Shown here: one piece after another, positions 1-32,000 of the stretch
Layout of the letters: each line of letters begins with the position of its first letter
How positions within the stretch are numbered: the first letter of the stretch is position 1
NCBI GenBank assembly: GCA_934613415.1
Contig: CAKTSY010000004.1
Span: 60,001 to 92,000, forward strand
Direction of reading: 5' to 3'
Length of the DNA: 32,000 nt
Source of the DNA: an uncultured Opitutales bacterium
GTDB taxonomy: Bacteria > Verrucomicrobiota > Verrucomicrobiia > Opitutales > Intestinicryptomonadaceae
The notes under the pieces: generated by a model
Databases searched by the model: none
Seen by the model: the letters and a program-made list of their open reading frames with translations, nothing else
Told to the model about the DNA's origin: nothing
Translations under genes and position numbers: made by a program

Positions 1-218
1 ATCTCCTGCGGCAAATAGCCCATTGTGGCGTATTTTGGGGTTGCAATTTCGCCGGCATCTACGCCCTCTTGGTTTGCCAAAACCTTAAGCAAGGTAGACT
101 TTCCCGCGCCGTTTACCCCCACAAGGGCAATTTTGTCGCCCTTGTTTATCGAAACGCTTATGTTGTCGAAAATCTTTCTGTCGCCGAAGCGCAAAGATAT
201 GTTCTTTATGTCTACCAT
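1..218 (-). CDS. ABC-F family ATPase, first 72 codons only (gene runs off the left edge)
   Basis: Not in the ORF track. The reverse complement of 1..218 starts at ATG (218-216) and reads MVDIKNISLRFGDRKIFDNISVSINKGDKIALVGVNGAGKSTLLKVLANQEGVDAGEIATPKYATMGYLPQE with no stop. The Walker A GVNGAGKST and the GYLPQE continuation are typical of ABC-F proteins (Uup/YbiT/EttA-like). The + ORF 25..258 is its antisense shadow. Confidence 0.75.
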   Translation of the reverse strand, partial: MVDIKNISLRFGDRKIFDNISVSINKGDKIALVGVNGAGKSTLLKVLANQEGVDAGEIATPKYATMGYLPQE

Positions 219-311
219 AAATAAAAAGGGAATATGCAACTACATAAACGCCGCTTAGTAAAGCCTATTTTTGACCGATAAAAAATGGGCGTTTGCGCAA
301 ATTCGGCAAAA

Positions 312-339
312 TTGATTAACTTGGCGATATGCCTATATT
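312..339 (+). promoter_or_regulatory. Candidate sigma70-type promoter for fba (-35 TTGATT 312-317, 16-nt spacer, -10 TATATT 334-339)
   Basis: Read directly from the sequence. It lies in the divergent intergenic region between the ABC-F start (218) and the fba ATG (431). No experimental support. Confidence 0.35.
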
Positions 340-430
340 TTGGGCAAAATGGCGCGGGCGTAATTTTTTTGTTGCAATCGCGCCCAGTGCGTTTTTTAAT
401 ACGCGCTTAAATTTCAACATAGGAAAATAT

Positions 431-1423
431 ATGGTATCATATAAAGAGCTAGGGTTGGTTAACACGCGCGAGCTTTTCAAAAAAGCTATCGAAGGCAAAT
501 ACGCTATTCCCGCGTTTAACTTCAATAATATGGAACAAATGCAGGCCATCGTTCAGGCTTGTGTTGAAAAAAAGTCGCCTGTAATTCTTCAGGTTTCGAG
601 CGGCGCACGCAAATACGCCAATCAAACTTTGTTGCGCTATATGGCCCAGGGTGCTTGCGAATACGCCAAGGAACTTGGCTATGCTATTCCGATAGTTTTG
701 CACCTCGACCACGGCGACACATTTGAACTTTGCAAATCCTGCATAGAATACGGTTTCTCGTCGGTTATGATAGACGGCTCGAGCCACTCTTACGACGACA
801 ACGTTGAATTGACAGCCAAGGTTGTTGAATACGCCCACAAATACGACGTAACAGTTGAAGGCGAACTCGGCGTATTGGCAGGTATCGAAGACGAAGTTTC
901 GCACGAAACACATTCGTATACACGCCCCGAAGAAGTTGAAGACTTCGTTAAAAAGACAGGTGTAGACTCGTTGGCAATCTCCATCGGCACATCGCACGGC
1001 GCATACAAATTCAAGCCCGAACAGTGCACAAGAGACGCTAACGGCCGCTTGGTTCCCCCGCCGTTGCGCTTCGACATTCTTAAAGAAGTTGAAAAACGCA
1101 TACCCGGTTTCCCGATTGTATTGCACGGTTCTTCTTCGGTTCCTCAGCAGTATGTTGACCAAATCAACAAATACGGCGGCAAATTGGAAGCTGCAGTTGG
1201 CATTCCTGAAGAACAATTAAGAGAAGCTTCGAAGTCGGCTGTTTGCAAAATCAACATCGACTCGGACGGCCGTTTGGCAATGACTGCGGCAGTACGCAAA
1301 GTATTCGTAGAAAAGCCCGCAGAATTCGACCCCCGCAAATACTTGGGTCCTGCTCGCGACGAATTGAAAAAGCTTTATATGCACAAAGTCGAAAACGTTT
1401 TGGGTTCGGCTGGCAAGGCCTAA
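431..1423 (+). CDS. fba: Class II fructose-1,6-bisphosphate aldolase (330 aa)
   Basis: ORF 329..1423 trimmed to ATG 431 (MVSYKELGLVNTRELFKKAIEGKYAIPAFNFNNMEQ...), which is preceded by AGGAAAA. Family motifs are present: PAFNFNN, LHLDHG, GELG, SHGAYKF and VLHGSS. The 34 upstream codons have no aldolase-like sequence. Confidence 0.93.
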   Translation: MVSYKELGLVNTRELFKKAIEGKYAIPAFNFNNMEQMQAIVQACVEKKSPVILQVSSGARKYANQTLLRYMAQGACEYAKELGYAIPIVLHLDHGDTFELCKSCIEYGFSSVMIDGSSHSYDDNVELTAKVVEYAHKYDVTVEGELGVLAGIEDEVSHETHSYTRPEEVEDFVKKTGVDSLAISIGTSHGAYKFKPEQCTRDANGRLVPPPLRFDILKEVEKRIPGFPIVLHGSSSVPQQYVDQINKYGGKLEAAVGIPEEQLREASKSAVCKINIDSDGRLAMTAAVRKVFVEKPAEFDPRKYLGPARDELKKLYMHKVENVLGSAGKA

Positions 1424-1450
1424 TAATTAGGCTAAATAAAGCGAACACAA

Positions 1451-1483
1451 GGCGCAAACAACAAGTTTGCGCCTTTGTTTTTT
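1451..1483 (+). terminator. Rho-independent terminator after fba
   Basis: Stem GGCGCAAAC (1451-1459) pairs with GTTTGCGCC (1465-1473), loop AACAA, followed by TTTGTTTTTT. Confidence 0.7.
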
Positions 1484-1509
1484 ACAGTTTAAAACCATAC
1501 TTTGTTAAA

Positions 1510-2682
1510 ATGAAAAAGTTTATTCCAAATAAAGAATGTTTGCAAAAGCTTAACGAAGCCGCAAAAGACATATATGCGCACCGATTCAACCAGCTAGGCT
1601 ACCCATTTAACCAGGAAACCGACCTTTCGGAATTCTACCAGTGGCTTGTAGACACAAAGTTGGCAGATCTTACCCTTATAAACGTTGGCGACCCCTACAA
1701 AACCGATTGGGATATGCTTAATACCGACTATTTCGAGCAAAAGGCAATAGACTTTATAGCCGAAAGTTTCGGGTTCGACGAAAACCACTGGGGCGTTATA
1801 GCCAACGGCGGCACCGACGGCAATATGCACGGCATATATTTTGGCAGAAAAGCCCTTGCCGCAAAAAGCAATTTGCCCCCAATTTTATACGTTTCAAAAG
1901 AGGCACACTATTCGCTTAAAAAGATAGGCGACATTCAAAATATTGAAGTAAGAACAATTAACGCCCACGAAATGGGCGAGATGGACACCCAAGACTTTGC
2001 CGACAAGCTGGATACTTCCAGACCCGCCCTTGTTGCTATTGCAATAGGCGGCACATTTAAAGGCGCAATAGACAACCAAAAAGAAATAGACGCCGTTTTA
2101 AAGGCAAAGAAGCCCGTTGCCTACTACCGCCACCTAGACGTTGCATTGTTCGGCGGCTACCTGCCCTATTTAGACAATAAAGAGGCAAACAATATCGTTA
2201 ATGCCGCCGAAATGGATTTCGATTCCATCGCAGTTTCCGGACACAAATTTTTGTCGCTAAACGAGCCTGCCGGCATATTTGTTTGCCATAAAGACATTCT
2301 AAATTGCGTATCTAACACACCCATTCCCTATCTAAAGGGAGTTATCCCCACAATAAGCTGCTCTAGAAGCGGCTTCGACGCACTAAAACTTTATTGGCGT
2401 TTAATGTCGGTCGGCAAAAGCGGCTTAAAAGAACAGGCAAACCATTCTATGGCAATGGCGGTTTTGCTTGAAGAAGAATTAAAAAACGCAAACGTAAAGG
2501 CGTGGCGCAACAAGTTTTCGAATACAGTATTTTTTGAAAGACCAAAAGAGGAAATTGTAAAAAAATACGCCCTTGCCTGCAACGACGACGAACATTTCGG
2601 CAAACTTTCGCACATAGTTGCAATGCAGTATTTCGACGAAAAGCTGATAAAGCAAATAGTTGCCGATATTGCAAAAAAATAG
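1510..2682 (+). CDS. hdc: PLP-dependent (group II) histidine decarboxylase-like decarboxylase (390 aa)
   Basis: ORF 1243..2682 trimmed to ATG 1510 (MKKFIPNKECL...). The upstream part overlaps the fba 3' end and its terminator. It is collinear with my recollection of Gram-negative PLP histidine decarboxylase: LGYPFN, WGVIANGGTDGNMHG, YVSKEAHYS, GGTFKGAIDN, DSIAVSGHKF (PLP lysine) and AWRNKFSNTVFF. The substrate is not proven. Confidence 0.8.
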   Translation: MKKFIPNKECLQKLNEAAKDIYAHRFNQLGYPFNQETDLSEFYQWLVDTKLADLTLINVGDPYKTDWDMLNTDYFEQKAIDFIAESFGFDENHWGVIANGGTDGNMHGIYFGRKALAAKSNLPPILYVSKEAHYSLKKIGDIQNIEVRTINAHEMGEMDTQDFADKLDTSRPALVAIAIGGTFKGAIDNQKEIDAVLKAKKPVAYYRHLDVALFGGYLPYLDNKEANNIVNAAEMDFDSIAVSGHKFLSLNEPAGIFVCHKDILNCVSNTPIPYLKGVIPTISCSRSGFDALKLYWRLMSVGKSGLKEQANHSMAMAVLLEEELKNANVKAWRNKFSNTVFFERPKEEIVKKYALACNDDEHFGKLSHIVAMQYFDEKLIKQIVADIAKK

Positions 2683-2737
2683 AATTTTATTCTTGCAATT
2701 AACGCAAAAATAAACACTCTTAGTTGAATTTAGGTTT

Positions 2738-2827
2738 GGAGAGGTGGCAGAGTGGTCGAATGCGCCTGACTCGAAATCAGGTTTAGTGGAAACGCTAACG
2801 GGAGTTCGAATCTCCCCCTCTCCGCCA
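2738..2827 (+). tRNA. tRNA-Ser (anticodon CGA), CCA encoded
   Basis: Acceptor GGAGAGG/CCTCTCC and a 3-bp D stem. Anticodon arm CCTGA-CTCGAAA-TCAGG. Long variable arm TTAGTG-GAAA-CGCTAA. T arm GGGAG-TTCGAAT-CTCCC. 3' end G-CCA. Confidence 0.9.
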
Positions 2828-2841
2828 GAAAAATCGCAGAA

Positions 2842-2871
2842 AGCAAAACCGCAAGGTTTTGCTTTTTTTTG
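2842..2871 (+). terminator. Rho-independent terminator after tRNA-Ser(CGA)
   Basis: AGCAAAACC (2842-2850), loop GCAA, GGTTTTGCT (2855-2863), then T8. Confidence 0.7.
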
Positions 2872-2927
2872 TAAAAACTTTTCGTAAAGCGGCGCAGCCG
2901 TTTTTAAGGAAAGTTTTTACAAAAAAA

Positions 2928-3245
2928 AGTAGCCTGCTTGCAGGCGTACTTTCGAAGATTTTTCTGGCGGCCCCCTCAGAGATGGCCCTTAGGCAATCTC
3001 TCCCTTTTCAAAATACAATCTTACACTTTCAAACTAGCCTGCTTTGCAGGCGCAACTTTCGAAGATTTTTCTGGCGGCCCCCCTAGAGATGGCCCTTAGG
3101 CAATCTCCACTACACAACAAACGCAATCTTACACTTTCAAAGTAGCCTGCTTTGCAGGCGTACTTTCGAAGATTTTCGGGCTGTACCCCCTCATAGATGG
3201 ACCCTAGGTAATCTCCCCCGTAAAAAACAATTCTTACGTTCATAA
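2928..3245. repeat. Three tandem copies of a ~105-108 bp noncoding repeat (copies start at 2928, 3033 and 3141; the third is diverged)
   Basis: Hand alignment of the copies. Shared blocks are A[G/C]TAGCCTGC(T)TTGCAGGCG..ACTTTCGAAGATTTTTCTGGCGGCCCCCC..AGAGATGGCCCTTAGGCAATCTC, then a variable 12-16 nt segment, then CAATCTTACACTTTCAA. Each copy has hairpin GCCTGC-TTT-GCAGGC and hairpin GAGAT..ATCTC. ORFs 2859..3086(+) and 3034..3309(-) are probably artefacts of the repeat. Confidence 0.8.
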
Positions 3246-3365
3246 AAAAAGCAAAGGCAACCCTAAAAAATGCAAAAAACACCCGCCTTTTACTGCGCTT
3301 GTAGTTCACGCGCTAGCTTTTTTTGGTGGGTGCTTAAAAATATTTACAATGCTTTTTGCAAAATT

Positions 3366-4700
3366 TTATTTGCCTACAAGCTCTTTTTGAATTTCTTCAA
3401 GCGACTTTTCGCTTGTGTCGGGCAGCTTTAACGCAAACACAAACGTTAATGCCGACATAAGCGCAAATACGCCAAATGTGTAGGTTGCAAAGCCCGACTC
3501 TACAACAATCGGGAAAATCCAAGTTATAATGGCGCACCAAACCCAGTGAACCATACTGCCAAACACCTGCCCTTTAGAGCGCACGCTGTTGGGGAAAACT
3601 TCGGCAATAAGCACCCAAATAACCGCGCCCATCGACGCGCCGAACGCGCCAATATAAAGCATTAAAAAGCCCAGCATATAATAGCCCGAAACGGCTTGGC
3701 TGTTAAAGAAGCCGTAAGAAACCCCGCACAATGCAATGGTCATAAAAACCGAGCCAACATACAAAAGTTTTTTGCGGCCAACGCAGTCGATTAACACCAT
3801 GCCTACTATGGTAAAAATAAGGTTTGCAACCCCAATGAACATAGACTGGAACATTGCCGAGCCCCTGCCAATGCCAGCGGTTTCTAAAATGCGTGGCGCG
3901 TAGTAGTTTATTGCGTTAATGCCCGACCACTGGTTGAATGTTGAAATGAAAAACGCAATTAAAAGCGGCTTAAAATATTTGCTTTGAAAAAGCCTTTCGC
4001 TAATGCTTGCTTCGCAAAGCGAGCTTTTAATTGTGGCAAAAGTTTCGGCAATATTTGCGCCGCCAACTTTGTCTAAAACATTGTAGGCTAAAGTTTCTTT
4101 GCCATATTTAACAAGCCAGCGCGGGCTTTCGGGCACGGTAAAAAGCAAAACGGCAAACAAAAATGCGGGCAATGCCAAAACACCAAGCATAATGCGCCAG
4201 TCGTTCGCGCCCAAATTAAGGCTGCTTATATACCAGTTTGAAATATAAGAGCACAACGCCCCCAAAACTATGTTGAATTGGAAAAACCCTACAAACCTGC
4301 CGCGCCATTGCGAGGGCGAAATTTCGGCTATATACATTGGGCCTACCACCGACGACGCGCCAACAGCCAAACCGCCCATAAACCTGAATATTATAAGCGC
4401 ATACCAATTTACAACAAGCGCGCAGCCCAACGCCGAAATAAAATATAAATAGGCGATAATTTTTAACGATTCTATTCTGCCAAGTTTTTCGGCGGGTTTG
4501 CCGCAAAACAATGCCCCTACAATTGTGCCGAACAATGCGGTTGCCATTGTAAACCCGTGCAGGAAATCCGACAAGGCATACTGAGCCTGAATTCCCTTGT
4601 CGGCCCCCGAAATAACTATTGTGTCGAACCCGAAAAGAAAGCCCCCTAGCGATGCTACAAAGGCTATATAAAACATAAAAGGAGTAATTTTCTTATTCAT
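3366..4700 (-). CDS. MFS sugar porter family transporter (sugar:H+ symporter, XylE/GalP/AraE-like), 444 aa
   Basis: ORF 3366..4715 begins with TTG, so I prefer ATG at 4700 (MNKKITPFMFYIAF...). It has about 12 hydrophobic segments. Sugar-porter signatures are GFLFGFDT, GRIESL, VPESPRWLV and C-terminal LPDTSEKSLEEI. Confidence 0.9.
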   Translation of the reverse strand: MNKKITPFMFYIAFVASLGGFLFGFDTIVISGADKGIQAQYALSDFLHGFTMATALFGTIVGALFCGKPAEKLGRIESLKIIAYLYFISALGCALVVNWYALIIFRFMGGLAVGASSVVGPMYIAEISPSQWRGRFVGFFQFNIVLGALCSYISNWYISSLNLGANDWRIMLGVLALPAFLFAVLLFTVPESPRWLVKYGKETLAYNVLDKVGGANIAETFATIKSSLCEASISERLFQSKYFKPLLIAFFISTFNQWSGINAINYYAPRILETAGIGRGSAMFQSMFIGVANLIFTIVGMVLIDCVGRKKLLYVGSVFMTIALCGVSYGFFNSQAVSGYYMLGFLMLYIGAFGASMGAVIWVLIAEVFPNSVRSKGQVFGSMVHWVWCAIITWIFPIVVESGFATYTFGVFALMSALTFVFALKLPDTSEKSLEEIQKELVGK

Positions 4701-4874
4701 AAATACCGGCAACAATTATTTTTGTTTTATGCAATTTTTACAAACCTAAAATGGAAATAATTTTTGGAAATTTTTTGATACAAAAAAATCAAATTTTTCA
4801 ATTATTTGCTTGCAAGGCACAGAATTTTTGGCAAACTGAAAGGCTTTAAATCGTGTTAAAGCGATTTGGAACAA

Positions 4875-4965
4875 GGAGAGGTGGCGGAGTGGCCGATCGC
4901 GCTGGTTTGCTAAACCGGTGTAGGGAGTTAAACCCCTACCGTGAGTTCGAATCTCATCCTCTCCG
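4875..4965 (+). tRNA. tRNA-Ser (anticodon GCU), CCA not encoded
   Basis: Acceptor GGAGAGG/CCTCTCC. Anticodon arm CTGGT-TTGCTAA-ACCGG. Long variable arm GTAGGG-AGTTAAAC-CCCTAC. T arm GTGAG-TTCGAAT-CTCAT. Discriminator G at 4965. Confidence 0.9.
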
Positions 4966-4975
4966 CGTTCCCTAC

Positions 4976-5004
4976 CCTTTTGGAATCTTCCAAAAGGTTT
5001 TTTA
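4976..5004 (+). terminator. Rho-independent terminator after tRNA-Ser(GCU)
   Basis: CCTTTTGG (4976-4983), loop AATCTT, CCAAAAGG (4990-4997), then TTTTTTA. Confidence 0.6.
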
Positions 5005-5285
5005 TGCCCAAAATAGGGTCAACACCAAAGAGAGCGGATTTTAATAAAAAACGCCGCATAGAACCAAGACCCTCAATCTGTAATTTTGGAAGTTTTTATA
5101 ACCGTAAGCCGTTCGTTGTATCAGTTTCATCTTCCTGTGGAAGCCCTCGGTTATTGAGTTGTTTTTGTATAACCCCTAATATTGCGAAAACGTATTTGCG
5201 TTATACATCGCTCTATAATATGTTTGATAATTTATCCGAAAAAATGCGCCGTTTTTGCCGATAAACTAACTGGAAAGAAACGGCA

Positions 5286-5561
5286 ATGATAGGCACAAAA
5301 TACAGGCAAAAAGACAGGGTTATTTGCGACAAACAAAGCGGCAAAAAATACATACTTAGCGTTGTAAACGAATCGGAAACAAAATATCCCTACAACCCCA
5401 AAAAGCGCAAGTTAAAGACAAAATTTTCGTATACGCTAAAGGGTGTAAAAACAAAATCGGTTATCTTAAAAATAAACGCCTACAACTTTAGGGGCGAACG
5501 CTTTATAGAAAAAATCTTAAAAAACAATTTGTGCGACCTGCATATGCTGCTTCCAAAATAG
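5286..5561 (+). CDS. Hypothetical small lysine-rich protein (91 aa); weak call
   Basis: This is the only ORF in an otherwise empty ~600 bp gap. I recognise no motif. It converges on the K+ channel gene and may be non-coding. Confidence 0.25.
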   Translation: MIGTKYRQKDRVICDKQSGKKYILSVVNESETKYPYNPKKRKLKTKFSYTLKGVKTKSVILKINAYNFRGERFIEKILKNNLCDLHMLLPK

Positions 5562-5605
5562 CTGCAAATGTTTTTTTCCCCGTTTTTCGCATAAAAATTT
5601 ACGGT

Positions 5606-6340
5606 TTACGGCAGCCTTTTGCTTAAAAGGTCTTTTATTTCTTTTACGCTTTTGGCAATTTCGTCTACATTCGAATTTTCTTTAGTATTAACAAAATAGC
5701 GCAACAACCAGCTTGCAAGCAATGCCGACAACATACCAAACAAGCTTATGCCCACAAACATAAGGGCAATGCCAACAAGCCTGCCGTCGAGCGTGGTGGG
5801 GAATTTGTCGCCGTAGCCTACGGTTGTAACGGTGCCAAACGCCCACCAAAGAGCGTCTTGCATAGATTTAATGTTGCCGAACTCGCTCGCCGATTCTATC
5901 TTAAAAACCAGCCCAGCAGATATAAGAACGCTAGAAAACAGCAACGTAGACGCGCTTGAAATTAACGCCTTTGTTTTGCCCTTAAAGAGAAATTCAAAAC
6001 CCCACTCTATGCAGCGCAAAATTCTAAGCAAAAAACAAATTTGAACAAACAACGTAAAATATTTTACACCAGTAAAATACGGCACACAAATTAAAAGGTC
6101 TACCCACCCCCATCGCCAAAACGAATATTCTTTTCTTAAAAAGACATATTTGCGTATAAAATTTGCAAAGAATATAATACACAGCAAATTGCAAAAATGC
6201 CTAAAGCGCAGCACAAGCTCGCCCTCAGTGCTTGAATATAAATATTCAAAGGCAGCCGCAAACAAAACAAAGCCGCAAGCCAACAACACAATGGTGCTCC
6301 AAATTTCGTAATAAATTTCGTTTTCTTTGCGCCAAAACAT
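5606..6340 (-). CDS. Potassium channel protein (ion transport family), 244 aa
   Basis: Canonical K+ selectivity filter TVGYGD (FGTVTTVGYGDKFP) lies between hydrophobic helices, with several N-terminal TM segments. ATG at 6340. Confidence 0.85.
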   Translation of the reverse strand: MFWRKENEIYYEIWSTIVLLACGFVLFAAAFEYLYSSTEGELVLRFRHFCNLLCIIFFANFIRKYVFLRKEYSFWRWGWVDLLICVPYFTGVKYFTLFVQICFLLRILRCIEWGFEFLFKGKTKALISSASTLLFSSVLISAGLVFKIESASEFGNIKSMQDALWWAFGTVTTVGYGDKFPTTLDGRLVGIALMFVGISLFGMLSALLASWLLRYFVNTKENSNVDEIAKSVKEIKDLLSKRLP

Positions 6341-6450
6341 ATAATTTATATCGTAAAAACCGGTTTTTTGAAAAAGTTTTTATTTTTTACAAAAAAAGCT
6401 TGCAAAAATTTTTTAAATCTATTCCATAGGCATTTTAATAATTTGTTCGA

Positions 6451-6527
<77 letters not shown>

Positions 6528-6537
6528 ATTTCCATAA

Positions 6538-6572
6538 CCGCTCAAACAAAATTTGTTTGGGCGGTTTTTTTG
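6538..6572 (+). terminator. Rho-independent terminator after tRNA-fMet
   Basis: CCGCTCAAACAAA pairs with TTTGTTTGGGCGG (one G-U pair), loop ATT, then T7. Confidence 0.7.
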
Positions 6573-6717
6573 TTGCCACACCCAAAGCCACACCACGCTT
6601 TGCCCAAAGTTGAATTAACCAAACGCAACAGTTTGCCTTGCTTTTTACGAATACCCCCTTTGCCATTACAAAAGCTACAATGTAAACAAAACCTTTGCTC
6701 TGTTTTGCGTATATACA

Positions 6718-6753
6718 CAAAAAAAGGCGTTGCCCAACAATTAAAGCAACGCC
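6718..6753 (-). terminator. Rho-independent terminator after the AraC-family gene
   Basis: On the minus strand: GGCGTTGC, 12-nt loop, GCAACGCC (6726-6753), followed by T7 (the complement of the A run ending at 6725). It sits 23 nt beyond the stop at 6776. Confidence 0.6.
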
Positions 6754-6775
6754 AAATTTGCAAAATAAAACTTCT

Positions 6776-7654
6776 TTAAACTGCAACATCTCTTTTGGGA
6801 GACGTGCCAAAATAGCGTTTATACTCGCGGCTAAATTGCGTTGGGCTTTCGTAGCCTACGGCGTAGGCTGCGTTGGCAACGGTTTCGTTTTCGGAAATCA
6901 TAAGCCTTTTTGCCTCGTGCAAGCGCAAATTTTTTTGGTATTGAATTGGGCTAATAGACGTAACTTTGCGAAAGTGCCTATGGAAAGTTGTAGGCGCCAT
7001 ATTAACATATTTTGCAAGTTCGTCTATCCTTACGGGTTTTTTAAAGTTTGTTTTAAGCCAGCCTACCGCCTTTGTTATTTGGTTGCTTTGTGTGCCGAAT
7101 GTGCAAAGTTGGCGAACGTGCCTGCCCATTGGGCTAATAAGCAGCCTTGTGTAAATTTCGTTTACAATAACGGGGGCAATAACGGGAATGTCGTCGGGGG
7201 TGTCTAGCAACTTTAGCAGGCGCAAAAAGGCGTCCATTAAGCCCTCGTCGGCATCGGCAACCGCAAGGCCGTTAAAAACCTTGTCGCCCCTAATTTTGTC
7301 GAGCGGCATTTCGGCAATCATTTGCGAAATTTGCTTTAGGTTTAAATCTAGCGAAATTGTAAGCAACGGCTTTTGCGGCGTTGCCTGCGCAATGCAGCTA
7401 GTTCCCGGTATATCTATGCCCGAAACTAGGCACTGGTTTTCGTGATACGCCGTTTCTATATTGCCCGTAATTGCGCGTTTGCTGCCCTGTATAATAAGTA
7501 TAATTTTTGGGGAATAAACGCACCTATTATATCCGTTTTCATGCTCTATTCTATGTGCATAAAAACCCGGAATTGCCGTTTCGACAAAGGCTTCGTGCGG
7601 CAACAATTTTAAGACCAAGCGTTTTAACTGCGAATTTAAACTTGCAATGCCCAT
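6776..7654 (-). CDS. AraC family transcriptional regulator with AraC_N-type (YqhC-like) sensor domain, 292 aa
   Basis: The C-terminal double HTH is typical of AraC/XylS (IDELAKYVNMAPTTFHRHFRKVTSISPIQYQKNLRLHEAKRLM...AVGYESPTQFSREYKRYFGTSP). The N-terminal ~170 aa resembles the non-cupin AraC_N ligand domain. Confidence 0.9.
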   Translation of the reverse strand: MGIASLNSQLKRLVLKLLPHEAFVETAIPGFYAHRIEHENGYNRCVYSPKIILIIQGSKRAITGNIETAYHENQCLVSGIDIPGTSCIAQATPQKPLLTISLDLNLKQISQMIAEMPLDKIRGDKVFNGLAVADADEGLMDAFLRLLKLLDTPDDIPVIAPVIVNEIYTRLLISPMGRHVRQLCTFGTQSNQITKAVGWLKTNFKKPVRIDELAKYVNMAPTTFHRHFRKVTSISPIQYQKNLRLHEAKRLMISENETVANAAYAVGYESPTQFSREYKRYFGTSPKRDVAV

Positions 7655-7680
7655 ATTCTTAGTACTATTTGCCCTACATA

Positions 7681-7708
7681 CTTATAAAAAGATTTAAAAT
7701 GTGTCAAA
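7681..7708 (-). promoter_or_regulatory. Candidate promoter for the AraC gene (-35 TTGACA 7708-7703, -10 TATAAG 7686-7681)
   Basis: Read from the minus strand in the 90-bp gap between the cbiO stop and the araC start. The 16-nt spacer fits, but the TATAAG -10 is imperfect, so the call is weak. Confidence 0.3.
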
Positions 7709-7744
7709 TAAAAATTTGGCAGAATTGGGCAGAAATTTTTCGGC

Positions 7745-8443
7745 CTAAATTAGCCCGCAGTTTTCCAAAAGGCTTTCATTTGCAAGAATGTCTTTGGTTT
7801 TGCCGAAGGCGGCTACGCTGCCTTTGTTTAAAACCGCGCAATGGCTGCAAAGGTTTAAGGCAAATTCCAAATCGTGGGTGGTCATTAAAATTGTTTTGTT
7901 TAGCGACTTTAAAATGTCGGCGGTTTGCCTTTTGCACTTGCAGTCTAGCAAAGCGGTAGGCTCGTCTAAAAGCAAAACTTCGGGCTGGGCAGCCAAAACC
8001 GAGCAAATTGCCACCCTCTTTTTTTCGCCGTCCGACAAATTTTGTATTGGTCGTTTTGCCAAGTGCATAATCCCATATTCTTCCATAAGTGCGTTTACAT
8101 TTTCAAACGCAATTTGTTGCGGAACTTTGCGGTTTAAAAAGCCGAACGCAATATCTTCTTGCACGGTAGAAAAGAAAAGCTGGTCGTCGCAATTTTGAAA
8201 TACAAGCCCCGCATAACTTCTTATTTTAGACAGGCTATGCTTTTCAACCATAACCGAATTTACATAAATTTTGCCGCTTTTTGGCTGCAAAAGCCCCATA
8301 ATGGAATGCAACAATGTTGTTTTGCCCGCCCCGTTTGCGCCTATAACCGCGCAACATACCCCCTTTTCGATTTCAAGCGAAAGCGAATTTATTGCGGCAA
8401 CATTTCCGCTGCGGCAAACTGTAAGGTTTTCAATTTTTATCAT
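7745..8443 (-). CDS. cbiO: ECF transporter ATPase component (CbiO/NikO/LarO-like), 232 aa
   Basis: ORF 7745..8665 trimmed to ATG 8443 (MIKIENLTVCRSGNVAAINSLSLEIEKGVCCAVIGANGAGKTTLL). It has Walker A, the LSDGEKKRV signature and Walker B LLLDEP. It overlaps the upstream cbiQ stop by 14 nt. Confidence 0.9.
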   Translation of the reverse strand: MIKIENLTVCRSGNVAAINSLSLEIEKGVCCAVIGANGAGKTTLLHSIMGLLQPKSGKIYVNSVMVEKHSLSKIRSYAGLVFQNCDDQLFFSTVQEDIAFGFLNRKVPQQIAFENVNALMEEYGIMHLAKRPIQNLSDGEKKRVAICSVLAAQPEVLLLDEPTALLDCKCKRQTADILKSLNKTILMTTHDLEFALNLCSHCAVLNKGSVAAFGKTKDILANESLLENCGLI

Positions 8444-9206
8444 AAAAAACGCCTTCAATAAAAAGTGGAATATTAAAAAATCTAAAAAGCAAACACAACA
8501 TAGCAAACGCGACAAAAAACACGGTATCTTTAACGGTAAATTTTTGCGTTTGCTGTTTAAAGTGGCGAACATCGAAATTGCGACACTGCATTGCGTTATA
8601 TATTGCATTTGCGCGGGCAAGCGTACGCATAAAAAGGCTTGCCAGCATTGCAGGGTAATGCGCAAATTTTATTTTTGGGTGCATAGGGCTGCGCAGTGCA
8701 TAGGCTTTTGCCATTCTAGCTGCCTCGCTACAAACGCAGTTTAAATAGCGTATTGTAAGCATAATTTGCATAACAACAATACACGGAATTTTAAGCTTTG
8801 CCAAAGCCCCTGCAATGTCGTTTACAGGGGTTGTCTTTGCAAAAATTACGGATACTGCCACGCACAAATACGCCTTTAAAAGCAGTGTAAAAAGCGAAAG
8901 CACCCCAAAACTTACGCCAAAAGAAAAAAGTTTAAAGGCAGTTTTTGTGTCTATAAAAACGTTTGCAGCCCCAGCAAAAAACGCAATGCAAAGCGCGGGC
9001 ATAGATTTCCTTAAAATTTCGCCTTGGCTAATTTTGCACAACGCCCCCAAAAACAGCGGGAAAGCAAAATATATTACAATCCCAAAAGCGTTGTATTTGC
9101 CGAACGAAACAACGCATATAACAAACACAAACAACGCCGCCAATTTTGCCAAGGCGTTGTAAGTAGTATGCATATTGCAGCTTTTTGCCTGCAAGCTACT
9201 TTCCAT
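8430..9206 (-). CDS. cbiQ: ECF transporter transmembrane T component (CbiQ/LarQ-like), 258 aa
   Basis: A polytopic membrane protein positioned between the CbiM and CbiO homologues. ATG 9206 overlaps the cbiM stop by 11 nt. An alternative ATG lies at 9173. Confidence 0.8.
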   Translation of the reverse strand: MESSLQAKSCNMHTTYNALAKLAALFVFVICVVSFGKYNAFGIVIYFAFPLFLGALCKISQGEILRKSMPALCIAFFAGAANVFIDTKTAFKLFSFGVSFGVLSLFTLLLKAYLCVAVSVIFAKTTPVNDIAGALAKLKIPCIVVMQIMLTIRYLNCVCSEAARMAKAYALRSPMHPKIKFAHYPAMLASLFMRTLARANAIYNAMQCRNFDVRHFKQQTQKFTVKDTVFFVAFAMLCLLFRFFNIPLFIEGVFYDKN

Positions 9207-10191
9207 TTAAGTTTGTTTTTGATACAAATTTAAAGGCAAAATACCCGACAAACAAAAACGCCGCCGTTATAAGCGAACCCATTAACCCCGCTACCGATGT
9301 AGACGCCTTGCCGCCCAACATTGGGGTAGAATAGTCGCTAAAAATTGCGGTGTTGTTTGCAATGTTTTTGCTTGCTAAATGGGCTGCGCTTTTTTCTGCC
9401 GCAATTTCGGTTTTCGCGGTGTTTTGCAAAGACCACTCAAGCCCATCGGGCTTTTCGCTAGCGTAAATAGAAAATAGCGAACCAAAAACAACCGCTGCAA
9501 TAGACATAAGCAAAACCGCGCTTTTTTTTGAAGGCATAAATTTGCCTTCGGTTAGCTTGTTAAAAACAAATGCGTTTGAATCTTTAATAGCCAACAACAC
9601 AAAGGCGGTGGCAACGCCCTCTACAAGGCCTATGGCCAAATGTATTGGCTGCATAAACAAAAGAAATGTTTTAAAATCCAGCTCGGTTATGTCGGAACAC
9701 AAAGTTTCTAGCACAACGCAAAACGAGCCGCACTGCAAAGTTAGCACGCAAGACAAAACGCCTGCGGCTATAATCGCAAACTTGCCCCTGCTTTTGCGCA
9801 CAATGGACACAAAAAGCAAGGGGTAAGCAACAAAACACGCAAAAAACGCCATATTAAAAGCGTTGCACCCAAACGCCAAAATTCCGCCGTCGGCAAAAAA
9901 CAACGCCTGTATAAACAGCACCGAACTAAGCGCAATAAAGGCGGGGTATGCCCCCAGTGTTGCTGCCAGCAAAATTCCGCCGCCAATGTGCCCGCTAGAC
10001 CCCGTTGCCGGTATAGAAAAATTAAGCATTTGCGCCGCAAACACAAACGCCGCCATAACGCCCATTAAAGGAATATTTAGCTTGTCGAAATTTTGGGAGG
10101 CCTTTTTTGCCGAATATAGCAGCAAAAGCAAAAAAACAACCCACATTATACCCCCAACCTTTGCGGAAACAAGGGCATCGGACATATGCAT
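9196..10191 (-). CDS. cbiM: Ni/Co ECF substrate-capture component: CbiM/NikM fused to a C-terminal PDGLE (CbiN-like) domain, Lar(MN)-like
   Basis: Start chosen at ATG 10191 so that the N-terminus is MHMSDALVS. CbiM/NikM proteins need an N-terminal Met-His for metal ligation. The alternative ATG at 10212 adds MLNPVLA. The C-terminal ~110 aa contains EKPDGLEWS flanked by two TM helices, which is the PDGLE domain. Confidence 0.85.
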   Translation of the reverse strand: MHMSDALVSAKVGGIMWVVFLLLLLYSAKKASQNFDKLNIPLMGVMAAFVFAAQMLNFSIPATGSSGHIGGGILLAATLGAYPAFIALSSVLFIQALFFADGGILAFGCNAFNMAFFACFVAYPLLFVSIVRKSRGKFAIIAAGVLSCVLTLQCGSFCVVLETLCSDITELDFKTFLLFMQPIHLAIGLVEGVATAFVLLAIKDSNAFVFNKLTEGKFMPSKKSAVLLMSIAAVVFGSLFSIYASEKPDGLEWSLQNTAKTEIAAEKSAAHLASKNIANNTAIFSDYSTPMLGGKASTSVAGLMGSLITAAFLFVGYFAFKFVSKTNLNGK

Positions 10192-10217
10192 TGCAAGAAC
10201 AGGATTTAGCATTTTTT

Positions 10218-10958
10218 TTAACTCCTTAAAATTAAGTGTGCATTAAAGGCGGCTCCAAAACCGTTGTCGATATTTACAACGCTAACCCCGTTTGCGCACG
10301 AATTTATCATTGAAAGCAGCGTCGAAAGTCCGCCAAAATTTGCGCCGTAGCCTACGCTTGTTGGCACTGCAATTACAGGAACTGCAACAAGCCCAGCCAA
10401 AACCGAAGCCAACGCCCCTTCCATTCCGGCAACTGCAATTACAACTTTTGCCTTTCTGATTTCCTCTATATTGCCAAGCAGCCTGTGCAAACCAGCTACC
10501 CCACAATCGAAGTAAGTTTTAGCAGAATCCCCCAAAAAATTTAAAGTAAGCTCGGCTTCCTTTGCAACGGGTATGTCGGAAGTGCCAGCAGTTACAATGG
10601 CAACTTCGCCCAACGAATTTTTCGGGCAGCTTTCGCCAATTTGAATAATTTTTGCAGACTTTTCGTATATGCAATTTTCGAAATTTTTTTGCATCAGTTC
10701 TGCAATTGCTTCGCTTGCGCGTGTTATAAGAACGCCCTTTTCGCGCGCCAAAATTTTGCGGCAAATTTCAAGGCATTGCTCGGGCGTTTTCGAAGCTCCG
10801 TATACGATTTCGCCTACTCCCGTTCTGCGTTTTCTATCGAAGTCTATTTTTGTGTGCCCCATATCGCAGCAAAACAAATTTTCTATTTGTTTGCCCGCGT
10901 TTTGCAAATTAAGGGTGCCGTTTTTGTAGGCGTTTAAAATTTCAAAAATTTCGTTCAT
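10218..10958 (-). CDS. larB: Nickel-pincer cofactor biosynthesis protein LarB (NaAD carboxylase/hydrolase, PurE-like), 246 aa
   Basis: Contains DFDRKRRTGVGEIVYGASKT and VAIVTAGTSDIPVAKEA, and has an AIR-carboxylase-like C-terminal half. Its start forms an ATGA overlap with the larE stop (10955-10958). Confidence 0.9.
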   Translation of the reverse strand: MNEIFEILNAYKNGTLNLQNAGKQIENLFCCDMGHTKIDFDRKRRTGVGEIVYGASKTPEQCLEICRKILAREKGVLITRASEAIAELMQKNFENCIYEKSAKIIQIGESCPKNSLGEVAIVTAGTSDIPVAKEAELTLNFLGDSAKTYFDCGVAGLHRLLGNIEEIRKAKVVIAVAGMEGALASVLAGLVAVPVIAVPTSVGYGANFGGLSTLLSMINSCANGVSVVNIDNGFGAAFNAHLILRS

Positions 10959-11746
10959 ATCTTTACATTCATAGAGCCCGTTTTATAACCTGCCAAATCT
11001 AGCGAGCAGCGTTTAAAACCCAAGTCGACAGCCTCTTTGTTTATCTTGGCACTGTTGCACACAACCTTTTCAAAATCGCATATGTTGCATTCTATCCTTA
11101 CCGAATTTCCGTCGGTTCTTGCCCTTACCTTGCCTATGTTAAGGCTTCGCAAATAGCTTTCAAATTTGTCGATTCTTTGCAGAATGTTTGGTTCTATTTT
11201 TTTGCCGTGTTCAAGCCTTGTAAGCAGGCAGGCATAGGCGGGTTTGTCGGCAACCTCGGGCAGAATTTCGCGTGCAATTTGCCTTATTTGGTCTTTGCCA
11301 ATTCCGCATTCCAAAAACGGGCTTTTTACGCCAAGCTCTTTTAAAGCCTTCATTCCGGGGCGATAATCCGACAAATCGTCGGCGTTTGTACCGTCGCATA
11401 AAACACCTGCGTTTAGCGAAGCTGTTTTGTTTTTAAATTCGCAAAAAATATTTTTTTTGCACAGATAGCAACGTTCGGGCGGGTTGTATAAAATTTCGCT
11501 TGGTATGTTTTCTCTTACAACTTTTACAAGTTTTACCCCAAGCTTTTTGCAAAGATTTTCGGCAAAAGAACATTCGCTTTGCATTGCATAGGGCATAAAG
11601 GCTGTAATTGCAGTGCAGTTTTTTGCCCCCAGTGTTTGCGCGCAAAACGCCAATAGCACAGAGCTGTCTAGCCCGCCCGAAAGCGCAATGCAAACGCTTC
11701 CAAAGCTTTCTATAAGTTTTTTTAAGCTATCTATTTTCGAATTCAT
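10955..11746 (-). CDS. larE: ATP-dependent sulfur transferase LarE (PP-loop ATP pyrophosphatase), 263 aa
   Basis: PP-loop SGGLDSS sits near the N-terminus (VCIALSGGLDSSVLL). Cysteines lie in ERCYLCK and PAYACLLTR. It overlaps the larC stop by 20 nt. Confidence 0.9.
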   Translation of the reverse strand: MNSKIDSLKKLIESFGSVCIALSGGLDSSVLLAFCAQTLGAKNCTAITAFMPYAMQSECSFAENLCKKLGVKLVKVVRENIPSEILYNPPERCYLCKKNIFCEFKNKTASLNAGVLCDGTNADDLSDYRPGMKALKELGVKSPFLECGIGKDQIRQIAREILPEVADKPAYACLLTRLEHGKKIEPNILQRIDKFESYLRSLNIGKVRARTDGNSVRIECNICDFEKVVCNSAKINKEAVDLGFKRCSLDLAGYKTGSMNVKI

Positions 11747-13004
11747 TGCATAGAATTTTTCTTACAACGCCTATAGCAAGCCCCGTTTTGTCTGAAATTT
11801 TTTTGCAGTCGTCAAACTCGGGCTTTGCCTTTGTTTTGCCGTTAAACTCGGCAACTTTAAAATTAACTTCGCCTAACGACGACTTAAATTTTACACATTC
11901 ACGCGGAATACTAAGCCTGTTTGCCTCAACAATTCTAACGCCCAAGGTGGTGGAATTTTCGAAAACAAATTGTGCAACTTTTTCGGCGTCATTTTCGCAA
12001 ACTAGCGCGCACAGCTTTGTGCCCAAGCGCGACTTTTTCATAGCAATAGATTCCCTCCAAACATCTAACGCGCCAACAGAAAACAGCTTTTCGCACAAAT
12101 ACGAAAGGTCTTCGGCTGGCATATCGTCGATATTGCATTCTATAACCGCCATTTTTTCGCGCTTAAATTTGCAATTTGCATCTTCTTGCGTTTCAAGCAG
12201 CGTAATCCTTAAAATGTTGGGCAGTTCGGGAGAATTGCGGTGCCCAATGCCCACGCCGTTGGCTATGATTTTACCGCTAATTCTTTCGGAAAAGCCGTCG
12301 CACAAAGCGGCAATAATTGCCGCCCCCGTAGGCGTTGTGCATTCGTGCATAGCACCGTTAAATTTTACGGGCAGCCCCTTTACTATTTCGGCTGTGGCAG
12401 GGGCAGGAACGGGCATAACTCCATGCGCGCATTTTACAGTGCCGCCCCCAAGCTCTACTGCAGAACATATAAATTTGTCTACACAAAGCATATCGGCGCA
12501 AACGGCTGCTGCAACTATGTCTATTATCGAATCTATTGCGCCTACTTCGTGAAAGCAAACTTCGTCTATATTTTTGTTGTGAACCTTTGCCTCGGCCAGC
12601 GCAATTTTCTCGAATATTTTTAAGGCGTAATTTTTTGCGCGCTGCGAAATACCCGAATTTTCTATAACCTTTTTTATATCGGCATACGAACGGTGAAAAT
12701 GTGAATGCTCGTGAACGTGTTCGCAGTGGAAATGCCCGTAAATGTGCGAATGTATATGCGCGTGCAAATGTTCGTGTTCCGGCGAATGCTCGCTACAGAT
12801 ATGTTCAGATTCGTCTATCACTTCGGCCTTTGTGCCCGAAATTCCGCCGCGCATATCGCGGCTAAACTTTAGCTGCCAACCGCTTAAATTAAGCTTTTGC
12901 AATTCCTTAATAAGTGCGTCTTTGTCTACACCCAAATCCACAAAAGCCGCAATATTCATATCGCCGCTAATGCCCGCAAAACAGTCGTAATATAAAACTT
13001 TCAT
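11727..13004 (-). CDS. larC: Nickel insertion (cyclometallase) protein LarC, single uninterrupted frame, 425 aa
   Basis: ORF 11727..13037 trimmed to ATG 13004 (MKVLYYDCFAGISGDM...), the conserved LarC N-terminus. A His-rich tract EHSPEHEHLHAHIHSHIYGHFHCEHVHEHSHFH is present, and the C-terminal LarC2-like part is in the same frame. Confidence 0.9.
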   Translation of the reverse strand: MKVLYYDCFAGISGDMNIAAFVDLGVDKDALIKELQKLNLSGWQLKFSRDMRGGISGTKAEVIDESEHICSEHSPEHEHLHAHIHSHIYGHFHCEHVHEHSHFHRSYADIKKVIENSGISQRAKNYALKIFEKIALAEAKVHNKNIDEVCFHEVGAIDSIIDIVAAAVCADMLCVDKFICSAVELGGGTVKCAHGVMPVPAPATAEIVKGLPVKFNGAMHECTTPTGAAIIAALCDGFSERISGKIIANGVGIGHRNSPELPNILRITLLETQEDANCKFKREKMAVIECNIDDMPAEDLSYLCEKLFSVGALDVWRESIAMKKSRLGTKLCALVCENDAEKVAQFVFENSTTLGVRIVEANRLSIPRECVKFKSSLGEVNFKVAEFNGKTKAKPEFDDCKKISDKTGLAIGVVRKILCNEFENR

Positions 13005-13055
13005 ATCAAAAAAAACCTGATTGCATACTATGCGCAAAAGCCGTAAATGTCGTTT

Positions 13056-14834
13056 TTATTTTATTGCCGCAAACTTTTCGTCTATAATTTTTATGCATTG
13101 CTCGGGCGTGCCCGCGTTTTTGCATGCGCTTTCCATTGGGCACATTCCGTCGCGCTTTGCATTTTGTATGAAAGGCACAAGGTTTTTATACGAAACATCT
13201 ACCCTTGCCTTCTTTAACATCGCCAAAGCGGGTCGGCTTAAAGTTTCGGCATACAGTTGCGAAACCGCCCCCATTGCAAAAATTGCTGCCGCCGCCTTGC
13301 CAACCGCCTTGTCGGCAACAATTGCGCCCTTTAGCAGTGCGGGCTCGTTTTTGTATATTTTATAAAGTTCGTCTAAGCCGCGCCCTGTGTAGGTGCGAAT
13401 ATCGCCATTGCCAATAACAAGAGTATAGTTCTTGCCCTCTTCGGCAAACTTTGCCTTTACGTCGCCAATTAAAGCCGCCGTACGCTTTAGATTTTTAACA
13501 TAGGCGTCTATGCGGCGAAGCTCTTTGGGAATATCTATACCCTGCGGGCAGTGCGGGCGGCATTGGTCGCAACCCGTGCAGTGACTTGCCTGCCTAAGTT
13601 TTGGGACGGAACGGTCGTAGCCAACAAGGTAGGCGCGGCGCGCCATTGCGTAGTTTTTGTCCAAAGTGCTTTCGGGCGTTAAACGCTCGTTTAGGCATTT
13701 GTTGTAGTGCAGCAAAATTGCGGGAATGTCCAGCGCATACGGGCACGGCATACAATATTTGCAGTCGTTGCAGGGTATGTTGTTAAACTCGAGCATAGTT
13801 TTTGCAATTTTTTCCAAAAATTCAAAATCTTGGTCGGTAAGCGGCTTTAGCGGCGCATAACTGCGAAGGTTGTCTTTTAAATGCTCCATTTTTGCCATGC
13901 CGCTAAGTACGGTTAAAACATTCGGGAAAGTTCCCGCAAAGCGGAATGCCCACGAAGCCACGCTGCGGTCGGGCTCTTTTTGCTTAAATTCGGGAACTAT
14001 TGTATGCGGTATAGACGAAAGCCTGCCGCCCAAAAGGGGCTCCATTATAACGGCGGGAATGTTGCGCTTTTCAAGCTCTCTATACAAATACTCGGCGTTT
14101 GTATTGCTTTTGTTTATCTCTTTTGCGTGCTTCCAGTCTATGTAGTTTAGCTGAATTTGCACAAAGTCCCATTTGTATTCGTCGTGCTTTGAAAGCAGGT
14201 AGTCGAAAACCTTTATGTCGCCATGATACGAAAAGCCGAGATTGCGTATTTTGCCCTTTTTGCGTTCCTCCAACAAAAAGTCTAAAATGCCGTTGTCTAT
14301 ATAGCGTTTTTTTAGTGAGTCCATGCCCGAACCCGTACCTACCGAATGCAAAAGCATATAGTCGATATAGTCCACCCTAAGGTTTTTAAACGAGTCTTCG
14401 TACATCTTAATAGAAGCCTCGCGCGAGTGCGTAGCCGTCGCAAAATTAGAAAGCTTTGTGGCTATAAAATATTTATTGCGCGGGTGTCTGCTTAACGCAA
14501 TGCCTGTCGCCTTTTCGGATTGCCCCCTGCAATATACCGGAGACGTATCAAAATAGTTTACGCCGTGCGCAATGGCATAGTCTACAAGCTCGTTTACGGC
14601 GTTTTGGTCTATAATGCCGCCGGCTTCCCTTGCGGTTTTGCCGTCTATTGAAGGCCAGCGCATACACCCAAAGCCCAAAAGCGAAACCTTTTCTTTTGTC
14701 TTGGGGTTTTCGCGCATAGTCATTTCGCCGTAATTTTCGGTATTTGAATTGTCGGAACACCCAAACAATGCAGCCGAAGCCGCCGTTGCCGAAATTCCCT
14801 TAATAAAAGTTCTTCTTTTAAATTTGTTTTCCAT
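13056..14834 (-). CDS. Predicted Tat-exported lipoprotein: aldo/keto reductase + 2x[4Fe-4S]-type Cys motifs + C-terminal DUF1893 (TM1506-like) domain, 592 aa
   Basis: The N-terminus MENKFKRRTFIKGISATAASAALFGC carries a twin-arginine motif (RRxFIK) and a lipobox (LFGC). AKR motifs are GFGCMRWP, FDTSPVY, ATKL and DYMLLH, so the D-Y-K-H tetrad is present. Fe-S motifs are CNDCKYCMPCP and CTGCDQCRPHCP. The last ~141 aa (13059..13481) match my recollection of DUF1893: ...GAIVADKAVGKAAA...CPME. Confidence 0.85.
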   Translation of the reverse strand: MENKFKRRTFIKGISATAASAALFGCSDNSNTENYGEMTMRENPKTKEKVSLLGFGCMRWPSIDGKTAREAGGIIDQNAVNELVDYAIAHGVNYFDTSPVYCRGQSEKATGIALSRHPRNKYFIATKLSNFATATHSREASIKMYEDSFKNLRVDYIDYMLLHSVGTGSGMDSLKKRYIDNGILDFLLEERKKGKIRNLGFSYHGDIKVFDYLLSKHDEYKWDFVQIQLNYIDWKHAKEINKSNTNAEYLYRELEKRNIPAVIMEPLLGGRLSSIPHTIVPEFKQKEPDRSVASWAFRFAGTFPNVLTVLSGMAKMEHLKDNLRSYAPLKPLTDQDFEFLEKIAKTMLEFNNIPCNDCKYCMPCPYALDIPAILLHYNKCLNERLTPESTLDKNYAMARRAYLVGYDRSVPKLRQASHCTGCDQCRPHCPQGIDIPKELRRIDAYVKNLKRTAALIGDVKAKFAEEGKNYTLVIGNGDIRTYTGRGLDELYKIYKNEPALLKGAIVADKAVGKAAAAIFAMGAVSQLYAETLSRPALAMLKKARVDVSYKNLVPFIQNAKRDGMCPMESACKNAGTPEQCIKIIDEKFAAIK

Positions 14835-14864
14835 ATTAAAAAATCTTTCGTTAAAAAAGTTTGT

Positions 14865-16382
14865 TTACAATATGTTGTGAACCGAAATTGCCTCTACGCA
14901 AATTGCCGAAAGCGGACGCGCCGGACACAGATTTTCGCATGCGCCGCAGCCTATGCAACGCGCTTCGTCTACAACGGGCACCTTGCGAGATTTCGGGTTT
15001 TTGGCGTCTTTGGGCACCATTGTAATTGCACTTGTAGGACACTGTCTAAAGCAGTTGTCGCACTGCATTTCGTCGGTATTTACTATGCAGCGGCTTAAAT
15101 GCACTTTTGCCATGCCAATTTGAATTGAAGACTTTTCCGCCACGCTTACGGGCAAAATTGCGCCGGTTGGGCAAACCTTTGAACACTCAATGCAATCGGT
15201 TGCGCAATAGCCGCGCAAATAGCTCATATTAGGCTGCATAAAATTGCCCAGTTTAGCGCTAGGCTCTAAAACGTGCGAAGGACACGCCGAAACGCAAAGC
15301 TGGCATGCTGTGCATTTTTCCGACAAATGCGCCGCGCTTTGCGCGCCTGCGGGAACAAGCGGAATTTCCCTTTCTGGGTTCTTGCGTGGTTTAATGGGCG
15401 CAAAACCGCCGTCTACAGTCTTTTCGGCGGCGTTTGCCGTGGCCGATGCCGCCACAGTAAACAATGTCGCAAAAAAGCCGCGCCTGCTGCTAGATTTGCC
15501 TAAATCGACCTTTTTGGGCGAAAGCTTGTTTGCCGAATTTTTCAAAACGCCCTCGTTTTTCTTACCCAAAGCAAACTTATACGAAATTGCAGAATTCCTG
15601 CAATTTTTTATGCAGTTAAAGCAATCTACACAGCGAGAATAGTCTATTTCGTGCGCTTTGGGATTTATGCATTTTGCCTTGCAGTTTCTTGCACACAAAC
15701 CGCACGAATTGCATTTCGACAAATTTATGATTGGTCTAAAAAATGCAAATTTCGAGAAAAAGCCCAAAAATGTGCCAACAGGGCAAACCGTGTTGCAATA
15801 ACCCCTACCCGTACGCCATGCAAAAATTGCAACCACCGCAAAAGTTGCCAACGCTACCGCAAAAATTGCAAAGCCCTTAAACCAGAGTTCAACAGGGTAA
15901 AATGTGTAGCCGCCAGCCTTTTCCGAGAAAAACGACAACGCGTTTTCGCCCAACACCCAAATTGGGGCAAATAAATTCGATGCAATTCTGCCGTATGCGC
16001 TATAGGGCGCAATTAGACCCGCCACCGAAACAAACCCAAGGGCAAATACGGCAACAAAGGCGGCCAAAAAGGCAACTCTTACCGCAGTTTTCGGCTTTGC
16101 ATAGGCAAACTTGTTGCGCTTGCGCGAGGCCGCTATGTGCGAAACAATATCTTGAAAAACACCCAAAGGACAAATAACGGAACAATATATGCGGCCAAAA
16201 AGTAGCGTCAGCAAAAGCAAAATTGCCACCACCAAAAAGTTTGCCGCAAGCAGCGCGGGCAAAAACTGCATTTTGGCAAAAAAGCCGATTTCATTTTGCG
16301 CCGTGCCCGAAAAATCGACAAACAGCCATGTTACCGCGCAAAAGAGAACCGCGGCAAAAACAATCCTTAATCTGCGTAACAT
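14865..16382 (-). CDS. Membrane polyferredoxin: NapH/MauN-like N-terminal half fused to a NapG/MauM-like tetra-cluster ferredoxin half, 505 aa
   Basis: The N-terminal half has TM helices with GRIYCSVICPLG and CNTVCPVG plus CNSCGLCARNC and CVDCFNCIKNC. An internal SSSRRGFFATLFTVAASATANA segment (aa ~297-318) looks like a NapG Tat leader. It is followed by CTACQLCVSACP, CIECSKVCP, CDNCFRQCP and CIGCGACENLCP, laid out like my recollection of E. coli NapG. Confidence 0.85.
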   Translation of the reverse strand: MLRRLRIVFAAVLFCAVTWLFVDFSGTAQNEIGFFAKMQFLPALLAANFLVVAILLLLTLLFGRIYCSVICPLGVFQDIVSHIAASRKRNKFAYAKPKTAVRVAFLAAFVAVFALGFVSVAGLIAPYSAYGRIASNLFAPIWVLGENALSFFSEKAGGYTFYPVELWFKGFAIFAVALATFAVVAIFAWRTGRGYCNTVCPVGTFLGFFSKFAFFRPIINLSKCNSCGLCARNCKAKCINPKAHEIDYSRCVDCFNCIKNCRNSAISYKFALGKKNEGVLKNSANKLSPKKVDLGKSSSRRGFFATLFTVAASATANAAEKTVDGGFAPIKPRKNPEREIPLVPAGAQSAAHLSEKCTACQLCVSACPSHVLEPSAKLGNFMQPNMSYLRGYCATDCIECSKVCPTGAILPVSVAEKSSIQIGMAKVHLSRCIVNTDEMQCDNCFRQCPTSAITMVPKDAKNPKSRKVPVVDEARCIGCGACENLCPARPLSAICVEAISVHNIL

Positions 16383-16414
16383 TGAACAATCCTTTTGTTA
16401 GATTAACTTCAATA

Positions 16415-16443
16415 TTTATATTACGTTTGCCGCTTTTTGTAAA
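16415..16443 (-). promoter_or_regulatory. Candidate sigma70-type promoter of the polyferredoxin-AKR-lar-cbi operon (-35 TTTACA 16443-16438, 17-nt spacer, -10 TATAAA 16420-16415)
   Basis: Read from the minus strand about 35-60 nt upstream of ATG 16382. Only motif-level support. Confidence 0.4.
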
Positions 16444-16544
16444 TATATATTTCTTTCAAAAATCTGCCTAATTGTACCAAAACAGAGTTTTTTTACACGA
16501 ACAAAAAAACAAATATTTTAGGCTTTATGCGCAAAAACGCCGCT

Positions 16545-17162
16545 TTACTTTTTATTTTTTATGTAATTTTCCACCGTATTTTTATTTAGGGGGGTAGAAC
16601 TTACGCAGAAAATCACAGTCAACACCGTCTTAAAAAATATTTTTAAATCCAATAAAAGCGACATATTGTCGATATACTCAAAATCTTTCTTTAATTTTTT
16701 GTCGAGAGTAAGCTCGTTGCGGCCCGAAACTTGGGCAAGCCCACTCATACCCGGCAAAACCGAACTGCGCTTTTGGTTTGCCTCTTCGCTTAGGGCTTTA
16801 ATTTCAAAATCCATAAAAGGCCTAGGCCCTATAAACGACATATCTCCTTTTAGAATGTTTATAAACTGCAAAATTTCGTCTAGGCTAGATTTGCGCAAAA
16901 AGGCACCCAATCTTGTAATTCTTTTGGCGTCGGGCAAAAGTTTGCCGTTTTTGTCTTTGGCGACAAGCATTGTTCTAACTTTATATAGCTTAAACACTTT
17001 GCCATTTAAGCCAACGCGGTTTTGAACAATAACCACGGGAGCCCCCATAAAAACGCGAACCAGAATCCAAATAACGGCAAACACAGGCAGCATAAGAAGC
17101 GTCAAAAACAAGGCGCCGATAAAATCAAGCGTCCTTTTTATATACCTTTTATACAAACCCAT
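16545..17162 (-). CDS. Bacterial sugar transferase (small monotopic polyprenyl-phosphate glycosyl-1-phosphate transferase, PglC/WbaP C-terminal type), 205 aa
   Basis: N-terminal re-entrant helix (KRTLDFIGALFLTLLMLPVFAVIWILV), then KLYKVRTM, DEILQFINILKGDMSFIGPRP and GMSGLAQVSGRN. Confidence 0.9.
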   Translation of the reverse strand: MGLYKRYIKRTLDFIGALFLTLLMLPVFAVIWILVRVFMGAPVVIVQNRVGLNGKVFKLYKVRTMLVAKDKNGKLLPDAKRITRLGAFLRKSSLDEILQFINILKGDMSFIGPRPFMDFEIKALSEEANQKRSSVLPGMSGLAQVSGRNELTLDKKLKKDFEYIDNMSLLLDLKIFFKTVLTVIFCVSSTPLNKNTVENYIKNKK

Positions 17163-17331
17163 AGCTTTACTACTCTTTGTCTTATATCGAATAAGCCATG
17201 AGACGCTAAATCATTTGCATAATTCGTCAAGCCAGAAATTGCCAGCCACAAGACACAACAACACACCCTTGCGAAAACAAGCACATTTTCCGCAATAACA
17301 CAAATTACCCAACTTTTTGTATATTAAATTG

Positions 17332-19413
17332 TTATTTATCCTTGCCTACTATCGTAACAGGCATAATTTTGTATCTTGTACGGCAGTCATCTATATTAAC
17401 TAGCATTGTAGATCTTTGAATTTCTTTTTGAAGCAACCTAGAAAGCTTTAAATTATGCTTTCTCATAGATTTTGCATATTCCATATTCAGCAATAATTTG
17501 TATAAATGCACAAAACCGCCTTTTATAGCGTCATTAAATACTTCAAAAGAATCGCCTTCGACCCCAATTGCAGTTGTTTCGATAGGCAAAACATAGCCCG
17601 TGTTTGTTGTTATTAAAACAAACATATGTCCAGGGATAATAACCAATGACGGATTTAAGCCTATAGACTTGGCAAAAGATGCAAACAATACGCTGCCGTC
17701 TACGCAATTTGCCTGATTAGAATATATAGATTCATCTATAAAGCGAACCCTTTGCGCGAACATAGTACTGTCTCTTGCAACGCTTTCTGTGGCACTACTA
17801 TACACAATTTTCCTATCCCTTAACACGCGCCAAAACGCATACATTTGGTCCATAACGCCCCTATCTCCTAATTGTTCGCCATCAAAATGTTTTATATATC
17901 CCTTTTGTATGGCTTCTTTGCGAAGCTCTTCTATTATAGGGTGGTTTTCGTTAACAAAGGCGGCAAACATACGCTTATAGTCGCGCACACCTTTGCCAAG
18001 CAAGCCGGGACCTGCAAGCAGCACATCGTTTACGGGATTTACTACCGCAGAAACTATAACCTTTTGTGTTTCCTTCTCGTTTACCTTATAGTTGATGGTA
18101 ATCGAAGTTTTATATGGATTTTTTACCTCCATTAGCTTTTTATTATTCCAGCTTATTACGGGGTAAAAATATATTTCTTTTCTGCCGTCTATTTTTACAA
18201 TGCAATCGTTCTCGGTTCTGTTTATTATACCGCACGAACTTTCTATAGTATACGAAAGCTTAATGTTTTCGAACCCATTGGCATCTTCAATATTTAGTTT
18301 AAAATATATAAAAGGATTTCCCGTTCCGTCTATATTTTTCAAATTTACCGCATTCCCATCGGTATACATATAGGGCGAATCGCTTGCAAACAAGTTTACG
18401 TCGGCAAGAAGCAAAGACGGAAAAATATTTTTATTAAATTCAACCCCCGTAGAAACGTCGTAAAAAATTTTTGCAGGGCAAATAGAAGAGAAAAAGCTGC
18501 GGTCTTTTTCGTAGTCGTTTACTTTGCATTTTATATTAAACCTTACCGACTCGGATTTTTCCAAACCTTTCAGGTAGTCGATACTAACGCCTAAAGGCGG
18601 GTTATACACATATTTTTCCGTTCCGTTTAGATGGATTTTTTCGGTAAAATCGCCACCTATAACGTGCTTCGATTCCACATCTATCTTAGCGTTTAACTCT
18701 AAAGTCTTAACCAAATTGGCTCGTCTGGGAACAATTTCTACGTTTATCAATTCGTTTGCGTACTTTTCGCCGGCAAGTATTCTGCCTCCGTATATTTTTG
18801 GAGGAATACTAATGTTTATATCCACTTTTGGCGTGTTGATATACTCTATATCTTCCTTGCACAACAAATTTATGTTCATTATAAACATGCGCTCTTTTTC
18901 GTCCACAAAAATCAAGCGGCCGCCGTCGTTGCTAAGAATTGCACCTCTTACAAACTGCCCTTTTTTGCTTTTCCAAACGCGCATCATATCGTCGCTTACA
19001 AACTCTTTTATTTTTTTGTTTATAATAGCTATTACGCGGTTGCCCTCCTCTACCATATCCACGCCTTCTTGGTAGATTTTTTCGCCTTCTCTTCGCGTGT
19101 TTTCCTGACTAAAATGTTGATAGTGCCCAGTTAACCCGCCACTCATTAACATCTTATAGTCTCTAGCGTTTCGCATTGCATCGCCCTGCTTAATTTTTTC
19201 CTTTCCAGACTTTATAAGTTTGTCTGCTTTTTTTCGGGCACTATACAACATTTCAACACGATTTATGCCGTATATCAACTCTAAGCGTTTATCCTCTTCT
19301 TGTGCGTTGCGAGAAGATTGTTTATAATAACTTCTTGTAGGAGAATAAGCTAGCAAATTGCCCGCAAATAAGAAACATACCAACAAATACACAAGTATTC
19401 TAGATGTGTGCAT
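17332..19413 (-). CDS. Secreted protein of unknown function with an SHD1-like domain and a possible C-terminal transglutaminase-like Cys/His core, 693 aa
   Basis: ORF 17332..19431 starts with TTG, so I prefer ATG 19413 (MHTSRILVYLLVCFLFAGNLLAYS, a signal peptide). MRVWKSKKGQFVRGAILSNDGGRLIFVDEKERMFIMNINLLCKEDIEYIN resembles the SLA1-homology SHD1 domain. The C-terminal QANCVDGSVLFASFAKSIGLNPSLVIIPGHMFV resembles a transglutaminase-core Cys...His arrangement (low certainty). Confidence 0.8.
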   Translation of the reverse strand: MHTSRILVYLLVCFLFAGNLLAYSPTRSYYKQSSRNAQEEDKRLELIYGINRVEMLYSARKKADKLIKSGKEKIKQGDAMRNARDYKMLMSGGLTGHYQHFSQENTRREGEKIYQEGVDMVEEGNRVIAIINKKIKEFVSDDMMRVWKSKKGQFVRGAILSNDGGRLIFVDEKERMFIMNINLLCKEDIEYINTPKVDINISIPPKIYGGRILAGEKYANELINVEIVPRRANLVKTLELNAKIDVESKHVIGGDFTEKIHLNGTEKYVYNPPLGVSIDYLKGLEKSESVRFNIKCKVNDYEKDRSFFSSICPAKIFYDVSTGVEFNKNIFPSLLLADVNLFASDSPYMYTDGNAVNLKNIDGTGNPFIYFKLNIEDANGFENIKLSYTIESSCGIINRTENDCIVKIDGRKEIYFYPVISWNNKKLMEVKNPYKTSITINYKVNEKETQKVIVSAVVNPVNDVLLAGPGLLGKGVRDYKRMFAAFVNENHPIIEELRKEAIQKGYIKHFDGEQLGDRGVMDQMYAFWRVLRDRKIVYSSATESVARDSTMFAQRVRFIDESIYSNQANCVDGSVLFASFAKSIGLNPSLVIIPGHMFVLITTNTGYVLPIETTAIGVEGDSFEVFNDAIKGGFVHLYKLLLNMEYAKSMRKHNLKLSRLLQKEIQRSTMLVNIDDCRTRYKIMPVTIVGKDK

Positions 19414-19438
19414 AAAAAAACCTTTTAGCAAACAGCTA

Positions 19439-19618
19439 CTATTTGCTTTTTTTGGGAGACGAAACCGCTTTTTGCGAGTCGGTATTTTTCGATAATTCGC
19501 GCTCTATGTGCTGGCGAATCTTGCGTTTTAAAATATCGTTGCGGCTGTTCTCGATACTAGTATATGCGTCCTTTAGGCTCTTTAAAATTTCAGCGTCGTT
19601 CAATGGTTTGTCGCTCAT
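19439..19618 (-). CDS. Unannotated small ORF, 59 aa, translationally coupled to the sigma factor gene
   Basis: It falls below the 60-aa ORF-track cutoff. Hand translation: MSDKPLNDAEILKSLKDAYTSIENSRNDILKRKIRQHIERELSKNTDSQKAVSSPKKSK*. Its ATG (19618-19616) overlaps the sigma stop TGA (19617-19615) as ATGA. It ends 26 nt before the next gene start and has no TM segment. Confidence 0.5.
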   Translation of the reverse strand: MSDKPLNDAEILKSLKDAYTSIENSRNDILKRKIRQHIERELSKNTDSQKAVSSPKKSK

Positions 19619-20280
19619 TTTTCAAGTTCCTTTCTGTAGTTTTCCTCTTCGAGTTTCGCCCGAAGCTTCTTTAGCACCCTGTGCACACATGTATCTATAA
19701 CATTGCGACTTACACCCAACATTTCGGCAATTTCGGTCGGTTTTTTACCCTCAAGCTGGCTCAATTCAAAAATAAGGCAGCTTTGCGGCGAGCACGAAAC
19801 CCTTACGCTTTCCCAAGCGTCCATTATAACGCTTTTTTTGTACTCGTCGGCTTCGTCGGCCTCCAGCTTTTCGAAAGGCGAGTTTTCAAGAATAATGCCG
19901 TGTTCGTGTTTTACCATATCTTCCATCAAATCTATAATTTCTATGGAAACCGAACGCTTCTTATTCTTGTTCCTGATATAGTCTATAACTCTGCGCGTTA
20001 TAACCTGTTTTAAAAATCCCCTAAAGCGGTATTTGCCCTTTTCGTACTTGCCGTCTTCAAAAGTTTTTATAACCGATATTACGCTTGCCGAAATAATGTC
20101 TTGAATATCCTCGTCCGACACTCCACTCCAGCCTATGTACTTAAATACATTTACAGCCATAGAATGCATTGTCTGATAGTATATGTCAAAAAACACGCTC
20201 CACGCCTGCTGCCAAACCACTCCTTGTTCGCGGTTTAACATTTGCGAGATAACGCTCTTTGGTGTATCGGGGCACTTCAT
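19615..20280 (-). CDS. ECF-type (group 4) sigma-70 family RNA polymerase sigma factor, 221 aa
   Basis: Region 2-like FRGFLKQVITRRVIDYIR and region 4 HTH LIFELSQLEGKKPTEIAEMLGVSRNVIDTCVHRVLKKLRAKL. It lies directly downstream of a Ser/Thr kinase gene. Confidence 0.85.
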   Translation of the reverse strand: MKCPDTPKSVISQMLNREQGVVWQQAWSVFFDIYYQTMHSMAVNVFKYIGWSGVSDEDIQDIISASVISVIKTFEDGKYEKGKYRFRGFLKQVITRRVIDYIRNKNKKRSVSIEIIDLMEDMVKHEHGIILENSPFEKLEADEADEYKKSVIMDAWESVRVSCSPQSCLIFELSQLEGKKPTEIAEMLGVSRNVIDTCVHRVLKKLRAKLEEENYRKELEK

Positions 20281-20325
20281 ATACTCTGATATTTCGGTAT
20301 TACAAAAAAAATCTTACAGCAAAAG

Positions 20326-21648
20326 CTAAAGAATGCTTAGCCTTTGCGGCCTAATACCGTATCGGTTTGCGCCTTTTTGACCCTTAAATGTCATATACAC
20401 AAAATAGAACACAACCCATATAAGCAGGTCGTATAGCGCAAATCTTATTTGGTGTATGCTGCTTGTTAATGCTATCGAGTTTATTATTCTAAAAAGCACC
20501 ATTGTGCCGAACATACACACGCCAAAAAGCGTGCTTTTGCCCGCATCGTGCAACCGCTTTATTGAAATAGCAAACAGCGGCCAATTAAACAAATAGCCAA
20601 TGTAAAGCCCTATCATATAAAACGAATTCATTACAACGCCGCTGAAATTTATTATAAGGAACAGCAAAATATAAATCAGCGTAAAAGTTTTGCGGTTAAT
20701 TCTGCCTGTTATTGTAAATATAGACGTAGTTTTTTCGGCGTTTGCTAGAACAATTCTGTCTTCTTGCGCAGTATCGTCCGAAAATTCAATGTCGCAATCG
20801 TTTTCGTTTAAATCAATAAAGTTTGCGGCAAAATCGGCTATGCAAAAAAATCTTTCGTTGGTCTTTTCGCGCGTTGCCCTCAGCAAACTGCGGTGAAAAT
20901 GCTCGTATGCCGAAATGTCGCAGGCTGCCATTTTAGATTTACCCTGCGGGAACATATAGCTTGGCCTACCCATTGTGTCCGGCGGGTTGCCGCTTAAAAA
21001 GTAGTATATGGTTCTTGCCAAGCCCCACATATCGGGGTTGCCGTGCGTTTTAAAATACCAGGTTGGCGGAGTGTAGTCGGGCGTGCCCGCCACGCTTGCG
21101 CTTTCGGTATCGGCGCGCATAAGACCAATATCGGCCAAACACGGCTTTGAATTTATAAACAAAATATTGTCGGGTTTTATATCCCTATGCAAAAAGCCCT
21201 TTTTGTTTAAAAAGCCCACCGCCTTAAATATGGGGTTGAAAATTTCCAAAACCTCGTTTGCGGTAAATGTGTCGCCTTTTTTATATCGTTCGTCCACCAA
21301 AGTTTTTAGGGTTTTTGGCTTCCAGTTTTCGTCTACGGGCGAAGACGCGCCCTCGCCGTCGGCAAGCGGCATTATATACGCGAGAGAATTCTCGCCTATT
21401 TTTGCGTCTAAAATCGGAATTATGCTTTCGGGGTTTTCCTTTTGAATGAATTTCTTGTAGCTTTCTATAGACTTTAGTTCTTTTTCGTAGGGCTTTTGCT
21501 CTTTTCTGTAAACTTTTTGCTGCGAATTCGAAACTTTCTTTAAGGCGTAAAAATTGCCCTGTTCGTCTTTTACAAGATACACGCAGCCAAAGCCGCCGCG
21601 GCCAATCTCCCTTACAATGGAAACCCTATCTATCAAACCCTCTTGCAT
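20326..21648 (-). CDS. Hanks-type Ser/Thr protein kinase fused to a C-terminal DUF805 membrane domain, 440 aa
   Basis: Gly loop GRGGFGCVY, catalytic Lys in FYALKKV, HRDIKPDNIL, DIG in place of DFG, and GTPDYTPP. The C-terminal ~130 aa (GRINRKTF...SIKRLHDAGKS...GANRYG) matches the DUF805 pattern and has about 4 TM helices. Confidence 0.9.
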   Translation of the reverse strand: MQEGLIDRVSIVREIGRGGFGCVYLVKDEQGNFYALKKVSNSQQKVYRKEQKPYEKELKSIESYKKFIQKENPESIIPILDAKIGENSLAYIMPLADGEGASSPVDENWKPKTLKTLVDERYKKGDTFTANEVLEIFNPIFKAVGFLNKKGFLHRDIKPDNILFINSKPCLADIGLMRADTESASVAGTPDYTPPTWYFKTHGNPDMWGLARTIYYFLSGNPPDTMGRPSYMFPQGKSKMAACDISAYEHFHRSLLRATREKTNERFFCIADFAANFIDLNENDCDIEFSDDTAQEDRIVLANAEKTTSIFTITGRINRKTFTLIYILLFLIINFSGVVMNSFYMIGLYIGYLFNWPLFAISIKRLHDAGKSTLFGVCMFGTMVLFRIINSIALTSSIHQIRFALYDLLIWVVFYFVYMTFKGQKGANRYGIRPQRLSIL

Positions 21649-21668
21649 ATTATTGGTAGTTTAGGTAT

Positions 21669-21696
21669 AGTATATGGAGATATTTATTCAAGGCAA
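21669..21696 (-). promoter_or_regulatory. Candidate promoter of the kinase-sigma operon (-35 TTGCCT 21696-21691, 16-nt spacer, -10 TATACT 21674-21669)
   Basis: Read from the minus strand about 20-50 nt upstream of ATG 21648, in an AT-rich 280-bp intergenic region. Confidence 0.3.
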
Positions 21697-21875
21697 AAAT
21701 TAAAGACTTTGCATATTATTATGATAAAAATAGGCGTTTTTTTGCCCATAAAAACACAATCAATATTTGCAACAACATTGAAATTAAGACACTTACAGAA
21801 ATTTACCAATAATCAAAAAAAAAAAATAAAATCCAAAACCTATAACATATACTTTTATTTTAACAATATATACCA

Positions 21876-21908
21876 TTAAAAAGCGGCATTTTCATAAGAA
21901 AACGCCGC
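21876..21908 (-). terminator. Rho-independent terminator after the amylase gene
   Basis: On the minus strand: GCGGCGTTTT, loop CTTATG, AAAATGCCGC (10-bp stem, one G-U pair), followed by TTTTTAA. It sits 20 nt beyond the stop at 21928. Confidence 0.75.
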
Positions 21909-21927
21909 TTTTACGGTTTAGCCTACC

Positions 21928-23442
21928 CTACTTTAACTTAACAACAATATATCCGTAGGCCTGCAAGTTAGCAGTTGTGTTTTGCCCGTTGCACTCTAGC
22001 TTTGCGCCGTATTCCAAAAGCGTTTTTGCCCCATTTGTATCAATCTTAACATTTGCCGAAACGGGCTTATTCTTTGTATTTACAACAACCGCAAATTTTT
22101 CGCTAGCACACTCTCTTGCAAAGCAAACCAAATCTTTTTCTGCCGAAGTATCCAGCCATTTTGTATTGCCGTCGAAGAAAGCGCGGTGTTCGCTTCGCAG
22201 TTGCGAAAGCTTTTTAAGCAAAGCAATTCTTCTTTTGCCTGCATCTGTAAGGGCGTTTTGCCAACCTACAAAATAGCGGCCGTGCTGTGGCGAAGAAAAC
22301 ATAGAAAAATAGCTGTCGTCGGCAATTTCGTTGCCCGAAAAAATCATCGGTATTCCGTCTATTGTATAGTTTATAACCAAAACAGCGTCCATACCGCGAT
22401 GTGTAAACAATTTTTCGTAACGGGCCTTTGCGTTCATACAAATATCGCTTGCAGTGTCGTGGTTGTCCATGTCTCTAAGCAGTCTAGAGCCTTTGGCATA
22501 TTTGTTTTTGTCTAAAACCCACTTGGTTTTAAGGGCGTTTGCGTCGGACTTGCCCGAAAACACCTTTGCCAATTCCCTTTGCCAAATAAAGCCGTAGGTT
22601 GCGTCGTACGCGTCTACCTGACTGTCGGCGCGGCGGCTTTCGGCAAGCATAAACAAGTCGCTTTTAATTTTGCTTATGCGCTTGTAACCTTCTGCCCAAA
22701 AGTCTTTGGGCACCGAACCTTCAACGTCGGTTCTATAGCCGTCTACGTCGAATTTTTCCACAAAATACTCCATATTGCGCCACATTTTTTCTCGCAATTT
22801 GGGGTTGTTAAAATTTAGTTCGGGGAAACCCCACTTGCCGTTTTTAACGTTGCCAGATTCGTCGCATACAACAAGGTTTTTGTCTTCGGCAATCATTGTG
22901 GCTTTGGGCCCGCAGTGATAGTAAACCAAATCCAAAATTACTCTTAGCCCCAACTTGTGGGCGTCGGACACAAAATTTTTAAGGTCGGCCTCGGTTCCGT
23001 AGTCGGGCTCTATGGCAAAATAGTCTTTTAGCCTATAGGGATTTTTGGGGTTGCCAGTGTTCGATGCCCTTTGCCTTTTGCTCCAAAAAGCTTGGTCTGC
23101 ATCGTCGTCGATGGCAACTACGGGGCATAAATATACAACGTTTGCACCGCTTTCTTTTATGTGCGGCAACATTTTGCGCGCAGAATTAAGCGTGCCTTCT
23201 TGCGTAAATACAGGCAAAAGAATTTGGTAAACTATTGCCTTTTTGTTTTTTTCGGAAGTTGCCCTTGCCATTAAATGCGAAGCGTTTTTAGAAGTGTCCG
23301 CTTCGTCGGCTGCGGTTGTGCCGCCTTGTTGAACGGGCTTTTGCGCCGCGCTTTGGGTCGTTTTATTGTTTGTTGAATTGCAGCCCGCCAAAAGCAAAAA
23401 GGCGACAATTAAAGCCGTAATTTTATATGCAAAATGCTTCAT
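21928..23442 (-). CDS. GH13 alpha-amylase family glycoside hydrolase, lipoprotein, 504 aa
   Basis: Lipoprotein signal MKHFAYKITALIVAFLLLAGC. GH13 conserved regions are present: RVILDLVYYHCG (I), DGYRTDVEG (II), FMLAESRR (III) and DMDNHDT (IV). Confidence 0.9.
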   Translation of the reverse strand: MKHFAYKITALIVAFLLLAGCNSTNNKTTQSAAQKPVQQGGTTAADEADTSKNASHLMARATSEKNKKAIVYQILLPVFTQEGTLNSARKMLPHIKESGANVVYLCPVVAIDDDADQAFWSKRQRASNTGNPKNPYRLKDYFAIEPDYGTEADLKNFVSDAHKLGLRVILDLVYYHCGPKATMIAEDKNLVVCDESGNVKNGKWGFPELNFNNPKLREKMWRNMEYFVEKFDVDGYRTDVEGSVPKDFWAEGYKRISKIKSDLFMLAESRRADSQVDAYDATYGFIWQRELAKVFSGKSDANALKTKWVLDKNKYAKGSRLLRDMDNHDTASDICMNAKARYEKLFTHRGMDAVLVINYTIDGIPMIFSGNEIADDSYFSMFSSPQHGRYFVGWQNALTDAGKRRIALLKKLSQLRSEHRAFFDGNTKWLDTSAEKDLVCFARECASEKFAVVVNTKNKPVSANVKIDTNGAKTLLEYGAKLECNGQNTTANLQAYGYIVVKLK

Positions 23443-23552
23443 AATGGTCTTTTTTGTAAATCGAATACATTGTCATAAAAAAGCGGTGTCGTGTCGAGAA
23501 CGAACTTTCTTAAACGCAAAAAAATACCTTAAACTTAAAAACAAATAACGGC

Positions 23553-23584
23553 AAAAAATAAGCCCTTCCTTTTCGGGAAGAGCC
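23553..23584 (-). terminator. Rho-independent terminator after the outer-membrane protein gene
   Basis: On the minus strand: GGCTCTTCC, loop CGAAAA, GGAAGGGCT (9 bp including G-U pairs), followed by TATTTTTT. The plus strand is also T-rich after the hairpin, so it could work in both directions. Confidence 0.6.
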
Positions 23585-23608
23585 TATTTTATTTTTATTT
23601 AGGTTAAA

Positions 23609-24418
23609 TTAGAATTCGTAGCGGATTTTTACAAAGCCTAAATCTGCATCAGAGTGGGCGTCTTGCATAAACCAGTGCTGATATTCTACGCTGGCAACCA
23701 TATTGCAGGTAAATTTCCAAGCAAATTCGGCACCCAATACCTGGTAGTATGAGTAAGGAGCCGATTCTACACGGTTGTACGAATATTTGGGAGTAAACGA
23801 GAAATCTTTGCAGAATGCAATTTCTACACCCGCGCCAAGCTGCCAGGTAAAGAGCAAGTCTTCCTTATCGGAAACATTGTCCATATAGCTATAAAGGCCG
23901 CCTACGCCGCAATCGAGATAGGGAGTTATAACTACATCTTCGGTCTTTACTACGCGGTAGTAGGGACGAAGATTTACCGGGAACATAAACTGATGTGCAT
24001 CGGTGTCGGCATTTACGCTTGCATAGATGTATTGCAAGGGAACAGAAACGTCTAAACCAAAGTCGCAATCTTTGCATTCAAAAACGTTTACATTCACTTG
24101 GGCTACTGCGCCAAAGGCAGCCATACCGTTTATATCGCCGCCAAAGCCGCCAAACGATGCCCAATTTTTACCCAAAGCCGAAACAAACTGCTTTTTGCAT
24201 TCCGCCTTTTTAGCGGGACACTGAGCTGCGGGAGCTGCAGCTTTAGCTTCTTGTGCGGGTTGGGCAACAACCACTGCAACCGTTGCCGCTTGGGCTTCGG
24301 GCTTGGCTGCTTGCTGCTGCGCAGGCTGCGCGGGTTTTGCGACGGTAACCGCCACGTTGTCGGCATTGGCCATAGCCGCAGCCGCGAGAATTGTTGTTAA
24401 TGTAATAATTTTTTTCAT
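23609..24418 (-). CDS. Outer-membrane beta-barrel protein with an Ala/Gln/Pro-rich N-terminal linker, 269 aa
   Basis: Signal peptide MKKIITLTTILAAAAMANA. A low-complexity AQPAQQQAAKPEAQAA... linker follows. The C-terminal ~190 aa show alternating hydrophobic/aromatic beta-strand patterns and end in a terminal aromatic (IRYEF). Confidence 0.75.
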   Translation of the reverse strand: MKKIITLTTILAAAAMANADNVAVTVAKPAQPAQQQAAKPEAQAATVAVVVAQPAQEAKAAAPAAQCPAKKAECKKQFVSALGKNWASFGGFGGDINGMAAFGAVAQVNVNVFECKDCDFGLDVSVPLQYIYASVNADTDAHQFMFPVNLRPYYRVVKTEDVVITPYLDCGVGGLYSYMDNVSDKEDLLFTWQLGAGVEIAFCKDFSFTPKYSYNRVESAPYSYYQVLGAEFAWKFTCNMVASVEYQHWFMQDAHSDADLGFVKIRYEF

Positions 24419-24776
24419 AGTCTGTCTAATAGTTATTGTATTAACTGCCTATAGTTATAGATTATTTCGGCAAAAAAAGTCAACTTTAAAATGCTTTTGC
24501 AAGAATGCTAAAATCCCGTATCGTATGCAAAAATTGGTTGCTTATAGCGAAATCAACCCAAGCATAAATTAAGCCTTGATTAAAAAAGGCAAAAACCTTG
24601 CACAACCGCGCCAAAAGGCCAAATATTGCAGCAAAAAGTACAACTATTCAAACAATCCAAAATCCCTCTATTAGCCCAGCTATAAATTGCGCATAATTAC
24701 TAGTTTTTAGGGCATTTTCGGCAAATTTTACCGTTATTACACAAATAATTATAACCTAAATACAAGCAAGTTACAG

Positions 24777-24802
24777 CAATGGTTTCAATATTGAAACTAT
24801 TG
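24777..24802. promoter_or_regulatory. 26-bp near-perfect palindrome (candidate operator) about 200 bp upstream of nrdD
   Basis: CAATgGTTTCAATATTGAAACtATTG: 12 of 13 positions pair, and the core 16 bp (24782-24797) is perfect. The arms TTTCAA/TTGAAA recur at 24811-24816 and 24831-24836. Confidence 0.4.
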
Positions 24803-24999
24803 TACAATTTTTTCAACTTTTAGGTCGATTTTGAAACTTTCCTTTTAAAAAACACTTATTTTTGCCTTGTAAAAGAGCAATTTTTGCCGTTGCCTATTCG
24901 AACGATATCCTTTGCAATGCAAGCTAGGGCAAAAATTTACCCTCCGGCAAACGCAAAATTTTCCTAAAAATCATTTAAACAGAAAGCACTAACACTACC

Positions 25000-27162
25000 A
25001 TGAAAATCATAAAGCGCAACGGCTCGGAAGAAAATTTCGAGATTAAAAAGATTTTAACCGCCGTAACAAAGGCAAATCAAACAGTAGAGTTTAAAGACGC
25101 GTTAACTTCGACCCAAATAAAGGAAATAGGCGAATATGTTCAGGGCGTTTGCGACGCCTTAGACAGGGCCTTGTCGGTAGAGGAAATTCAGGATATTGTG
25201 GAAACGCAAATAATGCAAAAAGGCGCGTACGAAGTGGCAAAAAAATACATACGCTACCGCTATGTGCGCAACCTTATCCGCCACGCAAACACAACCGACA
25301 ACAACATTCTTACCCTTATAGAATGCAACAACGAAGAAGTTAAGCAGGAAAATTCTAACAAAAACCCCACCGTTAACAGCGTTCAGCGCGACTATATGGC
25401 GGGCGAAGTTTCCAAAGACATTTCAAAGCGCATACTGCTGCCCCCCGAAGTTATAGAAGCCCACGAAAACGGCATTATACACTTCCACGATATGGACTAT
25501 TTTGCCCAGCATATGCACAACTGCGACTTGGTAAACCTTGAAGATATGCTAAACAACGGCACTGTAATTTCGGGCACCTACATAGACAAGCCCAAAAGCT
25601 TTGCCACAGCCTGCAACATTGCAACCCAAATTATAGCGCAAGTAGCCAGCAACCAATACGGCGGTCAAAGCATAACCCTTACTCATTTGGCACCATTTGT
25701 GCAAATCTCGCGCGAAAAAATTAGCGCATCTTTAAAGGAAGAACTTAACGAAGGCGGCGTTACAATGGAATCCAGCAAGTTCGACGCCATTGTAGAAAAA
25801 CGCCTGCGCGAAGAAATTGCTCGGGGCGTACAGATAATACAGTATCAGGTTGTAACGCTTATGACTACAAACGGGCAAGCTCCATTTGTAACCGTGTTTA
25901 TGTATTTGGGCGAAGCTCGCAACGAACGCGAAAAGAAAGACCTTGCCATGATTATCGAAGAGGTATTAAGGCAAAGGTATAAGGGCGTAAAGAACGAAAA
26001 AGGCGTTTATATTTCGCCCGCGTTCCCCAAGCTTATATACGTTTTGGAAGAAGACACAATGAACGAAAATTCGCCCTACTACTACCTTACGGTTTTGGCG
26101 GCGAAGTGCTCGGCAAAAAGGCTTGTTCCCGACTATATAAGCGAAAAGAAAATGAAAGAGCTAAAGGAAGGCAACTGCTTCCCGATGATGGGCTGCAGGT
26201 CGTGTTTGGCTCCGTGGCGCGACGAAAGCGGCAAATACAAGTTTTACGGCCGCTTTAACCAAGGGGTAGTTACAATAAACCTTGTAGACATTGCATTGAG
26301 CAGCCAAAAAGACGAGAAACTTTTCTGGAAAATTTTCGACGACAGACTTGAAATTTGCTTTAAGGCATTGATGAGCCGCCACAACCGCCTAAAAGGCACG
26401 CTTTCAGACGCAGCCCCTATTCTTTGGCAACATGGAGCAATTGCGCGCTTAAAGAAAGGCGAAACTATCGACAAGCTCTTATACGGAGGCTATTCTTCCA
26501 TTTCGCTGGGCTATGCAGGACTTTGCGAATGCGTAAGGTATATGAAAGGCAAAAGCCATACAGACCCCGAAGCCACGCCCTTTGCCATTGCCGTTATGAA
26601 ACACTTAAACGAAGCGTGTGCTAAGTGGAAAAAGGAGACAAACATAGGCTTTGCCCTATACGGAACGCCTTTGGAAACCACAACATACCGCTTTGCAAAA
26701 TGCCTCCAAAAACGCTTTGGGAAAATAGAGGGCGTAACCGACAAAAACTACATAACAAACAGCTACCACGTTCACGTTACCGAGCCTATCGACGCATTCT
26801 CGAAACTGGCGTTTGAATCGCAATTTCAGGCATTGTCGACAGGCGGTGCAATAAGCTATGTTGAAGTTCCGAATATGCAGAACAACATAGAGGCGGTTTT
26901 GCAGATTATGAAGTTTATTTACGACAATATTATGTATGCCGAGCTTAACACAAAAAGCGACTATTGCCAAGTGTGCGGCTTCGACGGCGAAATAGAAATC
27001 GTAAAAGACGAATCGGGCAAACTTATTTGGAAATGCCCCAAATGCGGAAATACCGACCAGACAAAAATGAACGTTGCGCGCAGAACTTGCGGGTATATCG
27101 GCACTCAGTTTTGGAATCAGGGCAGAACGCAGGAAATTAAAGACCGCGTATTGCATTTGTAG
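25000..27162 (+). CDS. nrdD: Anaerobic ribonucleoside-triphosphate reductase (class III RNR), 720 aa
   Basis: N-terminal ATP-cone (MKIIKRNGSEENFEIKKI). C-terminal Zn-ribbon CQVCG...CPKCG and glycyl-radical motif RRTCGYIG. Confidence 0.95.
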   Translation: MKIIKRNGSEENFEIKKILTAVTKANQTVEFKDALTSTQIKEIGEYVQGVCDALDRALSVEEIQDIVETQIMQKGAYEVAKKYIRYRYVRNLIRHANTTDNNILTLIECNNEEVKQENSNKNPTVNSVQRDYMAGEVSKDISKRILLPPEVIEAHENGIIHFHDMDYFAQHMHNCDLVNLEDMLNNGTVISGTYIDKPKSFATACNIATQIIAQVASNQYGGQSITLTHLAPFVQISREKISASLKEELNEGGVTMESSKFDAIVEKRLREEIARGVQIIQYQVVTLMTTNGQAPFVTVFMYLGEARNEREKKDLAMIIEEVLRQRYKGVKNEKGVYISPAFPKLIYVLEEDTMNENSPYYYLTVLAAKCSAKRLVPDYISEKKMKELKEGNCFPMMGCRSCLAPWRDESGKYKFYGRFNQGVVTINLVDIALSSQKDEKLFWKIFDDRLEICFKALMSRHNRLKGTLSDAAPILWQHGAIARLKKGETIDKLLYGGYSSISLGYAGLCECVRYMKGKSHTDPEATPFAIAVMKHLNEACAKWKKETNIGFALYGTPLETTTYRFAKCLQKRFGKIEGVTDKNYITNSYHVHVTEPIDAFSKLAFESQFQALSTGGAISYVEVPNMQNNIEAVLQIMKFIYDNIMYAELNTKSDYCQVCGFDGEIEIVKDESGKLIWKCPKCGNTDQTKMNVARRTCGYIGTQFWNQGRTQEIKDRVLHL

Positions 27163-27165
27163 AAT

Positions 27166-27705
27166 ATGAACTACTCGGCAATAAAGCCAAACGACATAGC
27201 CGACGGCGAAGGCGTGAGAGTTTCGCTTTTCGTTTCGGGCTGCTTAAGGCACTGCAAAGGGTGCTTTAACAGCTCGGCGTGGAGCTTCGAAAGCGGCAAA
27301 CCGTTTACCGACGAAGTGCAAAACAACCTTCTTAAGCTTTTAGACCGTTCGTATATAAACGGCCTTACCCTTTTGGGGGGCGACCCTTTTGAAATCCAAA
27401 ATCAAAAGGCGTTGCTGCCCTTTTTAGAAAGGGTAAAAAAAGAGCTTCCGCAAAAGAATGTTTGGGCATATACAGGCTACGTTTTAGACGAAGACTTGAT
27501 TAAAGGCGGGCAACGCCATTGCGAAGCTACCTACCCTATGCTAAAGCTTATAGATGTTTTAGTAGACGGGCCTTTTGTTGAAGATTTAAAAGATATTTCG
27601 CTGAAATTTAGGGGCTCTTCAAACCAAAGAATTATAGACTTAAAAAACTTTTCGTTCGACGATTTTCTGGTAAAAGAAGAACTGCTTTGGCGAATGAATA
27701 AGTAG
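27166..27705 (+). CDS. nrdG: Anaerobic RNR activating protein (radical SAM), 179 aa
   Basis: It starts 3 nt after the nrdD stop. CxxxCxxC motif GCLRHCKGCFN, followed by GLTLLGGDPF. Confidence 0.93.
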   Translation: MNYSAIKPNDIADGEGVRVSLFVSGCLRHCKGCFNSSAWSFESGKPFTDEVQNNLLKLLDRSYINGLTLLGGDPFEIQNQKALLPFLERVKKELPQKNVWAYTGYVLDEDLIKGGQRHCEATYPMLKLIDVLVDGPFVEDLKDISLKFRGSSNQRIIDLKNFSFDDFLVKEELLWRMNK

Positions 27706-27771
27706 TATAAAGCAAACGCTTTTTTGCAAAAAAACATTCGCAAGAAATCTGCTTTTAAACGTAAAAGATTT

Positions 27772-27802
27772 GCCCCGACAAAAAACTGTTGGGGCTTTTT
27801 TT
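27772..27802 (+). terminator. Rho-independent terminator after nrdG
   Basis: GCCCCGACA, loop AAAAAC, TGTTGGGGC (9 bp, one G-U pair), followed by T7. Confidence 0.75.
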
Positions 27803-28017
27803 GCGCAAAACACAAAACAAATGTTTTTTGATATTTTTAGATACAACAAAAGACAAATACAAATAGGCGCGCAACCTGCAGCATTATTGCCTTTTTCAAA
27901 AAAGCCAACGCAAAATAAGGCATAAAAAACGGCATCATAAAAAAAGTTTAATTTTTTTGAAAAAAAAGCTTGGCAAACAGTTGAAAATATGTAGAGTTAT
28001 AGACTTTATTTTACAGC

Positions 28018-28101
28018 GGTGGGGTATCCAAGTGGTCAAAGGATGCGGACTGTAAATCCGTCCGGTTATGCCGTTCGTGGGTTCGACCCCCACCCCCACC
28101 A
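28018..28101 (+). tRNA. tRNA-Tyr (anticodon GUA), class II, CCA not encoded
   Basis: Acceptor GGTGGGG/CCCCACC. Anticodon arm GCGGA-CTGTAAA-TCCGT. Variable arm CGGT-TAT-GCCG. T arm GTGGG-TTCGACC-CCCAC. Discriminator A at 28101. Confidence 0.88.
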
Positions 28102-28117
28102 CTGTAAAGTGATTCAC

Positions 28118-28202
28118 GCTCAGGTGGTGAAATTGGTAGACACGTACGCTTGAGGTGCGTATGCTTAACGGCGTGCGGGTTCAAGTCCCGCCCTGAGCAC
28201 CA
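28118..28202 (+). tRNA. tRNA-Leu (anticodon GAG), CCA encoded
   Basis: Acceptor GCTCAGG/CCTGAGC. Anticodon arm TACGC-TTGAGGT-GCGTA. Long variable region. T arm GCGGG-TTCAAGT-CCCGC. 3' end A-CCA. It lies 16 nt after tRNA-Tyr, so the two are probably co-transcribed. Confidence 0.88.
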
Positions 28203-28209
28203 TTTTTAG

Positions 28210-28241
28210 CCCGCATTCCGACAAGGTTTGCGGGTTTTTTG
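28210..28241 (+). terminator. Rho-independent terminator after the tRNA-Tyr/tRNA-Leu pair
   Basis: CCCGCA (28210-28215), 13-nt loop, TGCGGG (28229-28234), then T6. Confidence 0.65.
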
Positions 28242-28507
28242 TTGGCTTAAATACTGGGTTTGCGGGCGATTTTGCCCCTTTTTTGCGTTAAATAGCCGTT
28301 GAACATATGTTAAAAATATGGCGTATTTTTGCTTGAAAAGTCCCCACTTTTTCCCCGCTGTTTTGCCCCGACGGAAAAACAATTTCTATTAAAACCTATT
28401 CGCCCCTTTTTGCGTTCTCGCAAAAAACGCAAAACTTAGCTTGGAACAATTCGCCAGAGCACAAATTTAAGTTGGTTTTGGAATAATAAAGACCGAAACA
28501 AAAATAA

Positions 28508-28543
28508 AAAGACTTAGCGGCACTTTGCCCTAGGTCTTTTTTT
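28508..28543 (+). terminator. Orphan terminator-like hairpin with no annotated gene upstream
   Basis: AAAGACTTAG (28508-28517), 12-nt loop, CTAGGTCTTT (28530-28539; 10 bp, one G-U pair), running into a T7 tract. The reverse strand is also followed by T-rich sequence. Confidence 0.45.
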
Positions 28544-28706
28544 GTGCTTATAAAAAACCTTAACACGCGCTAGCAATAAAGCATACGCTGCTTGGCAAAT
28601 GCAACAAAAACGCCGCATAAAGCTTTTGCATATAACTTTAGCAAAAACCCATAGGCAAATAAATTTATGCCCTAAATAACGGCAAAATTTGCGTTATTTT
28701 ACGGCG

Positions 28707-28742
28707 CAAAAAAAAGGCGAAAGCACATAAGTGCCCTCGCCT
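28707..28742 (-). terminator. Rho-independent terminator after gspF/pilC
   Basis: On the minus strand: GGCGAGGGCAC, loop TTAT, GTGCTTTCGCC (with G-U pairs), followed by T8-9. It sits about 25 nt beyond the stop at 28767. Confidence 0.65.
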
Positions 28743-28766
28743 TTTTATATAAAATTTTGTTTCGGT

Positions 28767-29993
28767 TTAGCCTCCCGACATTCTCGAAACGATTTCGATA
28801 ATGGGCAGGAACAACGCAATAACTATGGTACCAACCATTACCGCCAAAAATACAATCATTACAGGTTCGATAATTGAAGTTACCGCGCTTACGGCGTTAT
28901 CTACTTCTTCGTCGTAGTTGTCGGCAATACGGTTTAACATATCAGCCAACTGACCGGTTTCTTCGCCAACTTCAACCATACTGGTTACCATGTTTGGGAA
29001 AATCTTTTGCTGGTCTAGCGGCCCGGCTATGGGTTCGCCGTCTCTTACGCGGTCGTGTACGCGTTCAAGGGCCTTTGCAACAACCGAATTTTTAATTGTG
29101 CCCTGTGTAATTTTAAGAGCCTCCAAAATCGGAACGCCAGAAGCGAGCAAAGTACCCAAAGTTCTGGTAAAGCGACCTACGGTTGTTTTAATAACCAAGT
29201 CGCCAACCTTGGGGCACTTAATCATAAACGTGTCGAAAAGCTTTATGCCGATTTTCGTTTTAAAGAAAAGCTTTAGCACAATTACTACCGCGGCCAAAAT
29301 GCCCAAAGTAATTGTAATGTTGTGCTGCATAAATTCCGAAATATTTATAACCATTTGGGTTAACTGAGGCATTTGCGCACCGCCCAACATATCTTGGAAT
29401 ATCTGCTGGAATTTGGGAACAACAAACACCATCAAAACCGCAACAATGCCCAACGCAACCGTAAGAATGATTGCAGGATATATCATTGCGCCCTTAACCT
29501 TCTTTGCTGTTTTAATCGACTTTTCGCTAAACAGCGCGGTTCTGTCGAGAACAACGTCTAGCACGCCGCCCGCTTCGCCCGCCTTTACCATGTTAATGTA
29601 AAGCTTGTCGAAGATTTTCGGATACTGCGAAAGACCGTCGGAAAATTTATTACCCGTACGAACGTTGTCGGCAAGCTTTTCGACCACCGACTTAAAATAG
29701 GCGTTCTTTTCCTGACGGGCGACAACTTCCAAAGCCTTTAGCAAAGGCAAGCCCGCCTTAAGCAAAATTGCCATTTGGCGGGTAAACACGGTAACTTCTT
29801 CGTGCGATACGCCCGCGCCGAACAGGGGTTTTGGCGCCTTTTTGGTTTTAGACTCGACAACCTCGGCTATGCGCGAAACCGCCAATCCCTGCGAAAGAAG
29901 CTGCGCTTTTGCAGCCCTTTCGGACGGGGCTTCGACAACACCCTGCACTTCGCGAGTGTCTTTGCCGACCGCTATATATTTAAACTTTGCCAT
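28767..29993 (-). CDS. gspF: Type II secretion / type IV pilus platform protein (GspF/PilC family), 408 aa
   Basis: Duplicated T2SSF domains, three TM segments, and typical motifs FTRQMAILLKAGLPLLKAL and MVEVGEETGQL. Confidence 0.9.
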   Translation of the reverse strand: MAKFKYIAVGKDTREVQGVVEAPSERAAKAQLLSQGLAVSRIAEVVESKTKKAPKPLFGAGVSHEEVTVFTRQMAILLKAGLPLLKALEVVARQEKNAYFKSVVEKLADNVRTGNKFSDGLSQYPKIFDKLYINMVKAGEAGGVLDVVLDRTALFSEKSIKTAKKVKGAMIYPAIILTVALGIVAVLMVFVVPKFQQIFQDMLGGAQMPQLTQMVINISEFMQHNITITLGILAAVVIVLKLFFKTKIGIKLFDTFMIKCPKVGDLVIKTTVGRFTRTLGTLLASGVPILEALKITQGTIKNSVVAKALERVHDRVRDGEPIAGPLDQQKIFPNMVTSMVEVGEETGQLADMLNRIADNYDEEVDNAVSAVTSIIEPVMIVFLAVMVGTIVIALFLPIIEIVSRMSGG

Positions 29994-30064
29994 AAAGAAT
30001 AAGTAGAATTAAAATTTCAATTAATAGATTATCGCTTATTTTTAAACGTCTTGCAAGCGTAATA

Positions 30065-31753
30065 TTAAGTATATTTCAAAACTTCTTCAACGGTTGTCGC
30101 ACCGTCGAATATTGCGCGCAAGCCGTCGTCGCGCAAGGTGCGCATACCAAGCTCTATTGCCTTTTGCTTTAAAACAAGGGTTGGAGCCTTGTTTGTTATA
30201 AGCTGGCGCAAAGCGTCGTTAACAAGCAGCAATTCGAACAAGCCCTGCCTGCCCTTGTAGCCGCTGTTTGCGCATTCGCTGCAGCCCTTGCCAAAATAGA
30301 ACTGCTTGTCGGCAATTTCTATCGGGTCTACGCCAAGCATATCAATAAGCTGCTGGTCGGGCTCGTAGGCGGTTTTGCAAACGGGGCAAATGCGGCGAAC
30401 AAGTCGCTGACCTAGCACGCCTTCAAGAGACGCCGCAATAAGGAAGGGTTCCAGCCCCATATCCATCAAACGCGTTACAGCACCCGGCGAGTCGTTAGTG
30501 TGCAAGGTAGCCAAAACAACGTGACCCGTAAGCGATGCTTGCACTGCAATTTGGGCTGTTTCCAAGTCGCGGATTTCGCCTACCATTATTTTGTCGGGGT
30601 CTTGACGCAAGAAAGCCCTTAAGCACCTTGCAAAGTCCAAACCAACGTGGTGGTTAATCTGCACCTGCATAATGCCGTCGATTTCGTATTCTACAGGGTC
30701 TTCGGAAGTAAGAATTTTTATGTCTACGGTGTTTACTTCGCGCAATGCCGAGTAAAGGGTTGTTGTTTTACCCGAACCCGTAGGCCCTGTTACAATGAAT
30801 ATACCGTTGGGCAGCCTTACAAGCCTTCTGATATTTTCCTTAATATCGTCCGACATCGAAAGCTTTTCCAAGTCCAAATTAACAACGCTTTTGTCGAGAA
30901 TACGCAATACAACCGATTCGCCGAATTGCGTAGGCAGCGTAGACACACGCAAGTCTACGGGGCGTCCCGAAATAGTCATTTTAATACGGCCGTCTTGCGG
31001 TATACGCTGTTCGGCAATGTTTAGGTTTGCCAAAACTTTTATACGCGAAATTACCGGCAGCGCCAAGCTTTTGGGCGGCGGCGCCATTTCGTATAGCGCA
31101 CCGTCTATACGGTATCTAATTCTAAACTGGTTTTCGAAAGGCTCGAAGTGAATATCCGAAGCCTTGTCGCGAATGGCCTGCTGCAACACCAAGTTTACAA
31201 ACCTGATAATTGGTGTTTCGTTTGCCATATTGGCAATGTCGTTTTCCGAAACGTCTCCTTCGGCATAGGTTGCAGAGCCAGAAATTTCGCTGAGCAAGTC
31301 GTCTATAGACGTGTCTTCGTCGCCGTAGCACGACTTAATTAAAGTATCTACATAAGAAGGATCCGTTACTATTATATGGACGTCTTTATTAAGGGTAAAC
31401 GTTAAGTCGTCTATAATAGCGTTGTTGAAAGGGTCTTTCGCAAGCAGGTCTATTGAAGTGTCGGAAGCCCTTACGGGAACAACCCCGTAGTTGCGCGCAA
31501 GCTGCGCCCTTAGCTGCTTGTGCACTGCCTCTTCTATGCTGGGCGGCGGAACAAGCATACATTCGTAGCCGAGATAATCGGCAATTGCCTTCAACAAATC
31601 GTCTTTCGAAACAAGCCCCGAATCTATAACAACGTTGGCAAAAGATTTGCCAGTGCTTAAATGCGTTTCCTTAAGGTCGTCCAACTGGGCAACCGAAAGT
31701 ACTTTCTTTTCTTTGAGGATTTCGTAAATAGTGCTGTTGTTGTCTTCAAACAT
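30065..31753 (-). CDS. gspE: Type II secretion / type IV pilus assembly ATPase (GspE/PilB family), 562 aa
   Basis: N-terminal T2SSE_N-type domain, Walker [10 protein letters not shown], Asp and His boxes, and the tetracysteine motif CPVC...CSEC followed by GYKGRQG. Confidence 0.92.
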
Positions 31754-31777
31754 TTTTAAAAATCTCCAAGTTGCGGA

Positions 31778-32000
31778 TTAGTCGGCCTCGTTCATTGTTA
31801 CCTTAAGAACTTCGTCGGGGGTGGTTAACCCGCTTGCAAATTTGCGAACGCCATCTTCACGCATTGTTCTCATACCCAATTCGCGGGCTTTTTGCCTTAG
31901 CTCTACAAGGGTTCTGTTTTCGTAAATCATTTGCTGAATTTCTTCGTTTACGATAAACATTTCGAAAATACCCATTCGGCCCTTGTAACCTATGTTGTTG
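31778..32000 (-). CDS. C-terminal end of a second GspE/PilB-family ATPase (gene continues beyond the right edge)
   Basis: The frame stays open to the window edge (...[72 protein letters not shown]). It is clearly paralogous to the C-terminus of the 30065..31753 product ([16 protein letters not shown]...[12 protein letters not shown]...). Confidence 0.8.

Follow-up and report, generated by a model that had tools for sequence, protein, structure and literature searches.

[quoted passage not shown] The NPN-binding AKRs were found by way of larC neighbourhoods without larA. NphT holds NPN through His144, a ligand of the Ni, and through Lys200, to which the cofactor is tethered as a thioamide, and 40% of lar-linked AKRs have the His without the Lys (PMC13524815). 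The view that LarA-family enzymes are the only well-characterised users of NPN, which a sequence-only reading of the present locus had adopted, is therefore outdated. NphT itself is monomeric, soluble and cytoplasmic, and moves hydride from one substrate to another.

The lar operon of Lactobacillus plantarum comprises larA, larBCDE and larR(MN)QO, and its LarE is of the sacrificial type. To our knowledge, in the known NPN enzymes (LarA racemases, NphT and an ornithine cyclodeaminase) the hydride stays in the active site or moves between substrates, and we know of no nickel-pincer enzyme that passes electrons to the remainder of the cell or takes them from it. Glucose-fructose oxidoreductase (GFOR) of Zymomonas mobilis is a Tat-exported periplasmic sugar oxidoreductase with a non-dissociable nicotinamide-type cofactor that is loaded in the cytoplasm. 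It has a Rossmann fold, uses NADP in a ping-pong reaction between two sugars, and has neither Fe-S clusters nor a membrane partner.

The operon

The window (the whole stretch of 32,000 nucleotides analysed) contains eight ORFs packed head to tail on the minus strand between 7745 and 16382. These encode a polyferredoxin, an AKR, LarC, LarE, LarB and a CbiMN-Q-O ECF importer, and are listed here with the neighbouring elements.

16442..16470, minus strand: candidate sigma-70-like promoter, TAGGCA-17-TATATT, 9/12 matches, in the 162-nt gap upstream of the polyferredoxin gene
14865..16382, minus strand: polyferredoxin, 505 aa, a NapH-like/NapG-like fusion (Fer4_5 twice)
11727..13004, minus strand: larC, CTP-dependent Ni insertase; LarC1 202.8 bits (cut-off 90), LarC2 127.6 bits (cut-off 50)
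10955..11746, minus strand: larE; TIGR00268 250.7 bits (cut-off 150), SGGLDS P-loop
10218..10958, minus strand: larB; NF033503 282.7 bits (cut-off 175)
9196..10191, minus strand: cbiM with a fused CbiN-like domain (PDGLE), both matched in Pfam; a Lar(MN)-like S component of an ECF importer, Met-His at the N-terminus (MHMSDA)
8430..9206, minus strand: cbiQ, ECF T component (Pfam CbiQ match)
7745..8443, minus strand: cbiO, ECF ATPase (Pfam ABC_tran match)
6776..7654, minus strand: AraC_N/HTH_18 regulator (Pfam match), 90 nt downstream of the operon on the same strand
6726..6753, minus strand: intrinsic-terminator-like hairpin (10 bp and a T run), the only strong one, just past the AraC gene

All eight ORFs lie where the sequence-only reading had placed them, and its junction sizes match exactly. 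Gaps of 30 nt (polyferredoxin/AKR) and 51 nt (AKR/larC, with the larC ATG at 13004) are followed by overlaps of 20 nt (larC/larE) and 4 nt (larE/larB). The larB/cbiM junction is 26 nt, provided that cbiM starts at the methionine of MHMSDA (10191), and the remaining overlaps are of 11 nt (cbiM/cbiQ) and 14 nt (cbiQ/cbiO, with the cbiO ATG at 8443). The claim that no terminators intervene also held, as no terminator-like site was found in any intergenic gap of the operon. A promoter had been proposed ahead of the polyferredoxin gene, and a 9/12 site is indeed present there. It is, however, an ordinary match: 17 promoter-like sites were found, against 17.8 expected from shuffles, so the candidate does not constitute evidence.

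The AraC-type gene is likely to be a local regulator, and is possibly the last gene of the operon unit. Homologues of it adjoin the polyferredoxin-AKR pair in loci L003 and L007 (51-55% identity) and L090 (98%); none is present at L092, L097 or L099.

NPN synthesis, predicted nickel uptake and the search for LarA

All three enzymes of NPN synthesis, LarB, LarE and LarC, are present as equivalogs, the scores (for LarC, those of both models) exceeding the NCBIfam cut-offs. The larC product has a His-rich stretch. The LarE cysteines C93, C96 and C173 are of the CXXC-C type, and by this pattern LarE is assigned to the [4Fe-4S]-dependent catalytic type (PMC9283937). The NCBIfam scores of the importer genes are under the cobalt equivalog cut-offs, and its metal specificity is putatively Ni, as judged from gene context.

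As in L. plantarum, therefore, larB, larC and larE are accompanied by an ECF importer of the fused M-N type with Q and O. The window operon differs in lacking larA, larD and larR, in having the CXXC-C rather than the sacrificial type of LarE, and in its prospective client, which has another fold and is predicted to occupy another compartment. The absence of LarA from operon and window, noted earlier from sequence, was borne out: no window ORF of at least 120 aa gave a Pfam match to the LarA family, and a tblastn search of the window with L. plantarum LarA returned nothing, even at E = 10. The seed was validated by its 945-bit match to 5HUQ. LarA was likewise not found in 180 loci (2.5 Mb), nor was it near any of the roughly 95 larC loci examined.

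The AKR

The AKR is a protein of 592 aa matching Pfam Aldo_ket_red (1e-38, 130.6 bits) and TM1506/DUF1893 (3e-38). Its parts, all on the minus strand, are as follows.

14757..14834, minus strand: Tat signal KRRTFIK and lipobox LFGC (Cys26), from sequence motifs
13785..14723, minus strand: TIM-barrel domain, residues 38-350 (Pfam, alignments and AF2 model)
13545..13772, minus strand: two ferredoxin-type Cys motifs, C355/358/361/364 and C419/422/425/429, predicted to bind 2x[4Fe-4S]
13074..13436, minus strand: DUF1893/TM1506-like domain, 131 bits, with matches to 1VK9 and 9E9A; deaminase-like fold

The domain assignments made previously (Tat signal and lipobox, two Fe-S motifs, DUF1893) hold with respect to both Pfam and motif conservation. 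R7, R8 and C26 do not vary among 28 homologues, the RR motif occurs in 119/120 top homologues, and PF10518 is precomputed for several homologues; export to the periplasm is predicted. Free NAD(P)H is out of reach of a Tat/lipobox protein; given the family-invariant twin arginine and lipobox, the AKR is predicted not to be located where this cofactor is available in free form. The eight Cys of the ferredoxin-type motifs are all invariant, and Fer4_17 scores above its cut-off. AF2 confidence is low over these motifs because clusters are not modelled, and pLDDT is mostly >90 over the barrel.

The C-terminal domain resembles TM1506 (PDB 1VK9, matched at 1e-17 with the family profile), but it is here fused to an AKR and predicted to be exported. 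By analogy, it may bind a nucleotide. It is missing from Bacteroidales paralogues of ~465 aa. Linkage of DUF1893 genes to genes for AKRs and a multi-TM protein has been noted before (Iyer et al. 2011, PMC3239186).

Comparison of the AKR with NphT

The window AKR shares with NphT the PF00248 TIM barrel, the position beside larB, larC and larE without larA (the NphT-type neighbourhood, with no larA within 20 ORFs), and the catalytic tetrad, which is kept and invariant as D96/Y101/K127/H163. It shares in addition the Ni-ligand His and a Ser/Thr two residues earlier. S202-Y203-H204 occupies the position of T142-G-H144 in NphT, S202 and H204 falling on T142 and H144 (HMMER, hhalign), and the equivalence of H204 and H144 was obtained with phmmer, hhalign and MAFFT. 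M264-E265 lies at the position of I199-K200 (HMMER, hhalign), so that the tether Lys is replaced by Glu. The His/Glu signature is invariant across >8000 homologues; among the top homologues His204 was present in 120/120, and 'ME' in 120/120. NphT W218/Y219 lack a clear counterpart.

The beta5 and beta7 residues contact the nicotinamide in canonical AKRs (AKR1 numbering). The canonical Ser-Asn-aromatic at beta5 and aromatic-Ser at beta7 are not found in the window protein, where S-Y-H and M-E stand instead; in the canonical AKRs of L003 and L112 those positions read SNF/SSM (GVSNF or GASSM) and WAP/YSP. The window AKR still has Q228, the canonical Gln, and an HLxDN motif of canonical type at the C-terminus; judged by sequence and fold, it is no more distant from NAD(P)-dependent L-galactose dehydrogenases and AKR11/14 than from NphT. 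In Foldseek comparisons with AKR11/14 its barrel gave TMt values (TM-score normalised to target) of 0.72-0.78, the PDB fold library used being older than 9YEB. Its AKR domain, of ~315 residues, is ~30 longer than that of NphT (~288) and ~23% identical to it. A further feature of the NphT type is a shortened cofactor cavity, from which the AMP moiety is excluded; the domain in the window is the longer one and keeps HLxDN. The window protein further differs from NphT in its Tat signal, lipobox, two Fe-S motifs, DUF1893 domain and dedicated membrane polyferredoxin, none of which is mentioned in the main text of PMC13524815.

It had been suggested that a Lys/His pair in the AKR might tether NPN. 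The His is there (H204); the Lys is not, an invariant Glu (E265) standing in its place. This substitution puts the window AKR in the published 'His-only' class, which presumably binds the cofactor non-covalently. As 40% of lar-linked AKRs are His-only, the Lys tether defines the covalent subclass only. The proposal that the AKR is an NPN client thus gains support from the 2026 precedent, the Ni-ligand His and the conserved gene block, although the idea is no longer a new one. The features that run against an NPN reading include the Glu in place of the tether Lys, the missing W218/Y219 counterpart, the retention of Q228 and HLxDN, and a lar adjacency confined to one clade.

The membrane polyferredoxin

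The polyferredoxin combines four TM segments with two CX3CP and two Fe-S motifs; it also has an internal Tat-like anchor (SSRRGFF) and four more Fe-S motifs. It was earlier described as a NapH/NapG-like membrane electron-transfer protein, and the architecture supports this: a NapH-like 4-TM part with CX3CP motifs and two clusters (profile match at residues 165-275) precedes a NapG-like four-cluster domain that follows a Tat-like RR segment (match at residues 297-488). Scores are, however, far under the equivalog cut-offs, at 67.3 versus 234 for NapH and 74.8 versus 269 for NapG, and no nap genes are present in the window. The likeness to NapGH is therefore architectural only, a working analogy rather than membership. 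By that analogy, the protein would be expected to link the quinol/quinone pool to a periplasmic redox enzyme, but with both parts in one polypeptide and with the AKR as partner instead of NapAB.

Gene neighbourhoods in other genomes

The eight-gene block recurs, with different, unrelated flanks, in at least four other lineages, with LarC down to 53% identical. It was found at L090/L091 (LarC 80% identical), at L092/L093 (59%, with microcompartment genes upstream), at L097 (53%) and at L099/L100. In L097 and L099 nadD, encoding NaAD synthase, is inserted between the AKR gene and larC, and the fragments L101 and L113 show the order AKR/DUF1893-nadD-larC. The lar-linked AKRs all fall in one clade; P0006 was predicted from the AKR tree to be lar-linked, and its locus was then found to be so.

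Outside this clade the picture is different. In 80 genomes, mostly of Bacteroidales, whose AKRs share these invariant motifs, no lar gene lay within 10 kb, nor was one found in L003, L007 and L087-L089; three Opitutales-like relatives are among those lacking them. Linkage of the AKR to larBCE, whose recurrence had been proposed as a check, is a property of one clade. The Bacteroidales relatives keep the polyferredoxin-AKR pair alone within 10 kb. The coupling of AKR and polyferredoxin is well supported, a polyferredoxin homologue lying directly upstream of the AKR in 73/80 genomes.

Alternative explanations

We consider it probable that the operon is a self-sufficient module for a periplasmic, membrane-wired NPN oxidoreductase that is Fe-S-wired and quinone-linked. 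An unlikely alternative is that the adjacency is merely regulatory or accidental: larBCE-cbiMNQO would serve a LarA homologue or other NPN enzyme elsewhere, and the AKR would carry tightly bound NAD(P), as in GFOR, or no nicotinamide-type cofactor, with the Fe-S clusters and polyferredoxin performing the redox chemistry. Consistent with this, most family members, with identical motifs, lack lar genes within 10 kb; by sequence and fold the AKR domain is nearest to NAD(P)-dependent AKRs, with Q228 and HLxDN retained; and the LarA search covered the window and the 180 loci. An accident is difficult to reconcile with a full block kept in five lineages with different flanks, overlapping stop/start codons and an inserted nadD, and LarA was near none of the ~95 larC loci. 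With respect to NAD(P), beta5 has Y/F-His instead of the canonical Asn and aromatic, at the published Ni-ligand position, and single-electron exchange between NAD(P)H and Fe-S clusters requires a flavin, whereas no flavin domain is present.

The canonical Gln and HLxDN motif, together with the likeness to NAD(P)-dependent AKRs, mean that a dinucleotide, either NAD(P) or NPAD, could still be bound. It is rather improbable that the architecture is as proposed and the cofactor is the adenine-dinucleotide NPAD, held non-covalently in a full-length AKR cofactor tunnel. That possibility was raised for AKRs with extended cavities (PMC13524815), and an ornithine cyclodeaminase is reported to bind NPAD non-covalently. 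The longer AKR domain, the canonical C-terminal motif without the tether Lys, and the nadD inserted in two sister operons would all suit NPAD, but the LarB here is a standard equivalog, and LarB of that kind removes AMP by hydrolysis. A simple metal ion (Ni2+ or Fe2+) bound by His204 and Glu265, with the AKR as a mononuclear metalloenzyme that the Ni importer supplies, is very improbable. The invariant His and Glu do face the active site and a Ni/Co ECF importer is encoded in the operon; this explanation nevertheless leaves the conserved co-inheritance of larB, larE, larC and nadD unaccounted for, and His204 aligns with the pincer-nickel ligand of 9YEB.

Proposed function

The window AKR is, then, most likely a respiratory-chain-linked variant of the Ni-dependent AKRs reported in 2026. 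In such an NPN oxidoreductase module, CbiMN-Q-O would bring in Ni, and NaAD would be converted in the cytoplasm to NPN by LarB, [4Fe-4S]-type LarE and LarC. The AKR barrel would take up the cofactor non-covalently, held by His204 and its neighbours with Glu265 where NphT has the tether Lys, and would additionally gain two [4Fe-4S] clusters. The folded holo-AKR would be exported by Tat and then attached by its lipid anchor, a route recalling that of GFOR, which is also Tat-exported with a cytoplasm-loaded cofactor but differs in fold, Fe-S content and membrane partner. In the periplasm, hydride would be exchanged at the pincer C4 with a carbonyl, alcohol or aldose substrate. Electrons would leave the AKR clusters one at a time for the NapG-like, periplasmic part of the polyferredoxin, whose NapH-like part in the membrane would join the menaquinone pool. 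We know of no case in which Fe-S clusters oxidise or reduce NPN by single electrons, and this counts against the mechanism. The suggestion that the AKR is recharged from the quinone pool is unsupported. Oxidation of an alcohol or aldose against menaquinone thermodynamically favours flow the other way; we consider net substrate oxidation with quinone reduction the more likely direction.

If this account is correct, the coupling of a pincer enzyme to the quinone pool by way of Fe-S clusters would represent a new kind of nickel chemistry. The absence of flavin from Fe-S-containing AKRs would be explained, as would the occurrence of larBCE without larA in so many genomes, and a very abundant gut-bacterial gene pair, polyferredoxin and Tat-AKR, would gain a function.

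Other proteins encoded beside lar genes

A broader and more tentative idea, which we hold to be somewhat doubtful, is that NPN acts like a flavin, as a hydride/single-electron converter, in periplasmic enzymes wired to menaquinone by Fe-S and NapGH-like proteins. This design would be shared by two unrelated scaffolds beside larCEB, the AKR-Fe-S protein and a Tat-exported DUF362 protein of the LarA clan, and would define a new class of Ni-dependent respiratory dehydrogenases/reductases; DUF362 would then be a further candidate NPN client. If every member of the AKR family depended on the pincer, this class would be common among gut Bacteroidota and Verrucomicrobiota. Two further observations also favour the NPN-oxidoreductase reading of the window operon. 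In L112, independent Fe-S AKRs adjoin cbiMQO-larCE, one with the same SFH/ME signature and no signal peptide, and another with His plus Lys. As a parallel architecture, the Tat-exported DUF362 protein, which belongs to the Pfam clan of LarA, lies beside larCEB in 24/80 related larC loci, 20 of these 24 also having the same type of polyferredoxin, and in L102 the genes form a co-directional operon, DUF362-polyferredoxin-cbiMQO-larCEB.

Organization of the operon

The eight ORFs of the operon are separated by gaps of 30, 51 and 26 nt or overlap by 20, 4, 11 and 14 nt, as the sequence-only reading had reported, and in agreement with that reading no terminator-like hairpin was detected in any intergenic gap. 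The promoter that it proposed could not be substantiated: the site is an ordinary consensus match only, and the promoter scan performed at chance level. No riboswitch was identified by Rfam in 5500-17500, where a tRNA was the only match. The features of the region are as follows.

6451-6524, plus strand: tRNA (Rfam, 58.6 bits), just downstream of the AraC_N-type regulator gene and the strong terminator
6776-7654: AraC_N-type regulator gene, followed by a strong terminator-like hairpin, the sole strong one
7745-16382, minus strand: eight ORFs, for a polyferredoxin, an aldo/keto reductase (AKR), LarC, LarE, LarB, CbiMN, CbiQ and CbiO
17332-19431, minus strand: 699-aa ORF with an N-terminal hydrophobic segment and zero Pfam matches, conserved in a 98%-identical contig (L001)

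The NCBIfam equivalog cut-offs are exceeded by LarB, by LarE and by each half of LarC. The transporter genes encode a CbiM fused to a PDGLE domain, a CbiQ and an ECF-type ATPase. The 505-aa polyferredoxin begins with a NapH-like part, with four hydrophobic segments, two CX3CP motifs and two clusters predicted from motifs; an internal SSRRGFF segment follows, and then a NapG-like part with four further motif-predicted clusters. Its scores do not come near the Nap equivalog cut-offs, and it would therefore, by analogy, work like NapGH without being NapGH. The reported absence of LarA from the window was confirmed, both Pfam and a tblastn search with the Lactobacillus plantarum LarA seed (validated against 5HUQ) being negative.

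The AKR and its relationship to nickel-pincer enzymes

The 592-aa AKR protein carries two ferredoxin-type motifs, with eight invariant cysteines in all, in addition to its Aldo_ket_red and DUF1893/TM1506 domains. Its N-terminus reads KRRTFIK...LFGC, in which neither the twin arginines nor the lipobox cysteine vary among 28 homologues, and the RR motif is found in 119 of the 120 top homologues. In the AF2 model the barrel and the DUF1893 domain are confident and the cluster-binding linker is poor. The family has at least 8000 matches and occurs in a form of about 600 aa with DUF1893 and one of about 465 aa without it, the latter mostly from Bacteroidales. The DUF1893 domain, which may bind a nucleotide by analogy with TM1506, is dispensable in many paralogues. 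In some Alistipes loci (L033, from 12679 onward; L069, from 10268 onward) the DUF1893 match is unfused, a two-domain AKR being encoded some 1.3 kb upstream of it, which suggests that DUF1893 is a separable module.

LarA had been taken to be the only well-characterized user of the nickel-pincer nucleotide (NPN), a view since overtaken by Semersky et al. (Nat Chem 2026; PMC13524815). The AKR described there, NphT (PDB 9YEB), binds the pincer mononucleotide covalently via Lys200, with His144 on the nickel, and an AKR as NPN client is therefore already a known kind. Among lar-linked AKRs, 34% have the His plus the Lys and 40% the His only (PMC13524815). The main text of that paper mentions no Fe-S clusters, ferredoxins, signal peptides or periplasm. 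Our literature search returned nothing useful on lar genes in Bacteroides/Bacteroidetes or on characterized periplasmic Fe-S AKRs.

NphT is the third-best PDB sequence match of the window AKR (1.8e-11). With the 9YEB numbering fixed from the aligned fragment as chain minus 3, NphT T142/H144 (GITGHGH) aligns with window S202/H204 (GFSYHGD). 9YEB was not among the alignments listed in a PDB search with the AKR family profile, and the C-terminal half alone gave no match. Lys200, beyond residue 178, was reached by recovering NphT-family sequences via the aligned fragment and comparing profiles with hhalign, which placed NphT I199-K200 (MTIKT) on window M264-E265 (VIMEPL). Of the Lys/His pair that the sequence-only reading had envisaged as a tether for NPN, the nickel-ligand His is thus present (H204) and the tethering Lys is missing, its place being taken by E265. 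With the ligand but not the covalent tether, the window AKR belongs to the published His-only class. His204 and Glu265 are kept in all 120 top homologues, and the respective motifs in 75 and 78 of the 80 genome loci; canonical AKRs from the same neighbourhoods have GVSNF/GASSM and WAP/YSP at these positions. The AKR tetrad is also retained.

The enzyme is as near to L-galactose dehydrogenases, AKR11 and AKR14 as to NphT, in sequence as well as fold, and represents an independent AKR lineage. A Foldseek search of the PDB (library to April 2026, without 9YEB) did not separate NphT-like from canonical AKRs.

Conservation of the lar linkage

Among named LarC proteins, the nearest come from Opitutales. 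The full block, from the polyferredoxin and AKR/DUF1893 through larC, larE and larB to cbiMN-Q-O, recurs in L090/L091, L092/L093, L097 and L099/L100, with LarC proteins that are 80%, 59% and 53% identical to that of the window in the first three. It recurs with unrelated flanks, and a chance juxtaposition of the lar module was rejected on this ground; in L092/L093 the flanks are microcompartment genes and the AraC gene is missing. Between L090/L091 and the window, identity is 94-98% for the polyferredoxin, the AKR and the AraC protein and only 80-85% for LarC, LarE and CbiQ; the lar-cbi module is either faster-evolving or has been swapped through recombination.

In some of these blocks the AKR gene and larC are separated by nadD, which encodes nicotinate-nucleotide adenylyltransferase and scores above the TIGR00482 cut-off. 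The product of NadD, NaAD, is the substrate of LarB. The window operon is without nadD, which was located as follows.

L097:4396-5022: nadD
L099:11152-11757: nadD
L100:3991-4596: nadD
L101 and L113: nadD also present

Scanning metagenomes with a LarC alignment yielded 80 loci (L101-L180) with LarC proteins 40-58% identical to that of the window, two of them fragments of the AKR/DUF1893-nadD-larC arrangement. In a further locus (L112:2846-12536) cbiM-Q-O-larC-larE come after three AKR genes. Of these, one encodes an Fe-S AKR with the His and Lys of NphT (GLTNH/CMKAL), a second an Fe-S AKR with the window-like SFH/ME signature and no signal peptide, and the third a canonical AKR; cytoplasmic Fe-S AKRs are therefore also lar-linked.

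The AKR was also used as the starting point, in 80 species genomes (one from Opitutales, the remainder mostly Bacteroidales). In 73 of the 80 the gene immediately upstream of the AKR is that for the polyferredoxin, and in none are larB, larC, larE or cbiM found within 10 kb. The pair again occurred without lar genes in five more look-ups, except for L004, in which a stand-alone 186-aa LarC2 (C-terminal LarC) domain (L004:7798-8358; 127 bits) is encoded 3 nt upstream of the polyferredoxin-AKR/DUF1893 pair; no larB, larE or full larC is present at that locus. In a neighbour-joining tree the lar-linked AKRs form one clade, apart from the unlinked Opitutales-like and Bacteroidales clades, and the lar linkage of one homologue, P0006, was forecast from the tree and then confirmed by look-up. 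It is apparent that the linkage of this AKR to larBCE, which the sequence-only reading had proposed as a check, is conserved within the lar-linked clade but not family-wide; physical linkage throughout the family is ruled out.

An AraC_N/HTH_18 regulator gene lies beside the polyferredoxin-AKR pair in the window (6776-7654), L090, L003 (5210-6091) and L007 (near 7160), and is joined in L003 by genes for a CMD-cupin protein, a small canonical AKR and a flavodoxin-like protein. AraC_N regulators, such as YqhC of Escherichia coli, respond to aldehydes.

Proposed mechanism and alternatives

The reading that we consider most likely, with moderate confidence, is that of a periplasmic, Fe-S-wired pincer AKR. 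Nickel would be imported through CbiMN-Q-O and the pincer cofactor made by LarB, a CXXC-C type LarE and LarC; the AKR would take up the cofactor non-covalently, together with two [4Fe-4S] clusters, and the folded lipoprotein would be exported via Tat. In the periplasm, hydride would be exchanged between pincer and substrate, and the clusters of the AKR would pass single electrons to the NapG-like domain, from there to the NapH-like domain and on to the menaquinone pool. In terms of standard potentials, alcohol or aldose oxidation with menaquinone reduction is downhill and quinol-driven carbonyl reduction is not, so that we consider the dehydrogenase direction the more likely one. Sugars are reasonable first candidate substrates, given that NphT acts on them and that the closest solved relatives belong to the aldose dehydrogenases.

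The lar module might instead serve a client elsewhere, the AKR carrying NAD(P) or nothing. The canonical Gln (Q228) and an HLxDN motif of canonical type are indeed kept in the AKR; a search with the L. plantarum seed found no LarA in the 80 larC loci or the other fetched loci (2.5 Mb in total), and we regard this alternative as unlikely. Somewhat less probable again is a variant of the main reading in which the cofactor is the adenine-dinucleotide form, NPAD, rather than the mononucleotide, NPMN; for His-only AKRs, non-covalent binding or NPAD has been proposed (PMC13524815). His204 and Glu265 are kept in all 120 top homologues, and the respective motifs in 75 and 78 of the 80 genome loci; canonical AKRs from the same neighbourhoods have GVSNF/GASSM and WAP/YSP at these positions. 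That the AKR contains a simple metal site is very improbable.

The observation made in the sequence-only reading is real and its interpretation largely right, but following the nickel-pincer AKRs of 2026 it is no longer categorically new. To judge from its sequence, the window AKR is probably an exported, Fe-S-wired, quinone-linked, His-only form of those enzymes, a combination that would be new.

A parallel architecture with DUF362

A DUF362 protein with a twin-arginine signal is encoded beside larC in 24 of the 80 metagenome larC loci. It is accompanied by a NapH/NapG-fusion polyferredoxin in 20 of these, the remaining four contigs ending at that point. Individual examples are listed here.

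L094:7275-9751: DUF362 beside larC-larE-larB (contig look-up)
L095:13564-16474: DUF362 beside larC-larE-larB (contig look-up)
L102:4799-12720: co-directional DUF362-polyferredoxin-cbiM-cbiQ-cbiO-larC-larE-larB operon

The L102 operon corresponds exactly to that of the window, except that DUF362 takes the place of the AKR. That two unrelated exported scaffolds, with the same type of polyferredoxin, both occur beside larCEB is the strongest contextual argument presented here, and suggests that the polyferredoxin serves a pincer enzyme and is not there by accident. DUF362 may constitute an additional class of pincer-cofactor client that has yet to be described, and the parallel suggests that the class as a whole is broader than has been described. 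DUF362 and the LarA N-terminal domain share a Pfam clan, CL0471 (PMC11770544), on which their relationship rests, since no meaningful match emerged when a DUF362 alignment was compared by hhalign with one LarA sequence. In the PDB, the DUF362 protein is without a sequence relative.

Two other proteins recur in these neighbourhoods. Where cbiMQO is absent, larB is often followed by the gene for a His-rich multi-TM protein of about 234 aa (13 larC loci), which may provide an alternative route of nickel uptake. Two copies are given below.

L095:12810-13511: no Pfam match
L116:11921-12625: weak DsbD_2 Pfam match

In loci of the DUF362 type, the gene for a WbqC-like protein (PF08889) is repeatedly found downstream of larB, in 17 of L101-L180 (e.g. 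L142:4706-5326).

Follow-up and report, generated by a model that had tools for sequence, protein, structure and literature searches.

Nickel-pincer cofactors have hitherto been found only in cytoplasmic enzymes, namely the LarA racemases and, since 2026, the NphT-type aldo-keto reductases (AKRs) and one cyclodeaminase, and those that have been characterised are all redox-neutral (PMC13524815). NphT itself, the NPMN-dependent AKR of Alicyclobacillus cellulosilyticus (PDB ID: 9YEB), is a cytoplasmic monomer that catalyses a redox-neutral disproportionation of sugars; its Lys200 tethers NPMN covalently via a thioamide, and K200A abolishes binding (Semersky et al. 2026, PMC13524815). The same study found that NphT-type AKRs have a capped cofactor cavity from which the AMP moiety is excluded, that NPMN binds to AKRs with a LarBCE link but no LarA, and that a "His without Lys" class makes up 40% of Lar-linked AKRs. 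Cytoplasmic AKR-FeS proteins of ~375 residues, annotated as "predicted oxidoreductase of the aldo/keto reductase family", are encoded beside standalone DUF1893 and 5TM genes, an AKR/TM1506/5TM linkage that has already been described, and TM1506 of Thermotoga maritima (PDB ID: 1VK9), the founder of DUF1893, is ADP-ribosylated on Asp56 and has an unknown ligand in a conserved pocket (Iyer et al. 2011, PMC3239186). Finally, experiments on a NapH-NapG fusion of the delta-proteobacterium MLMS-1 have shown that its insertion uses both Sec and Tat (Tooke et al. 2017, PMC5449189).

Here we describe, in a 32,000-nucleotide stretch of DNA from an uncultured Opitutales bacterium (the window), a gene whose 592-residue product carries, from N to C terminus, a twin-arginine leader with a lipobox cysteine, an AKR barrel, eight Fe-S cysteines and a DUF1893/TM1506 domain (Table 1). 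A first-pass annotation made from the sequence alone had called each of these elements, and Pfam matches or motif conservation support the calls. What it could not take in was the key context outside the gene, a membrane polyferredoxin upstream and LarC, LarE and LarB with CbiMQO downstream. The puzzle it raised, an AKR outside the cytoplasm and away from soluble NAD(P)H, is a genuine one. The best explanation, to which we give about even credence, is that the protein is a nickel-pincer-dependent AKR, exported by Tat and attached to the membrane by a lipid anchor, with electron exchange between it and the quinone pool. An exported AKR that joins a nickel-pincer cofactor to an Fe-S link with the respiratory chain is probably a combination not previously described; a literature search found neither a Tat-exported Fe-S AKR nor an account of Lar gene distribution in Bacteroidetes.

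Table 1. Features of the AKR locus, with positions in the window.
Feature	Positions	Strand	Evidence or remark
NapH-NapG-fusion-type membrane polyferredoxin, 505 aa	14865..16382	minus	Pfam Fer4_5 x2 and Fer4 models
AKR gene (leader, AKR, 2x[4Fe-4S], DUF1893)	13056..14834	minus	592 aa, ATG-to-stop ORF
Twin-arginine leader KRRTFIK and lipobox LFGC	14757..14834	minus	Cys26 is the predicted lipidated first mature residue
AKR TIM-barrel domain, residues 53-344, tetrad D96, Y101, K127, H163	13803..14678	minus	Pfam; hhalign to NphT family
His204 codon, in LGFSYHG	14223..14225	minus	aligned with nickel-coordinating His144 of NphT (PDB ID: 9YEB)
Glu265 codon, in IMEPLLGG	14040..14042	minus	at position of NphT covalent-tether Lys200; Lys absent
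Fe-S domain, residues 355-434, two predicted [4Fe-4S]	13533..13772	minus	CNDCKYCMPCP ... CTGCDQCRPHCP; eight invariant Cys
DUF1893/TM1506 domain, residues 467-587, deaminase-like fold	13074..13436	minus	invariant D508 (with K509), C565-P566
LarC (LarC1 and LarC2 fused, His-rich insert)	11727..13004	minus	nickel-inserting cyclometallase; Pfam Ni_insertion, E 2e-135
LarE, ATP-dependent sulfur transferase	10955..11746	minus	TIGR00268, 250.7 bits vs cutoff 150
LarB, NaAD carboxylase/hydrolase	10218..10958	minus	NF033503, 282.7 bits vs cutoff 175
CbiM and PDGLE (CbiN-like), S-component of Ni/Co ECF transporter	9196..10212	minus	Pfam, NCBIfam
CbiQ, transmembrane component	8430..9206	minus	Pfam
CbiO ATPase	7745..8665 (maximal ORF)	minus	true start probably near 8443, 232 aa as in relative locus L001
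AraC_N-type transcription regulator	6776..7654	minus	3' end of block
Terminator-like hairpin, 10-bp stem and T-run	6726..6753	minus	directly after AraC gene

A wrong start codon can be ruled out: the leader is kept family-wide, and the polyferredoxin stop codon, 30 nt before the ATG, leaves no alternative start upstream. Residues 1-26 (MENKFKRRTFIKGISATAASAALFGC) carry the RR motif followed by GISATAASAALF, a moderately hydrophobic h-region with a mean hydropathy of 1.39. In the lipobox the Phe at -2 is non-canonical with respect to [LVI][ASTVI][GAS]C; relatives have LAGC, LAAC, LVAC or IASC. Residue invariance was scored across 27 tri-domain homologues, among which R7, R8, F10 and C26 do not vary. 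In a set of 120 homologues, RRxF[LFIVM] is present in 118, RR followed by a small residue and Cys in 117, and a [ST]RRxF[LF]K-type motif with a lipobox Cys in 117-118. The twin-arginine call fared unevenly, in that the Tat-signal HMMs stay below threshold (PF10518, 14.9 bits vs 22.7; TIGR01409, 12.7 vs 16.7) while the RR conservation supports it, and several homologues have a precomputed PF10518 match. A TatC gene adjoins the module in 19 loci, and the binding of Fe-S clusters by a passenger is the classic reason for Tat export. We infer that the protein is exported by Tat and lipid-anchored at Cys26. In its AF2 model (pLDDT 81.4), residues 1-31 have a pLDDT of <50.

Pfam Aldo_ket_red (PF00248) matches the barrel with an E of 8e-38 (130.6 bits vs a cutoff of 24), and hhalign against NphT homologues gathered by database search gives a probability of 99.2%. 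The D96/Y101/K127/H163 tetrad, earlier reported as intact, is invariant in the 27 homologues and is aligned with D47, Y52, K75 and H106 of NphT. The LGFSYHG motif is aligned to NphT IGITGHG by both phmmer and hhalign, so that S202 corresponds to T142 and H204 to H144, the nickel ligand. LGFS[YF]HG, including H204, is found in all 120 homologues, and the plant L-galactose dehydrogenases, the nearest canonical relatives, have a gap at the H204 position. Because it shares the nickel-ligand His of NphT, the AKR domain probably carries a bound nickel-pincer cofactor and not NAD(P)H, a view that would also let an AKR work without soluble NAD(P)H.

The likeness to NphT extends to the TIM barrel and to the hydrophobic M264, equivalent to I199, at which the hhalign alignment stops. 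At the next position Glu265 stands where NphT has K200, so the protein belongs to the "His without Lys" class of Lar-linked AKRs; MEPLLGG occurs in 119 of the 120 homologues and the Glu at the tether position is invariant. It further differs from NphT in having twice its size, at ~23% identity, and in its Tat-lipoprotein leader, 2x[4Fe-4S] domain, DUF1893 domain and membrane polyferredoxin partner. To our knowledge, no "His-only" AKR has so far been proven by experiment to bind a nickel-pincer cofactor, and electron exchange with Fe-S clusters is not known for any nickel-pincer enzyme; both points, like the Glu in place of the tether Lys, count against the best explanation. The GFSxHG His may also have another role, since it is found in the distant cytoplasmic AKR-FeS proteins, which have no Lar genes nearby. 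These proteins (26-37% identity) share the AKR and two-Cys-motif core, GFSxHG, MEPLxGG and the DUF1893 partnership, but have no leader and no polyferredoxin neighbour. A Foldseek search of the AF2 model against the PDB (library to April 2026) returned generic AKRs only, and is uninformative on cofactor type because the library does not contain 9YEB. A PDB search with the C-terminal half-barrel, aimed at the C-terminal half of NphT, gave no match.

As with NphT, the AKR gene adjoins larB, larC and larE (10218-13004), and no LarA gene is present anywhere in the 32-kb window. LarC, for which the NCBIfam LarC1 and LarC2 models both score over cutoff, starts 51 nt past the AKR stop codon, and no terminator was called between the two genes. 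On the minus strand, a strong terminator-like hairpin occurs only after the AraC_N-type gene, the probable end of the transcription unit. A consensus promoter scan of the window gave hits at background level, and a search of the window for riboswitches or other RNA regulators found only tRNAs. The AKR-Lar block recurs in related loci (L001/L002, L176-L178, L086, L091 and L092/L093) and is retained despite altered flanks. In L091-L093 the genes overlap or abut at their ends, with a NadD gene that scores over the TIGR00482 cutoff between the AKR gene and LarC. These start/stop overlaps across AKR, NadD and LarC, together with the retention of the block, point to a functional coupling of the AKR to the Lar genes. 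Like the LarA lactate racemase superfamily, the protein would depend on the cofactor that LarB, LarE and LarC produce and would coordinate nickel through a His. The LarA fold is unrelated, and LarA enzymes are racemases or epimerases without Fe-S clusters.

Within the family, Lar adjacency is a feature of a single clade, the Opitutales-like clade of the window. Six close lineages lack it, as do all 80 reference loci, mostly of Bacteroidales, and 80 DUF1893-anchored metagenome loci; in all, it is missing from ~166 further loci, of the family or of DUF1893. This distribution favours a reading, somewhat unlikely in our estimate, that retains export and polyferredoxin coupling but gives the barrel either a tightly bound NAD(P) carried through Tat or no nicotinamide cofactor at all; the Lar and CbiMQO proteins would then serve a LarA homologue encoded at another site of the genome and be adjacent only by lineage-specific rearrangement. 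The generic AKR fold and the missing covalent Lys would suit it, as would the conservation of the tetrad and of S202, Q228 and G312-type positions, which bind nicotinamide or phosphate in canonical AKRs. A precedent is the periplasmic glucose-fructose oxidoreductase of Zymomonas, which is exported by Tat together with a nicotinamide cofactor that does not dissociate; unlike the protein described here, it has a Rossmann fold, NADP, no Fe-S clusters and no membrane partner. A chance adjacency fits poorly with the start/stop overlaps in L091-L093 and with a block kept despite changed flanks, and the operon holds no other candidate user of the cofactor. Against a bound NAD(P) stand an invariant His that coincides exactly with the nickel ligand of NphT, at a position where the plant enzymes have a gap, and the inability of Fe-S clusters to re-oxidise NAD(P)H without a flavin, for which a domain is absent.

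The two cysteine clusters noted in the first-pass annotation are a CNDCKYCMPCP motif with 2-2-2 spacing and a canonical second motif, and all eight Cys are invariant in the 27 homologues. Matches of 4Fe-4S dicluster models to this domain are weak, with only Fer4_17 over its cutoff (23.8 vs 22.2). By hydropathy and motifs, the neighbouring polyferredoxin has four strongly hydrophobic transmembrane segments, two CxxxCP motifs and two cytoplasmic 4-Cys motifs. After these come a Tat motif within the protein (RRGFF, residue 300), a fifth segment of weak hydrophobicity and four more 4Fe-4S motifs predicted to face the periplasm. It thus has the dual Sec/Tat pattern that Tooke et al. (2017, PMC5449189) described for the MLMS-1 NapH-NapG fusion, in which four Sec-type helices with CxxxCP and two cytoplasmic clusters precede the RR motif, the weak TM5 and a periplasmic domain of four clusters. 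The NCBIfam NapG (residues 297-488, 74.8 bits vs 269) and NapH (residues 165-275, 67.3 vs 234) models match below their cutoffs; on these scores the polyferredoxin is NapGH-like in architecture but not a NapH/NapG equivalog member, and unlike the NapGH quinol dehydrogenase it is partnered with an AKR-FeS lipoprotein and not with a nitrate or nitrous-oxide reductase system. The internal RR motif is kept in ~71 of 77 orthologues, and the polyferredoxin adjoins the AKR gene in 73 of the 80 reference loci (~90%) and in every close relative examined. From these predicted features, the protein appears to be wired via iron-sulfur clusters to the respiratory chain.

It could be asked whether this wiring serves catalysis. 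The Fe-S domain and polyferredoxin might form a maintenance or activation circuit for a redox-sensitive cofactor or nickel centre in the oxidising periplasm, while catalysis itself would shuttle hydride with no net redox change, as NphT does, and so disproportionate or epimerise sugars in the periplasm. That the characterised nickel-pincer enzymes are all redox-neutral, that the nearest of them, NphT, disproportionates sugars, and that the compatibility of hydride chemistry with one-electron Fe-S chemistry is not obvious all speak for such a circuit. We nevertheless consider it improbable: a ten-cluster chain to the quinone pool, kept in ~90% of loci, would be a heavy cost for occasional repair, and the wiring resembles that of respiratory NapGH-type systems.

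For the C-terminal domain, the proposed DUF1893 assignment was upheld by Pfam (TM1506, PF08973; E 3e-38, 131 bits vs 27), and the match to 1vk9 has an E of 1.6e-19. These 121 residues share with TM1506 the CP motif and the motif of the ADP-ribosylated Asp, VIDK in TM1506 and VADK here; D508, C565 and P566 are invariant in the 27 homologues, and at least 90% also have K509. Unlike TM1506, which is standalone and cytoplasmic, the domain is fused and predicted to be exported. The first-pass annotation had thought the architecture unusual, which does not hold for its frequency: the core of leader, AKR and Fe-S domain occurs at >598 reference-genome loci, mostly in gut Bacteroidales, and the DUF1893 fusion, present in about half of these loci, recurs in dozens of 90% clusters. 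Because about half of the exported family does without it, DUF1893 is best seen as accessory. A link between standalone DUF1893 genes and Lar genes was rejected (0 of 80 loci), so the domain is not independently tied to the nickel-pincer pathway. The reading in which DUF1893 is the functional core, an NAD-/ADP-ribose-binding sensor or ADP-ribosyltransferase that controls transport via the 5TM protein with the AKR-FeS part as redox input only (after Iyer et al. 2011), is very improbable, for although the modified Asp56 of TM1506 has its equivalent in D508, next to the nearly invariant K509, and a 5TM ECF-S-like gene follows DUF1893-containing genes in 29/80 reference and 21/80 metagenome loci, the half of the family that lacks DUF1893 still has a leader, AKR, Fe-S domain and polyferredoxin, a 5TM gene is missing from the window, and the cytoplasmic NAD pool cannot be sensed from the periplasm.

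Under the nickel-pincer explanation, the protein would be a periplasm-facing oxidoreductase that is folded and loaded with cofactor in the cytoplasm before export by Tat and anchoring at Cys26. The barrel would most likely hold NPMN, or possibly the dinucleotide NPAD, non-covalently, with nickel ligated by His204 and the pincer in place of dissociable NAD(P)H. LarB, LarE and LarC would make the cofactor, the co-transcribed CbiMQO would bring in nickel and, in sister lineages, the operon-encoded NadD could provide the precursor NaAD. The tetrad would carry out ordinary AKR acid-base chemistry on an alcohol or carbonyl, probably of a sugar or other small periplasmic carbonyl compound, and the bound pincer cofactor would accept or donate the hydride. 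Electrons would pass between the two [4Fe-4S] clusters of the protein, the periplasmic clusters of the adjacent polyferredoxin and the quinone pool of the membrane; with typical AKR substrates, oxidation of the substrate and reduction of menaquinone would be the thermodynamically favoured direction. DUF1893 would be an optional nucleotide-binding accessory domain.

If correct, this explanation brings nickel-pincer chemistry into the cell envelope and into reactions with a net redox change, accounts for an "NAD(P)H enzyme" that works where NAD(P)H is absent, and gives an uncharacterised protein pair, very abundant in the gut microbiota of humans and animals, a cofactor and electron path that can be tested. 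With enzyme, partner, NPN synthesis, nickel uptake and regulator, the operon of the window is a ready-made expression cassette. A broader reading can be offered tentatively, in which the whole GFSxHG AKR-FeS family, thousands of members in human-gut Bacteroidales together with the cytoplasmic Firmicutes forms, would be nickel-pincer enzymes, the exported forms being the first to be wired to a respiratory chain. The cofactor would convert hydride transfer to single-electron transfer, as flavins normally do, and so link a periplasmic substrate to menaquinone via some ten Fe-S clusters; candidates for the handling or salvage of the nucleotide cofactor would be DUF1893 and the 5TM and TonB-dependent proteins.

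Two further observations concern the neighbours of the module in related loci. A small AKR that adjoins it in L003 is a canonical NADPH enzyme (GVSNF and IPKS motifs; 4mhb, E 1e-124), irrelevant to the cofactor question. An AraC_N-type regulator like that of the window is also found near the module in L003, L006, L087 and L176.

The ORF of the target encodes an Aldo_ket_red domain (residues 53-344, E 8e-38) and a TM1506/DUF1893 domain (residues 467-587, E 3e-38) by Pfam, with weak 4Fe-4S dicluster matches at residues 355-434, where Fer4_17 alone lies just above cutoff. Across 27 aligned tri-domain homologues (55-74% identity), the AKR tetrad D96/Y101/K127/H163, all eight cysteines of CNDCKYCMPCP and CTGCDQCRPHCP, D508, C565 and P566 of DUF1893, and R7, R8, F10 and C26 of the leader (residues 1-26, MENKFKRRTFIKGISATAASAALFGC) are invariant. 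The ORF, Pfam and the alignment thus bear out the AKR with its intact D-Y-K-H tetrad, the Fe-S cysteines, DUF1893, RR motif and leader Cys claimed by the first-pass annotation. The Tat signal it proposed fares less evenly: Tat-signal HMM scores of the target are below threshold, but 118 of 120 homologues keep RRxF[LFIVM], and 117 of 120 have an RR with a small residue and Cys 8-32 residues after it. We consider it very probable that the target is a Tat-exported lipoprotein. A start downstream of the ATG, an option raised earlier, is not credible, given the conserved leader and a preceding gene that stops 30 nt before the ATG.

Features of the window and of other loci carrying target relatives or DUF1893 genes (L handles); positions without a handle are window positions
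Feature	Position	Strand	Description
Target	ATG 14834, stop 13056	-	single ORF, 592 aa
Polyferredoxin	14865-16382	-	505 aa; target strand, directly upstream of target, 30-nt gap
Target-LarC gap	13005-13055	-	4-bp hairpin GCAT-AGT-ATGC, then eight-T run a few bases on
LarC (LarC1+LarC2), LarE, LarB		-	first three genes 3' of target; all above NCBIfam equivalog cutoffs
His-rich insert within LarC	12700-12800	-	EHSPEHEHLHAHIHSHIYGHFHCEHVHEHSHFH
CbiM-PDGLE, CbiQ, CbiO		-	3' of LarB; Pfam
AraC_N-type regulator		-	3' of CbiO; then the strand's only strong terminator
NadD	L091:4437-5063; L092:11152-11757; L095:11749-12390		second-copy-like nicotinate-nucleotide adenylyltransferase, above TIGR00482 cutoff, translationally coupled to AKR-FeS-DUF1893 3' end
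LarC2-domain ORF	L004:7798-8358		standalone, 186 aa, directly upstream of polyferredoxin
Reverse-order fusion	L146:6478-7992		DUF1893-AKR-FeS, 504 aa, no leader
Extra Bacteroidales neighbours (5TM, TatC, TonB-dependent receptor)	L029:16077-16589; L040:11768-13666; L047:1884-2678		example loci
Flavodoxin_4 protein	L003:4472-5035; L087:7157-7723; L088:3156-3722		~188 aa; also in L006, L019, L040, L046
699-aa ORF	17332-19431	-	no Pfam match
ECF-type sigma factor gene, then Ser/Thr protein kinase fused to DUF805 membrane domain	19615-21648	-	
NrdD + activase	25000-27705	+	anaerobic ribonucleotide reductase; activase Fer4_12/radical SAM
Five tRNA genes	2738-2824; 4875-4965; 6451-6524; 28018-28101; 28118-28199	+	

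The tri-domain fusion, earlier regarded as unusual, is common. At least 8000 proteins match the target, and a scan of one genome per species finds more than 598 loci of the family, the best 80 of which are almost all from gut Bacteroidales MAGs and isolates. The best 120 matches include 61 tri-domain proteins (~590-620 residues) and 58 two-domain proteins (leader, AKR and Fe-S; ~465 residues), the two kinds being ~68% identical across the common part. The closest reference match (71%) is from an Opitutales MAG. TM1506 genes have been described in operons with an AKR bearing a Cys-rich extension and a 5TM protein (Iyer et al. 2011, PMC3239186), and the fusion is therefore an already known association made covalent. 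The L146 protein reverses the domain order: fusion of the AKR-FeS and DUF1893 modules has arisen independently in each order.

The conserved unit is the polyferredoxin together with the exported AKR-FeS lipoprotein, since their genes adjoin in 73 of 80 reference loci and in all close relatives examined. Four segments of the polyferredoxin are strongly hydrophobic and follow a positive-inside pattern. Its predicted cytoplasmic face carries two CxxxCP and two 4-Cys motifs, and an internal twin-arginine motif (SSSRRGFFATLFTVAASATANA, kept in ~71 of 77 orthologues) is followed by a weakly hydrophobic segment and four more cluster motifs. Residues 165-275 are NapH-like and residues 297-488 NapG-like, both under the NCBIfam equivalog cutoffs. 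A protein of the same NapH-NapG fusion architecture needs both Sec and Tat for its insertion and has its C-terminal clusters in the periplasm (Tooke et al. 2017, PMC5449189). The Tat motifs in both proteins would place the AKR and one end of the Fe-S wire in one compartment, and the polyferredoxin is, with high confidence, the electron-transfer partner of the target. TatC is a neighbour of the module in 19 Bacteroidales reference loci.

On its 3' side, the target stop is separated from LarC by 51 nt without a called terminator, and no LarA is encoded in the whole 32-kb window. The window LarC is 85% identical to one annotated from an Opitutales MAG; together with the 71% reference match of the target, this makes a gut Opitutales (Verrucomicrobiota) bacterium the most probable source of the window. 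This downstream block (the Lar block) recurs in L001/L002 (target 98% identical), in L176-L178, found from the LarC side (94.6%, with different upstream flanks), in L086 and L091 (each 74%) and in L092/L093 (73%), and these lineages form one clade in a tree. Between target and LarC, L091-L093 have a NadD gene, with gene ends that overlap or abut; the window itself has no such gene. L095, sister to the clade, retains NadD alone, attached to the AKR, with no Lar genes after it. The NadD product, NaAD, is the substrate of LarB, and the sister-lineage NadD could supply it or could convert the pincer mononucleotide to the dinucleotide NPAD by adenylylation. In L004, a deeper lineage (62% identical to the target), the LarC2-domain ORF covers Ni_insertion profile positions 236-374 only, with no LarC1, LarE or LarB nearby. 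Lar genes are found near the module in none of six other close lineages and none of the 80 reference loci; LarC is annotated from one Bacteroidales MAG, so at least some such genomes encode it. The hairpin in the target-LarC gap, below the strength needed by the terminator scan, could be a partial attenuator between enzyme and cofactor genes. The His-rich insert in LarC is plausibly a nickel-binding stretch; the matching region of L086 is masked as Ns.

Semersky et al. (Nat Chem 2026, PMC13524815) surveyed gene neighbourhoods that have LarC but not LarA, 427 of which contain AKRs; Lar-linked AKRs carry both His and Lys in 34% and His only in 40%. Their NphT, which moves hydride from one sugar to another, binds nickel-pincer mononucleotide covalently in place of NAD(P)H, and in its structure (PDB 9YEB) His144 coordinates nickel and Lys200 is the thioamide tether. 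Fe-S, ferredoxin, fusion, signal peptide and twin-arginine receive no mention in the main text of that paper. We find 9YEB to be the target's third-best solved-structure match. In the phmmer alignment, with a 3-residue numbering offset verified at D47, Y52, K75 and H106, NphT IGITGHGH pairs with LGFSYHGD of the target, whereas plant L-galactose dehydrogenases have a gap where both carry the His motif. The NphT-family alignment (20 homologues) reproduces every residue named in PMC13524815. Aligned with it by hhalign (probability 99.2%), target 35-264 corresponds to NphT 1-199, with S202, H204 and M264 equivalent to T142, H144 and I199, and the Lys200 position is the residue after M264, the invariant Glu265. 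LGFS[YF]HG is present in all 120 homologues and MEPLLGG in 119. With the His and the gene context present and the Lys replaced, the target falls, judged by sequence, in the His-only class of Lar-linked AKRs. It fits best among the recently discovered nickel-pincer-type AKRs, as a variant that is exported, lipid-anchored, fused to Fe-S and DUF1893 domains and paired with a NapGH-like polyferredoxin.

That the target uses a nickel-pincer cofactor has, in our judgement, a slightly better than even prospect. The main rival keeps export and polyferredoxin wiring, with NAD(P) tightly bound and the Lar neighbourhood coincidental. The nickel-pincer model is weakened by the missing covalent Lys, as NphT K200A abolished binding (PMC13524815), and by a Lar linkage that amounts to one evolutionary event and one partial one. 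It is also weakened by distant leaderless AKR-FeS proteins (~375 residues) beside standalone DUF1893 genes, which share the GFSxHG and MEPLxGG motifs and have no Lar genes within 8 kb. Moreover, we know of no nickel-pincer enzyme that trades single electrons with Fe-S clusters. Bound NAD(P), however, sits poorly with the overlapping gene ends in L091-L093, a block that is kept where its flanks have changed, an operon without any other cofactor user and the lack of a flavin that could link NAD(P)H to Fe-S clusters.

From the observed architecture, conservation, operon and His, we infer a nickel-pincer scheme of cofactor loading, export and electron flow, which as a whole we hold to be evenly balanced. 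LarB, LarE and LarC, with NadD where present, would make the cofactor from nickel imported by CbiMQO, and it and two [4Fe-4S] clusters would be inserted into the apoprotein in the cytoplasm. The folded holoenzyme would be exported by Tat and then lipidated at Cys26. In the periplasm, the D-Y-K-H tetrad would transfer protons to or from an alcohol/carbonyl substrate, the bound pincer cofactor would accept or donate hydride, and electrons would pass between the enzyme clusters, the periplasmic polyferredoxin clusters and the quinone pool. Standard potentials are ~-0.07 V for menaquinone and ~-0.2 to -0.4 V for alcohol/aldehyde and aldose/lactone couples, so substrate oxidation feeding menaquinone would be favoured. 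Closest to the target are an aldose 1-dehydrogenase (L-galactose dehydrogenase) and NphT, itself active on sugars; hosts of the family are glycan degraders, and an AraC-type regulator goes with the module in the Opitutales-like clade. For these reasons our best guess, a tentative one, is a sugar or related small carbonyl compound. How an AKR works outside the cytoplasm without soluble NAD(P)H was a real puzzle in the earlier interpretation, which was right on the domains and wrong on rarity; a permanently bound cofactor would answer it directly, as no soluble pool would be needed.

DUF1893 is optional, being present in about half of the exported family. In distant lineages, too, it accompanies AKR-FeS genes (26 of 80 DUF1893-anchored metagenome loci); none of these 80 has Lar genes beside DUF1893. 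Of 80 reference loci, 29, nearly all with DUF1893, have a weakly ECF S-component-like 5TM protein (~170 residues), and 21 of the 80 metagenome loci have one too; a small TonB-dependent receptor is an occasional DUF1893 neighbour (6 loci). One Asp of TM1506 is ADP-ribosylated (Iyer et al. 2011, PMC3239186) and would correspond to target D508, assuming the usual 12-residue expression tag. Besides 1VK9, a second 'DUF1893 domain-containing protein' structure has been solved (PDB 9e9a_A, 150 aa), for which a literature search found no paper. The domain could serve here in nucleotide binding, in cofactor loading or salvage, or in regulation.

Flavodoxin_4 proteins lie near the module in seven loci, that of L003 having a signal-peptide-like N-terminus; if exported, the protein could use its flavin to bridge hydride and one-electron chemistry. 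L004 and L087 also have DUF4405 membrane proteins close to the module. In the window as a whole, no riboswitch or other Rfam family besides tRNA reaches gathering score. The 699-aa ORF is 98% conserved in L001/L002 and absent at the equivalent position in L176/L177. NrdD and its activase are consistent with an anaerobic lifestyle.

Follow-up and report, generated by a model that had tools for sequence, protein, structure and literature searches.

A conserved Ser/Thr kinase, ECF-type sigma factor and small coupled protein in gut Opitutales: a candidate kinase-linked signalling cassette

We report that in gut Opitutales (Verrucomicrobiota) the genes for a membrane Ser/Thr kinase, a sigma factor of ECF type and a small soluble protein lie together, and we read this arrangement as a lineage-specific three-component signalling cassette accompanied, at the locus described here, by one local piece of cargo (probability roughly 0.55). 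The locus lies in a 32,000-nt stretch of DNA from an uncultured Opitutales bacterium, hereafter the window (Table 1).

Where an ECF group is encoded beside a Ser/Thr kinase, an anti-sigma factor is typically absent, and in ECF43 the sigma factor is activated by direct phosphorylation (PMC7826278, PMC13147305). In that group, the DxxD motif of region 2.2 is replaced by QTTA or STTA, and the phospho-Thr is needed for core binding (PMC13147305, PMC8999054). Outside ECF43, kinase-linked groups retain DAED-like motifs, and a different mode of action is expected for them (PMC8999054). A further arrangement has been described in which PknB phosphorylates the soluble anti-sigma factors RshA and RseA, leading to the release of SigH and SigE (PMC8999054).

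Table 1. Features of the locus, with positions counted from the first nucleotide of the window
Feature	Position (nt)	Strand	Description
Kinase gene	20326..21648	-	440 aa, membrane Hanks-type Ser/Thr kinase
Pkinase domain	20977..21618	-	aa 11-224
DUF805 domain	20356..20718	-	aa 311-431
ECF-type sigma gene	19615..20280	-	221 aa, sigma2 and sigma4 regions
Sigma region 2.2	20086..20109	-	D58-I-Q-D61-I-I-S64-A
Mini-protein gene	19439..19618	-	59 aa, ATG overlaps sigma TGA (ATGA)
Large gene	17332..19413	-	693-aa exported protein (predicted)
Signal-like segment	19345..19413	-	aa 1-23; N-terminal hydrophobic stretch aa 6-24
Helical region and SHD1-like segment	18820..19218	-	aa 66-198
Beta-rich middle of 693-aa protein			middle part of the protein
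Cys-His-Glu transglutaminase/PNGase-like domain	17494..18186	-	aa ~410-640
Cys-His-Glu core residues	17704..17706; 17626..17628; 17578..17580	-	C570; H596; E612
ECF-type promoter-like element	20291..20319	-	CTGTAAGA-N15-CGAAAT, in 45-nt kinase-sigma spacer
Candidate housekeeping promoter of kinase	21669..21748	-	TGGGCA-16-TATCAT and TTGCCT-16-TATACT, two weak sigma-70-like matches

The conserved core consists of three genes

An earlier note on this DNA described four co-directional genes with short spacers. All four ORFs do lie on the minus strand, with 45 nt between the kinase and sigma genes and a 4-nt ATGA overlap between the sigma and mini-protein genes, but the last spacer, before the 693-aa gene, measures 25 nt rather than 26. 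The conserved core comprises only three of these genes, those for the kinase, the sigma factor and the mini-protein. A Hanks kinase gene adjoins the sigma gene in 13/13 related Opitutales species genomes (counted as GTDB species loci), and also in locus L013 and the window, which places this sigma factor among the kinase-associated ECFs. At all 15 loci an ORF of 59-77 aa starts on or across the stop codon of the sigma gene, -7 to +3 nt from it, and the soluble, highly charged mini-protein described earlier as translationally coupled to the sigma factor is encoded by a real conserved gene. The triad is kept despite differing flanking genes and three different orientations (13/13 GTDB species loci), and it persists across 35-96% sigma identity and differing genomic contexts.

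The proposed four-gene unit, in contrast, did not hold beyond this triad. The 693-aa gene was found in this species only and is internally deleted in sister strains (aa 88-628; L018, L006-L008), and the sole full-length homologue of its product (P0015, 36% identity) is encoded next to an ATP-synthase operon, in a neighbourhood that contains neither a kinase nor a sigma gene.

No protein with an anti-sigma Pfam domain was found within +/-10 kb of the locus, and no membrane anti-sigma partner near the sigma gene. Linkage of kinase and sigma without a membrane anti-sigma factor, as suggested earlier, holds in 13/13 species-level genomes; the sigma neighbourhood contains zero known anti-sigma domains, yet the coupled soluble protein of 59-77 aa is always present. 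No phosphatase gene was seen nearby. The GC content of the region is below that of its flanks. At one related locus (L009), an integrase fragment lies beside the module.

Kinase, sigma factor and mini-protein

The kinase matches the Pfam Pkinase model (E 2.5e-23, 83.3 bits) and contains three to four hydrophobic segments. It carries the motifs of an active Hanks kinase, namely a Gly-rich loop (GRGGFG, aa 16), the VAIK-type Lys (ALKK, aa 35-38), the HRD Asp/Lys/Asn (HRDIKPDN, aa 154) and the DFG Asp (D173, in DIG, aa 173-175), all of them conserved in 13 orthologues; GTPDYTPP follows at aa 188-195. Judged by its motifs, the kinase looks catalytically competent; a catalytically dead kinase, named in the earlier note as part of a possible refutation of the module, finds no support in the catalytic motifs, which are intact in every orthologue. 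DIG in place of DFG and TPP in place of APE had been singled out as unusual, and both are present, but they are traits of the whole kinase family rather than peculiar to this protein; APE is kept in one orthologue. The DUF805 sensor or anchor (PF05656) was confirmed by Pfam as a multi-pass domain (E 8.6e-10, 39.5 bits against a cut-off of 25.7), with a KRLHD loop at aa 364, but it is just one of two interchangeable anchors: DUF805 also occurs in the kinases of loci L009, L015 and L029, and the remaining orthologues lack it, carrying one TM helix plus a helical ectodomain.

The sigma factor has the composition of ECF (group IV) sigma-70 proteins, which are about 200 aa long with sigma2 and sigma4 domains only. 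It matches TIGR02937 (E 7.6e-19, 67.9 bits against a cut-off of 42.9), scores above the cut-offs of PF04542, PF08281 and PF07638 (28.8 bits for the last) and has profile matches to SigH and SigE in the PDB. Its region 2.2 retains the acidic DxxD residues D58 and D61 instead of the uncharged QTTA/STTA with phospho-acceptor Thr that defines ECF43, and assignment of the window sigma factor as ECF43-like was ruled out on this basis. Most relatives have Asp or Glu at both positions, and one has a fully canonical DxxDxxQE; both acidic residues are lost only in the sub-clade L023-L026 (A..A, V..G). Because the acidic DxxD is kept, the charge-restoration mechanism of ECF43 cannot simply be transferred to this protein. 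No invariant Ser or Thr appears clearly to mark a phospho-acceptor; S64 is Ala or Gln in two homologues, and T6 can be read as aligning with the N-terminal helix cap that ECF sigmas usually have.

The mini-protein has a pI of 9.75, with 14 K/R and 9 D/E residues, and contains neither a TM segment nor a Cys/His motif. Alignment of the family gave the conserved core E-I-[IL]-x-x-L-K-x-A-Y-x-x-[IM] ... R-K-I-[KR]-x-x-I-E, in which A18 is the sole invariant residue and no Ser/Thr column is conserved family-wide. The predicted inter-helix loop carries Ser/Thr in most mini-proteins (e.g. K-K-S-P/T), and the same position is Asn in the window and three other lineages. No relatives were found in Pfam (even at E<=10), NCBIfam, PADLOC or PDB, where a profile search of all chains matched only a spurious designed protein, and no similarity was seen to known anti-sigma domains (NepR-like, ZAS, class II ASD). 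The genetic arrangement, with ATGA coupling in 15/15 loci, suggests that the mini-protein probably acts as a small soluble partner of the sigma factor, and makes it a likely candidate for an anti-sigma factor.

An ECF-type promoter motif precedes the sigma gene

The earlier note had suggested a search for a promoter motif shared upstream of 19413 and 21648, the starts of the 693-aa and kinase genes. The shared motif was found instead upstream of the sigma gene, in the kinase-sigma spacer. CGGAAGA-N15-CGAAA(A/T) precedes the sigma ATG in 14/14 related loci, ending about 7-21 nt before it (7-10 nt in 12/14 loci). With a matrix built from sigma-upstream sites only, 24 sites of at least 16 bits were observed in the related loci, as compared to 0.6 expected from shuffles. 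The motif also lies <100 nt upstream of graspetide precursor genes (L013, L019, L024, L027; 16-23 bits) and, in relatives, upstream of a Sel1-repeat gene (20.0 bits) and of genes for secreted 68-69-aa Cys-rich peptides (17.8 and 23.4 bits). The window copy, TGTAAGA-N15-CGAAAT, is degenerate, with one -35 mismatch and a score of 7.6 bits; 30 sites of the window score at least 9. It ends 10 nt ahead of the sigma start codon, so that the sigma-mini(-693 aa) transcript would be leaderless or nearly so.

At several loci the motif lies downstream of the kinase gene or inside its 3' end. Since it is located between kinase and sigma, the kinase falls outside the autoregulated unit and is probably expressed as a separate, non-autoregulated transcript. 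The candidate promoter reported earlier upstream of the kinase corresponds to two sigma-70-like matches (21748-21721 and 21696-21669, each 9/12), but these are weak and matches of this quality are no commoner in the region than in shuffles (20 observed, 15.8 expected by chance).

The 693-aa protein as local cargo

The protein encoded by the last gene had been described as secreted, with an SHD1-like domain and a possible transglutaminase-like Cys/His core. Its signal-like segment and Cys/His/Glu core were borne out, but SHD1 was not significant: PF03983 was matched only by an excised 58-aa segment, at E 0.12 and with 12.7 bits where the cut-off is 23.7, and gave no match in the whole protein. 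C570, H596 and E612, spaced by 26 and 16 residues, are identical in every sequence of two sets, one of 61 and one of 30. By Foldseek, the model of the C-terminal domain (pLDDT 80.8) matched TG2 (E 2.2e-5, probability 0.97) and yeast PNGase (probability 1.00), placing a Cys-His-acid triad on a transglutaminase/papain-like fold, with low TM-scores (0.18-0.25). The fold match and the invariant Cys, His and acid are shared with the TG2, PNGase and Rad4/XPC superfamily (Cys-His-Asp); the third residue here, however, is Glu, and no Pfam family, including Transglut_core (PF01841), matches the 693-aa protein or eight homologues. The C-terminal domain family is widespread (>1,500 members) and unannotated, and the minority of listed members that are named in their source are all called 'hypothetical'. 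From its distribution, the 693-aa gene appears to be strain-variable cargo. The 25-nt gap after the mini-protein gene contains no terminator-like site, on which basis the 693-aa gene is probably co-transcribed with sigma and mini.

Comparison with known systems

The ECF43 pairs EcfP/PknT of Vibrio parahaemolyticus and EcfK/PknS of Xanthomonas citri resemble the module in that the sigma gene adjoins that of a transmembrane Hanks kinase without a membrane anti-sigma factor, and in that local cargo genes are the output, being T6SS or polymyxin-resistance genes in those pairs and genes for secreted proteins and RiPPs in the module. They differ in the DxxD residues, which the window sigma factor keeps, and in that a conserved small partner gene, universal here, is not described for them. 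The planctomycete and actinobacterial groups ECF59, 61, 62, 217 and 283 likewise have a kinase in a conserved neighbourhood and DAED-like motifs (PMC7826278, PMC8999054). The planctomycete kinase-linked groups belong to the same PVC superphylum as the Opitutales host, and among the models matched by the sigma factor is PF07638, which describes ECFs of planctomycete type. The corresponding NCBIfam subfamily model for planctomycetes, however, scored far below its cut-off (22.9 against 183.75), and among 5.8 billion searched, the sigma family described here was represented by 13 proteins, all from gut Opitutales.

In the Mycobacterium tuberculosis PknB-RshA/SigH and RseA/SigE systems, as is proposed here, the target of a Hanks kinase is a sigma/anti-sigma pair in the cytoplasm. 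The anti-sigmas there bind zinc, belong to the ZAS proteins and are about 100-150 aa long, in contrast to the 59-aa protein without a Cys/His motif, and PknB is a global kinase encoded elsewhere, whereas the kinase here is dedicated and adjacent. NepR, the soluble anti-sigma factor of EcfG (ECF15, ~60 aa for NepR), is similar to the mini-protein in size, solubility, predicted helices and disordered flanks, and is likewise co-transcribed with the sigma factor it serves. However, the two show no sequence similarity, as the mini-protein profile gave no NepR match at E<=10 in the PDB, where NepR chains are presumably present, and none in Pfam; moreover, the antagonist of NepR is the response regulator PhyR and not a Ser/Thr kinase.

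Alternative explanations

Phosphorylation alone might switch on an intrinsically inactive sigma factor, as in ECF43, with the mini-protein a co-expressed product, positive cofactor or chaperone. This would agree with the normal operation of kinase-linked ECF groups without an anti-sigma factor (PMC7826278), with the ECF43-like loss of both DxxD acids in L023-L026, and with the dissimilarity of the mini-protein to any known anti-sigma domain. We nevertheless consider it somewhat unlikely: as the acidic residues are kept in the window sigma factor and most relatives, and one relative is fully canonical, binding to core RNA polymerase is expected without added charge, and a 60-aa partner translationally coupled at every locus (15/15) is how sigma and anti-sigma genes are classically arranged. 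A different possibility is that the kinase acts on the mini-protein and not on the sigma factor, so that the small anti-sigma, once phosphorylated, is released or degraded. There is precedent for this in PknB-RshA and PknB-RseA of M. tuberculosis (PMC8999054), and the loop Ser/Thr of most mini-proteins could serve as acceptor, but with Asn at that position in the window and three lineages, and no family-wide Ser/Thr column, we judge it unlikely.

It is very unlikely that the region is an anti-phage or conflict island, in which the kinase would detect infection and the sigma factor would induce a toxic or defensive 693-aa effector related to the ProA N-terminus. The kinase does match the PADLOC mad6 (2.1e-25) and PD-T4-6 models, the sigma factor a type III-E CRISPR-associated sigma model (7.7e-13) and the 693-aa protein NCBIfam antiphage_ProA (1.2e-17); the lower GC content, the strain-variable cargo and the L009 integrase fragment also point this way. 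However, these matches reflect generic domain similarity (41.5, 48.8 and 62.7 bits against family cut-offs of 460, 100 and 1500), and MADS, BREX and ProA partner genes are absent within +/-10 kb, so that neither equivalog scores nor partner genes indicate membership in MADS (Mad6), PD-T4-6, ProA or type III-E systems. Furthermore, the cargo is predicted to be exported rather than cytoplasmic, and no relative of the sigma factor was found on viral contigs. A cluster of neighbours without functional ties, in which the mini-ORF is a chance reading frame, would suit the clearly non-conserved fourth gene but is scarcely credible, given the persistence of the triad in differing contexts and the retention of the mini-ORF motif and coupling in all loci; the synteny has already largely refuted it.

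A model for the cassette

The reading we favour is the three-component cassette, in which the membrane Hanks kinase would act as the sensor. The DUF805 anchor has almost no exposed loop, so sensing probably takes place within the membrane. An ECF-type promoter of its own would drive the sigma factor, translationally coupled 1:1 to the soluble basic mini-protein, which most likely binds the sigma factor and keeps it inactive in the manner of a small cytoplasmic anti-sigma factor. On signal, we infer, the kinase would phosphorylate the sigma factor, shifting its balance towards RNA polymerase. Thus understood, the module is a variant of known kinase-controlled, kinase-linked ECF sigma signalling. 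The active sigma factor would transcribe its own operon, in a positive autoregulation buffered by the co-made mini-protein, together with cargo genes, which may comprise here the only adjacent one, encoding the 693-aa exported protein, and in relatives those for graspetide (ATP-grasp RiPP) precursors, a Sel1-repeat protein and small secreted Cys-rich peptides.

Conservation of the kinase, sigma factor and mini-protein genes

The four genes at this locus are separated by a 45-nt spacer between the kinase and sigma genes, an ATGA overlap between the sigma gene and the ORF for the mini-protein, and 25 nt between that ORF and the gene for the 693-aa protein. The GC content of the 17-22 kb stretch is 0.375-0.404, below that of its flanks (0.44-0.48). 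Identical proteins are encoded by over 20 contigs from public metagenomes and by one Opitutales (Verrucomicrobiota) MAG, where the kinase is annotated only as 'protein kinase', the sigma factor only as 'sigma-70 family RNA polymerase sigma factor', and the mini-protein and the 693-aa protein are unnamed.

We compared gene order in 13 species-level genomes and further metagenome loci, in which the sigma factor is 35% to 96% identical to that of the window. A kinase of the family adjoins the sigma gene in every locus examined; it precedes the sigma gene in the same direction, diverges from it or converges on it. In 15 of 15 loci an ORF of 59-77 aa starts at or close to the sigma stop codon (-7 to +3 nt). 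Because the flanking genes vary between species, these three genes move as a unit. The earlier note had proposed a four-gene phospho-regulated module; the triad is kept, but the fourth gene does not accompany it and was detected by tblastn in this species only. Residues 88-628 of its product are deleted in the sister strains L018, whose sigma factor is 96% identical, and L006-L008, whose sigma factor is the same, leaving a 98-aa remnant with ~6 nt shared at the junction, and L006 and L008 have an additional 110-nt deletion. The exact 693-aa protein was present on 12 contigs versus 33 for the mini-protein. Its only full-length homologue, P0015 in locus L031 (36% identity), is encoded between an ATP-synthase operon and lpxA; a link of P0015 to the module was rejected, there being no kinase or sigma gene nearby and no sigma-type motif.

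In two of the same strains, the alpha-amylase gene upstream of the triad is reduced to its C-terminal 154 aa, which together with the deleted 693-aa gene shows that genes on either side of the triad are decaying at the strain level. The Puniceicoccaceae Marseille-Q1082-type locus (L009 and the equivalents in L010-L012) carries phage-integrase gene fragments, which vary in length, directly upstream of the kinase, and a reverse-oriented GGAAGA motif occurs between these fragments and the kinase.

Coordinates of genes, promoter-like sites and related features
Feature	Locus	Position	Strand	Remark
Kinase, 440 aa	window	21648-20326	minus	
Sigma factor, 221 aa	window	20280-19615	minus	
Mini-protein ORF, 59 aa	window	19618-19439	minus	
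693-aa ORF	window	19413-17332	minus	
TGTAAGA-N15-CGAAAT	window	20319-20291	minus	inside 45-nt kinase-sigma spacer; also in L018
Best matrix match	window	12116-12088	minus	GCCGAAGA-N15-CGAAAA
Deleted part of 693-aa gene	window	17529-19152		compared with L018:8867-9314, L006, L007, L008
Match to fusion homologues P0086, P0029, P0100, P0152, P0023	window	17494-18186		Hanks kinase, SPOR peptidoglycan-binding, TPR arrays
Alpha-amylase gene	window	21928-23442		truncated in L006:3726-4190, L007:2312-2776
Integrase fragments	L009	3268-4348		equivalents in L010-L012
Paired kinases around sigma gene	L019	9315-11408		
Paired kinases around sigma gene	L028	10556-11845		upstream kinase frameshifted
Paired kinases around sigma gene	L029	8911-10248		
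Graspetide pair	L013	2828-4046		
Graspetide pair	L019	11531-12730		
Graspetide pair	L024	9168-10346		
Graspetide pair	L027	4717-5895		
Graspetide pair	L028	4713-5896		
Graspetide pair	L030	4838-6008		
68-69-aa signal-peptide protein	L023	8845-9133		just after mini gene
68-69-aa signal-peptide protein	L026	5092-5383		just after mini gene

Properties of the three conserved proteins

The kinase matches Pfam Pkinase at aa 11-224 (E 2.5e-23) and DUF805 at aa 311-431 (39.5 bits; cut-off 25.7), and its catalytic signatures are complete (GRGGFG, the ALKK lysine, HRDIKPDN and the Asp of D-I-G). The DUF805 anchor and the DIG and TPP sequences, which had been singled out as unusual, are all present but proved less remarkable. 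DIG and GTPxY(T/S)PP recur in 13 of 13 kinase orthologues (APE is kept in one), which marks them as traits of the family and gives no sign of an inactive enzyme, and DUF805 is one of two anchor types, found in five orthologues; the others have one TM helix and a helical ectodomain of ~200-300 aa. In several loci the sigma gene is flanked by two kinases of this family, one of each anchor type, which suggests that two sensors feed one sigma factor. A literature search on DUF805 kinases returned nothing useful.

The sigma factor is a divergent ECF-type protein (TIGR02937, E 7.6e-19; PF07638, 28.8 bits) that scores under all NCBIfam subfamily cut-offs, and only 13 relatives were recovered from a search of 5.8 billion proteins. 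In an alignment with the SigH and SigE structures, their DAEDLTQE in region 2.2 corresponds to D58-I-Q-D61-I-I-S64-A in this protein, and thus the acidic DxxD is retained, as it is in most of the relatives. In contrast, ECF43 sigma factors carry QTTA or STTA in place of DxxD, the charge being supplied by phospho-Thr (PMC13147305, PMC8999054). The conserved Gln of region 2.2 is replaced by Ser in most members (Ala or Gln in two homologues), and this Ser is at best a weak candidate phospho-acceptor. T6 was also considered as a phospho-site and was set aside because it lines up with the N-terminal helix cap that ECF sigma factors ordinarily have.

The mini-protein contains 14 K/R and 9 D/E residues (pI 9.75) and has no hydrophobic segment. 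The coupled ORFs share a core, ..E-I-I-x-x-L-K-x-A-Y-K-x-I ... R-K-I-K-x-x-I-E. No relative was found in Pfam, NCBIfam, PADLOC or the PDB, and comparison with Pfam and the PDB revealed no likeness to any known anti-sigma domain. Having neither a Pfam domain nor a TM helix, the mini-protein would be missed by standard pipelines.

A promoter motif upstream of the sigma genes and the candidate regulon

Alignment of the 70 nt upstream of each sigma start revealed the sequence CGGAAGA-N15-CGAAA(A/T), which ends 7-21 nt before the ATG in 14 of 14 related loci (7-10 nt in 12) and is a typical ECF-like -35/-10 pair. A near-leaderless sigma mRNA is implied. The window copy lies in the same register, with one -35 mismatch and a score of only 7.6 bits, so that it is supported by position and not by score. 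Because the motif is downstream of the kinase gene (within the kinase 3' end in L027), the kinase is placed outside the autoregulated unit. A candidate promoter previously noted upstream of the kinase did not hold up, as sigma-70-like matches upstream of 21648 were no better than chance, and a search for a motif shared by the kinase and the 693-aa gene found no sigma-type promoter upstream of either start (21648, 19413) in the window. The 25 nt between the mini-protein and 693-aa genes contain no terminator-like site, so the simplest view is that the 693-aa gene is cargo reached by read-through from the sigma-mini transcript.

A matrix built from ten sigma-upstream sites alone matched at sites less than 100 nt ahead of genes for 75-aa peptides in L013, L019, L024 and L027 (16.1-23.4 bits). 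It also matched ahead of a gene for a 709-aa Sel1-repeat protein (20.0 bits), ahead of 68-69-aa signal-peptide genes in L023 and L026 (17.8 and 23.4 bits; two CxxCxGxG, DnaJ-zinc-finger-like, motifs in each product) and, in L021, before the 14 codons that remain of the peptide gene. Across 164 kb of related loci, 24 sites of at least 16 bits were observed versus 0.6 in shuffles. The 75-aa genes are followed by a gene for a 305-aa ATP-grasp RiPP maturase (TIGR04187, E 8.8e-19; PDB AMdnB, E 3.5e-13), and the two make up a graspetide cluster. Such a pair, a 72-75-aa precursor starting MII(S/T)TT and a ~305-aa maturase, stands beside the triad in six lineages and is absent from the 32-kb window. 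In a scan that covered L013, L019, L024, L027 and L030, the L030 precursor had no motif at 14.5 bits or more. Other small secreted Cys-containing ORFs occur nearby in L022 and L009.

Within the window, no convincing second sigma-type site was found near a gene start. The best matrix match (18.7 bits) is inside a LarC-like nickel-insertion gene, and the next gene begins ~330 nt further on; a chance match is probable and an internal promoter less likely.

The 693-aa protein contains a transglutaminase-like core

The N-terminus of the 693-aa protein is signal-like (aa 6-24). Residues 66-193 share 30% identity with the N-terminal part of the triad-adjacent Sel1 protein of L009 and L019, which suggests an export or anchoring module common to different cargo proteins. 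An SHD1-like domain attributed to this protein was not significant (E 0.12), and the transglutaminase-like Cys/His core also suggested for it was supported by invariant residues and by fold matches. Residues ~410-640 fall into a large unannotated family (1,708 representatives at E<=1e-3; 1,559 at E<=1e-10), recovered by exhaustive HMMER search; a word-based search with the 693-aa protein returned only itself, and the PDB yielded nothing when searched with the C-terminal domain as a sequence or as a profile. The region has no Pfam domain in the 693-aa protein and eight homologues checked. Most members are unnamed, those with a source name are all 'hypothetical', and most are ~400-aa proteins of Bacteroides and relatives.

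Q554, R557, N569, C570, D572, G573, P594, H596 and E612 are invariant. A single-sequence AlphaFold model of the whole protein was useless (pLDDT 35); a model of aa 320-693 from a 30-sequence alignment had a pLDDT of 80.8 and a pTM of 0.82. The best Foldseek matches of the C-terminal domain in the PDB were transglutaminase 2 (E 2.2e-5), yeast and mouse PNGase (probability 1.00 and 0.99) and XPC/Rad4, with low TM-scores of 0.18-0.25; each of these proteins has the transglutaminase-like fold. With 26 residues from Cys to His and 16 from His to the acid, the spacing is probably similar to that of PNGase. In homologues the domain is fused to SPOR, to TPR or to the extracytoplasmic C-terminal end of a Hanks kinase, which points to a role in the envelope or periplasm.

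Proposed mechanism and alternatives

The best-supported interpretation is a three-component switch of kinase, sigma factor and small partner. The membrane Hanks kinase would act as the sensor, the ECF sigma factor would be autoregulated, the small soluble partner would be co-translated stoichiometrically with it, and variable secreted cargo would be placed under a sigma-type promoter. The overlap of stop and start codons in an autoregulated operon of sigma and partner genes is the arrangement canonical for sigma/anti-sigma pairs, and for this reason we favor a putative role of the mini-protein as a small anti-sigma factor. This role is also favored because a sigma factor with an acidic core-binding motif would need restraint rather than charge restoration, and because anti-sigma factors that are small and soluble (NepR, CfrX) or kinase-controlled (RshA, RseA) are already known (PMC8999054). 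We tentatively propose, with a probability of roughly 0.35, that the mini-protein represents a new class of small cytoplasmic anti-sigma factor or adaptor, from which a dedicated membrane Hanks kinase frees a DxxD-containing sigma factor that controls graspetide RiPP clusters and secreted effectors in gut Verrucomicrobiota; such a phospho-switch would differ from the charge restoration of ECF43.

Plain ECF43-like activation, with an unrelated mini-protein, is unlikely. Somewhat less likely again is that the mini-protein is itself the kinase substrate. That the locus is an anti-phage island is improbable: matches to defence models were generic and far under cut-offs, partner genes are absent and there are no viral relatives. 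A phage origin was rejected, since relatives of the sigma factor are absent from IMG/VR contigs; a literature search on ProA returned nothing useful. Coincidental adjacency of the genes, at odds with their recurrence, is the least probable explanation of all.

Significance of the proposed kinase-released switch

Kinase-linked ECF sigma factors are an established kind, comprising ECF43, 59-62, 217, 267 and 283 (PMC7826278). Their mechanism is understood only for ECF43, and reviews describe it as unknown for the kinase-linked groups with an acidic region-2.2 motif. New here are a sigma family restricted to gut Opitutales that keeps DxxD, a mini-protein coupled to it in every locus, interchangeable DUF805 and single-TM sensor modules, and a defined promoter motif that connects graspetide clusters and secreted proteins with the module. 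Both the mini-protein and the link through promoter and regulon deserve more notice than the earlier note gave them. The analysis also flags a large unannotated Cys-His-Glu domain family of more than 1,500 members. With a dedicated kinase bearing either of two sensor modules, a clear promoter motif and an ever-coupled small partner, the system offers a compact test case, and it predicts the first regulator of graspetide gene clusters in gut Opitutales.
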